A stretch of DNA of 64,000 nt from Massalongia carnosa (Eukaryota). Positions within the stretch are counted from its first letter, which is position 1; the number at the start of each line of letters is the position of its first letter. A program made the position numbers and the translations under genes. Below, piece by piece: positions 1-64,000 of this stretch. The notes below the pieces were generated by a model. It did not search any database, was not told the DNA's origin, and worked only from the letters and a program-made list of their open reading frames with translations. The stretch lies in contig OZ287073.1 of the NCBI GenBank assembly GCA_965645245.1, positions 2,232,001 through 2,296,000 on the forward strand, written 5' to 3'.

Positions 1-261
1 ACCTCAAAGCAGGCTGGAAAGGGATTTAAAATATATAGTCTTTGTCAGAATAACTACTTGATATCTTTTTTGTTTGCCTCCAAAGTTAGTATCTTTCTAA
101 AAAATTAAACCTCATTTTCCCTTTTTGATCTCTGAATCGTGATCTCTTTCGGACAAAAATTCCATGAAACCTTGTGTTTTTGCTGTAAAAACCCTCTGTT
201 TTCTGTCGCTTTTCCCAACATAAACTGCAATGATTAACACGTATCAGGTCACAAAAATCAG

Positions 262-461
262 TATGGAGATCTGAGAGATCATAGGATGGGTTGAAGTAGA
301 GACTGAGTTTATTGAACTACTGAGCTCGATAGAGCAGAATATATAGCTCAAATGATAACTAAGTACACATGTGAAAGGGGACATACAGAGGACATGTGAA
401 AGGGGACATGTCGAGTACATGTGATCGAGCATGTGAAAGAGTGAGATTATTCCGGCTGATA
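262..461 (-). repeat. 3' LTR of copia 1
   Basis: Direct repeat of 11660-11859. Confidence 0.95.
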
Positions 462-583
462 CACCCCCCCAGGTTGCAGAGAGTAGTAGCGAACGGAAAG
501 CTGTAAGGCATGCGAACAAAACGAAGGAGATGAAAAGCATTCGTGGAGCGTATGAGCGATTACGACGTGAGTAATGATCATTG

Positions 584-2371
584 TCAAGTATCAGTGGAAG
601 TGGGATAAGGCTGTGAGACGTTGCGTTGATCGCCGATATCCTCAAGACTGAGCTGGGCCATGAAGACAGCGTGGTTCTGTCGCGAAAGGATCTTCGTGAA
701 GCCGTCGGCTGGCATCTGATTTGTTTTTATCCATTTCACGTTGATCTCATCGCGTTGGACGGCTTGACGGAGCCACATCTGATGGATGTCGACGTGCTTG
801 AGTTTCGTCTGAAGCTTCTCAGTAGTCTTGTTGACTACTCCGACCGTTTGAGCGTTGTCACAGTAGATCGTGGGCTTGATGTCGGGATCGAAGTCAAGTT
901 GCTTGAAGAGATTGTTCCACCAGATGAGCTCGGAGCCTGTGCGAGAAAGAGCGTAGAGTTCGGCCTCAGTGGTGGATTTGGATACCGTGCGTTGCTTGGT
1001 TGCCTTCCAGTCAATTGGCAGCTTGAAGAGTTTGAAGATGTATCCATCAGAGCTGGCTCTAGAGACAGGATCGTCGGCAAAGGAAGCGTCAGAGGCACCG
1101 AAAAAGCGTGGTTCAGTGAAGGCGAGATCTAATTCATCGTCCTCGGAGTGAGGAGCAATCCAGGAGTGGCTTTCGTTGATACTTTCGTCAGCGGAGGCCT
1201 TCATGGCGGTAGTGTACGTTTTCCAGAGGAAGCGCCATGACTGAGTGATCTGGCCGAGGTGCTTCGGGCCAGGAAATGTGAGGTAGCGTGAGAGTACGCT
1301 GTGGGACTTGGAGACGTCAGGTCTTGTTTGAGCTGACAGGAAGCCAAGGGAGCCAACAAGTTCTTGATAGACAGCTTGTAGCTTAAGGTCAATGGGGCCG
1401 ATGAAGGGCTCAAGCTGTTCATCACTCATAGGACAGTCTGGGAGAGAGGTGACACCTTTGAGCAGGTCGTACTTCTTCACCACTTGTTCGATGAATGAGT
1501 CCTGAACAAGCCACGTGTGCTTGAGATCGTTGCTGCGTACGACGCGGATGCCGAGAAACCAGTTGAGTTGACCCATAGAGCGGAGCTTGAAGCGGTCTTT
1601 GAGACGCGATTCGAAGTTCTTGTGAGCATGGAGTCGGCTGGGATGAACTAGTACAACGATATCGTCGACGTAGAAGAAGACGATGAGGTCGTTGCTGACG
1701 AACAGGCAGGGCGTGTTGGGGATCGGACGTAATCCCATCTCAGCGAGAGACTTGGTGAATGTGCTGTACCAGAGTTGTGGAGCGTCGCGGAGGCCGTAGA
1801 GGGCTCGTTTGAGACGGAGGATCCGGCCGAGCTGGTCGACAAAGCCTTCAGGCGTGTGGACGTAGACTAGTCGGTCAAGCAAAGCGTTCAAGAAGGCGTT
1901 CATGGCATCGTACTGATACATGAGCAGCCCAAAGCGTGTGGCGAGTGCGATAAGAGCGCGGAAAACTCGAGTAGCAAGCGTAGCTGCGTAGGTCTCACCC
2001 TATTGTGTTTGGAGGTCGCCTCGCACGACGATTCTGGCTTTAGCCTTCGCGAAGTAGCCGTTCGCATCGAACTTATAGGTGAATACCCACATGAGAGGGA
2101 GCACTTCTGCCATCGCGGTGTGTACCGTGACGTCAGTGCGCTCGAAGCAACCCATTGAGAGGCAGTTATCGATTTCTACCTGCTTAGAGAGTCGAAACTG
2201 CGAGCCGATTGGATGCTTGTCAAGGTCCTTGACGCGCTTCGGAGGAGACGGAATCTCCGTACGGTGGATCTTAGTGTTCAAGCTGGCTGGAATTGAGGCA
2301 GGAGTCCGTTGAGTACGGAGCATAGCAAATACACTTGGATAGTACGCAAAATGAGCGCCACGAGGAGGACG
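584..2371 (-). pseudogene. copia 1 reverse transcriptase/RNase H
   Basis: WVFTYKFD..KARIVVRGDLQ, RALYGL, FYVDD, SDASFADD, TTEAE and KHVDIH motifs. In-frame TAG at 2000-2002. Confidence 0.92.
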
Positions 2372-2619
2372 TCCACTGTTGAAGTGAATTGTTGATCACT
2401 ATAGTGCATGTACGAATATTTAGAAGGAATAGTTTTGATTAATTCTATCGTGGGTGCTTTTGAGCACCCACATCGGCTAAACTACCCTAGGCCCATTCCG
2501 GCCAAGCAGTCACCAACTGCCTGACACTTGTCCGTTAGGCTAATGTTTAGCGTAACATCAACACTCCCACTCAGGCATGGTGTCTGCCTTGGTTGATGCT
2601 ATTCAGAAATTGCCCTGCC

Positions 2620-5600
2620 CTACCTCATGCCCATCATGGCCCTAAAGGCCTGGAACCTTGCTGGTGGTAGCGGCTTTGTCATCCCATCTGCTATCATTTC
2701 ATTCGTTGAAATGTATGTGATGATTATCTTTCGGTCTAGTACAACTTCCCTTATCCAATGATGTCGTACGTCAATATGCTTTGTTCGTTTATGGAACTCT
2801 GGGTTAGCGGTAAGGTCAATCGCCCCCTTGTTGTCTGCTCGGAGGTCTGCTGGTTGGTCAGGTCGTCTGTGCCCGAGGGCCTCGAGGAAGCGAGAGCACC
2901 ATAAGGCCTCCTTCCCTGCTTCAGTGATCGCCATATACTCAGCTTCGCATGAAGACAGAGCGACGGTCGGTTGTTGTTTTGATTGGTGAGAAATTGGACA
3001 GCCCGAAAGCATCCAAACGTACCCACCGGTCGACTTTCTTCCATCTACGGTCCCCGCCCAATCAGAGTCAGTGTATCCGATTAGTTCATCCGGAGAGTCA
3101 GCCGAAAATGTCAGTCCTATGGTCAGTGTCCCTGCTAAATAGCGGAAGATTTGTTTGACTAGCTGTATGTGGGTGGGTCCGGGGTTGCTGCAATAGCGGC
3201 TGAGGACTCCCACAGAATAAGAGATGTCGGGTCGGGTGTGGACTGCTGGCCACATCAGTGACCCAATTGCTGACTGATACCAGGCCACAGTGGCTTTGTC
3301 CGCCACCTGTTTTGAGGGTAGAAGGGAGCTTGCTACTCCCGGATCCATTGGTATGGAGGATTGCTTGCAGTCGGTCATTCCGAAACGGTCCAGAACCTTT
3401 TTGAGGTAGGTTGTTTGACGAAGGATTATTGTTTTTCCAACGTCAACGTCAATTTCCATTCCTAAATAGTGAGAGACGTCACCCAGGTTCGTCATTTTGA
3501 ACCGATCAGATAGTTGTTTTTGTATGAACTCGAGGCGGGGTATGTCTGCCCCAAAGAGTAGTAGGTCGTCCACATATATCGCTATGAATTGCTTCTTGTC
3601 ATCAGAAACAAACACTCCATGATCAAGTTCCAAGCGATGAAATCCTAGTTTCTTCAGGAAATCAACAAGGGTCTGGTACCACACTTGTGGTGATTGTTTC
3701 AGTCCATAAAGTGCTTTGATAAGCTTACAAACTAGGTGCGGTGTCGGGTTGAATAAATGAGGTTGTTCGACAAATATCAGTTCATCCAGATATCCATAGA
3801 GAAAAGCGGTCACAACATCCATATGACGAATGGTAAATCCACGTTTAACTCCTACACCCATCATGGCCTTATATGACATGGGCTTGACTACTGCAGCGAA
3901 GGTGTCGATGTAGTCTAGACCTTCTTCCTGCTTGTAGCCATGAACCACCCATCGTGCTTTGTATTTTAGGATATTTCCATGTCGATCCTTTTTCAGTTTG
4001 AACACCCACCGTCCGGTGATTACCCGTCGGTCTTTTGGTGCTTCGGTCAACTCCCACGTGCCATTTTCGGTATGAGATTCAATTTCGGCCTTCATGGCCT
4101 CCATCCATTTGGGCCAATCAGGCCTAGCCATAGCCTCTTTGAGCGAGAAGGGTTCGTCTGGCCCTTCATTATCAATGTTGTTTGCAAGCATGGTTAGTGC
4201 CTTCATCATATGTATGTGGGATTTTGCCACGTTTTTGCTAGTGAAGTTAGTTCGTTTCGGTAGCCTACCTGGTCCATAAAAAATTTCATCAGGATATTGT
4301 GCTCGTTTGACTGGTGCCCGCTTGGACCTTCTCAATGGAACATGGTCAGAGGTGGAAGAATTGTGGCCTTCCGAGGCCTCGGGGGTCTCGGGGTCGGTGG
4401 CCTCGGCCTCGTGGTTGGTGGCCTTGGGGTCGTGGGTCAGACTATCATAGGGACTATCATAATTTCCCCCTCCATAATTTTCTTCGACATTTCTCCCTTC
4501 TGGCCTTGTTTGTTGTGAATCTCCCACTGAATTTTGGTGTGAATGTTCCGTGTTTGGAGGAGAATCGGGGGGTGTAGGTAGGTGAGGTTTATTTGACCGA
4601 GGGGTGTAATAGTCCTCGGGTTTGTTATTTCCCTCGTCGTCAAAATCGTCTGGATTTCCGAACTGATCATCGTCTGTTTGTGCCCATTCGTCATCAACAA
4701 GCTCGTTTGATTTGTAGGCTTTCCGGTCAAATAGGTTCTTTTCATCAATAGTTACGTCTCTAGTAACATGAACTTTGCCTGTGCAGGGGTCATATATCCG
4801 GTACTGATTGGTGCCTTCATAGCCCACATGGATGCCCTGCCAGGACCGTTCGTCTAGCTTCTTTCGTTTTTCCTTGGGAATATGAACCCAAGCACGTGCA
4901 CCCAACACTCTTAGATGACCGAGGTTAGGCTTTTTGTTGTTTAGTTTCTCATATGGTGTCACCCCGTCCGTGTTAGGACTTCTGTTCTTCAGATAACACA
5001 CTGCTTTGATGATTTCAGGCCATAGGCCCTTCGGTAATTTCATTGCTGATAAGATGGACCGGACTGAACTCATCAGAGTATAATTCAGTCGCTCGGCTTT
5101 TCCATTTTGTTCGGGTGTGTATGGGGCACTGCATTTCCATCTGATGTGTTGTTTCTTAAGATAGTCCTGAAAGGCTTCATTGTCATATTCACCTCCCCCA
5201 TCCGAATGGAGTGCTCCCATCTGCATGCCAGTTTCCTGAGACGTCCATTCGATATATTCCTTTGCCTTCTCAAAGGCCTGGCTCTTTAGCTTCATTGGAT
5301 AAACATGGTACGTTCCAGTGGCATCGTCTTTGAAAGATATGTAGTATTGTAACCCGTTTCTGGAGGCCGGGTATGGGCCTCCCAAATCACTATGGACCTC
5401 TTCCAGGAATTTTGAAGCTCGGGGCATGGGAGTTCGTGACGGCTTACGTTGCTGTCTACCCTTCATGCATGGCCCACAAATTTCCTCTGGGACCGGCCCT
5501 TTCACCTCAATTCCTTCAGCTATTTTCGGAAGTTTTAGGATGTTTCGATAACCAAGGTGGCCCATTCTTTGATGCCAAATTTCAATGGTTGGTTTGATTG

Positions 5601-7077
5601 CATTCACTACTGGTTTAGTGTTTGCGAAGTTCGTCATGGCCTCCGAGGTTTTAATTCGAAGCACATATTGTCGATTGATAACGTCAGCTAGTCCGTGGAT
5701 TTTGTTCTCATGAATTAATTGGGTAGGAACATCCGTACGTCTCAGGAACACCTCAACACCTTTCATTGCAAGGGGAACGGTGCTCAGTAAGTTGTGGCCT
5801 AGGGCAGGTGCCCAGCTTACATCTTTTACTGTCAGGACATTTATTGATCCGTCTTCCTGGACCATGTTTAGGACTACGTCACCATACCCGAAGGCAGGAA
5901 GAACTTGCCCCGAGCCCGTTTGGAACTCATGGTAGTACTCAGTGTAGGTGGTAAAAAAGCCTCGGTTTGAGAAGAAATGGTCGGTGGCCCCAGAGTCTAT
6001 GATTACGTAGGGGTTTGGTTTTGGAATGACTGCGGCCACTGACTTACACGTCAAATGAATGGCCCCCATTCCTTTCTTCTCTTCGACCTCATTGGTCGGT
6101 GTGATCGGTATGATCTTTCTGATAAAGCAAGATAGCCCTTTGGTGGTTGCCTCTGGGGTGGTCGCCTCACTTTCCTGGTTCGTCTTGTTCTTTTTACAGA
6201 ACTTCTTGATGTGGCCACGTTTACCACACCCATTACACTCCGCTTTGTCCATCCAGCAATCACCTTTTCCATGCGTTTTCTTGCACCTGGTGCAGACATA
6301 TGTGTCTTTGCTGTCGGAAGTGTTATTGGAGTTGGAGTTGGAGTTCTCCCCCGGCTTTTTCTTTTTACCGGAGTCCCCACCTTTCTTTCCTTTCTGCGTG
6401 TAGTTCGCGGTTGCTTTGTCCTGATTGGCTAGTCGTAACTCTTCATCCTCCAAGGCCTTTGCTAGGACCTCGAGTGTTGGAAGTTCTGCTTTCTCCCTCG
6501 ACTCATGGCTGAGGATGGCCAGGTAGGACTTGAACTGAGTGTCTAATGAATTTAGGGTATGAATTATGACCGCCTCGTCCATGGTTATTTTTAGGTCACT
6601 TATTTCAGAATTAATGTCCCTAATTTTACTGATGAACTCGGCCACGTTCTTGCAGTCCCGTTGGTGGATGGAGTGCAACTTTCCGAGTGTATTCCATTTT
6701 GATGCCCAATTTTGTAACGTGTATCGCGATTGTAGGTGGTCCCATAGCTCTTTTGGAGTCCATCTAGCGAGTGTGTTTTTGGATAGGAATTCTTTCTGGA
6801 CGGTCTCGGTGCACATTCGCCCAATTTTTGCTACCGTACGGCGCGAGTCATCGTTGAAGTCTTTGATTTTTAGGGACCGCTGGTAAATTCGTTCGGCCCT
6901 TTCTTCATCATCATTTGTGGTCGCTACCAATGTTGGAGGTGGAATAGCCGTTCCTAGAACATGGTCCCATAGCTTAGCTTCCTCCAACGCAAAAGACATG
7001 TCGCGAGTCCATTGCTTGTAATTGGTTGAACCGGTCAGCTTTTTAAAGCTATAATCATACTTTGCATCAGATCCCAT
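2620..7077 (-). CDS. copia gag-pol polyprotein (about 1485 aa from ATG 7077)
   Basis: Single uninterrupted ORF with two zinc knuckles, IIDSGATDH protease, WHQRMGH..C..C, integrase D-D-E (HSDLGG, HSDGGGE, NGKAE), RT YVDD and RNase H YTDSDW..CEAE..ADGMTK. Confidence 0.96.
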   Translation of the reverse strand: MGSDAKYDYSFKKLTGSTNYKQWTRDMSFALEEAKLWDHVLGTAIPPPTLVATTNDDEERAERIYQRSLKIKDFNDDSRRTVAKIGRMCTETVQKEFLSKNTLARWTPKELWDHLQSRYTLQNWASKWNTLGKLHSIHQRDCKNVAEFISKIRDINSEISDLKITMDEAVIIHTLNSLDTQFKSYLAILSHESREKAELPTLEVLAKALEDEELRLANQDKATANYTQKGKKGGDSGKKKKPGENSNSNSNNTSDSKDTYVCTRCKKTHGKGDCWMDKAECNGCGKRGHIKKFCKKNKTNQESEATTPEATTKGLSCFIRKIIPITPTNEVEEKKGMGAIHLTCKSVAAVIPKPNPYVIIDSGATDHFFSNRGFFTTYTEYYHEFQTGSGQVLPAFGYGDVVLNMVQEDGSINVLTVKDVSWAPALGHNLLSTVPLAMKGVEVFLRRTDVPTQLIHENKIHGLADVINRQYVLRIKTSEAMTNFANTKPVVNAIKPTIEIWHQRMGHLGYRNILKLPKIAEGIEVKGPVPEEICGPCMKGRQQRKPSRTPMPRASKFLEEVHSDLGGPYPASRNGLQYYISFKDDATGTYHVYPMKLKSQAFEKAKEYIEWTSQETGMQMGALHSDGGGEYDNEAFQDYLKKQHIRWKCSAPYTPEQNGKAERLNYTLMSSVRSILSAMKLPKGLWPEIIKAVCYLKNRSPNTDGVTPYEKLNNKKPNLGHLRVLGARAWVHIPKEKRKKLDERSWQGIHVGYEGTNQYRIYDPCTGKVHVTRDVTIDEKNLFDRKAYKSNELVDDEWAQTDDDQFGNPDDFDDEGNNKPEDYYTPRSNKPHLPTPPDSPPNTEHSHQNSVGDSQQTRPEGRNVEENYGGGNYDSPYDSLTHDPKATNHEAEATDPETPEASEGHNSSTSDHVPLRRSKRAPVKRAQYPDEIFYGPGRLPKRTNFTSKNVAKSHIHMMKALTMLANNIDNEGPDEPFSLKEAMARPDWPKWMEAMKAEIESHTENGTWELTEAPKDRRVITGRWVFKLKKDRHGNILKYKARWVVHGYKQEEGLDYIDTFAAVVKPMSYKAMMGVGVKRGFTIRHMDVVTAFLYGYLDELIFVEQPHLFNPTPHLVCKLIKALYGLKQSPQVWYQTLVDFLKKLGFHRLELDHGVFVSDDKKQFIAIYVDDLLLFGADIPRLEFIQKQLSDRFKMTNLGDVSHYLGMEIDVDVGKTIILRQTTYLKKVLDRFGMTDCKQSSIPMDPGVASSLLPSKQVADKATVAWYQSAIGSLMWPAVHTRPDISYSVGVLSRYCSNPGPTHIQLVKQIFRYLAGTLTIGLTFSADSPDELIGYTDSDWAGTVDGRKSTGGYVWMLSGCPISHQSKQQPTVALSSCEAEYMAITEAGKEALWCSRFLEALGHRRPDQPADLRADNKGAIDLTANPEFHKRTKHIDVRHHWIREVVLDRKIIITYISTNEMIADGMTKPLPPARFQAFRAMMGMR

Positions 7078-7295
7078 GGCTGCGGTACTGAAATATGATT
7101 GGTTCGGTCGGGTCTGGTCGATCTGGTGCGTCTGCACCGTTTGGTGGGGGGTCGAAGCAAAAGTTGACTGGCTGGTCGACTATTTGCTTGTTTGGGGTCG
7201 CAGGAACGCTGACTGGTTGGTCAGTTACCTGATTAGAATATATTCGTAGTGACTATGTAATTGTAATGCAGGTACGCATCCGGGTTCTCATAACC

Positions 7296-7404
7296 TGTTG
7301 AAGCTTGAGACGGTTGATTGTTCTATAGAGGGAGAAGAGCGGCTAATATACATTCAACTGACTAAGCATAGAAACTTCCAGAACGAGGGCAGTGCAATTC
7401 AACA
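7296..7404 (-). repeat. Internal 109-bp LTR-like unit unrelated to the flanking LTRs
   Basis: TGTTGAA...TTCAACA inverted ends. On the minus strand it is preceded by a PPT (TGAGAGGGAG) and followed by a PBS (GGTTATGAG). Confidence 0.8.
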
Positions 7405-7616
7405 CTCCCTCTCACTGCCATAGGTCTTATTCACCTCGCTGAAGCTATCCCGGCGTCGATGACAGTCTGCTCCCTCTTATGCTTTAGTTCCTGATGTAGC
7501 TCCCTCTGAACCCGAATCCCATCCTTGACTTATTGCCCTTGACAGCCTCACTAAAACCGGCCAAACCACCTTTCACACCTGGGTGGAAATCGGAAAGAGT
7601 GCTGTGGGATTGGTCT

Positions 7617-7962
7617 GTTGCCTACCCGTGCTTAGGACTTCCGTTGCCTACCCGTGCGTAGGTCTTTCGTTGCCTGCGTCGTTGCAGGTCTTTCGTTGCC
7701 TGCGTCGTTGCAGGTCTTTCGTTGCCTGCGGTCGTTGCAGGTCTTGCGTTGCCTGCGGTCGTTGCAGGACTTGCGTTGCCTGCGGTCGTTGCAGGACTTT
7801 CGTTGCCTGCGGTCGTGCAGGTCATTCAGTGCCTGCGGTCGTTGCAGGACTTGCGTTGCCTGCGGTCGTTGCAGGTCTTTCGTTGCCTGCGGTCGTTGCA
7901 GGACTTTCGTTGCCTGCGGTCGTGCAGGTCTTTCAGTGCCTGCAGCGCAGCAGGTCTTCCGT
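7617..7962. repeat. Tandem array of about 13 units of 26-27 bp, each a CCTGC-loop-GCAGG hairpin
   Basis: Unit GTTGCCTGCGGTCGTTGCAGG(T/A)CTT(T/G)C read directly from the sequence. Confidence 0.92.
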
Positions 7963-8228
7963 TACAACATGAGCATTGCACTCATGAGGGAACCGCCGTA
8001 GGTTATTTAGGTAAAGCGCAAAGCCGGACCCATAACCTGTTGAAGTGAATTGTTGATCACTATAGTGCATGTACGAATATTTAGAAGGAATAGTTTGATT
8101 AATTCTATCGTGGGTGCTTTTGAGCACCCACATCGGCTAAACTACCCTAGGCCCATTCCGGCCAAGCAGTCACCAACTGCCTGACACTTGTCCGTTAGGC
8201 TAATGTTTAGCGTAACATCAACATCCAC

Positions 8229-11200
8229 GGCCACGGCCGGTGGGACGTGATCGATCAAGTGGCTGCGAGGGACTTGCACCGGAGCGAGTACGTCGTTCAA
8301 GTACGAATTTACCACCACCAGAGATCTCTTGAGCACGCGGGGCCCTGTTGTGTCGAGGATTGCGAGGTTGAGTGGGTGGCTGGTACATAACTCTACTCGG
8401 ACGGGATGGTTGTTCCAGTACTTGCTGGTCGTTGAACAGCTGTTGATCGAGGAGAGTTTGATCATCTTCCTCTGGTGTGGGCGAAGCCAGAGCCTCGCTG
8501 AGTTCGCTAAGAATGGAATCTTCAGGTAGCTGAGGAGGGCTTGCTGTACCCATCCGAGAAGCGTCAGGAGTAAGGAGCTGCATCTGCTGAGGCGACTTAT
8601 TCGTGCTGGTTGCTCGAGTAGGCGGAGTTGATGGCTGATCAGACGCCTCTGTGGCCAGGGAAAGCTCTTGAGTGTAACGAAGCGTTTGCTCATGCGTGTA
8701 GAGGTCGTCGGCAGTGACTTGTTCCTCAGGCATGGTGAGGTCAAGTACTTCGATTTCTTCTTCAGCAACCTTGGGAGCGTGTAGCTTGTGCTCAAGATCG
8801 TCTTTGTACACGAGATCATGCTTGAAGATAACATCTCGGGTGCGAATGACGAGTCGGCTATGAGGAATCCAAACACGAAAGATGTTTGTCGAATCGTAGC
8901 CAAGAAGGTAGCCAATGTGGACTCGAGAGGACGTTTTGTCGGCTGCGTCGAGGTCGCGATTGAGCATGTACACTCGGCAGCCGATGGGAGCGTAGTGAGA
9001 TATCGTAGGTTTGTAGCCATAGATGACCTCATACGGCGTGCGCCATTGGTTCGAGCGAGTGGGCGTGCTGTTGAGCAGTTGGATGGCCGTAATCGTGAGC
9101 TCGTTGACGAGGTCCTGCGGGAGACCTGAGGCGATTCGAAGGGCGCGAGTACGCGTCATGATCGATTTGCCAGCAGACTCTTGGAGACCTTTGGGCTCAT
9201 CGGTGTCCGCTGGGGTTCGTTCGACCTTCATACCAACATCTCTGAGAGATCTCACATGGCCTTTGGTCCATCCGCGTTCGTTGTCAGATCGAACTACGAG
9301 TACAACATACTTGTAGCCAAATTGACGCTGAATCTTCTCGATGATCCGATAGACTGCAGGGACTATCACCTCCTCTCCGCGGGACGGAAGAGTTTCCCCT
9401 TCGTGCCACTTAGAGAACTGACAGACGGCATGAAGTAGATATTTGTCGCCGTTGTAGCAGGATTGGCCAGTGAGGATAAGCTGAACGATGTCGATAGCAA
9501 TTCGCTCAAACGGTCTTGTAGCTGGGTGCTCTGGTGGGCGGCGAGAGATCTATTCGTTCATCTTCGTCTTGATGCAGTCTTCGCACTCCTTCCACGTGGG
9601 AGCTGAGTCGCCATGAATGAGGCGTAAGCCGTTCACGGCGTCCTCAAGGTGGGCAATGGTGTCGGGCCCTGGATGGGCGTAGAGGTGATGTGCTTGAAGC
9701 GGAGTTACTTCAAAGTCAAGCTTCGGATCACGGGAGGGGCGAGGCGTTCGAGTAGCCATCGCTAAGTGGGGTGGCGTGCTAGACTTGAAGCCTGGATGGG
9801 CGTCGATAAGCCAGTGTCCATTGTTGTACTCAAGGAGAGCAACAGTCTCGTTAGTTTTGGCCCGATAGATCAGGTCGCTGCCTGAGTCGAAGTGGAGGCC
9901 CAGGGATCGACAGCGAGAGAGTCCAAGAATGTTGGAGAAAAAGGTGGGGACGTAAGCGACGTTCGTGAGTCGTATGTTCCGCACGCCTTCAGGAGCGTTG
10001 ATAAGAATCTCAACCGAACCGTACTCAGTGACGGGCATGAGTTGAGAACCAGCATAGATCACCTCTGTGGCACCAGCGTAGTGCGAGTGAATCCATGACC
10101 AAGCCTTCGAGTTGGTGACGTGGATGTTGGAGCCAGGGTCCATAATCCATCGGTTGAAGAAAGCCGGGGGTTCATCAGGTTCATAAGTGGAGAAGGTTCC
10201 CTTCGGCTGCCAGTGCGCAGCGGTATAGCCGTTGAAGGTGGAGATGACACATCATCAAACTGATTTTTGTACTGGATCGAGGACGCTAAAGTAGCGTTGG
10301 AGTATGAGGTGGACCTAGGCGCATTAGCATCGTCAAAGGCCATAGCGTTAGTCGAGGTGAAAGGCTTCACTGAAGAGATATCGGATGAGCGTTGCCGTTC
10401 GCGTTCAGCCGATTCAAGAGCCTTGTCAAAGCGAGTTTTGACGCCTGGACTCTTGCGAGCTTCTTCAAAACGGGCCGATATCGTCCTGTCAGCCTTCCAA
10501 CCTGACGGGCGTTTGGCTGGAACGAGGTAAGGGCAGTCCTTGTACCAATGAGCTACTCCACAGTAGCAATCGCGTGGTGGCTGACGGGAGCGAGAGCCAG
10601 AGCGGTTGAAATGGAGTAGTAAAGGATGGAGATGGGTTCTTAGAAGAAGGACCTCCCTGGTTATCAGACGCAACGCCGAGGGTGGCGCCGAAAGTACCGT
10701 TCTGGTTGGTACTTCCGATGATGCGATAGAACTGACGGAAGTTGGCAATGAGAGTACTCACTTCGGGAGCCGAGGAGACCTTGGACGAGTCGTTGATGAG
10801 GGCGAGTAGTTTGACAAGCTCCTGAGTGGCCCATGTAGTGTGGACGTGCATGACTGAATTGAGGAAGGCCTCCTGTACCTGACCGTCTTTCATCTCCGGC
10901 ATATCTAGAGATTTCATGAGGTCGGTGACACGTAGCCATTCCTGGATCCAATTGTCGATTGATTGGTTGCGAGCTCGGCGAGGGTTACGGATTGCGTCGT
11001 ACGCCTCTTGAATCTCGCGTTTTCGGGTTGGGTCAGAAGGAGCAATGTGAGCGCTCAGAGTGCTGAGGCGTTCCCACACGGTCTTCTTGCCCTTGATGAG
11101 CGCTTGATAGTGGGCAGCAATCGAGCTGTTCATGTTGCTGAACATGGTGTCTAGAGCGTCGCGTTGTCGAATCCACTTGCTGTGTTGGTACTGCCATTGG

Positions 11201-11436
11201 GAGAGCTTGTAGCCATGCATCTTGAGCTCAGCATCTTTGGAGTCTCCAGCAGGGAGGCCAGGATGTATGGGTTCCGTGGGCTCTTCGGGCTGAGTGGCGA
11301 GAGCAGGATTGCGGTACGCCCAAACACTTTTAGCAGTGGCGTAATCCTCATATCCAAAAATCCAGGAGGACCAGTTCTCAGGCTTCAAGAGCACCACAGT
11401 GGTGATCGTCACCTTCTGGTTGACTTGCGCGGACAT
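8229..11436 (-). pseudogene. copia 1 gag-protease-integrase, disrupted
   Basis: Gag ORF 10489-11436, zinc knuckle CYCGVAHWYKDC, protease DPGSNIH, HHCC region and integrase core RSDNERG..GLQE. Frameshifts are present, and a TAG at 9550. Confidence 0.9.
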
Positions 11437-11648
11437 GATGAGATGGAGCGTGATAGACGTCCGAGTAATCTCAACAATTTATGGAAAGCGAGGGAGGAGG
11501 AAGGCTACCACGAGATCAATGTGGGATCATGATAGCGTTAAGGAAGTGGACGAGAGATAGACTATGCAAATAGTCGATAGCAGCAGCAGGAGTGGAAACT
11601 CAGTGATTTTTCTGGAGTGACTGTGGCAGCGCGAGTGGAAGTCAAGGA

Positions 11649-11659
11649 GGGCTCATAAC
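11649..11659 (-). other. Primer-binding site complementary to the initiator tRNA-Met anticodon stem-loop
   Basis: Minus strand GTTATGAGCCC immediately after the 5' LTR. Internal tRNAi-Met priming of this type is known for copia and Ty5. Confidence 0.85.
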
Positions 11660-11859
11660 TATGGAGATCTGAGAGATCATAGGATGGGTTGAAGTAGAGA
11701 CTGAGTTTATTGAACTACTGAGCTCGATAGAGCAGAATATATAGCTCAAATGATAACTAAGTACACATGTGAAAGGGGACATACAGAGGACATGTGAAAG
11801 GGGACATGTCGAGCACATGTGATCGAGCATGTGAAAGAGTGAGATTATTCCGGCTGATA
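11660..11859 (-). repeat. 5' LTR of copia 1
   Basis: Direct repeat of 262-461, adjacent to the PBS. Confidence 0.95.
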
Positions 11860-11864
11860 ATCAG

Positions 11865-12877
11865 TCAGTTGAAAACCGCTAGACAACTGGGCTTTTTAGC
11901 AAAGGATGGCCTTTCGGATAGTGCTTTGCTGGTAATTCAGCTTTGTAAAACACTTCCTGAACCATTGAATTACACTCTTTTCTGTGATAACTTCTTTACC
12001 AGTACAAAGCTATTCAAAGCTCTTCGATCACTAGGAATTGCTGCATGTGGAACAGCTAAAAAGGGCTCTGGATTTTCCGCGAAGTTGTTGGCTCTGCGTG
12101 ATGTGGCCATTAAATCCAAACATTGGGGACTTCGGGCCAGTACGACTGTGGATGAGGTGCTCTGTTTGGGATGGGTGGACAATAACACCGTTCAGTTGAT
12201 GACTACTCGTCATCATCCTCGGGAGCTTGATGACTCATACTATTTACATCCGCTTAAAAGGTATCCCTCAATGTACGCTCACATCATTTTGCTGCCTGAT
12301 CAAACACCTTCATGGCCTTTAGGCCTACCGATTCCCGCACCAGTCAGAGAATATAATCTTCACATTGGGTGGGTCAGATGGAAATGCTCAGCAGAGAGCG
12401 GTTTATTCTTATCAACGCCGAAGCGATCGATATTGGTGGCCACTGTTTATTTTTTTGTTAGATGCTGCTGCGCTCAATGCATACAAGCTTTATCTAATTG
12501 ATGACTTCAGAACAGAAGGAAAAAAACTCACTCGTACGGTTTTTACTCATCATCTTGCCCTAAGTCTGATGAAGAATCCCGCTGGACAAACCTGACGACA
12601 TGAGTCAAAGATAAGGATTCAGACCAACTCTGAGCCTTTAGTTTCTACCCCCGAGCACCATTATATTCATCTGGAGAAGAAGCGGAAATGCGAGCCCTGC
12701 AATGTCAATAAAACAAGGCCCTCCAAAAGAAAAGGGGAGCCTTTGGCTGAAAGAGACGCTAATGGCAGGAAAAGAAAGCAGCGAGGTTCTCAAACAAGAT
12801 GGGCGTGTGGAGGATGTCATCCAATCAGACCTTGTTGTAAAAATCAGGCCTGCTGGGCGGCAATACATTTGAACTGA
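11865..12877 (+). pseudogene. piggyBac (PGBD-like) transposase, 3' part, frameshifted
   Basis: Motifs FCDNFFTS..LF..L...GIAACGT, LGWVDNNTV, YNxxxGGSD and WWPLFIFLLDAAALNAY, plus a C-terminal Cys-rich domain (CEPC...CGGC...CC...CW). Frameshift near 12365 and a TGA at 12593. Confidence 0.85.
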
Positions 12878-13052
12878 AAGTAGTAGATGGAGTTCAGGTA
12901 GATAGTAATTGATTGGGCAATTCTTAAAAAGGGTCAGAAAGGGGTAGCAAGCCGCTTATTTGATTGGTAGATATTTAAGGTTTCGGGAGCTCTAAACTAT
13001 CTAGTTATAGCTAGGGCGGGAAGGGGGTGCCAATTCACCAGCGAGAGGGATA

Positions 13053-14924
13053 ATCGTCGGCTCGCTTACCTCCGGGATCCGACTTGAAAAAATGTCGACC
13101 GCATTTTAGTCGGGGAAAGCGGTTGCATCCCGGAAAGCGGTTGCATCCCCCCAAATTCAAATTTCTTCATCTTTTTGATCATTGACCAACAAGCACATTG
13201 ATTAAAAATCAGCCGATACCGTACATAGCTTGAAAATCATTTCTCCGACCCAACTGATTATCAATTCAAATCCTTTCCTTTCGAATCAATCCCCCGAACC
13301 AATCTCCCCTTTCGAATCATGGATAACGACGCCTCCCTTGTCTCCACTCTCAACCCTATGGAAAGATTGAAAAAGGCGAAGGAATTTCTGACAAATCATC
13401 CCAAAGAAAGTAAAACGACTGCAGCTAGAATTCTACAATATCAACGTCAAAACTTTGACGTCTTCCATTCGTCGACCAGAAGGGAGGAAAATTGGAGGAC
13501 AAAATCAGATACTGAGGGAGCATGAGGCAGGGTCAATTACTGGCTTTATTAAGTTCTTATTGATTCATGGAATTCTTCCTACACATCAGATGGTTTTCAA
13601 GGCTATTGTAAGTCTGAAAAAGGCCTATAACCCCCTCGAGGTAGGCCCGTCAAGAAGATAGTTTCGGAGCTGGTGGAAATATAACAAACTTCATAAAATA
13701 AAGACAAAACCACTAGCAATGATTCGTTATAAAGCTGCCCAAGAATCAGATGTGATGAAAAATTTCAAGCCCAATGATCCCAATGATTCATTAAACAGTC
13801 TGAATACGAATAATGAGCCCTCATTACCTCTACCCCCACCTCGTCAAATCCAACCGACAAAAGTAGCTGACATTGAGTATGGTTTGAGTCAATGGGGACC
13901 GAAAATCAGAAAATCCATGCAATAGAGTGATCCCGCTCGGGCTGAGGAATGGGACTCATTTGTAGACAATACAAATGAAGTTGTTTCGAATACGATTATC
14001 GATGGCATGGAGCTGGAAATGCATCGAGAATCAAGAAGAAGTCAGTTAAATAACAGACGAATGTCTCGTAAACGTCTGAGACCAGAAACCGGAAGATTGG
14101 GAATCACAGCGGAAGATGCAAAGCAGGCTATAGCCATCAGACTACAACAGGATCAAGAGGCTGAGGAGAAACGAGCGAATAATAGCTTCATGAAGCTATG
14201 GCGAATAGAAAGAGACGAAATGCATGTCAAGGGATTGGCTGCTCGAAAAACAGAAAGAGATCGAGTCAAACAGCTGAAAGAAATGCAGAAAATGCTCGGT
14301 CCCATTCCAATTGAGATGTATGAGAAGATTCCTGACCCCGAGGCATTATGGAAGGCCACGAATGAGGTATGGATAGCTGAGGAAGCGAAGAAGGAAATTA
14401 GAAAGAATCCGCGTGTCAATGTCAATGAGGAAGATGTCACGTTTATCGTAGATAGCACTGGTCATGGGGATAATTCAATCCTTCCAGATCTTCTAGAAGG
14501 AGAAACATGGCTACGAGATGATTTCGTATCTTTCGATTTGGAAGAATTATTGAAAGAATTCGATTTAGAAGCATCTTTTCAACCAGGAGATGCGAATAAT
14601 TGGTAGAATGCGGGGTATGCGGAGTAAGCGGAGAATCACGAGGGTCAGGGGGTCAGGGGGGTCAAGGGAAATGATTTTGACGACGGTGATGATGACGGCG
14701 ATGATTTTCAAGCTATGTACGGTAGCGACTGATTTTTAATCAATGTGGTTGTTGGTCAATGATCAAAAAGATGAAGAAATTTGAATTTGAGGGGATGCAA
14801 CCGCTTTCCGGGATGCAACCGCTTTCCGGGATGCAACCGCTTTCCGGGATGCAACCGCTTTCCCCGACTAAAATGCGGTCGACATTTTTTCAAGTCGGAT
14901 CCCGGAGGTAAGCGAGCCGACGAT
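13053..14924 (+). mobile_element. Fot1/pogo-like non-autonomous DNA transposon with long TIRs
   Basis: TA flanks and TIRs of about 190 bp (ATCGTCGGCTCGCTTACCTCCGGGATCC...). A 19-bp unit CGGAAAGCGGTTGCATCCC occurs twice on the left and four times on the right. HTH N-terminus and coiled-coil C-terminus remnants remain, with no DDE core. Confidence 0.8.
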
Positions 14925-15031
14925 TACGGCTCCGAACGCCTATCGCCCCTGTTGCGAATGCCAAGCCAGCTAGATCATATCTGACGTAATATGCGAATGC
15001 CTCGCGTGTTTTACTGATATGGGAATGGTTA

Positions 15032-16705
15032 CAGTACTAGGTCAAAAGTTTCCGACAGCCCCACCATCAACTTTTTACCCTACCACTGCTTTGAATTATC
15101 AACTATTGTCGGACCGTTCTTATTGATCTGGAAAATGATGTTCTCCTTATCTATCTAAACTGGAAATTCTTGCTAGCTATATAGACCATTTCGCCACATT
15201 CTTTCATAATCTAGATATCTTCCAGCCACTTCTATTTACTAATAAATCATTAGTGATCCGGAACCCATGCGAGGTACAATGCTTTGAAATCATTGAGTAT
15301 TAGAAATTAGATATATGGCATAGAAAGAAATAGCATCTGAAAGATCGAGGCCTCGGTTATTAGTCCGAAATCACGTGCTTTTCCTTCAAGAGGATCTTAC
15401 TTCGGGAATTGGCTTGAACCACGGTCTATTAATATCGACAACTATTAAGTTGTTATTTTGATGTCTTGAAACTTCGTACGACGATTACATACATTATAGC
15501 AAGCACATTGGGCTGAGAAATATATTTTTAATATTTCGTATACCATCCTTTTGACTGGATGCAAGCTTCAATCCTCCTTTCCATGCTGTCTACTAAACTC
15601 TTCAGCATTTCCTCATCTATCAAGGCCTATGCGTCTTCCAAAGCTTTCCAAAGTACCTCGCGGACCCTATCATCACTACCAGTCACTGAGTCGATGTCCG
15701 GATTGACCTGGTAGACGAGCTTCTTGAGCACGTACCAAACGTGCTCGATGGGATTCAAATTAGGGGAATAAGGGGGCCAATCGATGACTGTTATACCGTT
15801 TTCATCGAACCATTTCTTCACCTTTTTGGCAGTGTGAATGGGGGCATTATCCTGCATGAAAATGAGACCTGGTTCCCAAATTCAAAGCAGATTATCGTTC
15901 AATAATTCCAAATATGAATTCGCGGAGTACCCCATCTTCTTTGCCTCGAAATCGCGGGCCAATTTGTAAAGATCCGACCCCCCCCCCCCAAAAAGCCCCC
16001 CATACCATGACCTTAACCTCTTTTCCTTTGCCGTTCGGTTGTATCATAGGTTTTTCCATTTTTCGTCCGGAAACCTGAACACCCATTGACGCTGTTTTCC
16101 CGACCCCTTTTCCACCGAGCACTCGTCTGACCATATTATTTTTGACCACTGCTCAAAAGTCCACTCACGCCGAAGCAAGCACTAGTCTAGCCTCTTCTTT
16201 GCCACTTCGGGCGTCAATAAAGCTCGCTTTTTTGCCAGCCAGTTTGTTAGACCATAGTCTTTGAGCGTCCGATAGAGAGTGGATCGACTACATTGCACCT
16301 CAACCTCCGTACGCAGCTGCGCGCAGGTGATGCGTGGATTGATTCGTGCAAGTTTAATGATACGTCTTCGATCGCGGTTCGAACATATTCCAGGCCGACC
16401 CGATCGCGATTTGGACTTTTCGTTGTTGCGTTCTGGGTGCTTTTGAAGAGTGCAAATGACGGTAGTTCGAGGCACATTTAATGTCTTTGCAATTTCGGCC
16501 GGTGCATGCCTCAATGCCTGGGCTCCAACAATCATACCTCTTTGACATTGATTCAATTCGGTATTACGAGGCTTATTACCAGAAATTGAAGTCAACGGAG
16601 TGCGTAGCATGGTGAAATGATGAGGTCAAAGTTGATGGGTTGGTAGGTTAAAACGCGAAATCACGAAGATCGCGGGTAGAGTCGGAAACTTTTGACACGG
16701 GACTG
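15032..16705 (-). mobile_element. Tc1-family (DD34E) transposon, degenerate copy A1
   Basis: TA flanks, imperfect 25-bp TIRs CAGT....GTCAAAAGTTTCCGAC, and transposase 16610 to about 15529 with MQDNAPIH..WPPYSPNLNPIE. Stops and frameshifts are present. Confidence 0.92.
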
Positions 16706-17251
16706 TACATCTGGGAATTTCTGGTATCTTCGATGCTTAGAAATTCAGGTCTATAGACGTTCGAGGAGAATCTCGAATGTTCTGTGATCATGTGTATATA
16801 ACATCACTCCTACGCATAGCTTAGAGATCAGTCGCAATAATCTGAATTATTTCATTCAAAGAAGTTCTGTACTATCCAGAGACTTCTGGCACTCTGCCAC
16901 CTATTTTCTGTGCATTGGGTCCATCATTCTCCATCCATCCCTCCTATTTTAAACAGCCCCATAGCACTTCTGAACACGCTCGGCAAGGTTATGGAATCTA
17001 TCATGTCCAAGAAAATTACTCACCTAGCGGAAACCCACAGACTCCTACCGGACACACAGATGGGGGCCAGAAGAGGAAGATCAACCGAAACTGTTCTGGA
17101 ATTGTTAACTGAACAAATTCACACAGTATGGGGACAAGGCAACGACAAAATAACTACTCTGTTAAGCATGGACGTAGCAGGAGCGTATGATACAGTGTCA
17201 CATCGATGTTTAATTCATAACCTGCGCAAACGAAAATCCCAAAATGGATTA

Positions 17252-18978
17252 CAGTCAGATCGGGTTATAAGAAACTCCAAAATCGTAGCATCTAGGTTTC
17301 TTATTAGGCGAGGTTTCTAATATCAAAATTCTTGGCATATTTTCAAGACTATACCTATCGACTACCTAATGACAAAGAAATCCGTCATTACAGCTTGCCT
17401 AGAGCTAATCGCCATTGAGGTCTTGATATCTCACTCTTTACGATTCAGACGACGTATCAAATCATCGTCACCGACCTCTCGTTGCTCCTCATATAACCGT
17501 AACGTTTCAAGAGCTCGTAGAGCGCCCTTGTTTTGAACACGTGATACAATGACCTCCTTCTCCCCCGTCTCGTATTCCATTTCATGGTCACCATATATAG
17601 CAACGATGTGATCCTTCAAATCCTCTTCGTTATCCTCTTCGTTATCCTCTACCACCTCTTCAACAGGGTTCAGAAATTCGCCAATATGCATGGCGCTTTG
17701 TATATGACCACGGTCTTCCAAACGCCGTATTGTAGCTTGTATCTGTAGTCGTTGCTCCGTTTCTTGCTCTTGTGCCCGAGCCTTATTGAGATAGCCATAT
17801 TTCTCTGCCTTTTCTCGAGTCATTGGCCCATATTTTGCCCCGATTACACGAGATTTCAGTCAACCTTACGACTTACGTTACCATTAAACCAGCGTAAATA
17901 CTCCTGAAATATATCGTCCGACATCCAAGCTCTGCTGTTACTGCGTCATACCATATGCAGGTTATAAGCGTGAACACCCTGTGAACCAAAAGCACGCGGA
18001 TTTTTGGCCGTCCCAATGAACCATATGAGAAGCTTGTGAGTTCCAATAGCATTGCAACAGAAATTTGCAGTAATTCTCGCTTTTTCCACCTTGCCGCCTG
18101 AGGGCTGTTCCGTAGCCAATGTAGTACTGAGTGTAGCCTTCCAAAATAACGCAGTTTCATCCATGTTATAGATATCATCCTGATCGTATGATAATAGCTG
18201 TACCCGTATTACTTCTAGCTCTTCATCAACCTCCACACGCTTGACGGAATAGAGCTCGCCGTGTTGTTTATGTTTGGTAATCTTGTATCTTCTTTTGAAA
18301 GAATTCAGCCATCCAATAGAGAACCTGGGAGATGGTTGATTACGATATAGAGGTAATCGTTTCCAAAATTTCAAGGCCATTTCTCTTAACAAATCGCCCG
18401 ACAAAGGCGCTCCTTTGCGTTGCATGCGCTGTTGCCACTCAAATTAGGCCGTTTCTAATTCAGGCCAATGTGCAGTTCGAGTTTTCTTCAGATTCGGGCG
18501 TAGCAATGCGTGAGATGTATCCAGATGAGCCCATTTATGTGAGAGGATTTTGGAAACTTGTCCTTTGTCAATTTTATGACGGTAAAGATTGTCAAACCAA
18601 ACGGCAAGTTTTTCGTATTTCTTGTCATCTCCAGATACAGCAGGATCTTGGTAACGCTATCATAATGCTCGTCGTTGGTCGTCGGTAAAGGCGTCACGCT
18701 TTTTTCTGCTTCTCTCTCTGGGAGAAAGCGGGGATGTAGGACGTTTTCAAGGATTTCGAGATGGAGTCTCCGGATTTTGACTATTATATCTCAAAGAAGT
18801 CGAAGGAGAAGTCATATTTACTATAAGAAACCACCGCAAATTTTTTAGAGAAAGTTAAAAAACTTTCTAATAGAGCGAGGTTTCTTATCCCTCACCAGAA
18901 AAAAACCGGCCTTTTCGTCCGAGTTTCTTACTAGCCGAGGTTTCTTAATCAGCAGTTTCTTATAACCCGATCTGACTG
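17252..18978 (-). mobile_element. Tigger/CENP-B-type pogo transposon, internally deleted
   Basis: Perfect 25-bp TIRs CAGTCAGATCGGGTTATAAGAAACT with TA TSD. Carries HTH_Tnp_Tc5-like FSIGWLNSFKRR, IYNMDETALFW and KLLIWFIGTAKNPRAF, with upstream stops. Confidence 0.9.
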
Positions 18979-19682
18979 TACTGACTGGCACCTGGGTAGA
19001 CAGTTTTTAAGAAGCACCACGCTAGCAATACATAGCCGGCATATTCGAAGTACGAACTGGAATACCACAAGGCTCTCCTATTTCTCCTATCCTTTATCTA
19101 TTCTATAACGTAGACCTGTTAGACATATGTGAAAGACCCGGAACAAACACGAGCGCCTTAGGTTTCGTAGACGACATAAACGTACTAGCATATGGGAAAA
19201 GCACGGAAGAAAACTGCAAAACGCTGGAGGAAATTCACAAGAAATGCGAAAAATGGGCTATTCGACACGGAGCAGTTTTTGCACCGAAAAAGTACGAACT
19301 GATACACTTGTCAAGAAATCCGAAGAAATTCAACATGTCTACTGTCGTTAGAATAGAAAACAGCAACATAGAACCAAAAACGGACATTAGAATCTTGGGA
19401 CTTCGAATCGACACAGAATTGAAATGGGGTCCGCACGTCAGAAAGATCCAGGAAAAATTGATAAAACAATCTAAGGCACTGACAAAAATTTCTATCTCCA
19501 CATGGGGCGCCACTTTTCCAAAAGCCCGCCAAGTATACACCGCCGTAGTCCGTCCGGCCATGACGTATGGTTCTACCATATGGCACACGCCAAAGGACAT
19601 AAAAAAAATCGAACGGCATCTCAAACAAGCTAGCCGTCATACAGAATAAATGCTTACGAACTATAGCTGGGGCATTTAGGGC

Positions 19683-21491
19683 GAGATGCTTAGGGACAGT
19701 CCCCCCCCGACCGTCCCCCACCCCCCCCCCTCTGTGTAAATCTTTACTAGTAAACAGCCATTTTACTACTCATCCAGGGTGCGTACAAGCTAGCAGTTAC
19801 ACTACGTATTAATAATGTTGCTGTTACTGACTAAGTGTATTCAACACCTACAAATCTACCTATTGCGATGACTTCAACTCCAAAAACTCGTCAATCAATT
19901 GCGATACATCATCTTTTCAAGGCTTCATGATTTCAACCGTCTTTCTCATCGCCGTTTGGTTTCTTCGTCACACCCCGAGACCTTCGCGTTGTTGCAGAGG
20001 AAGTAGGGAGAATTTAACTGGCGCGCACGTTTTGGCTAAGACTATAAAGAGATGGAGGCGGCGCAGCCTCAGGTAGGGCTTTTTGACTATGCTTGGCAAG
20101 CACATCGTCAATATCTTCGAGCGAATCCGACGAGGCTTCTGATGTAAGAATAACATCATTATCGTCATCCGAAGGAAGCATAGGATCCATAGAACGACCG
20201 AGAATGGGCTGAATGCTTATATACTGCACCTCGTCATCGTCATCGGAGACGATAGATGCGTTTTCGATTCTCTCCATAACTAAGTTTTCTCCTAAACCTA
20301 TTGTACCCAATATTAGCCGACCCGAGCGCAATAACTTTGCAACATCGTGAATTTTACCTTCTGTTTCACCTTCAACCTCATCGTCGCCCCCAGCACGCAA
20401 TCTATTATATCTAAGCCTCCTCCCTTGTTCAATAGAGTCCCTTCGCCTAGTACGTCGCTGTTCAGTTTCTCTAGCCTCAGCTGCCTCGCGACCAGTGTAG
20501 GCACGTCGACGACTCCCTCCTTTCTTATACATGAGGTTTTCTTTGGGCCGAATCTCGTCAGGGAATGTGGTGGGGATGAGAGGTCTTACCAGTTCCTTCT
20601 TTTGCCCATTTCTTATTGAACTTTTCAACGATGTGAGAATGCTCGCGAGCGTACTCCTCCCTTCGATGAGAATCTTCTATTGATTGATGCAGGTCAATAG
20701 ATTGATATGCCACAGAATGTAGCAAATCAAGGCCCCCGCGGCGAAATCAAATCTATCCTCACTCAACACGCCTTCTTCGAGCTCGACCTCATCCTTATCA
20801 GCCTCAATCTCTGCCGTCCCTTCGATCTCATCGACGATCTTTTCGACCTCGGGCTCCGAGCCGCGAGCGAAATAGAAGGTCATTTGCCAAGAGACCACAT
20901 AAGGTGGGCCATCAAAAAACTAGCGGGGGTGGATGAGGGAAACGGGAATAGAGACCGAGTCGATGATGCATTTATACAACCAGTATTTGCATGGGAGACC
21001 GTACCTTAAAGGCAATTCACAATCATAAACACAGCTTCCACCATCAGGGACAATAGAAAGGATTCGTTCAGCTAATGATTTGGCGGCATCGAGTTCTCTG
21101 GAAACGAGGCCAATGGCATGATGCGTAATTTTCCCAATGAGTAGCGTAAAGGCATTTCTATCGATCAATCTAGGATTGCGTATTCGCTGTTGTTTTTTCC
21201 GCACCTCATCACATATTTTCTGCACTGAATTGTCTTATAGGCAAGGGCTAATGGTAAGTGAGGGTGAGGATGAGGGTGAGGGTATGCTTTATCAGGCCGA
21301 GTAGGATAATTATAAGTAGCAATAACACGTCATACGATTTAAACCGAAAAGAGTTTAATGTGCTGTTGGCAGTTGCATTACTAGCTTGTACGCACCCTGG
21401 ATAAGCAGTGAAAAGGCTGTTTACTAGCAAAGATTTACACAGGGGGGGGGAGGGGGGGGACGGTCGGGGGGGGACTGTCCCTAAGCACCTC
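19683..21491 (-). mobile_element. Non-autonomous Mutator-like element (MULE), copy 1
   Basis: TIRs of about 110 bp starting GAG(A/G)TGCTTAGGGACAGTCC and duplicated target GCATTTAGGGC. Carries a SWIM-like CxxxC..YGLPC transposase C-terminal fragment without a DDE core. Confidence 0.85.
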
Positions 21492-22469
21492 GCATTTAGG
21501 GCAACTCCCATACCGGTACTGGAAGCGGAAATGTACATAGCCCCAATTGATATACATCTAGATCAACTTCAGGCTCAGGCTAGACATCGCTTGTGTCAGG
21601 GAGGTCAAAAGAAATTTATCATCAATACATGCAACTCCATTGCAAACAAACTCAGAGGACGGGCTGGACGAAAGCGAGCTCCTACGAGTACTCCGGGAAC
21701 GCTGAAATATGCATGGGCCAAGAAAATAACATCGGATACCCAAAAAAGCCTGATGCCGGTAGCGAACCCACCATGGGCCGAAACCCCCCCAAATACAGCT
21801 CGAGACATCCAAGAAGCGCGTGCCGTTCAAGGCAAAATAATCGCAAAAATAAAACAACGATACACAGACGCATGGCAGACCTCTTGGAAATCATATCAGA
21901 ACCTCACATCTACGCCTACTCCAGCACAAGTAGCCCCACTCACAAAAACACGCATCAAATTACACGAAACTCTAGCCAAAGCAGAAAGCGCTCTAACAAT
22001 TCAGATACGCTCAGAAAAGATAGGTCCAGCCGACTTCCTATTTAGACGTCGCGTTCCCGACGTCTTGACACCGAAGTGTCCATGTGGCTGGCCAAAACAA
22101 ACCGCGAAACATGTAATCATGTTTTGCAAACTCAACAGTAACAGACATTTAATGTTACGCTCCATAGGAACAATAATTATCGACTCATTACTGACTCATC
22201 CAGAGCGATGAAACTAGTTTCCGCTTGGTTAATGAAGACCGGCTTACTAACCCAGTTCTCACTGGCAGCACAGCATTTATATCATTGACAATTGGCGATT
22301 AAATACGTCGATTCTTTTCTTTAACTTGTCATCGGTCAACTGTTCTTTAGGAAGATCTCTCGACGGAGACTCGGAGAGTATTCGTAGAAGTATCGGATTA
22401 CTTGGTTTTTCACTTGCCCGCATGGCCGGCCTTCGGCCTGTACCACATCGAAATAAGAATTATCATCAT

Positions 22470-23149
22470 TAGACGTTGCTATTTTTCAGTCAATGAAACA
22501 TTATCATGCTGAAGCGGTTAAGAACGTCATTCGGTTGGGTGACGTTAACTTCAATCGTCTGGATTTTCTGGACGCATTCAATCAATTTCGTACAAAGGCA
22601 TTCAAATCATCTACTATCAAATCAATCTGGGAAAAAACTAGGTTGATATCTCACAATCCGAAGGTATTCTTGACCAAAATTCGTGCTTTAAATCCGGCAT
22701 TATCATCATTATCAATATCCTCTTCGTAGAGAATAATCCTACCTTATATCCTTAAAAAGCTCAAAGACGTTGTTAAGGAAGGGAAAAACTTTATTCAACG
22801 AATGAATAATAATGAAGAAATTACTTCAGAAAGAATGCGACGTTTTATCAAAGGGTCGATTGCAAACGCTAATTTACTAGAATTGACGCAACGCGACTTG
22901 CAAGCCATACATACAGCTGCATTAGCTAAAAGGGCCCGACAAAAGCTTGCTGGCATCGTTGTTCAGAAGGGAGGAATCGTTATCGTTCGAGATGTGAGGC
23001 ACAATTATCTACATCGTATTCAAGAAGAGGTGGAAAGGGAGAAGGGTCATCAAAAGCGTGCTGAGACAGCTAGACAAAAGAAAATATTTCTCTATGAAAA
23101 AGCGATAGCTAAACGGTTTGGCTTGGTGGGTAAAAAGGCCGAAAGCTGA
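22470..23149 (+). pseudogene. Fot1/pogo transposase C-terminal remnant
   Basis: LDVAIFQSMKHYH..FLDAFNQFRTKAFKSSTIKSIW..T.L..HNP, followed by the typical RQK..G.VVQKGG coiled-coil tail. Confidence 0.7.
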
Positions 23150-23672
23150 ATAGATGAACGTCAGCATTTGATTTTGAATAGCTTCATTTTAAAAGGGTCA
23201 ATCAATGGATATAATGTACGAAGGATGACGCTGAAAGTCCTTGCTAGCGTACATGAGACGTGCATTAGTGTTTATTAGCTTACAAGGGGAATATAGTACT
23301 AAAATAGTCGAGAAAATCTCGAATTGCTTCTGTTCTCGTCGTCAAAAAGACAGCAATACTACATCTGATATGCAGTAGAAGGTTTTAATCATCATCATTA
23401 TCATGCCCAATGTACAGAGCAATAGTCTCACGATTGCACAAAGATGAGATGGTTCTATGTCACGTGAGGCCCCTGAGTCAAAGTAAATTAAGAATCACCC
23501 TCTGAAAATTCTTTCCTCATTCACTTCTTCTCACTCGGCCTCATCCATCTCACTGACTCGTCGTCGACCCCACGTTGTCTCGGTGCCCCTACCTCGCTGT
23601 CAGTGCTTGCTGCTTTTCCAATCTCACTGACTCGTCGTCGACCTCACGTTGTCTCGGTGCCCCTACCTCCCA

Positions 23673-24686
23673 ATGACGAACACCCGTTCCTAAAGCACCT
23701 TGATGGACGACATAGTCCCCGACCCCCAGGAGATTGTCGGATTGACGCAGGCCCAGTCCAATCAAATCTTCGCCCTACAAAAGAAGAAAGCCGAGGCGGA
23801 AGCGAAGGCGGCCGAGGCTGAGGCTAGAATTGCCGAGTCCAAGGCATTGGTCGCCGAGAAGGAGGTGGAAAAAATGCAGCTAGAAATCGACTGCATGCGC
23901 CGAGAATCTGACGCCCGAATAGCGGCCGTCATTCCTGCTGGCAAGCCGAGTCGTGTCGTCGGCGATGACGACGAGGACCTAGGTGAGATCCCTCTCGAAG
24001 TAAGAAGCATAGCACCCCGTTTCGCGGGCCTACCACAGGACAAGATCATCAAGATCTTTTCAAATAAATTCAAAGCCATCAACCTCTCCCGCCTCCGACA
24101 CATGCACGGCATGCAATACGAGTCATACAAGGATCAAGACCGCATCGGCATCGAAGACGGCGCCTTGAGGTTGAGAAAGGCATCCGGGACCTACAAAGAT
24201 TTCGGAAAGACAGTTCATGACGTCTGGACCGAGAGCTTCATCAACTGCACCTCGATCATGGTCAGTCTTTTCGGGAAATCGAGTCAACAGCTTCACGCCA
24301 CCATGTCGGCATTCCACGGAAAAATCCTCACGCTGGCCAAGGTGTACGAGTGGCAGGAAGCAGTCCTCCCCCTCGCCATCGAAACCCACACCCACATCAT
24401 CGCGTCTCAGCCATCCGACGCATCCCAATGGAAAATGCCCGACGAATTCCAAGCTCGATTCTGCACCCCCCTCACAGTCCTACGCCGTCGCCGCTCACGA
24501 TCCCCGCCGTCCCGACGACCGACCCCGAGAGGAGACAGGGCCGAGAGGGCCGAGAAGGCAGCGGGAGAAATCTGCGACAAGTACAACAGCGGCACCTGCA
24601 CCTGGCCGTCGTGCTACCGACAGCACAAATGCAAATCGTGCGGCGCGGCTGGGCATGGCCAGAAGACATGCCCAACGAAGAAATAG
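23673..24686 (+). pseudogene. YR-retrotransposon gag-like ORF1 (TAA at codon 7)
   Basis: ATG 23673 with an in-frame TAA at 23691, a coiled-coil region, and C-terminal CCCH (CDKYNSGTCTWPSCYRQH) plus CCHC (CKSCGAAGHGQKTC) fingers. Confidence 0.8.
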
Positions 24687-24731
24687 GGGGTTGGTGCAGG
24701 AGGCAGTAGAATAGCTTCAATAGCTGAATTC

Positions 24732-26429
24732 ATGACGTCCCATCCCTGCTTACCTGCACCAATCAGACCAAATACAATCCCTTCGTTTCAACTCGTAGAC
24801 GCATCTCGTCAGCGTTTGAAAGACAGCCCATCTCCCCTCGTACCGTCCGCATGGGCAACCCTACTTCAAGAGTATCCGGGCCCCCTCCGAGTCCATCTGC
24901 CCATGATCCTTCGTTTCGGAGTACAAATCGGATACGAAGGCCCCACAGACATCCTTCGGATCGAAAAAAATCTGACATCAGCGAATGAGGACCCGGAAAC
25001 GATCGAGAATAAGCTTCAAGAGGACCTCAGGAAGGGCCGAGTCAGACGAATAGCCGCCCCGAGTCAGCCATTTGTAGCCTCCCCCCTCGGCTTGGTCCCG
25101 AAACATGACGGAGGATGGCGACGCATTCATCATCTGTCTCATCCCAATCAAACATCAGTCAACGACAACATTCCAGAAGAGGCCAAATTACAATACGCCA
25201 GACTCGACGACATTATTCAATTGATTCTGTCAGAGGGCAAAGGTGCTGTCATAGTGAAAAGAGACGTCAAAGACGCCTTTCGAAACGTTCCCGTCGCACC
25301 TCATCATCAATGGCTTCTGGGTTTCGGATGGAATGACGAATTCTACACCGAGACATGCCTTTCGTTCGGACTGTCGACGGCCCCGTTCATCTTCAATCTT
25401 TTTGCGGAAGGCTTTCATTGGATTTTGGAATCCTTTCTACAATGGAGATTACATCACTATCTAGACGACTTCGTTGCAATCTTCCCATCCGAGACATCGT
25501 CAGAACGATTGCACCAAGAAACAAAAGCCTACAACATTCTCACCGACATTCTCGGCATCCCGAGAAACGACTCAAAAGACGCCGAGGGAACGACAGCGAC
25601 AGTCTTCGGACTCGAGGTCGACACCATCAACAGTCTTATTCGTCTGCCAGCGGACAAGCTGGAAAAAGCGAGAATCATCACTACAAAGGCACTAAACGAG
25701 ACGACAATCAGCCTCGGCGACATGCAGTCAATAGCGGGCTTCCTAAGCTTCTGCGCACAGGCAGTCAAATTGGGCCGAGTCTTCTTACGATTATTCTGGA
25801 ATTTTATAGCCTCATTTCCCTCGGGCAGTCATCGTCGGGTCAAAAGAAGAATTCCCACATGGGTCAGACAGGATCTCATCTAGTGGAACAAACTTTTAGT
25901 GGACTTCAACGGTATTGTCTTCTTCGAGACGTCAACACGAGACACGATCAAGGTGCATACGGATGCATGCCTCACGGGTCTCGGAGGCTATTTTCAACAA
26001 GACAACGAGCTCGTGAATCAAAAAAACGCATGTAGGGCCCGAGTCCTAGTCAATCAGGAAGAATCACCGAGCATAAACGTCCGAGAAGTCGAGGCTATCC
26101 TTCTAATCCTTCAGAAATGGGCGCCGACATGGCGACATCGACAGATCCTTGTCTTTACCGACAGCAACACAGCATACACAGGATTCACGAATCTAACCCT
26201 CAAGGGACCGGCCAACGCGCCTCTACGAGAAATACTGTCCATAGCTGCAAAGTGGGACATCGTACTACGTTGTCAATGGATCAGTGGCACTTCCAATGGA
26301 CTAGCAGATGCCCTGTCACGTTTTGATGATGAAAGATTGGCTAACTTTTGCCCTCATTGGCAGAACCCATACAATTCGATGAACCTCCCTCCACCTACCT
26401 ATCCTCCACACCAGGGTCAGCCCTGGTAA
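24732..26429 (+). pseudogene. YR-retrotransposon RT-RNase H with a single TAG at 25881
   Basis: SPLGLVPK, RRIHHLS, DVKDAF, FGLSTAP and HYLDDF, then DLI*W (in place of the conserved DLxWW) and RNase H motifs HTDA, INVRE, FTDS and ADALSR in the same frame. Confidence 0.9.
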
Positions 26430-27511
26430 AACGCCTCGTCTGGCACGGACACTCGGCGGACACGAGAAAAGGGTACGGGACGGCGATCGACTCATACGAG
26501 GCATTCTGTGCGACGACGGGACGCACGTCGTGGCCTGCAACAACCGAGTCCCTCGAGGAATGGCTAGCCGGTCGACTATACCGGGGCGGCACACCCAAGC
26601 AGGGAAAGATAAAACCAGAGACGGCAGCGAGCTACCTCGCCGGCCTCAGATCATACCATGTAGACCGAGGATACGGCCTCACCCCATTCGAGGGGCCGAG
26701 ACTTCAATTGATGCTGAAAGGGGGAAAAAGGATCTTTTCTCAGACAAAAAGAAGACGCCTACCCATTTCAAAAGAATTACTGACAAAAATCACCAGTATT
26801 CCCGCTCATTCGGCCGAAGACCTCAACATCGACGCGACATTCAAAGTTGCATGGGCAGGGTTCCTCAGACTCGGGGAAATCACCTACACTGTCGCCGATC
26901 GTAAGAAGACATCTTTTCAGAGATTGAAACCTACACGAGGTGACATCTCATTCGCCGAGAACGATCAATACGCGACATTACGTCTCAAAAGAAGCAAAAC
27001 AGACACAAATCACTCAGGAGTTCAGATAGTGCTAGCAGCGACCAATGAGAGCACTTGCCCCGTGACAGCACTACGGCGTCTTTTCAGAAATGATCCTCAG
27101 CCATCTACATCCCCGCTTTTTCGTCTCGGCACCGCATTCACCAGAGCCTCCGTCATAGCATCCCTGAAAAAGAGACTGATAGCCGCCGGCATCAACGACT
27201 CGGCATACTCGGGACACAGCTTCAGAAAAGGAGCAGCACAACACGCCGCCGACCACGGGATGCTGGATGAGAGTATTCAGAGAGTCGGAAGATGGTCATC
27301 AAACGCGTTTCAGCTATACTTTCAGACGTCCCAGGCCTCACTATTCAATTTGAACCTCAGTTTTCAAAAAGGCATCCCTCTGGCAGTCCCACGTGCTGTC
27401 GTCGCCGAGACGAATCCTACAAACTCCTACCCCTACTCAATTGGGCATTCCATTGGGCGTACAGGTCAACCAGGGCATCGATCCGGAGCGCCGCCGGGCA
27501 CCTCCATCTAG
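26348..27511 (+). CDS. Tyrosine recombinase (phage-integrase family) of the YR retrotransposon; start uncertain
   Basis: Catalytic set R (GFLRLGE), K (SKTD), HxxR (GHSFRKG), W (GRWSS) and Y (FQLY). Confidence 0.92.
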   Translation: MPSLAEPIQFDEPPSTYLSSTPGSALVKRLVWHGHSADTRKGYGTAIDSYEAFCATTGRTSWPATTESLEEWLAGRLYRGGTPKQGKIKPETAASYLAGLRSYHVDRGYGLTPFEGPRLQLMLKGGKRIFSQTKRRRLPISKELLTKITSIPAHSAEDLNIDATFKVAWAGFLRLGEITYTVADRKKTSFQRLKPTRGDISFAENDQYATLRLKRSKTDTNHSGVQIVLAATNESTCPVTALRRLFRNDPQPSTSPLFRLGTAFTRASVIASLKKRLIAAGINDSAYSGHSFRKGAAQHAADHGMLDESIQRVGRWSSNAFQLYFQTSQASLFNLNLSFQKGIPLAVPRAVVAETNPTNSYPYSIGHSIGRTGQPGHRSGAPPGTSI

Positions 27512-27992
27512 ATCATCGCCGTCGGGCACTGCCGTCGGGCATCATCTATCGGATCGTTGAGCGTCAGCAGACGCCTCGGGTCTAGAAGATGAGGTTCTCA
27601 CCTCAGCACCGACCCCGAGTCACGTGCCTAGGCCTGCCCGGGCTGACCTGTGTCGTTCCCATGCCCAATCAAATTCAAGCATTCAAATCAATTCATCCAA
27701 TTAAAAGCCCCCCCCAGCGCAAGCGAAGGTAACGGCACCGATAAGGGTCATAGAATACAGGCTTTAGCGCTTGTAGAACACGGAATTGCGGCGAAAATCG
27801 TGCAAGCAGTGACTTGAGTCTCCACAAGATCGATTTCAGCTCTCAAAATCAAAGCACGACAGCGTGGATATGATCCAGCTGTATCTCGTATTTTAAAAGT
27901 AGAATATATAGAAGATGCACCTCGTTCAGGACGACTTAAAAAGGTTACACCAGAGGTAGAGCAAGCTATATTGAATAATGTAGTGTAAGATC

Positions 27993-28163
27993 TGTGACGA
28001 AGCGAGATAGTGAATAGATTTCTACCATTGCGCCACCTGTCCTTCCCGACCAAAAGGCACAATACTTAGTCCGCAGACCAAGCTCTATTCTACTATAACT
28101 GGGACTCCTGCTATGTTCGCTGTAGGTCCTGCCGTCCGCACCACGCTTGGTCGAACCGTTACA
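27993..28163. repeat. 171-bp solo LTR
   Basis: TG...CA ends, TSD AGATC, near-identical copy at 50069-50554. Confidence 0.9.
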
Positions 28164-28492
28164 AGATCGAAATAGCGGAGAAAAATCATCAGCTATGATT
28201 GGCTTTGATCATAAACTCTCCTCCACTACTATACTTCGTACGCTTAAACAGAATGGGTTTCGCCCCTGTAAAAGCACGAAAAAGCCAGGTCTAGATTCGA
28301 TCATGAAAGAGGCTCGTCTGCAATTTTGTTTGCAATATCAGCACTGGACTATTGATAATTGGAAGAACGTTATATGGACTGACAAAACAAGTAGGTATTA
28401 TATTGGGTTCTAGACGTGGAAGAAGACTTCAGTGGCGTACCTCGAAAGAAATGTATGGTGAAACGTGTATTCGACGTAGATGGAAAGGATGC

Positions 28493-30271
28493 GAGATGCT
28501 TAGGGACAGTCCCCCCCCGACCGTCCCCCTGTGTAGATCTTTACCAGTAAACAGCCACTTTAATACTCATCCAGGGTGCGTACAAGCTAACAGTTACACT
28601 ACGTATTAATAATGTTGCTGTTACTGACTAAGTGTATTCAACACCTACAAATCTACCTATTGCGATGACTTCAACTCCAAAAACTCGTCAATCAATTGCG
28701 ATACATCATCTTTTCAAGGCTTCATGATTTCAACCGTCTTTCTCATCGCCGTTTGATTTCTTCGTCACACCCCGAGACCTTCGCATTGTTGCAGAGGAAG
28801 TAGGGAGAATTTAACTGGCGCGCACGTTTTGGCTAAGACTATAAAGAGATGGAGGCGGCGCAGCCTCAGGTAGGGCTTTTTGACTATGCTTGGCAAGCAC
28901 ATCGTCAATATCTTCGAGCGAATCCGACGAGGCTTCTGATGTAAGAATAAAATCATTATCGTCATCCGAAGGAAGCATAGGATCCATAGAACGACCGAGA
29001 ATGGGCTGAGTGCTTATATACTGCACCTCGTCATCGTCGTCGGAGACGATAGACGCGTTTTCGATTCTCTCCATAACTAAGTTATCTCCTAAACCTATTG
29101 TACCCAATATTAGCCGACCCGAGCGCAATAACTTTGCAACATCGTGAATTTTACCTTCTGTTTCACCTTCAACCTCGTCGTCGCCCCTAGCACGCAATCT
29201 ATTATATCTAAGCCTCCTCCCTTGTTCAATAGAGTCCCTTCGCCTAGTACGTCGCTGTTCAGTTTCTCTAGCCTCAGCTGCCTCGCGACCAGTGTAGGCA
29301 CGTCGACGACTCCCTCCTTTCTTATACATGAGGTTTTCTTTGGGCCGAATCTCGTCGGGGAATGTGGTGGGGATGAGAGGTCTTACCAGTTCCTTCTTTT
29401 GCCCATTTCTTATTGAACTTTTCAACGATGTGAGAATGCTCGCGAGCGTACTCCTCCCTTCGATGAGAATCTTCTATTGATTGATGCAGGTCAATAGATT
29501 GATATGCCACAGAATGTAGCAAATCAAGGCCCCCGCGGCGAAATCAAATCTATCCTCACTCAACACGCCTTCTTCGAGCTCGACCTCATCCTTATCCGCC
29601 TCAATCTCTCCCGTGCCTTCGACCTCATCGACGATCTTTTCGACCTCGGGCTCCGAGCCGCGAGCGAAATCGAAGGTCATTTGCCAAGAGACCGCATAAG
29701 GTGGGCCATCAAAAAACTAGCGGGGGTGGATGAGGGAAACGGGAATAGGGACCGAGTCGATGATGCATTTATACAACCAGCATTTGCATAGGAGACCGTA
29801 CCTTAAAGGCAATTCACAATCATAAACACAGCTTCCACCATCAGGGACAATAGAAAGGATTCTCAGCTAATGATTTGGCGGCATCGAGTTCTCTTGAAAC
29901 GAGGCCAATGGCATGATGCGTAATTTTCCCAATGAGTAGCGTAAAAGCATTTCTATCGATCAATCTAGGATTGCGTATTCGCTGTTGATTGCACAAAATC
30001 TCCTGATCTAATTGTTTTTTCCGCACCTCATCACATATTTTCTGCACCGATTTTCTTATAGGCAAGGGCAAATGGTAAGTGAGGGTGAGGGTGAGGGTAT
30101 GCTTTATTAGTAGCAATAACACGTCATACGATTTAAACCGAAAAGAGTTTAATGTGCTGTTGGCAGTTGCATACTAGCTTGTACGCATCCTGGATGAGTA
30201 TTAAAGTGGCTGTTTACTAGTAAAGATCTACACAGGGGGACGGTCGGGGGGAGACTGTCCCTAAGCATCTC
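28493..30271 (-). mobile_element. Non-autonomous MULE, copy 2
   Basis: Near-identical to 19683-21491, with duplicated target GGAAAGGATGC at 28482-28492 and 30272-30282. Confidence 0.88.
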
Positions 30272-31747
30272 GGAAAGGATGCTCCGAGTTTTTGTTTTGG
30301 GGCTGTTTTTCGTACGATAAGAAAGAACCTTTTCATATCTGAAAAACAGAGACCGCAAAAGAGAAAAGAGAGGCTCAAATTGAGTTAGATAAACTCAATA
30401 AGACTTTAGAATCAGAAGCTAAAGAGGATTGGGAGTTAGAAACAAGCATGAGACGAATGAAGCTACGTAATCCAGGAGGTCGAAAACCTATCTGGAAATG
30501 GGATAAAACACACGGTAAAGTCGTTCGAGATGGCAAGGGAGGAGTAGACTGATATCGTTATGAAAAACTCGTCTTAATTCCTAAGCTTCTTCCGTTTGCA
30601 AAAGAATGTATGATAGATCGACCAAACACTATCGTACAGGAAGACAAGGCCCCCAGTCACGCATCCAAACATCAAAATCTGATCTTTATGGATTTCAACG
30701 TCATGCGTCTGTTATGGCCTGGAAATTCTCCTGATCTGAACATGATCGAGCCTTGCTGGTTCTGGATGAAGCGAAGAACAACTCGATTAGGTGCTCCGAG
30801 GACTCGTATTGAGGCTGAAAAGGCCTGGACAAAGTGCTGGACGGAGGAGTTGACGCAGAAAAGAATTCAGTCCTGGATTGAACGTATAAAGCGACATGTT
30901 GACGAGGTGATATTGTTGGACGGAGGTAACGAGTATAGAGAAGGTAGAGAGATCGGAGTCGTACGACCGTATAATAAAGAAGATCGCCGTGTTCGATATC
31001 ATCGCGCTCATCTCAAACGAGAAAGCACTGACAGCGATGAGTATAAGTGATAAAGATGATGATGGTGATAATTCTGAATAGCTTCATGCGATTATTCGAT
31101 GGATTGATATTTAATAACTATCTACCTATCAATGCAAATATACCCATGTAAAGTGGCCTTTTTAGCTGCATATTTAGCGTTAGCAAGGACTTTCGGCGTC
31201 ATCCTTCGTAAATAGTTTGAGAAATGCGTCAAGGAGATGATAGCGTCATGGAAGTCCTCGGTCGCACGGTTAGAAAGTCAATCGTTTCGTTTGTGCATAT
31301 GCAAGAACTCGTTTGTCGAACTAGTAAAATCAATTGCCCAGAACTACCATTCCGCCTGATGCAAGTCACTGTTCTAACAGCTGCAAGTTGCTCCTTTTGC
31401 TGGTTTAGTCTTACAACGTAAACATGTTGCATGATCGACGCATGCATGAACAACGATTACACTTACACGATCTCTACACTACAGTGACCCCGCTGCTCTT
31501 TGACAAATATTTAGACCTTGTCTGACCTCAAATATCTCGTCTCGCTACCCGCAAAACGGTCTTTCCTATTTCTTCCTCGACTTTGCCCTTCTCTCCCATT
31601 TATGATATTTTATTCCGGCCCCAAAGACCATCTTTTTGCAATCTTTGCTTTCTAATCTCGCGCTCATTATCTTTCAATCCTGCCGCCGATATCTTTCGGT
31701 TCTACTCGCTTCTACTTTAGTTGTCGGTTTTATCGCTTCTTAGCTTG

Positions 31748-32440
31748 ATGGCTCTCAACCCGGAAGTAAACTTCTTTGATAACTTGGGTATTCGTTATGA
31801 GAAAGCTTTTGGACACGATGTGGGATTGCGAAACTTTGTTCAAGGCGCGCTTGATACACTCCCCCAAAACGCGAAAGTACTAGACATTGGTTGTGGTACG
31901 GGGAAGCCTACATCCAGCATGGTTGCTACCAGCGGGCGTCAGCTACATGGCATTGACTTCTCCCCGGTCATGATTGACCTAAGTCGAAAGCAGGTTCCGG
32001 AGGGCACTTTCGAGACTGTCAACATGCTCGACTACAACCCAAGCATTGCCTTTGACGCCGCCTTTTCGATCTTCTCTACCTTCCAGCTTACTCGAGACGA
32101 GATGTATGCCATGGCAGTCAAGTGGTCCGAGTGGATTAAACCAAATGGATCGATCTTTATTGGTACCATGGTGGCCGAAGACTTTCCGACCGAGCCTCAC
32201 ATGTTCGATCCTGATGGACTTTGCGCACGGGGGATCGAGCATACCTTTATGGGGAGCAGTATAGGAAATCATCTCTATACCAGGGGTGGCTGGGATACTC
32301 TGTTGAGGCAAGCTGGGTTTGAGATTGTCCACACCGAGACGAGCTGGTTTCAACCACCAGCAGACGCAAAAAGCGATATCGAACCGCATTATTATATAAC
32401 TGCACATAATCGTTCCCATGCAGTGTTCGCAATGGAGTGA
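31748..32440 (+). CDS. Class I SAM-dependent methyltransferase
   Basis: Motif I VLDIGCGTG, then GIDFSPVMI, FDAAFSIFS and IKPNG. The last 5 residues come from the hAT TIR. Confidence 0.88.
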   Translation: MALNPEVNFFDNLGIRYEKAFGHDVGLRNFVQGALDTLPQNAKVLDIGCGTGKPTSSMVATSGRQLHGIDFSPVMIDLSRKQVPEGTFETVNMLDYNPSIAFDAAFSIFSTFQLTRDEMYAMAVKWSEWIKPNGSIFIGTMVAEDFPTEPHMFDPDGLCARGIEHTFMGSSIGNHLYTRGGWDTLLRQAGFEIVHTETSWFQPPADAKSDIEPHYYITAHNRSHAVFAME

Positions 32441-35400
32441 CTGGATTGGATTGGAGTGGCGCTCCAATCCAATCCATTAAGTCTAGACCTATATGGATTG
32501 GAGTCCATTAAGATTAAACCTTAATGGATTGGACTCCATTAAGGAATATATTTAATGGATGGAGTGGATCGGAGTCCATGGATCTCCAGTGGAGTAAATC
32601 CAGTGGACTCCACTGGATTAAATCCATTTAATCCATTTAATCCATGGACTCCATGGACTCCACTGAAGTGCAGTGCGTACAAACCTTTCCGGAACCTCCC
32701 TCGAGCGTAAAACCACTTTGTAGTAGATATAAATTGCCTAATCGAGACGACGACCCAGCTAAGCGAGGACGACGACCTTTGTGTTTTGATGATTTTGGCT
32801 GGATTTTCGCACCTTCCATGGCCCGGTAAACCTCGGCTAGGGGGTAGAGTCTGAAATATAGGTGGTAGATTGAGGTTGCGATGTTGAAGTGATGAGGAAG
32901 GAGTGTTTTTGCATTTGTTCTCCACGAACTCAAAGTAGTTTTTGAACCTTTCAACTAAAATTAACTAGGAAAAATTCAAAAGATACCTAAAAGAACCTTT
33001 CCAGCAATGCCAAATTTGCCATCAAACATAGCAAATATCAACTTCTAGTCCCCTTGGCAACCATGCACTCATCCCACCTCCTATGGGTTCCCTTGATCCC
33101 CGAACTTCTCTCCTGCCTTCTGGTACGTTGGTAAGTACTCGAAATAGTCTCCTAGAACTAGCCCACCCATGGCCCAGCTTCTAATACACTCTCCTGCCTC
33201 AATAAAGTCGGGTTTTAGACGATTCCTATGATCTGGAATCATCAATTTGGACGAAGAGAACAAGCGTTCGACCTCTGCACTCATGCCAGGCACAGAGAAT
33301 ATATTCCTGGCCATTTGAGCTAGTCTAGGATAGTGAGGCTCGTGAGCTTTCCACCATTCTAAGTGGCCAGAGAACCCGCAACCATCTTCATCAACTGGTT
33401 CTGTATTACAGTACCGTCTATATTCATCTCTGACAGTGGATTTAGCTTTGTTTGTACTCCTTTTAAGGTGTTCCTTCAAAAGGGAGGGCTTAGCGTGCTA
33501 CAAATATAGTTAGCCGTGTTTTTATATTAATAAGTGTTAATATACCTTATTATTTTGACTTCCAGGTGACGGTGTATCATCTTCAGCAACCTCTATATTT
33601 GCATATAAGTCTTGCCAAAGTTTTTGGACCTTCGTACGAGCTTGAGCAAGGTCACTAGCACTCATACTATCCTCAAAATAAGTCCACTTATACCAGGGCA
33701 TCAGGACGACGGCCACTAAATAAATAGGGGAAGTGAGTAGTTGACGGTATTTCTCTAGCTTTTGCATGGCGTTAATAATGTTCAGTTCCAGTCGTTTACT
33801 AGCTAGTTCCTGTGGGTTTGACTGATCGACTTCATCAAGCTCAAAGCCAAATAGCTGCTCTTCCATCCCCTTTTTTATTAAATCATATGAAGGGAGCACT
33901 TGGTGAGCGTAACCATTATTTCCTATTAAAAGCTTAGTGATTATCGAGTTATTTAAAGCTTATATAATATACCAGACATCTCTCTTCCTTGTAAACTCAT
34001 CATAAGCTCTTCGAGTGGTTCCATAAAAGCAATCACTTCCTTGGCGTAGTTCCAATCGTCAACCGTCATTTGCGAATCAAAAAGAGTCTTCTCAGTAAAT
34101 GATTGCTCAGAGTTACGATGCACGAATAGATCAAGAGAGTCTTTGATTTGAATGGCCCGTCGAAGCATATTAAGAGTTGAAAACCATCTAGTGATTTGCT
34201 CTTTAATTGGATGCAAGAGAGGGTCTTGAATCGTCTTATTAATCCCTTCAAACTGCTCGATCCTTTGAGCGGTGGCCATTATAAAGACAATAATCACATG
34301 AAGCTTCGTAATAGCATCTATTGGACGTTTCCAGACTGCCTTGGGCTCCCCTGGGAGTCGTTGACGCGCTTGCTTCGTAGGTTTGTTCTCTAAGAATGCA
34401 GTTGCCACGAGATTAACGATATGGCCGAAACAACGTAGTCGGTGAGTATCAGCGTCCCACCTAACTCCCTGCAAAAGGAGATGTTCCTCGACTGCTCTCA
34501 AGCAAGTGTCATTATCACCGGCATTATCCAAAACACAGTAGCCGAGCCTACCCCCTAGTTTATAAGCTTCAAGGGCCTTGACTATTAATTTTGACATATT
34601 CTCTCCACTATGGGGTCCAATAAGACGCTTCATGCCAAGAATCACTGTACGTGCTTGCCAGGAACGATCAATAAAGTGACAGCAAAGACCTAGCATAGAG
34701 AAATTATTAGGAGACGACCATAAGTCAAAGGATATATGGACTTGGCAGTTGCTTTCCACTAATAACTGAATCAATACAAGTTGACAAGCTAGAAATATCT
34801 CTAATAGTGCAGCTTTAATGGAATTGCCCGACTTGGGGAGTGTATCATTGCCTCGTAAATACGGACTTGAATATAAAAGCAGGTCTCGAAAAGCACGCTG
34901 CTCTACAATGGCAAAAGGAATATGACAAATACAAAGAAATCGTAAGAGCTTTTGTCGAAAGACTTCTGGACTAAAAGGAGCAACTACTACCCCTTGTTGA
35001 AGATGTTCAACAACAGAGATAGATGCCCTAGCAGCTGCTTCCTTAGGTGGAACAAGATTATGGTCCTTTCGTAAGTGCTCTCCACATGAAGCAGTGCCGT
35101 TTGTGATCATATACTCAGTATTAGAACCGTCTGCAACACCTGTAGTTAATTAGCTTTAATAATCGTTAATATAAATTAAATAGATATTGGACAAATGTAT
35201 AGTACATGTCAAAATCACAACTCGATGGTTCGGTACATATAAAATGGGCGGAATTACACTGAGTTCTATACAAATTTTCATAGCAAACATGGCAAATAAG
35301 TATAAATCTGGTACTTTACATTTGTTACACACCCAATAGGCCTTGCCCTCCCTCTCTGCCTTGGTGCCCCAATCCCATATCCAACTACGGCTCGCTCTAG

Positions 35401-36229
35401 CTCTCTTTGAAGCTATTCCACTTGTAGGAGACGAAAACCGGCCACCAATAACCCTGCCTTCAATAGAGGTTATAGGTGACGGCCTAGAAGGGCTGCTGGA
35501 ATGGTTACCAGGAGCGTTCCTGTCGTTCTCAGAGTATATAGTGCCGCTCAGGATGATATGGGGACGCTCCGTAGCTTGGGAAGTCGTGGAGGGTGCAGGG
35601 GAACGTCGAGAAAAGCTCAGGGCTGACTGGGATGGAGACCTCTGCCATATATTAATATATAAGCTTGATTAAATAAAGGATATGGATCAATACTCTTGAA
35701 GCTTCATTCCCAAGCTCTGCTGAACCAACCGTACGCTTTCTGCCACGCGTAATACGTTCAGGAACGTCGATATCACATGCTCCAGGAAGCTCAAATACTG
35801 ACTCTGTCTCGCCAGGGTCGGGGCGGGTTGTAGTTGTATCGTCACTAATATCAGACATCACTGCAAGTACGGTTCGGGACGGATTTTGGTGGTTTCTAGT
35901 TTAAATAGAAGCAAATTCAGTCCATAGCAAGTGATATTTGTAGGTTGACACGAATAAAAGCAGTAAAACAAGTGAAATATCACTTAAAATGTGGGAATTA
36001 CCATAGCTTTAAGGCCCCTGGAGCTATACCTAAAACACCACCTATTTTTAGGCCCTAATCCATTGGACTCCATGGAGTCCACTCCATTAGATAAATCCTT
36101 ATTGGAGTGACTCCATTAAGCCTAAAACCTTATTGGATGGACTCCATTTAAAAAAAAAACCTTTGGAGTGGATTGGAGTGGATTAAATGGAGTGGATATC
36201 CATTAAGAATCACTCCATTGCGAACACTG
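32421..36229 (-). mobile_element. hAT DNA transposon, apparently intact
   Basis: Perfect 20-bp TIR CAGTGTTCGCAATGGAGTGA, 8-bp TSD TTCCCATG at 32413-32420 and 36230-36237, and dense TGGAG/TGGAT subterminal repeats at both ends. Confidence 0.95.
33081..35858 (-). CDS. hAT transposase, about 5 exons
   Basis: BED finger (WVCNKC...HLRKDH) joined across an intron, then SFDLWSS, LDNAGDN, RCFGHIVNL, TRWFS and the dimerisation domain WWK..YPRLA..SAEVERLFS. No stops seen in the inferred exons. Confidence 0.88.
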
Positions 36230-36775
36230 TTCCCATGCGTAAGAGACGATTCATCTTTTTATCAGAATCATTTGAAAAGATGATTTACTCGAGTGGTGTG
36301 TAAATGGATCAACTCCACATGATAAACAGAAATAAAAAGAGTAAAATGGTTGAACGAGAAGTGTTGAAGCATGTGTCAAACTGTATTGGGCTTACACATG
36401 TTATTTCTTATCAGATAACAGGGAAGACTTTTGCGGCTGAGGTTAATGTATACAAAGTTTAAAACAAATCCCTGTTGGAGAGTTAAATCACATTCATAAT
36501 ACTTCGTCGAGCAACCTGTTATCCATCCATCATTAGACCACTCCCACCGCAGCTCAGCGAGCCCCGAGCTAGTTGCCCTGGGAGCTACTCGCAACTGCTT
36601 GCATCCAGGGCCAGTTCCCGATTTGCCCCTTGTTTTTGTATGAAAAGAATCATTGTGAAAGGTCTACCCGGCATTCGCTACTGTTATAAGTAGCCCGTTT
36701 TTATCCCTTCTTTTCTTCGAGGTAAAGCACGATATAACTTGAACCTATTCAATTGTTCATCTCACAGGTCTTAAC

Positions 36776-38606
36776 ATGTCTAAATTTCACACAACGAGTA
36801 TTCCAGACATAGAACCCACCACACACATCATAGGTCTACTAGGGGCAAATGACTACTATCACAAAGATGTGGATAAGTTCTCTTGCGATCCTTGCATTGA
36901 TGGGTGGATGGTCTCTGATTTTTCTATGCTCAATTACTTATTTCACGATCTTGGAAAAACCCAGCGGTGGTTTACATGTCTAAATATTGCACACATCACA
37001 AAGCGATATGGAGAGTATGCTCATGGAAACTGTTACCGATCCCGCCGTGTCGTCTTGGACGCCCACCAACAACCAGACCCTGCCACTCTACGTATCGAGA
37101 CACCGGCTGATCTTCTACCAAAGTTCCTGGAGTATTTTCGATCGGAATGTGTTAGCGCACTGGCTCAGGGAGAGCCGATCTTGTTGTGTGTGTTTGCTCA
37201 TGGAGAAGAGATGGAATTTGGTGTGGAAATCGGCGGAATTGATGAAAATGGTCCCTTGCTCACAGTAAAGGCAGTTTCAGAGATATTATCGGAGTTGGAT
37301 GGGGTTCAGGTAACCATGCTTATGACCAGCTGCTACTCGGGTGGGTGGGCCATAACTCCCGACTTGCGCGATGAAACCGGTCGAAGTCGCATAACGGTTA
37401 TGACCGCAGCGGGCAGTGACCAGGTATCGGAGTCGTGGCCAAAAACGAACACACTAGGCCGCACCGATGGTTCTATGTATCTATCCGCGGTCATCAACGT
37501 CTTAAGTACACGTGCGGCCCAGACTAGAGAGGAGCTTCTCGAGCAGCCCATGAATACGAAAGAATTCTCCGAGGCCATCACTTCAGAATTGCTAGATATT
37601 ATCGATCCCCGTTTCGGTCATACACATGGTCATGCATTCAATGTTCATAATGATCGTTGGGAGGACCTTTATACCTGCCGTACAGGTATTCCCCTTAGTC
37701 ATTACGCAGCCCGCCTCAAACTACTTCGTGAGATTCCTCCAAGAAATGTAATTGATATACGGCTCGACAGAAGTTGCACAACGGAAGAGGTGAATGCCTG
37801 GGAAGCGGCACACCCTGGAGCAGCACATGTCGTTATGGCAGCATCAAACTATGGTGGAAGCTTACGAGCAGTGCGCAAAGCAATATCAAATCAAGCCAAG
37901 GCCTATATGAAAGGTTTTCCGGGGCGTGATAGTCTAGCACCAAATCATAGACCACATATGTTGATCAATCAATGCATCCATACCCCCCATCTGCTAAAGG
38001 AAGGAACCTGGGAAACGATTTGGGAGATACTTCATTACCGCATCGGTTCTCTGAATTTAGCTGAAAAGTTTGTTCGACGATTAGGGATACTGGCTCCCAG
38101 GGCCTGTAGGTGGGATAAAGATGAATGGCTAGAAAAAAATAGGAAGTCGGATGTTGGCGAAACGGCTTCAATCTTTCATAGAGCTGTCCTTGATGCAGGC
38201 CTAATCCCAGCCGCACCCAACTCACATAATAGGTACGACAAAGCCCTTTGGTACATAGCGGCCATGTGTGCCGAAAGTGGCTTGCCCAAGGCCGAGGTCC
38301 AGACGAGACTGTTCAATGCAAGTAAAAGTAAGTCTTTCGTCGTCCATTCATACTGTTATCATGCTGAGCTATGATATAGTTGTTGACGTTACCGTAATGG
38401 ACTGTGTGGATGGCCTTAGCACAACGAGAAGTTTTTTAAACAAGACAGGAGTATGGTACACAAGTGTAAAAAATCGATTGCGTTCGCTCTCTCCCGCCAA
38501 GCTCACAGGTCCTTCCTCACCGTCCGCTTCACATAGGCCCCGAAAATCGCTTGATCTCAATAGGTTCCCGCTCTCTCCCACTCAACGTGGGAGAATTAAA
38601 CATTGA
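36776..38606 (+). CDS. Putative caspase-fold (clan CD-like) protease-domain protein
   Basis: 532-aa ORF plus an intron at 38328-38379. Hydrophobic strand-AHG and strand-SCYSGG motifs, then TAA...SESW, resemble the His/Cys dyad of C13/C14/CHAT proteases. Confidence 0.6.
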
Positions 38607-39575
38607 TTCATAGCACGATCGTTAATATCCATGCACAAGTCGCTAAGCAGTCACGAGTGCTATTTACTCACTTAAACGCGAATCATTGGTCAACTTCATA
38701 TCACTATGAAAGAAATCCGAAATAGTGAAACCGGCGTTAATAGAGTTGATCTCACAGTAAATGAATCCCGTACGGATGCAAGTGCAGATGCCAGTACGGC
38801 TGGAGGCGGTGTCGTTTCTTCTTCATGTATTGATTAATTGGTATATGTTCAATATCAGAACAGTCGTTGACTCTATTGAAGTAGGCAACGAAAGTCAATC
38901 GAATGTCAACGACAACGAGCGATAGTACCGCGCTTAAGAAAGAATAAGTTGAGAGGATTACGCAAGCCTTAGAGAGACTCATTTATTTGATTAGGTTTAT
39001 GAACAGCCATCTTAACGCTTTAGTGCGACTCAAGTATATATTTATATGTAAGCTATCATTTGGACATCCATGATATTCCTTCAAACCTATTGAAAATGTC
39101 ATATCAGCCGAAATTCCGCATAAGGCATTCGGGGCGCTCAAGCTCCCATTGCAAGACCTATCTTAGTTTACCCAAATATGACGATAGAAACTGCCGAATG
39201 GAGAGTTTATGTGCAGAACTGTACATGGCCTATGTGTTGAAATAGGTATATGACTATGGCTATATGGCTATGTAATAATAAAGGTATGTATGACCGTGAT
39301 GTTAAGGATGAAGAGTTGCTATGCAGCAATCTTTTCCTATTACTGGTCACCCTTCTAAGCGAGGTGATCTTATCTTATCTTGGGACTAAGCCTAATGCGG
39401 CATCTACCGGTTTCCGTAGATCATCTGTCAATCTAGGGCAGCCGTAGGTGCTATGTTCATTGAACTGATAGGTGTTCATTGTGCTGGTAGGAATTGGATA
39501 TTCAACACCCCCCCTCAAGTCCTACCAGTACTTGTTTCCATCGTAGATTCAACCGTGATTGAACTTCTTAACCTC

Positions 39576-42500
39576 TCATATCTGTTTGTCCATGTTGAGC
39601 TGTCTGATAAAGGAGAAGAACTTGACGTGCGTAAGGGGTTTTGTCAGTCCATCTGCAAACATGTCTTCGGTCGGAACATAGGTGAGGTCGATTCTTCCTT
39701 CTAGCACCTCGTTTCGTATGAAGTGGTGCTGAATGTCGATATGCTTGGTCCTGGAGTGTAATACGGGATTATTGGCCAGTGCTATGGCGCTTTGGTTGTC
39801 GCCTTTCAATGCAATTGTGCCTTCTCCTCTTAACATGTTTATTGTCGGGGATCCGTCATCAGAAGTCATCAATCCGAGTTCAGTCATCAGTAAACGTAGC
39901 CATGTAGCCTCCTTTGCTGCTAAGGCGAGTGCCATATACTCTGCTTCGGTTGATGACAATGCGACGGTCGTTTGTCTTTTGGAACACCAGCTTATTGGTC
40001 CATTGTTCAGCATGAACACATAACCCGAGGTGGATTTTCGCTGCTCTTTGTCTCCGGCCCAGTCAGAGTCAGAATATCCTTGTATACATAAATCTCCCCC
40101 ACCGAAGGTGATGCCTCTATTCTTGGTACCGCTAAGGTATCTGAGAATGTGTTTGGCCGCTTCCATATGTGTTTTCCCTGGATTCTTTGCATGGCGACTG
40201 ACTACGGACGTTGCGAAAGCTATGTCTGGCCTGGTTTCTATCATTGCGAACATGATGGATCCAACCATGGTTTGATATTGCTTTATGTCCTTGTCGGAGG
40301 CCTGAGATTCATTGATGAAGAGACAGCCTTCTCGCATGGGAGTGTTTGTTGTCTTTGCGGTTTGCATATGGAATCTTTCCAATACCTTCTCGATATAGGC
40401 TGGTTGAGATAGCTTTATGGTTTTGTTGACTCGATCTCGTTCGACTTTGAGGCCTAAATAGTAGCTGATTGGTCCCATGTCTACCATCTTGAAAGCTAGC
40501 TTGAGCTGTTTCTTGACTTCGGTGATCATCGGGGAACCCTTTGGGCCTATGATGTTCAAATCGTCAACGAAAGAGGTAACAATGGGCCCTTTTATCCCTT
40601 GAGATGTGACGAAGATGCTATGATCTGCGTGGAGTTTCTCCAGTCCTAATTTGCTCAATAGAAAAGCTGATAGTCGTTCATACCAGAGACGCGGAGACTG
40701 TTTCAAACCGTACAGGGCTTTATTCAGCCTGCACACCATGCCAGCTGTGTCATATCCTTTCGGCATGTGGACACAGATGAGTTGATCGATGAGACCGTTC
40801 AGAAAAGCTGTCACTATATCCAGTTGCTCGATGTCCAGATCATGATGGGCAGCTAGCGCGAATAGCAAGCGAAAAGCCATTGGTTTGACCACAGATGCAA
40901 AGGTTTGATCGAAATCTACTCCGTATTGTTGTAGATATCCTTTGACAACCCATCTGGCTTTAAAGCGAACGATCTTTCCATTTACGTCCCGTTTCAGCTT
41001 GAATACCCATTTGCCACTCAAGACTATATGTCCGGGTTCCATGGACTCGGTGGATAATGTATCCCAGGTGTTGTTCTCCAGCAGACTTTTGATCTCCTCA
41101 TCCATTGCCAGACTCCATTCGTTTGCGTATTTGGAGTTCATTGCTTGATGATATGTTTGTGGCTCAGCTGTGTCTGACTGAATGAACGCATCGTAGTCGT
41201 TCAGGTATGCTGCTCCCTCTATTTCCACTTCTTTGGCCAGAAGTATGAGTGGGTCTTCTTCGTCTCTATCTGCCAGTGTGGGGATGTGTTCTGGTTCACT
41301 TAATGCCTTATTTGACAGGAGACTCAGCACTTGTGCGACATGGGCGTGTTTTCTGGGTCTACCTCGTCCACGTTTGGGGATTTCACTTATCTTGGAATTC
41401 AACTCTGGTTGGTCTTTTGAAGGAGTGGGACTGATTTCGAGTGTGGTATCTTTCTCGTTTTGAATCATTATGGAATCGTACGTGGGTAGATCGGTCCCAT
41501 CTTTGAATGTGGCGTCTTCATGAATCCGTAAGTCCTTGACCCTGATGACCTTGTAGTCTTTTTCCATAAAGACGCGATAGATGGTGCTTCCGTCATATCC
41601 ACACAGGATTCCTTTCTGAGCCCTCGGAGAAAATTTAGCAGCCTTGCTGTTTAGTCCTTTTCGCTCTTCTTCGTGAATCAACGCATAGACTGTGGATCCG
41701 AGAATTCTCAGGTGATCCAGCTTAGGTGACTTCTTCTCGAAGATCTCATACGGGGTTTTACCTGCCAAGGCGTTGGTTGGTCTGACGTTCTTGGTGTGAA
41801 CCATGGCTAGAACTACTTCTGCCAACAAGTAATCGGGAATGTCTCCGGCAATGACACTGCATCTTGTCATGTCCATGATGGTTCTGCCCATTCGTTCCGC
41901 GACTCCGTTTTCTTCTTGAGAGTATGGAGCAGCTGGTTCAAACGTTATGCCTTGTTCCAGGAACCAAACGTCTGACTTGTGACTGCGAAGCTCCGTACTG
42001 AAGTCAGTGCGAAAACTACTTATGGGTTTAGCCTTTCCAGATTTGTTTTGGGCCATGCTGTAGTACGTCAAAAAGTGATCAAACCATTCACTCTTCTTGT
42101 GTCCGGTATAGACATGAGTGTATCTGCTAGCATCACAGGTGAAAGTGAAGAAGTAAAGTTCTTCAAGAAGTCCTGCTGGCTTGATTGGTCCCACTAGGTC
42201 AGAGTTTATCTTTTGAAAGAGCTCTGTGGCCCTCTCTCGCTGTGTTCGGTTGTATATCTTTTTGGCTTTTCCCATTTCGCATGCATGGCAAAACCAACCT
42301 TGGTTGATATCGTCATCGTACGTTATGTCTAGCGTTTTCAAATATTTTCGACACGTCGGAATGTTGAGATGACCAAGCCTTGCATGCCATGTAGTGAGGT
42401 TTGATTTAACAGATATTTGACAGATAGTGACGTCCAGTCCTTGATAGGTGTCCTCGTCCACTTTGCTCAAATGCATCCTCATATCTGGGGTGTCAACGGT

Positions 42501-42908
42501 CTGTAGCATGAAGTTGTTGTCAACTCTCGGTACGTGCCCTGACTTTTGCAGTGGATCCCATGAACAGTCTCCAGTTTGAATTGTCATAGAAGATATCGTG
42601 TTGATTCAGCATTCCCAAACTCACAAGGTTCACCGGACATTGAGGAATGTAGAGAACATTGTTAAGAATCAGTATCGACGAGGGTAAGCCGTCCTCCATG
42701 ATCAATGTCTTATGAATGGTTCCTCTTCCTGGCGACGTTCCTGTGGACGTTGACCCTGCTAGATCAGTGGAGTAGCTCGTATAGTCAGTGAACGAGTATC
42801 TGTGGTTGCATACGTGCATATCTGCAGCGCTGCCAATAACCACGAGTTCTTGTTCAGATTCGTCATGGTCATGACTTTTTGCAGTCTTGTGGCCATGACC
42901 TGTGTGAG
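39576..42908 (-). pseudogene. copia 3 pol (protease region frameshifted; INT-RT-RH intact)
   Basis: WHARLGH, SDLVGP, FRTD, NGVAE, FVDD, YSDSDW and ADGLTK motifs. Frameshifts near 42835 and 42550. Confidence 0.9.
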
Positions 42909-43826
42909 TCAACTACTCACCGTTGGAATGTTGGGTGATGTATGAGGTAAGTCCGCCTTCGTTTCTGACGAGGTAGTCTTTTGTTTCTTTGCTCTTCCGG
43001 ATTCGAGCGAACTTCTATGTCTTTTTAGCTGTGGAAACTTCTGCCAACAGTTATCTGGCCAATGACGAGTGTTCTTTCTCTCGACACATTCAGAGAAGGC
43101 GCAGGTCCCAAATGGGGCTCGACCTCTCGAGTCAGGTGTGCTGATATGAAGTGCCTTGGTGTTTTTCATGTTGACAGAATAAGCAACAATGGTCTTCATT
43201 GCTTCCGACAGGTTTGTGGTTTCGTGTGTCCAATCTCGCCGAAGTTGGGCTATCAATGGGGAATAGACGTCTGTGGTGTTACCCAGCATCATTCCCTGAA
43301 GCATGAACTCCACGGTATGCACATCCACTTTGGCCTTGTCGTCCAGCATTCCTTTAATTTTGTTTAAAGCGCTCTCGTACTCTGCACAGTATAGGCTGGT
43401 GGTCTCGAAGTCAGTCATCTTCTTAGAACTAACCTTCAGAATGATGTCGCTGATGCTCATTGGTGCTATATCTTGGAATCTATCCTTCAGGATTTTCCAT
43501 ATTTCTGCCGCATTCTTGTTGTCGATGAGGCTGTAATGGCACTCCGCAACTAATCCGTGAATGATTCCTATAGCCTTGGTCATCTCGGCCTTCTGTCTAT
43601 TCTTCTCGTCACGCAGCTCTTTTACCAAGATGCTGACAGAAAGACCTTTGGCGTCGAAGCATGCTTGTATTAAACCTTCCTTGATGGTTTCAGCGGTGAT
43701 TTCTGATTGATTCTCTAGAATGGCTCCTTCGCAGTTATTCTTGAGCAGAATGCCCTTCGTATAGCTTGCCCATGCCGAATATCTTTCGGCCTTCTCCAAA
43801 AGATGTGACGTATCTATGATAGACAT
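42909..43826 (-). CDS. copia 3 gag
   Basis: ORF from ATG 43826 with YSAW..Y, A.EIW..LK.RF and a CxxxxC...HxxxxC knuckle, ending in TGA. Confidence 0.8.
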   Translation of the reverse strand: MSIIDTSHLLEKAERYSAWASYTKGILLKNNCEGAILENQSEITAETIKEGLIQACFDAKGLSVSILVKELRDEKNRQKAEMTKAIGIIHGLVAECHYSLIDNKNAAEIWKILKDRFQDIAPMSISDIILKVSSKKMTDFETTSLYCAEYESALNKIKGMLDDKAKVDVHTVEFMLQGMMLGNTTDVYSPLIAQLRRDWTHETTNLSEAMKTIVAYSVNMKNTKALHISTPDSRGRAPFGTCAFSECVERKNTRHWPDNCWQKFPQLKRHRSSLESGRAKKQKTTSSETKADLPHTSPNIPTVSS

Positions 43827-44319
43827 AATGGAGAATGGGAGCAATTGAACAAGGCGAGAAACTTGTATAAGTAGTGACTGAAAGAATGTGGATCTGTGAC
43901 CTTTCTTATAGACAAGGAAAAGACTGTCCCTCCTTAGCCAGTGTCCACTCTGATGTCTCAACAGAGAAACCTGTTTGCTTAACATGCTTGTTTGCCATGA
44001 TGAGAATTTCAACTTAGGCTTTTTCAAGGGTCCAATTGACCAAAATGAAATTGAGCGCAGGGTTCTTCCAATTTGATTTAACCGGCCTTGGGCCGATTAA
44101 ATAATAAGAGGCAACTGCCGCACAATCTCACCTAGTGCCTTAATGAGGCATAATTGCCAAAAAGAAAGGTCTTTGTGCCTTCGATCAATGAGTTTACTAA
44201 GCTCTTTGATGTCCGATGGATTTTGTATTTTTGCGTGTCCAGAATTCAATCGCGGTTGAAACTGACGCTTTGATGATATTTGTACCAATGGGGCGCTCAG
44301 GCCCAGCAATATACTTTTT

Positions 44320-44665
44320 TGCCATCGACCATCGAGCTTAGCGAGCTCTTTTGGTGTCCGAGGACTTGGGTGCCTTCGACCATCGAGCTTAGCAAGCTCT
44401 TTGGTGTCCGAGGACTTGATTGCCTTCGACCATCGAGCTTAGCAAGCTCTTTGGTGTCCGAGGACTTGGTTGCCTTGGACCATCGAGCTTAGCAAGGTCT
44501 TTGGTGTCCGAGGACCTGATTGCCTTCGACCATCGAGCTTAGCAAGGTCTTTGGTGTCCGAGGACTTGATTGCCTTCGACCATCGAGCTTAGCAAGCTCT
44601 TTGGTGTCCGAGGACTTGGGTGCCTTCGACCATCGAGCTTAGCAAGCTCTTTGGTGTCCGAGGGC
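44320..44665. repeat. Seven-copy 50-bp tandem array in the copia 3 leader
   Basis: Unit TGCCTTCGACCATCGAGCTTAGCAAGCTCTTTGGTGTCCGAGGACTTGAT containing the GAGCTT-agc-AAGCTC palindrome. Confidence 0.95.
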
Positions 44666-45315
44666 TTCGGTGTAGTACGATCAATGTGTTCATGCTCTTT
44701 CTAACACGCAATTTTTGTGCTTCTGACAAGAAATCGCTGTGTACAGAAGAGAGAACTGATTGATGTGATTTGAGGGATCGTTTCTAAAGACACAGAAAGA
44801 TTTTAGTCATGTGTCTACGATTCATTGAATAGGAACGATGCTTAGCTGATTGCACTGCGATGCTGCGGATTAAAAGCTTCGATTCGTTTTAAATCGATAG
44901 CACCCTTCCGGGCTCATAACCTGTTGAAATAGATATATGACTATGGCTATATGGCTATGTAATAATAAAGGTATGTATGACCGTGATGTTAAGGATGAAG
45001 AGTTGCTATGCAGCAATCTTTTCCTATTACTGGTCACCCTTCTAAGCGAGGTGATCTTATCTTATCTTGGGACTAAGCCTAATGCGGCATCTACGGTTTC
45101 CGTAGATCATCTGTCAATCTAGGGCAGCCGTAGGTGCTATGTTCATTGAATTGATAGGTGTTCATTGTGCTGGTAGGAATTGGATATTCAACACTTAATC
45201 TATCAATTATTGAAATTATCTATCTCGGGGACGCTGTCGCTTAAACGAAGTGAAAACACGACTCGATCGTCGCATTGCGGGCGGCAATGAGAGGTCGGAA
45301 AGTTGTTCGGGCACC

Positions 45316-45722
45316 TGTCAGGACCTGCCATAGTGACTACGGAGAAGGATACGGAAAAGGGGCATCAGCATGGACTCGGCCGCCGAACCCGGCCCGACCC
45401 TAATGGGCTGATTCCGCTGTCGGCCACATGACGTCTCAGGGGGACGGCTGGCGAGGGGGACGGCTGGAAACCCATGTCGGATGGCACTAACTGCCCAAAG
45501 GGGCCGGGAGCTATTTGGACCAATCAGATAGCTGGGGGCTATCCGATAAGGGAGTCTTAGGGGGAGACACGTCTGTAGGATAAAGAGGTCGATGCCCACC
45601 TTATTCTAAGGGCATAGATCAATAATATACATTATTGAGACACCCTATTCACGTGACCAACACGCCCTCTGAGTAGAAGCATACGTCTTACAGCACCTAA
45701 GTAAGTGAGTATAATACTGACA
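45316..45722. repeat. Possible solo LTR
   Basis: TGTCAG...CTGACA ends and patchy similarity to 46288-46586, but no clean TSD. Confidence 0.4.
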
Positions 45723-45879
45723 CACAAAATCAAAAGTTGTAGTCATGATCATAATTAGTTGACAAAAGAATGCTTCGATTTAATCATTTAGGTGCGAAAT
45801 GCGGGAATAATAAAGCGATTCTATTGGTCAAACCCCTTTGTAGAACGCTTACCCAAAAAGGAAACGACAGACTTCTGGG

Positions 45880-46118
45880 TCACACGAGTAGAGACAAGTC
45901 ATAGGGACACTATAAACGAATATAATAAAGATGAAGAAGAGAAAAGACAATCGATAACCAAAACCTGCCCTTATATATCCTCTACTGCACTAGTACCCAT
46001 GTGGCATAGTCGTTATAGAACCTTCTAGTAGCTGCAGGAACGAGATCGAAAGTGCCTACGTACTCCATCTACGATTGCCCTAGGCGGTGTCGAAGTCGTG
46101 CCGTGTAGAATCGTGATA
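45880..46118 (-). repeat. Diverged solo LTR related to the TRIM LTRs
   Basis: Collinear similarity to 46875-47125 (GTCATAGGGACACTA...GTGCCGTGTAGAATCGTGA). Confidence 0.8.
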
Positions 46119-46287
46119 TAACAAATATTTTTTGAAATAAACATCGAATTAATTTGTTAAACGAAACCAACGAAATCTTAAACGACTGAAATTCGTGAAA
46201 AAAAAACGATTTAAAATAATAAACCTAATGCACACGAACGAAGAATTCTTATCGATAAAGAATTTAATCAACAATAAAATCTGAAAC

Positions 46288-46586
46288 TGTCAGGACAGCT
46301 TCCTACAAGACATGAAGTGTTCGCACACTTCTGCATAGGGTGCGCGGGAAGACACCTATGTGATAGTCTCAACCGGTCCAATCATGTAATAGTAATTAGT
46401 TTGACGAACGTGGCCTGATCGAGGTGGGGCTATAGGATAAAGAGCCCTTCGCCTACCTCTTTCAGAGGGCCACTGATCAAACTATTGATTACACTCCACC
46501 TACGGCTATTCCATAGCGACTCCTATTCTATTGTCCTACCACTACTGTAGAGCCATATAGTCACGCTGTTCGTACTTCGCCTAACA
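46288..46586. repeat. 299-bp solo LTR
   Basis: TG...CA ends with 5-bp TSD GAAAC at 46283-46287 and 46587-46591. Confidence 0.75.
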
Positions 46587-46734
46587 GAAACTCAAGAATT
46601 TTTGAAAGCATTTAAAGACTCGTTATATTGAGAAAATTGAAATGTTGAATTAAATTTCTTCAATCTATTAAATGAATCAATTATAAAAATTGCAAGATCA
46701 TAGAAAAATACGATGATTTGATCCGAAATATATA

Positions 46735-48372
46735 TACGCCGCGCAACGGGTCGCGCTGGGTCGGGTTTTGACTAGTCGAACCCAACCCGCTACCGGGTTA
46801 GGGAATCTGTAGGGCTTGACTACTGGGTTGGGGAGCCGTTCTCGGGTTAACTCGTTTGACCCGTTCGACCCGGTTGTTATGATCTACCTAGAGACTAGTC
46901 ATAGGGACACTAGAAACGAATACAATAAAGATGAAGAAGGAAAAAGACTATCGACAACCAGAACCTGCTCCTATATATGCTCTACTGCGCTAGTACCCAT
47001 ATGGTATAGTCGTCACGGAATCTTCTAGTAGCTGCGGGAACGAAATCGAAAGTGCCTGCATGTTCCATCTAATATTACCCTAGGCGGTGCCGAGTGCCGA
47101 GGTCGTGCCGTGTAGAATCGTGACACTACCCTTCGCTTTAAATCGCGATCACCTGAGCGCGAACTAGGCGGTGCAGGCGGTGCAAGCGGTGCAGGCGGTG
47201 CAGGCGGTGCAGGCAGTACTTTGGTGACGGGTGGTCTAGAGGACTGATAATCGGTGACCTGGTCTCTGGTATCTAGTGTCAGGTGTCTGGTGTCTTGTTT
47301 CTAGTATCTGGTATCTGGTATCTGGTATCTGGGTGTCTGGTGTCTGGTGGTTCTAGTGGTTCTGGTGGTTCTGGTGGTTCTGGTAGTTCTGGTGGTTCTG
47401 GTGGTTCTGGTTCTGATTGACTGGCCTAGTGAAAGGGTCGCTCGTTGTCATTCCGATGTGGGTTTCTTTTACATCCGCCACCGAGGATGGTTCTTCTGGG
47501 TTCGGGTGCCACGCTGTAGGGGTGGCGGCCTTCTGGTTCTAGTGGTTCTGGGTCTGGGTGCCACGCTGTAGGGGTGGCGGCCTTCTGGTTCTGGTTCTGG
47601 GTGACTAGCCTAGTGAAAGGGTCGCTCGTTGTCGTTCCGACGTGGGTTTCTTTTACATCCGCCACCGAGGATGGTTCTTCTGGGTTCGGGTTCTGGGTCT
47701 GGGTGCCACGCTGTAGGGGTGGCGGCCTTCTGGTTCTGGTTCTGGTTCTGTTTCGTACGACTTGCCTAGTGAAAGGGTCGTTCTTTCTTCAGTCCTCGAT
47801 TCGGTGAGTTCTTTTACATCCCTCACGTAGGATAATAGATGAAGACGATCTTTATTGTAATGTTATGATCTACCTAGAGACTAGTCATAGGAATACTAGA
47901 AACGAATACAATAAAGATGAAGAAGGAAAAAGACTATCGACAACCAGAACCTGCTCCTATATATGCTCTACTGCGCTAGTACCCATATGGTATAGTCGTC
48001 ATGGAATCTTCTAGTAGCTGCGGGAACGAAATAGAAAGTGCCTGCATGTTCCATCTAATATTACCCTAGGCGGTGCCGAGTGCCGAGGTCGTGCCGTGTA
48101 GAATCGTGACACCGGTAGATTTTATATGTCAATTTTAAACGTGTTTTTTAAACGTTTTAAACACATTTGAAAATTCTAAAATTCTGAATATTAGTCATCA
48201 AGAAATAATGATTAGTAACCAATTTTTATATCAATTTAAACGTCATATTTTCGTCGAATTTTCATATTTAATTTGCAGAGAAAACTAACCGGGTTGAAGG
48301 GTTTAACCCGGAAACCCGCATAAAAAACCCAAATCTAACCCGAAACCCCGACCCAACCCGTTGCGCGGCGTA
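46735..48372. mobile_element. hAT-type MITE interrupted by a TRIM
   Basis: TIR TACGCCGCGCAACGGG, 8-bp TSD AATATATA and AACCCG-type subterminal motifs. Confidence 0.85.
46875..48111 (-). mobile_element. Non-autonomous LTR element (TRIM-like), probable Tf1/sushi-type self-priming
   Basis: 251-bp TG...CA LTRs at 46875-47125 and 47861-48111, TSD CCGGT, a 735-bp repetitive interior, a PPT next to 47125, and a PBS complementary to its own LTR. Confidence 0.92.
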
Positions 48373-48526
48373 AATATATATATTAAAATTATCGAAATAT
48401 TTTTTGTCGAGCAAATTGTAACAGGGATTGTAATAAGTCACCTAAGCCACTGAGCCAAAAGGCTACTATAGTAGTTCTCCTATGGAGACACTACCGCTTA
48501 CTATACTATATATAGGTACGCCGCGC

Positions 48527-49005
48527 TACGCCGCGCAACGGGTCGGGTTGGGTCGGGTTTTGTCTAGTCGAGCCCGACCCGCTACCGGGTTGGGGAACCC
48601 TGTAGGGCTCAACCCGATAGGTTGGGGAACTATTCTCGGGTTAACCCGTTTGACCCGTTCGACCCGGTCGATTTTATATAAATTTTAAACGTTTTAAACA
48701 CATTTGAAGGTTCTGAAAATTAGTTATCAAGAAAAAGTAATTAGTAAGCAAAATTTATCACTTTAAACGTCATATTTTCGTCGAATTTTCATATTGAAAT
48801 TTGCAGAAAAAACTGACCGTGTTGAACGGTTTAACCCGGAAACCCACATAAAAAACCCGACCCGAAAACCCAACCTAAACCCGACTAGTCGGGTTTCTCT
48901 ACTGAAAACCCAACTTATTTGTGGCGAACCCTATGATTTTTGGTGTCCGGGTTGAGTTTTGAAAGAAAAACACGGTTGCGAAAACCCAACCCGTTGCGCG
49001 GCGTA
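48527..49005. mobile_element. hAT-type MITE, second copy
   Basis: Same TIRs and body as 46735-48372, uninterrupted. No matching TSD. Confidence 0.8.
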
Positions 49006-50068
49006 GCCAAGCAGTTACTATCTTTAGAGTTTTGATGTTTCGGTTAGCTGTTAATAATTGTTCGTTCCAGCGGCGCGAAATATCTATTCTCTATTGTTAA
49101 TAAGTCTACAGAACATGATTACGTGTTCTGGAGTTTGTCTGTGCTAGCCACATGGGCAGTCCGGCGAGGTGACGGCGGGGACCCGTCGCTGGTAAAGGAA
49201 GTCAGCTAGACCAATCTTACCGGTGCGGATCTGTGTTGTCAGGGCGTTTTCTGCCTTTTTTAGCGGCATGTATATTTTCAGTTGTTTTTTGCTCAGTAGG
49301 ACTGATTGCGCTGTGGAGGGTTCGGTGACGCGATTTTGATATGTACTCTACGAGTTGTTCCAGACTTTCAGCTGTCGTGTTTTTGAAACGGGGAGACCTT
49401 CTCCCAGCAGGCTTTCACTACTGGAAGATGGGATCCACAGGGGCTACACAACGTGATAGTTAAAATAGAGGTACAAATAGGTTGGGTCGGGTCAAAGGGT
49501 AGACTAAATGCTACCCTTTTGAAGTGCTTGATCATTCATCTATATAGAACAGGACAATCCACAACCTAAGCTCTTCTTCCGTATCTTGCCCATACTACCT
49601 GGTATTTTCGGTCACCGAAACACTTCGGTCACCGAAAGACACGGGTAGATGAGACTAGGCAGGCGAGCTAGGGGAGGTGAGGCGAGGCGCGGGGATAATT
49701 CGTGTACTACGAAAACACCTCCATAATAAGTTAAGTCCCCACACTATGCCTAACTGGGTTAGGCGGGACCTTATTGTCTTGGTGGTTGTTTTGGCTGTAC
49801 GTATCCCACATAGCCACATAGGCCAGTCTTACGTTCAACGAACGCATACTAGGCCTACCCTATTACAGTTTTAATTGTCCGCATTTGTTTTTGACGAGCA
49901 AACGCTGCTACGGAGACTTCGCGGAGATTCGCTGGGGGGGGGTGTCGGACCCTGATAGGTGTGCTTTGGGTAGTTGAACGATTTTTCTGGTAAAAACTTG
50001 AGAAAATAATTAAATTATCAACTTTAATCAATACAATAAAAAAGCATTACATTCGCCACAAACGAGTT

Positions 50069-50554
50069 TGTGACGAAGCGAGATAGTGAATAGATTTCTA
50101 CTATTGCGCCACCTGTCCTTCCCGACCAAAAGGCACAATACTTAGTCCGCAGACTAAGCTCTATTCTACTATAACTGGGACTCCTGCTATGTGTTGGATG
50201 TTAGATGATGAGGCCACCATCATGGGCATCCATCATGAGCCTCGGGAGGTGCCTTGCAAAGTGCCTAAACAAGCAGAGATGGGAGACAAGGTCTGATCGT
50301 CAGGGGGACAAGGTCTGACCGTCAGGAGGACAAGGTCTGACCGCCAGGAGGACAAGGTCTGACCGTCAGGGGGACAAGGGCTGACCTCCTAGATGTGACT
50401 GTTTTGTAACTGCTATATAAAGCAGACAAATAGCCCACATAGATAATTACCTTCAATGACAATCATGCTACTATACCTACAAAGTGACTTTATATTTCAT
50501 ACTATGTTCGCTGTAGGTCCTGCCGTCCGCACCACGCATGGTCGAACCGTTACA
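50069..50554. repeat. Solo LTR (same family as 27993-28163) holding a nested solo LTR, inside a MITE end fragment (about 50052-50598)
   Basis: TSD GAGTT; the MITE TIR CCCGTTGCGCGGCGTA ends at 50598. Confidence 0.88.
50192..50501 (+). repeat. 310-bp solo LTR (TG...TA) with five 22-bp tandem units
   Basis: TSD CTATG, GGACAAGGTCTGACCGTCAGG repeats and a TATATAAA box. Confidence 0.8.
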
Positions 50555-50926
50555 GAGTTGGGTTTTCAGTAGAGATTCCCGACCCGTTGCGCGGCGTATC
50601 CATGGAACATAACTTAAGCAACTTTGCCCGCATGGACCGGCCTACGAGAGGTGATATATCGGATTATGAACGGAAAATCATTATTATAATCATTGAGTTA
50701 GGATTCGAATATGCATAAGACAACTTAGAAAGCAGACCAACAAGATAGGTACTGATAGATTTTGCTTGAACTCGTGATTATTAGACTCTTCTTGCCGATT
50801 GAACTAGAAAAACCAATATTTTAGAAGCCATTACTCACCCTCGGTGAGAACCGCAGGGGTTCAACAAATCCTGCGATTTCATGCACGCAATCATCGCTTA
50901 CCTCATCCTCGTCTGTTTTGTCGGCC

Positions 50927-51829
50927 CTATCTTGGTATCGTCATCACATCCTGATTTCCATTCAAGATGTTTTCCTAGTTATTATCAATCCCACTCTCTA
51001 CCTTTTCAGCCGCCTCCTCGCTCTGTTCTTGGGACATGTGGTCGCCCAAGCACAGAATGCCGACTACCTTGTCCTCTTCCTTCGCCTTCTCACCCTCACT
51101 TTCGACGTGCATTTCAATCTCAACGTATTTGCGAATTTACCAGATCTCCGCCGTATTCTCTTTGTCGAAGATCCCGATCAATTCTTCCGTGTCGTCATTC
51201 TTCGCTTCTTTCTCTTTTATTGCCATTCCTCCGCCTCTGAGCTTACAGCCTCTTGACCTTTTGTCGACGCCATTTCCTTCCTTGCGTCCAAGAAAGCTCC
51301 ATCTTGTACGGCGCGATTGCGTACCATGACTCGCACAATCGCGCCAGAAGTCAGGTAGGTGGAAATAATCAGCGCATTTGTGTCCTATTTCTTTTGATAA
51401 TATCGACATTAGCTTTCGATTTCTCTTCCCCTCCCTTGCAGTGAGGTTCAGAGCGAAAACGTCATGATTGGGCAGATTGAAATGCCCGACTTCCCACGCC
51501 GCTTCGGAAAGAAATTACATTACATCGAAAAAAACATGATTCCATTAATGATAGATAATATCACGCTAGGGCGTATGAACGGTATCAGTGTAAGGATCCT
51601 GAGGGATTGCTTCGGGGTTGTCTTGATAAGCTCGCGCGAAAGCTTGAGCAAAAGGCCCAAAGTCATTGAAATCGTTCTAGCCTGATGGTGAGGTTCCATA
51701 TTTCTCAGAAGGTAGGATGGCGGGCCATGCGCAAACCAGGATAGCAGAGTCATCGTCAAAATATATGATCCGAAAAGCAGGATTGAGCGGGTCGTTTGTC
51801 GAGCCGATGAGTTTACGGGAATAATGCAT
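50927..51829 (-). pseudogene. Pseudogene of unknown function
   Basis: One continuous protein-like frame from ATG 51829 (MHYSRKL..ILVCAWP..YQDNPE..WNHVFFD..HLPDFW, acidic tail) broken by about six TAG/TAA stops. Confidence 0.5.
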
Positions 51830-52592
51830 TGATGATAGATAGTGCCGGTTGCTAGAAAGAAGTATGATGGATGTTGCTAAGAAGCCAAGTGCGTTGAGAA
51901 TTGTGGTTAACGCTCAGTTTGAAGCCGAGATGATATTCGAGTAGTCAATTCTCGCTAAGCTGCATAGAATTTGAAAGAATATCGAATTCATGGCGAACAT
52001 TTAAGGAATTCAGCTCTGCTACCTCCGCTCTACGGTCTCCGGGCTTGATCCTCAGGCCTCAGCTGCGAAAGCTCTACCATTAATTGGTGAATTGTTATGT
52101 GTTGAAACTGTGACTGCAACAGGTAGAATGGTAGGACTGGGCAATTGGTATAGATAGTTCGACAAACGAGTTTTTCACATGCAAAAGAGACTGGGAGAAA
52201 CGATTTACTTTTATCACTACGTAGGGAAAACTTCTCCTATCTATGCCCGTTCATCAGTCATTTCAGAAGCTTTCATTTTCATCTCATGGATTGCCTTTTT
52301 CGATGCAATTTCTGACTTCTTGCATATTTGCCATCGGCACCGACGTCGATGTAAACTGCCTTGTCAGTTGGTTTCGGCACCTGGCATCGGTTGCGCGTTT
52401 TAACATCATGTTTGAGTTTCAATCCCTGACAAACGTTCGAGAGTAAAATTCCTTTTCTTTCTGACTAGTTCCTTGCGGCACTTGCCGAGGTTACTCGGCC
52501 CATTTCAACGAGTTGGACGAAGACCCAACAACGCTGATCTCTCCTCGTAATACTTCAATCTTGTTAAATTCTTTGGAGAAAAGTTGCAGAAA

Positions 52593-53518
52593 ATGGGTTT
52601 CTGGTGTGGGAAATGTCAGCGGAGCTTTGCACACAATCAAGCATTGATACAACATCTTGTCAACGCTTACATTCATAATTACTGCTTGGTTTGTCAACGC
52701 GACTTTGTCACCGATTCGGCTCTAGCACAGCACCAGCGGACAAGTTCGAACCACAATATTTGCGGTCGGTGTGGATCGGATTTTGGTGATATCGATGATC
52801 TCTCCGAGCATATCGAACAATATCATTGGCACTGCTCACGATGCAATGTCTTTGTCGACTCGGAGCCCATGCTGCGAGAACACTATGTGGAAAGCTCGGC
52901 TCATTACTACTGTGGTCCTTGCAAGAGAGAATTCTCAAGTGCAAGCAATCTCAGTGCGGTCAGTCATTCCATCTCCTTCAACAAGATAGCACGAAGCTTA
53001 ACAGGCTATTCTTCAAATAGCATCTTCGCTCAGCCATCCATGTCGGTCATACAGTTAGATGCGTAGGTTGCACTCGACTATTCCCCACAATCTCCGCCAT
53101 GACGATCCATCTCGAATCCGGAACCTGCGTGTCTGGCGTTGATCGTCAAGCAGTCAACGACACAATCCGCAGCCGCGACACAGATCACCTCATCACGGAG
53201 CGCCTGCTTACCTATCCCAGCGCGAACGGACGAGTTGATGATACCTGGGCCACCACTGCCGCTTGGAATGGCCGGGCCTATGAGTGTTATTTTTGCCCTC
53301 GCGAGTTCCGAACTCTTCCAGCCTTGAACCAGCATCTGAAGAGCCCGGTGCACGAACAGAAGATGTACAAGTGTCCTAAGTGCGCCACCAAGTTTACTCT
53401 TTTTAGCGGACTGGTGCAACATGTCGAGAGTGAGTCATGCGGCATTTCGAGATTCCGAGAAGTCAAGATGACCATGGATCGCATTACTTCGGCTCTTACC
53501 CGCATGATCTCTCAGTGA
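52593..53518 (+). CDS. Multi-C2H2 zinc-finger protein
   Basis: About eight CxxC...H...H/C fingers. An intron at 52959-53020 (GTCAGT..CTTAAC..TAG) joins the two ORFs in frame. Confidence 0.88.
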
Positions 53519-54529
53519 ACCCGATTGAGTCCTTTCAAACATGGTTGAAGGGGTTGAGCGGCATGATAAAGTCATTCTATCAGTGAAAGGCGGGCCTGTT
53601 CAAATAGAAATATAATAATTCATAAAATCTTTGGTGCACTGAAACGTTTATCCATATCCTCTTTCGCGCTATTACTCCTGTGGTGTAGTCGCAATGAAAG
53701 CTTCACGCGTCGCCTCGTAACTGTTGCAAAGAAATCGGAATTGCCTCATCTGCAGTTGCCTTAGACGGTGCCGAATTTATTCGAGTATCGAAAGCCGAGT
53801 TATATTCGAATGACCGAGGTTGCGTCGGATAGAACCGTGACATTCTTGTTCTCGAAAAATTTAAAACGTCAATGACTTTTCAGAATTAGTCTAGCCACCA
53901 GGTTAAGTTGAATCACTTACGTCGGAGACGTTTATATATGAGTAAATGTACTTCGTAGATGTTTTGCACTATTACAGCCGTCGAGCGTTGATCTTAACCA
54001 TGTAGGCTAAATTTAATGAGGTATTTATAAAGTAAAAGGATATGTATCATTGAAAGCTCTCTACGCAACAATGCACACACTGATAAATTCTTGGGTCATG
54101 GCATTTGGAGGTGCATTGTGAGGCGTAGAGCAATTTTTTACAGTAGTAGAGGGCAGGCCTGGGGGAAGGGAAGCAAGAGGGTCAGAAGGGGTTTATTTAG
54201 AAGACGTGGTTACAGATACCCAGATTCGCTGGTAATGGAGTGGACTACACAGTGACGTACTGAAAGAAACTATCAATTTTGGCTTGGAGGGTAGGAAAAG
54301 GCTGGGGTACTCCGTACCTTCAGATTTTACCCATAACCGAGTGCAACATCCAACTACGTTAATAGGCTGTCCTGCATTATCTCAAACTCCGATGAGAGCG
54401 CAAGCACTTATGGTATCATCGACTCGAAGATCATTTTCACAGAAAAGCATTGCGGCATCAAATGTTTCTGGGCCGCCTATGTTAGGTGAGATGGACCTTG
54501 AAAGGCCAAGGCTACTTAATCCAATCCCT

Positions 54530-54680
54530 TAATCGTGCCACACCACCAGTAATCGTTTTAGTAAGCGAAAACGATTACCGGTGGTGTGGCACGATTAGTG
54601 CTTAATCGCGCTAAACCACGTTCGGATTGGAAGGGCATCCCTTAGAGTACTTCCATTCCGAAAGTGGTTTAGCACGATTA
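54530..54680. repeat. Two adjacent palindromic mini-elements (54530-54597 and 54603-54680)
   Basis: Each is a near-perfect hairpin bounded by TAATCG...CGATTA. Confidence 0.75.
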
Positions 54681-55135
54681 ACACAACAAACTAACTAGGA
54701 CAGTGCTTTGGCAACCATTCGCTGAAATTCTGGGCCATTGCTCATAGCCCCCAAGCAAACATGGCCATCATGCTAGGATCTAAATTATGCCTCAAAGGAC
54801 GCGATGAGGTCCTCTTCTTCACTGCCTCACGGTCGGTCAATGCGAAATACAACAGCATTACGGTCTTCATCAATTTTAGAAACAAACTTGTCACAAATGT
54901 CGGTACTGGGAGCCCAGAAAAAGGAGCCTTTTCTATACGAAGACCCCATGACGGTTGCCGACTCTCCATGATGGAGTTCATGCCAACTGGAGGTGGGGAA
55001 CCTGCTGTGACAGGACGTTTACAGCGCTAGGAGACAATCTAAAGAATCATAGCTCATTTTTGGAAAGCCTATCGCGTGGACAAAACGTGGTCTAGATGAA
55101 TCCACCCTGAACGGATGGGGTGAACCGGCGTTAAC

Positions 55136-58100
55136 ATGCAGGATACAGCCTTGTGGCACCGGCTGCTCAGAGCCTCATCTTCTGGGGATAAAAATCAGGC
55201 TGAAGTACAACTTATTTTGTGTACGTTTTTCCCAATGCCTCTCAAGCAGTCTGATCCAATGGCTCCATTAAAAGAATCACAGACTGTTCTTCGATGTGAA
55301 GGGTCTGGATGCACGAGTGCGGCCTCAATCCCTAAGTCACTCTGCCTAAATTGCAGCTCGATCTATTGCGAATCTTGCTGGGACATTCAAGGCCCACATC
55401 AGCCTGGCAAGACTGGTCCTGATGGCCTTCCTCACGAAAGGACGGACAAAGAAATTTATGAGCGGCTTAAACGGATTCTTGACCCACCGGAGAGTGTCTC
55501 TGAGCTTAGTCGCCTGCACCAAGAAGATGAGAGTACTACTTGGTTTGGCATAGAAAAAGACCTCAATGGCCCTCCTATTTTTCAGGATCATGGCCGCTTC
55601 GCTGCTCTCATGGCAGATACGAAGCAACCAAATTCTGGCGTGCGATACCCTCAACTGGTTTCGTTTGTTGGGGAGACAGGTGAGCAATGCTTTTTCTGGT
55701 GCAGATCATTCTCCTGAATCTAATGCGTGGACTTTAGGAGCAGGAAAGAGCACTCTGATCAAAATGCTTGTATCTTTAAAAGAGCATAAGCTTCCAATGC
55801 ACGCGGATTCATCATTCGAAAGCCCCGTGGTTGGCTCCATGAAGCATGACAAATCGCCAACTTCTGGCGACGTCCATCTGTATGCGGATCCGGAGACTGC
55901 ATACACCAGACTGCCCATGCTATACGCAGACTGCGAAGGACTACAAGGCGGCGAAATGGAGCCTGCAGCCAACAAGTTGCGGCAAAAGAACAAGAATACT
56001 CACAGTCAAGGGCGACAGCGCTTCTTCAAGGGCCAGCCACGCGAGCTCGTCTATGCGAAGTCGAACAGTGATGCAAGAAATAGGGAGTGGGCCGTTAAAA
56101 GAGTGTATCCTCGCTTGCTATATACCTTCTCGGACGTCATCGTCTTCGTCCTGCGAAACACTAGGTAAATTTCCCCCTGATTTGGGCCACGCTAGACTGA
56201 CGGGATAGGACTTTTGAATCCTCTGCGCTTACACTACTTCTTGATTGGGCTTCGACGTCGCTTGAATCTTCTATCAATCAACCAACAATCCCAAATGCAA
56301 TCATTGTGCTTAACGCCACACATCCAAGCGTCGATGATGATGAATGGGACCCCCTTACAGCAACTGAGCGCTTGATGCAACATGTCGCCAACGCGGTGTT
56401 TGAAAACTCCTTCTTTGTCAAATATGCCGAACACTGGCGTAAAAAAGGGAAAAAAATCAACAACATGTTGGATCTTGTCCGCTGCTATTATGCAGACATA
56501 TCCGTCGTCCGCATTCCGGAAAAAGGCCGTTACATGTTAACCAATTCCCAGATCAACAAGCTGCACCACCGGATTGTCTTACACTGCGACGCATCCTTCA
56601 GCGCGAAGGATGATGCACATATGTTATCCAACGTTGAGGAGTTGGATGCATACCTGCAGGCCGGGTTTGACCACTTCACAACAAAAGAAGATCAACCGTT
56701 CAATTTTGTCGATGTAGCTCTTCGAAACAATCCTATTCCTCGAGACTTTGGAGACCACATCCTTGCCATGGCAGCCAAAATAAGAGGAGTGACGCATGTA
56801 CGTGATGGTCCTCACCTCTTCAGAATTCTTAGTTCCATGGTCGCGTCGTGTATTTTTACTGATTGCATAAGAGCAAGTAGACCAGGTAAGAATACGCCAT
56901 AACGGATCGAGGGATCTTGGACTGATATACTTTTTGATAGGCAAAGCATTGGACCTCTTCGATAAGTTCTACGCAAACTCTTGTGTTGCAGCGCTTGAAC
57001 ATTTCTGTGATAGATACTGGCCCTGCAGTTTTGTCAGCAGAAAAGGTAAGGCCTGTGTGAATGTGAAATCTTCTCATACTGCCAAAGGCCATCAGACGGC
57101 TAGAGGCAAAATTATCTCATCTGGGCCCTACGAGTCTGCGTTTTCGTCTTTCAATTTCTCCGATCAATGGAAAACCTTCCTCAAAAATCGGTTGCGAGAA
57201 ATCGAAGCCGAATTCCAAGAGAAACGAAATGCTTCCGTGCCGAAAAAAGACGACCCTCTGACTGTCAACGATAGAATTCTAGCGTATGATCTTCACAAAA
57301 AATGCATGGGACGCTTCTTCCGCTCCTACGAAGGGTACAATGCATCTAACATTATATGTCTCACTACCTGCTACTGTTGCCTTATGGAAGTTCCTGAGCA
57401 TCCTTTGCAGTGTGGCCATGTGCTGTGTACCGGATGTATCAAAGCATACGGTTATCAACATGACTCTCACTCAATGCTTATGGATTATTGCCCACTTGAT
57501 TCGACCCAAACCTTTGACAGACCGTGGATCATCCATTTTAAACCAGATTATGCTGGCGTGAGAATACTCACACTCGATGGGTTTGTAGTGTTTTTGAGTA
57601 TAGAATGTATGCTTTGGCTAACTGGATTCAGCGGCGGCATGCGTGGTATCTTGGAACTTGAGGTTCTCAGAGCTATCGAGTTGGCACTTGGTGGCAAGAT
57701 CCCAATCCAAGCGTTCTTTGACCTCATTGTGGGCACAAGGTATGACTTCGCCAGTTAGAAATTGAGCAGCTACTGACTCGCTCCTTTAGCACCGGTGGTA
57801 TCATAGCCCTTGGACTTGGCGTAAAACAATGGACTGTTAATCAGTGTGTCACTGAATTCGTTAGACTATGCGATCAAGCATTTACTCCTCGAGAATTCAG
57901 CCATGTTGTTGGCCTTGAGGAGGCCACAACTTTGCGCCACGGGAGCAAATACAAGACGAAACCCCTCCGCGAGGCTCTTCGCTCAGCCTTTGGAGACGAT
58001 TTGTTGTACGGCGGTTGCCGGAAAGCACACCTGAGCTACACCACTCAAGTCGCCGTAACAGCTACTTCTGGCACCGGCGAAACTGGGCTGGTTTTGGCAA

Positions 58101-59979
58101 ACTATAGTCGACACGAAGAGAGCGAGCCAAGTTACAGGTTTGAGTTTCCTCACCATCTTCAGATCTGGGAGGCAGCGAGTGCCACTTCTGCAGCGCCATC
58201 ATTCTTCAAGCCATTTAAAACCACCAGATTTCCTGTCAAGGCATACCTTGACGGTGCTTTGTATCACAACAACCCGGCTAGCGTTGCTAATCACGAAAGG
58301 AAGTTCTTGTGGCCTGACGTCGCCGAAAACCCTCCTGATATCCTCCTTTCTCTCGGTACCGGAAAATACGGTCGGCGGCTAGAAGAACAGATAGCGGAGC
58401 TTGACCCTCTTCCAGGCAGGCAACAACAAACAACACGGTCAAGCAACCCGGATATGGCTGCAAAGTCAAGGCGGAAAAACACGCCCAGATGGAAGCGAGG
58501 GAACTCTTACAAGCGAATAGCTAAACTTTTCAGTGTTCTTGTCGGTGTCCCCTTATGCTTTCGTACCTGAACATGGTGTCTACCGGACATGTATAACGCT
58601 AACAAGATCAAAGGTCAATCGAATCGACAATATCCTGGATGCAGAGCTTGAGTGGAGGCGATTTCGCAATGGCATGTCCGATGCAAAGCAAGGACAAGGG
58701 CAAGAATCGCGCTTCATCCGCGTGAACTTAGACTTATGGCGCGAACCTCCCAATATGGATGAAAAAGACAAGCTATCAGAGCTTCAAGACTTGGGCACCC
58801 GGCTGCTCAAAACGGACGAGTATCGAAGCATCATTGAGAAGATAGCTCACATGCTTGTTGCTAGCACATTCTACTTTTCCAAGGAACGCTTTTGGTACAA
58901 TGAAGCTTCTGGGACGTGGACTTGTACAGGTATGATTTGCTTTCCACATCCTCCACGATGCTTATTGTGACCGTTTGTTTGCAGGGAGAATTGTTTGTCG
59001 ATTTGAACGCAAACTCTCCGAATCACATAGCAATATGCGCGCTTTAGGAGACCACCTACGACATCAGCAGTCATCTGGTTATCAGCCATTTTTCACGGTC
59101 AAACACGGCATCGGCGACCCTGATAGAAACCAAGCAAGTGGTTGTAGTTCCCAGGGTGCAATTGCGCTAACTCATCAATAGATACCGATTACAGAGAGCA
59201 TGATTGAGGGCATGATCAACCGAGCAGAATTCCACTTCAATGACCCCATTAGTATAGATGTGCCATCTCAGCTCAGCTCTACGAACATCTATCTAAGGAT
59301 GAGGGGCATCCACAGCGAGCAAACAAGCTTTTATCCCATAAGCGGCTTCCCTAGAAGCTTGATCGCCGAGGATATGATCAATGGTACGTCTCTAGCTGTG
59401 ATCATAAAATTCCATTCGCTGAATCCAAAATCAGAAACACGCCTTGACAAGCGGGCTGAGCTCATCAAAGAGCGTCGTTATGGTGGTCTCGCTGTCGCCA
59501 GTGATCCCAAAGTTGCTTTATCGGGTCACGACGATCGCGCACCGGAAACGCCAACCAAGGAAACTCCGTACAACACCGGCGAGGATGGAGAAGAGAGTGC
59601 TCTAGCCAGAGCTGATAGCGCCAAAACCACCAACACTACTACATCCACCACTGCCTCCACGGGACGAACGACGAACAGTCGAGCCTCATCCCAAACCTCA
59701 GCTTCGCAACTATCCGGTGGTTCCTCTTCCTCTGCATCTAAAGCAGCCAGGCAGCGTTTCTCTCTTGCCGATCTAAGGGCCCAGGCCCAGGTTGCAGCTC
59801 AGGAGGGCCATGGTGTTCCAATTACGATCGAGGATGGGGATGCGCTCGCGAGAACTCTGTCTGCGACATTGTCGTTGGGTAGCAATGGGGTTGGTATTGG
59901 TATGGTGGGGGAGCCGGATTTTGGGAGTGATGATTCGGATGGGCCGCCTTCTGAGGGGGAGGAGGAGGAGACTGAATGA
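55136..59979 (+). CDS. Multi-exon Zn-finger / P-loop GTPase / RING / patatin-like phospholipase protein (start 55136 or 55235)
   Basis: Splicing 55680-55737 creates GETGAGKST. Also present are PTSGD, DCEG, RING-like CYCC..CGHVLCTGC..CP, and patatin motifs LDGGGMRG, GTSTGG (across introns) and DGALYHNNP. Confidence 0.85.
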
Positions 59980-60842
59980 ATGGGGGGGGGGGTTGAGTTG
60001 ATGAATTCATGATCTGACGATTGGTTTGGTGTAAATGATCTGGTTCTGTCTCTTCAGTCGAAAGTTCATCCTCTCGTATCAAGGTCTGCCCCCTTATTTT
60101 ACCCACTGGCCTCTGCAGTACTGCGCTCTCACGTCGTAGGTTCTTGTAGAGTTGCGGACCTAAGCAAAACATCTGAAAGCCTACCAACTAGTCATCACAT
60201 GTGACGGATATGACCCATCCCATTTTTCCATTGGAGAGAATGGTTGAAATGCTTTGAATTCTATTCAAAGGAACGATCGCGACAAGGCGAACAGATGTTA
60301 GTGCTCGTGAGACGGTAATCGTGCCACGCCACCAGTAGTTGATCGTTTTCGCTTACGATAGACGTAAGTCAATCAGTATTGTACGTTCACTTCCAAACGC
60401 TCGAAGCTACCGAGTAGATATTAGTCCAGCCTTGTAAAGCTTATCTCAGCAGTCAAGCAGCCAAGCTAACAGTTGATTCCTGCAACGGGGACCTATGTAC
60501 CTTTAGCTTCCTGCCGCCAACGATTGCTGTCTGCCACCCTCAACACCTTCAGTCGGCGGCAATGACGCGTGTGTCTCCCTCCTCGCAGTCTCAGTCGACT
60601 CCCTCATACTCACAGGAAAACGCCCCAGGACTCTCATCGTCTCGGGCGTCTGAGCCAGTATTTAGGGGCTAAATAGAGTAGGCTTGCTGCGTGGATAAAG
60701 GGAACGTTTTCTTGGCATTTTCTGTATGTATGTACAGTTTAGAACATATGAAACCTGGCAGGCGTCGTCGTTATCGTCAACGCAGGGTCAGAAGCGATCT
60801 GTTTGATGCCGGATAGGGACCGGGATGGTTTTCATTGATCAA

Positions 60843-61439
60843 TCATTTCTTTAACGATGATAAGCTCAAAACATACATGTGCAGCTTCATATCGACCTTG
60901 AAAGCTGATTCGTAGAAATCTCCTGACTGTGTAATACACATCCTTTCAAGACTCGGCGTAAAGTTGTCTCGACGCCCAGTCTTGTAAGCATTTTGACACA
61001 AATTGACTAACCAAGACTCGAGGCTAAAATGTATACACATAACACAAAAACGCCCGATTACGAAGACGCCACCTATTCGTGTCCTAGCTGCTCTTTATTA
61101 TCTTGTTATCTATGTAGTCGAGTCATTCCGTTCGAGTCAAGAAACGATCTGCACGGCCGTTGCATTCATTTTTTTCCCGTCACCGGTCAGCACGAAGGCT
61201 TCGAGAGTAGAATAGGGAAAAACAGACGAGAATTTCTTAAAACTTATATTTTCTGCTTCACCCCTAACGCGATCGAGTCCGGTCATGCAGAGCATATCTG
61301 GATTGACCACTCCCGGTGTGGCTGATCTAACTATTTTTCCGATGATTAGTCTATTTCTAAAGCTTCTCATGCTCCAGTCTGTAACATTCTCTGCTCTGGC
61401 CAATCGACATAAATGATCAAAGGAAGTGTTATTCTCCAA
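60843..61439 (-). pseudogene. Possible pseudogene
   Basis: ORFs 61137-61439 and 60843-61040 share one frame, separated by a few stops. No recognisable domain. Confidence 0.3.
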
Positions 61440-62035
61440 GATCTTCAGCGTTTATTGTGATTCTGCCGTTGTGGTTGTTGGTTAGGGGTCACGCATACAT
61501 AATAATCGTTCAGCGCATTTCATGGCAGTTTCAAGAGTATGCTTTTTCTTTTGGTTATCGTCGGACGTTTTTCGATATCGTGTCTCTTTTTCATCAGTTT
61601 TAGCACAATTACTGCATAGCTTCTTCTCTGTCCCGAGGATAGAAGGTTTGTTTTAAGTGACTATTCGTGTGTTTCGGATTCGTAAAATATGAATAACATG
61701 TTTCGTTTGCGAAAGAGAATGGGGTCATGGGAAATAAATTTCATGAAAGAGTGGAGAAAAGATGATAATGTTGAAGGTAAAATAAAACAGTGATTGAGAC
61801 AAAATTTGAAAATAAAATAAGTTGATTATACCAGCGTTGAAATTAATTATACCTTCTTCCGATGAACGATTAGATATGCGCTTTCTTAGAACCGCTGAGA
61901 GCATAAGTATCAATGCATCAATTCCGTATCGCCTACCCTTTATAACATCTATCATATAAATAGGCTGAATTCCTCTACCTCTTATTCTTTTCGCCTGAAA
62001 TCAGAGCAATCTTTCTGTCTCTCTTTATTCTGCTC

Positions 62036-62503
62036 TTGAATCCTGCTACGTTTGCCTTCTCTCAACCCTTTACGTTTATTTCAAACGACGACGAAGACCG
62101 AATTCCTATTCCACCCGTCCTCTTCCGCGCGATCAAATACACCTCGATCCTTGATCTCGAAGACGACGGAAACCCTTTTGACTTCGCCTACCGAAAAGTC
62201 CTCGTTATATCGTCAGGCCTTTACACCGATTCCTCCAATTATCGCGACGTAAACATTGCGGGAAACGGCGTCCGACTGATGCTGCCTTACAGAGTTGGCG
62301 AGCACGATTTCGCGAAGAGGAGCAATAATAAGATGTCCGAGAACTCTGTGGAGTTGTATCAGCATGAATATCAAGTGTTTGGCGTAGTGGATACGCGAGC
62401 TCAACGATTAGTCAAAATCTTTGAGAGTGGCTCGAGATGGTGGAGAGGGGAGATTGGGAGATTGACGAGGACGAGGTTGCGACTCCGTAGAACGATTTCA
62501 TGA
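62036..62503 (+). pseudogene. Possible gene remnant of unknown function
   Basis: Protein-like 155-aa frame without a clear ATG, decaying at the 3' end. Confidence 0.3.
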
Positions 62504-62684
62504 CGCGGATATGGAGAATTGGCGGCAATATTGGATTGGATCGTCCTTGTGAGTGAGGCCATGGAAATACGGGATCGTAAGGTCTTGGCCGGTTGGAAAA
62601 CATATCTTAGACGGGGTTGTCTAAGAGATGCTTCATTGTGATAAATAAGGGTCATAGAATAATCACACGATAAGCTGTGGACTA

Positions 62685-64000
62685 CAGTCCCGTGCCAAAA
62701 GTCTGCGGCCCAACCCGTAATTTTCGTGATTTCGCGTTTTCAACTCATCAACCCCCTATCTTCCACCTCATCATTTCACCATGCTTCGTGCTTCTTTGAC
62801 CCCCATAAGTGGTAATCGGCCTCGTAACACTGAATTGACGCCATATCAACGTGGTATGATTGTTGGGGCCCAGGCGTTGGGGCACATACCGACCGAGATT
62901 GGGAAGACTCTTAATTTCACTAAATCGACCGTGCAGAGCACCATTCAGAAGCACTCAATTCGCAACGACGGCGTGTCTAAATCACGTTCTGGACGGCCTG
63001 AAGTGCTGTCAGAACGCGATCGACGTTATATCATCAAGCATGCACGAATCAATCCACGAATCACTTATGCACAAATCAAACTAGAAGTGGGGCTCGGCTG
63101 CAGTCGTACGACTATTTATCGGGCACTCAAACTGTATGGTTTAACCAACTGGGTGGCTAAAAAACGACCTTTATTGACGCCTGAGGTGGCCAAGAAACGA
63201 TTGGATTAGTGCTTGCTGCGGCGTGAGTGGACTTTTGAGCAGTGGTCAAGAGTTATATGGTCAGATGAGTGCTCGGTGGAAAAGGGGTCAGGAAAACAGC
63301 GTCAGTGGGTGTTCAGATTGCCGAAAGAAAAATGGAATAAAGAGATGATACAACCTGTCCCCAAAGGCAAAGGAGTCAGTGTCATGGTCTGGGCAGCTTT
63401 TTGGGGAGATGACAGGTCAGATCTTTACAAATTGGCTCGTGATTTTGCTGCGAAGAAGATGGGGTACTCGGCGAACTCATATATGGAACTATTGAACGAT
63501 AATCTGCTTGGAATTTGGCAACCGGGCCTCATTTTCATGCAGGATAACGCACCTATACATAAGGCTAAAAAGGTGATGGAATGGTTCAATGAGAACGGCA
63601 TAGAGGTCATCGATTGGCCCCCTTATTCACCTGATTTAAATCCCATCGAGCACGTTTGGTATGTGCTCAAAAAGCTCGTCTATCAAGTCAACCAGAACAT
63701 AGATTTGGTGATCGGCAGTGATGAAACTGTTCGTGAGGTACTTTGGAAAGCGTTAGAAGAAGCCTGGACGTTGATAGATGTGAAAATGATGAGGAGGTTA
63801 ATAGAGAGCATGAATAGGAGGATAAAATCGTGTATAGCGTCGGAAGGATGGTATACTAAATATTAAAAATTAATTTTTGGGGGAATTCTTGTTCAGTATG
63901 TATGTAATCATTATGTAAAGTTTCAAGACATTTCAGCAATCGTGACGTGGTTGATTGTTGATTGAATAAAAATGTTGGTGGGGTGCGGGGCCACAGACTT
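62685..64000 (+). mobile_element. Tc1-family (DD34E) transposon copy A2; right TIR runs off the window
   Basis: TA followed by CAGTCCCGTGCCAAAAGTCTG. The window ends in CAGACTT, the start of the inverted copy. Related to 15032-16705. Confidence 0.92.
62781..63866 (+). pseudogene. Tc1 transposase, intact except for one in-frame TAG at 63207-63209
   Basis: HTH domain, then WSDE, MQDNA and SPDLNPIE with D-34-E spacing. Both ORF halves are in the same frame. Confidence 0.88.

Follow-up and report, generated by a model that had tools for sequence, protein, structure and literature searches.

A three-LTR copia retrotransposon of Massalongia carnosa, probably carrying one unit of an unrelated TRIM-like element

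How does a copia retrotransposon bounded by two nearly identical LTRs come to hold a third LTR of another kind, with a polypurine tract (PPT) before it and a primer-binding site (PBS) behind it? The locus that raises this question lies in a stretch of 64,000 nucleotides of the Massalongia carnosa assembly GCA_965645245.1 (contig OZ287073.1, 2,232,001 to 2,296,000), which was analysed whole; it is called the window below and is numbered from its first letter. The element lies on the minus strand, as do all its parts given here, and from 8223 to 2377 its order is LTR-A, PBS1, an array of 27-bp hairpin repeats, PPT1, LTR-B, PBS2, gag-pol, PPT2, LTR-A. An earlier note, made from the letters of this DNA, had described this layout, and every feature was present at its coordinates.

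The outer parts are those of a single, complete insertion. The 5′ LTR-A (8038–8223; 186 bp; TGTTGA...CTTCAACA) and the 3′ LTR-A (2377–2563; 187 bp) differ, as the earlier note had said, by one indel, a single extra A within an A-run (AAA vs AAAA), and by no substitution; the repeat falls into blocks of 130 and 60 nt, each 100% identical, at offsets of 5660 and 5661, and blastn aligned the pair at 99.47% over 188 columns. The target site duplication (TSD) that had been read as TCCAC was found as GTGGA on the minus strand, upstream at 8228–8224 and downstream at 2376–2372. The composite thus has the features of a Ty1/copia element (direct LTRs with TG...CA tips, a 5-bp TSD, a PBS 3′ of the 5′ LTR and a PPT 5′ of the 3′ LTR) together with those of a three-LTR "complex" or "tandem" element (an internal LTR between a PPT and a PBS, a TSD around the whole, and outer LTRs that are the most alike). 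In such elements all LTRs and both interiors are of one family; here LTR-A and LTR-B, and likewise the two interiors, are unrelated.

The gag-pol frame (2620–7077; 1485 aa) runs from an ATG at 7077 to a stop at 2622–2620 without an internal stop, and is followed by PPT2 (GAGTGGGAG, 2564–2572). In the numbering of the 1505-aa open reading frame, Pfam placed Retrotran_gag_2 at 47–239, Pol_BBD at 379–460, gag_pre-integrs at 502–562, rve at 597–675 (24.1 bits, under its cut-off of 32.6), SH3_retrovirus at 734–802 and RVT_2 at 1025–1264. This is the Ty1/copia order of gag, protease-region barrel, integrase and reverse transcriptase (RT), the RNase H part being given no model of its own. Outside its own 98% cluster the nearest relatives of the polyprotein were just 58% identical; a search of metagenome contigs returned one locus at 27% identity, viral contigs had no match to the polyprotein, and prokaryote genome contigs had none to the RT stretch.

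The composite's surroundings are themselves an older copia element (262–11859, minus strand), not unique DNA. Its LTRs at 262–461 and 11660–11859 are 99.5% identical over 200 bp, and the composite entered it within pol, between integrase and RT: rve/SH3 lie in 8224–9549, Pol_BBD in 9553–10251 and RVT_2 in 587–1999, and one frame is open through the restored junction.

Between the 5′ LTR-A and PBS2 lies a cassette of 742 bp (7296–8037), made up of PBS1, an interior, PPT1 and LTR-B. PBS1 (GGTTATGGGTCCGG, 8024–8037) directly follows LTR-A; after it come a non-coding tandem array of 26/27-nt units (7617–7963), with a 5-bp CCUGC...GCAGG stem in each unit, a unique 3′ part (7414–7616), PPT1 (GAGAGGGAG, 7405–7413), which is directly upstream of LTR-B, and LTR-B itself (7296–7404; 109 bp; TGTTGA...CTTCAACA). 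The earlier note had a hairpin array of about 630 bp; the non-coding stretch from LTR-A to LTR-B is indeed 633 bp, and the array proper accounts for only about 350 bp of it (27 nt × 11.4 copies at 7660–7963, with 89% matches, and 26 nt × 2.3 copies at 7617–7675). The RNA fold of the array has a z of −2.75, and one of 100 shuffles folded equally well. Pfam gave no family above cut-off for four ORFs of the array, Rfam gave nothing at E ≤ 1 for 7000–8400, and LTR-B had no sign of a small-RNA gene of the Cassandra/Helenus type. A spurious ORF that passes from the array through PBS1 into the following LTR, the one candidate put to the protein database, had no match; metagenome contigs had none to a 27-nt stretch of the cassette, and prokaryote genome contigs none to a stretch of LTR-B. 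The "terminators" proposed by a bacterial promoter/terminator scan, which is inapplicable to a eukaryote, were the hairpins of the array and nothing else. Bounded by two copies of LTR-B, the 633-bp interior would make a free mini-element of 851 bp; with that predicted length, a non-coding interior, PBS1 and PPT1 the cassette has the features of a TRIM, a class set at under 1 kb in the available part of PMC13570524.

The two LTRs have their tips in common and nothing else of significance, in agreement with the earlier note, which had called them unrelated. Their local alignment scored 18 against 15.2 ± 2.4 for shuffles; the global score was reached by 6 of 500 shuffles, and it is so rarely matched because the tips are common to both. 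When the LTRs, the two leaders and the two pre-PPT regions were compared, homology was confined to the tips, the opening 7 nt of the PBS and the core of the PPT, and blastn found no further copy of LTR-A, LTR-B or the cassette in the window.

The PBS and PPT that adjoin LTR-B are genuine signals. TCAACAGGTTATG occurred three times in the 64 kb (0.10 expected), every time at an LTR|PBS junction, and GGGRGTGTTGA three times (0.04 expected), every time at a PPT|LTR junction; the junctions of LTR-B were among them in both cases, and both motifs were restricted in the window to LTR-A, LTR-B and a third copia at 39235–45194. In the ordinary form without the cassette, described below, the primer site is PBS2, GGTTATGAGAACCCGG (7280–7295); PBS1 and the PBS of the third copia, GGTTATGAGCCCGG, are two transitions apart, and (G/A)GTTATG is common to all four PBSs of the window. 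There is no tRNA gene within the window, and complementarity to a tRNA was taken from the PBS of the neighbouring copia, the link to initiator tRNA-Met being drawn from the available text of PMC5371799 and bioRxiv 10.1101/2025.04.25.647736. According to that text, yeast Ty5-type copia elements likewise have TGTTG...CAACA tips and a PBS right after the LTR with the complement of a CAU anticodon; as far as these sources extend, this position and complement fit the use of the anticodon stem-loop half of the initiator tRNA-Met as primer, and the PBS of the autonomous element is putatively of that initiator-tRNA-half type.

We compared the locus with Logan contigs of four public runs (X1, X2, X3 and X6), whose depths were not taken as copy numbers. 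In three of the four (X1, X2 and X3) contigs ran from 2371 straight on to 8224, so that precisely 5852 bp were left out and 5 letters were common to the two sides of the joint; these empty-site contigs are about 98.3–98.4% identical to the window, and may come from other copies of the older repeated element, not from alleles. An 847-nt contig of X2 aligned with 6478–7288 and then with 8031–8066, which is specific to LTR-A, so that the 742 bp of the cassette were skipped with 15 shared letters (7288 joined to 8031); in X3 the 12 letters just before the point where a contig enters LTR-A, at 8031, equal 7277–7288, in PBS2. Two runs thus hold the ordinary form, LTR-A joined to PBS2 without the cassette, and it is because these contigs make that join that we regard the cassette as foreign to the autonomous element. 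PPT2 continued into LTR-A in X2, X3 and X6.

The unique part of the cassette was partly covered in X1, X2 and X3. Among the rows listed, the sole X2 contig that covers it bridges PPT1 into LTR-B for 38 nt; X1 and X2 showed 5–6 differences within about 150 bases (7433–7579). The gag-pol contigs of X2 and X3 differed from the window by 0–2 letters, against about 2% for the cassette contig, which fits a separate origin of the cassette. The earlier note had counted it against its reading if 7296–7404 never served as a terminus elsewhere, and it does serve as one: alignments with LTR-B ended exactly at 7296 (X3, X6) and at 7404 (X2, X6; three contigs in X2), with unlike sequence beyond, and in X6 AAATT stood on both flanks of LTR-B, matching a 5-bp duplication. 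The X2 consensus beside 7404 had an agreement of 0.56 and matched the X6 flank at about 20 of 30 positions, so the nature of some LTR-B flanks is ambiguous. Among the rows listed for the four runs, outside which lay 504 pieces and 112 loose ends, we found no LTR-B|PBS1 junction of a free mini-element, no filled site, and neither LTR-A|PBS1 nor LTR-B|PBS2, and contigs of this kind show presence, not absence. The composite is known from this assembly alone, in one copy.

We think it likely, on these data, that the locus is a heterologous three-LTR element, formed of an autonomous Ty1/copia and one complete "LTR plus interior" unit that came from a TRIM-like element, non-coding and unrelated to the copia. 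The autonomous partner is, to judge from its sequence, the one that LTR-A ends, with Ty5-like TGTTG...CAACA tips, and the foreign unit (PBS1, the 27-bp hairpin array, PPT1 and the 109-bp LTR-B) sits exactly at the LTR|PBS boundary of the copia. That the cassette is a single such unit, joined at a 15-nt identity (LTR end plus PBS), follows from the contigs with the empty site, the cassette-free form, the bridge from PPT1 into LTR-B and the other termini of LTR-B. The proposal of the earlier note that the composite integrated recently as one unit is borne out by the 5-bp TSD, the substitution-free LTR-A pair and the 2371–8224 joint in three of four runs, and its fusion of a TRIM-like passenger with an autonomous element by the cassette-free LTR-A|PBS2 form in X2 and X3 and by LTR-B as a terminus elsewhere. 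For the passenger, an LTR-B-bounded mini-element that gave its interior and one LTR is a better reading than a mini-element running from LTR-A to LTR-B.

Two routes, which we rank equally, would each yield the exact structure observed. Since both families have the LTR tips, the initial 7 nt of the PBS and the core of the PPT in common, a strand transfer during reverse transcription of co-packaged RNAs could go to the wrong partner, a route modelled after the type of Sabot and Schulman. Alternatively, the 15-nt identity (CTTCAACAGGTTATG) could have served for recombination between the copia and a one-LTR circle of the mini-element. Once formed, the composite might be copied from a read-through RNA starting in the 5′ LTR-A; if primed at PBS1 and PPT2, this RNA would yield the composite again, and PPT1 would then be an internal start for the plus strand; with PBS2 and PPT1 as the primer sites, the product would be circularly permuted, with LTR-B at its ends; and plus-strand transfer onto PBS2 would lose the cassette and bring back the ordinary element.

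Several other explanations were weighed against the joining of a copia with one TRIM-like unit. LTR replacement under way would mean that gag-pol was first bounded by LTR-B, which would be its old LTR, and that LTR-A, PBS1, the array and PPT1 came from another element. Gag-pol's own PBS does directly follow LTR-B, and contigs of X1 and X2 put PBS2-gag next to different LTR variants (a contig of X1 stops at 7302, and a record of X2 has 26 letters of LTR-A replaced), so LTR swapping takes place in this copia family; however, LTR-A is beside PBS2 in X2 and X3, PPT2 runs into LTR-A in X2, X3 and X6, and the unique part of the cassette is joined to LTR-B at about 2% divergence where gag-pol is near-identical, which assigns LTR-B to the interior of the cassette rather than to gag-pol. 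We regard replacement as unlikely; it comes close to the LTR-B-bounded gag-pol core of the earlier note. An assembly artefact, in which the assembler threaded the 742-bp cassette into an ordinary LTR-A element at common repeat ends, is somewhat less probable again: although the rows listed for the four runs lack the filled site, LTR-A|PBS1 and LTR-B|PBS2, only 15 nt are common at either join, which is shorter than the overlaps that assemblers usually work with, the cassette makes up a functional unit to the base and has its PPT and PBS in their proper places, and the window is free of N, with several nested repeats resolved in it. Least credible of all is the insertion of an LTR-B element or solo LTR into the leader of an LTR-A element, followed by trimming through deletion. 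Nesting is frequent in the window, and the composite itself sits within another copia, the one relation here that fits nesting with an own TSD; but the sequence has no duplication at the 7296/7404 or 7296/8037 borders, so that LTR-B and the cassette are without a flanking TSD, a PPT on one side of LTR-B and a PBS on the other are the signature of a shared internal LTR, and the borders of the cassette match the LTR|PBS boundary to the base.

The same RNA has been read in two further ways. The earlier note saw a working helper/satellite system in cis, a single RNA that regularly gives full, mini- and core elements, and there is in its favour one transcription unit with two PBS/PPT pairs and at least one transposition of the composite. 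In the standard model, however, a single set of U3, R and U5 is the template for both LTRs of a new copy (PMC1950507), so that daughters running from LTR-A to LTR-B, or from LTR-B to LTR-A, are mechanistically unlikely as stated; LTR-A and LTR-B have no significant likeness beyond the tips that could act as a common R, and no further composite copies were observed. We hold such a system to be very improbable. An element of two phases is a little easier to entertain, and is unlikely all the same: because there are two compatible PBS/PPT pairs and integrase-recognised tips on both LTR types, one RNA might give either of two circular permutations, LTR-A-bounded with LTR-B inside or LTR-B-bounded with LTR-A inside, and the mini-element, shed or regained when the plus strand transfers onto the other PBS, would be a parasite in cis with its helper. 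Some of the LTR-B ends that meet other flanks in other runs could then be permuted copies or the remains of solo LTRs.

Taken as a joined copia and TRIM-like unit, the composite represents a heterologous form of the plant "complex/tandem" elements with three LTRs. The complex LTR retrotransposons Angela, Squiq and Opie, attributed to template switching (Sabot & Schulman 2007, PMC1950507), have likewise three LTRs, two interiors, a 5-bp TSD around the whole and outer LTRs that are the most alike, and are likewise read as the outcome of one reverse transcription and one integration; they are of a single family with both interiors coding, in grass hosts, whereas here, in a lichen-associated fungus, the middle LTR and first interior are foreign and non-coding. 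Elements with three LTRs, a TSD and an internal LTR between PPT and PBS are described there and, as far as their available text goes, in PMC4079214, PMC13570524 and PMC11899658. Within that text, comparable cases are the multi-LTR Cassandra TRIMs of pear (PMC4079214) and the tandemly arranged TRIMs of sugar beet, among which are two TRIM-08 chimeras that received an additional LTR from TRIM-01 or TRIM-05 (PMC13570524); these join non-autonomous with non-autonomous elements, in contrast to a mini-element unit within an intact autonomous copia. In rice and further plants, tandem insertions of LTR retrotransposons, as presented in the available part of PMC11899658, also alternate LTRs with interiors within one TSD and are polymorphic between genomes; the pipeline outlined there seeks highly similar repeated interiors, so that heterologous composites would escape it. 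In the open-access papers and preprints searched, no autonomous copia was described that holds an entire PBS-interior-PPT-LTR unit from a non-coding family unrelated to it.

That the genomes of two LTR retrotransposons can be joined during or just after reverse transcription is attested in nature chiefly by three-LTR elements with a TSD, and in the known cases the joins are hard to place because like was joined with like. Here the partners are unrelated beyond tips, PBS start and PPT core, so both joins can be placed to the base at LTR|PBS, within 15 shared nucleotides, and the candidates for the joining step thereby come down to PBS-guided strand transfer and a crossover with a one-LTR circle. 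As a single copy the composite is for now an anecdote; it offers a test object for primer-site choice, with two PBSs and two PPTs on one template, and an addition to the scant knowledge of the mobile elements of lichen fungi. It shows how a helper can carry a non-autonomous element in cis, and if the two permutations were indeed made from one RNA, a non-coding parasite would travel in cis with its helper and then be released again.

We examined the composite, a three-LTR copia element of 5847 bp at window positions 8223-2377; every part of it given here was read on the minus strand. The 5' outer LTR (LTR-A, 8223-8038, 186 bp) was followed by PBS1 (8037-8024, GGTTATGGGTCCGG), a leader of 51 nt (8023-7973), a tandem array (7963-7617; 27-nt units in 11.4 copies with 89% matches, then 26-nt units in 2.3 copies), 203 nt of unique cassette sequence (7616-7414), PPT1 (7413-7405, GAGAGGGAG) and the middle LTR (LTR-B, 7404-7296, 109 bp). 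Thereafter came PBS2 (7295-7280, GGTTATGAGAACCCGG), a second leader of 202 nt (7279-7078), an open gag-pol frame of 1485 aa (7077-2620), PPT2 (2572-2564, GAGTGGGAG) and the 3' LTR-A (2563-2377, 187 bp). The sole difference between the LTR-A copies was one A in an A-run: they matched at 100% in two repeat blocks (130 and 60 nt; offsets 5660 and 5661), and blastn gave 99.47% identity over 188 columns. GTGGA was present at both ends of the composite. The order of parts, the near-identical outer pair and the GTGGA repeats therefore bear out the anatomy described in the earlier note. LTR-A, LTR-B and the cassette had no further copy in the rest of the 64-kb window.

The polyprotein carried Retrotran_gag_2, Pol_BBD, gag_pre-integrs, rve, SH3_retrovirus and RVT_2 in copia order. 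Its relatives at E <= 1e-30 were 59 proteins among 7558 candidates; its own cluster held 55 member sequences, the representative being 98% identical to the polyprotein over 73% of its length, and the closest relative beyond that cluster was 58% identical.

The 13-mer TCAACAGGTTATG, joining LTR end to PBS start, occurred three times in 64 kb (0.10 expected): after LTR-A, after LTR-B and after an LTR belonging to a third copia (39235-45194). GGGRGTGTTGA, joining PPT end to LTR start, likewise occurred three times (0.04 expected), before the 3' LTR-A, LTR-B and the third copia's 3' LTR. LTR-A and LTR-B showed no likeness outside the tips by local alignment (score 18 vs 15.2 +/- 2.4 for shuffles); in global alignment the observed score was reached by 6 of 500 shuffles. 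Each array unit held a CCUGC/GCAGG stem, and the RNA fold of the 438-nt leader gave z = -2.75, with 1 of 100 shuffles as good. The array ORFs matched no Pfam family above cut-off, and the array region had no Rfam match.

The third copia, also on the minus strand, was copia-type with 274-bp LTRs 98.9% identical, tips TGTTGAAT...TTTCAACA, PBS GGTTATGAGCCCGG and PPT GAGGGGGGG; it shared tips and PBS type with LTR-A and LTR-B. PBS1 differed from its PBS by two transitions, and PBS2 by an inserted AA. Unlike 5-mers flanked it (TTAAG vs CATAG); it may therefore be a recombinant lacking a TSD. Adjoining its 5' LTR were a tandem repeat of ~100-bp units (44313-44667) and repeats of ~1 kb at 84-98% identity (45889-48881). 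Elsewhere in the window, two copies of an element, probably a DNA transposon, lay at 19681-21493 and 28491-30272 (93% identical over 1.8 kb, terminal inverted repeats of ~100-113 bp), and an inverted repeat pair of 1.25 kb at 78% identity lay at 15461-16707 and 62683-63931.

The composite was itself situated in non-unique DNA. When 5852 bp were taken out in silico, one frame was open across the junction, and pieces of this restored frame carried integrase, SH3-like, beta-barrel and RVT_2 domains. The surrounding older copia (262-11859, minus strand) had LTRs of 200 bp at 262-461 and 11660-11859 (99.5% identical), PBS AGTTATGAGCCC and CTGAT on both sides; thus it harbours the composite within its pol gene. 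The tips of the latter were not TG...CA, and its pol held two in-frame stops (2000-2002 and 9550-9552).

The stretch was found whole or in part in six public runs from four studies, one labelled lichen metagenome and the remainder under three organism labels, and Logan contigs of four of these (X1, X2, X3 and X6) were aligned to window 1800-8800 at 85% likeness. One contig each of X1, X2 and X3 ran from 2371 straight to 8224, a jump of 5852 bp with 5 letters shared, and is pre-insertion sequence. As their flanks are a repeated element and they differed from the window by ~1.6-1.7%, these contigs may be other copies of the older copia and not alleles; in either case the 5847 bp, together with one copy of the TSD, act as one insertion. 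An 847-nt contig of X2 passed from 6478-7288 directly into 8031-8066, leaving out 742 bp and sharing 15 letters at the joint, and a contig of X3 entered LTR-A at 8031 preceded by 12 letters equal to window 7277-7288. In the ordinary element, therefore, LTR-A adjoins PBS2 directly, and the cassette (7296-8037, 742 bp) is an addition.

The unique part of the cassette was found in X1, X2 and X3. Every contig over it in X1 and X2 differed at 5-6 listed sites (7433-7579), unlike the contigs over gag-pol in X2 and X3, which were 0-2 letters off the window. An X2 cassette contig extended 38 nt into LTR-B, and therefore the PPT1|LTR-B adjacency exists outside the window's assembly. Alignments of LTR-B ended to the base at 7404 (3 contigs of X2, and X6) or at 7296 (X3 and X6), with unlike sequence beyond in each case. 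The X2 consensus beside 7404 had an agreement of only 0.56 and resembled the X6 flank at ~20/30 places; the X6 flanks carried AAATT on both sides, a 5-bp duplication, for which a chance match would arise in ~1 of 1000 cases if both contigs are one locus. The X6 copy was split at 7348/7349 by sequence whose two ends were mutual reverse complements, and which looks like a small inverted-repeat transposon within a solo or terminal LTR-B.

LTR-A elements also exist at other sites, since an X6 contig (4157 nt, depth 2) matched 2377-4317 (the 3' LTR-A with 1.9 kb of pol) letter for letter and had a different flank beside it. The X6 run carries a different organism label, and this contig reflects a shared element of very recent date or else slight admixture of the same fungus. 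In X1 and X2, at window 7296-7303, PBS2-gag adjoined several LTR variants: an X2 record had 26 letters near the LTR-A end replaced by unlike letters of equal length, and an X1 contig ended 7 nt into the LTR. Exchange of LTRs or of U5 would accordingly seem frequent in this family. Among the matches listed for the Logan contigs of the four runs, neither the filled insertion site nor the junctions LTR-A|PBS1, LTR-B|PBS2 or the predicted LTR-B|PBS1 appeared.

The cassette consists of exactly PBS, interior, PPT and one LTR, i.e., one LTR-plus-interior unit of a non-coding element. The predicted full donor (109 + 633 + 109 = 851 bp) falls within the TRIM size class, given as <1 kb in PMC13570524. 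The cassette borders lie within a 15-nt identity, CTTCAACAGGTTATG, common to LTR-A|PBS1 and LTR-B|PBS2, and two routes may be considered. Both RNAs may have been co-packaged in one particle with misdirected strand transfers: plus-strand strong-stop DNA of either element would end in the same tRNA primer copy and could anneal to the PBS complement of the other, a kind of event that Sabot and Schulman put forward for complexes within one family (PMC1950507). Alternatively, a one-LTR circle of the mini-element may have entered the copia by a single crossover at the 15-nt identity. Either route would yield precisely the structure of the composite, and the present data fit either. On the evidence of the TSD, the substitution-free outer LTRs and the absence of exactly 5852 bp from related sequence, the composite, once formed, went through transcription, reverse transcription and integration as one unit; together with the cassette-free contigs, these features support the earlier note's fusion of a TRIM-like passenger with an autonomous copia, followed by a single recent integration.

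On the standard model of reverse transcription, priming from PBS1 and PPT2 would regenerate the composite, with PPT1 as an internal plus-strand start; priming from PBS2 and PPT1 would give a circular permutation bounded by LTR-B; and the cassette would be lost if LTR-A strong-stop DNA were transferred onto PBS2. The unlike-LTR products envisaged in the note (A..B, B..A) would not be expected, since one set of U3, R and U5 supplies the two LTRs of any new copy, and LTR-A and LTR-B have no evident R in common. The helper/satellite mechanism in cis is a putative proposal.

Three-LTR elements with a TSD include Angela, Squiq and Opie (PMC1950507). Other sources report a TSD in 45/63 complex elements of rice (bioRxiv 10.1101/452573), tandem insertions in rice and other plants (PMC11899658), and, in sugar beet, 97 tandem TRIM copies (73 with a TSD) and two chimeric TRIM-08 copies with the LTR of another TRIM family (PMC13570524); Ty5 is described with LTR tips TGTTG/CAACA and a PBS matching an initiator tRNA-Met half molecule (PMC5371799, 10.1101/2025.04.25.647736). 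No prior case of an autonomous copia joined with an unrelated non-coding unit was found in the open-access papers searched. The composite differs from the known three-LTR cases in its host and in its make-up, an intact autonomous copia having been joined to a unit from a non-coding family unrelated to it.
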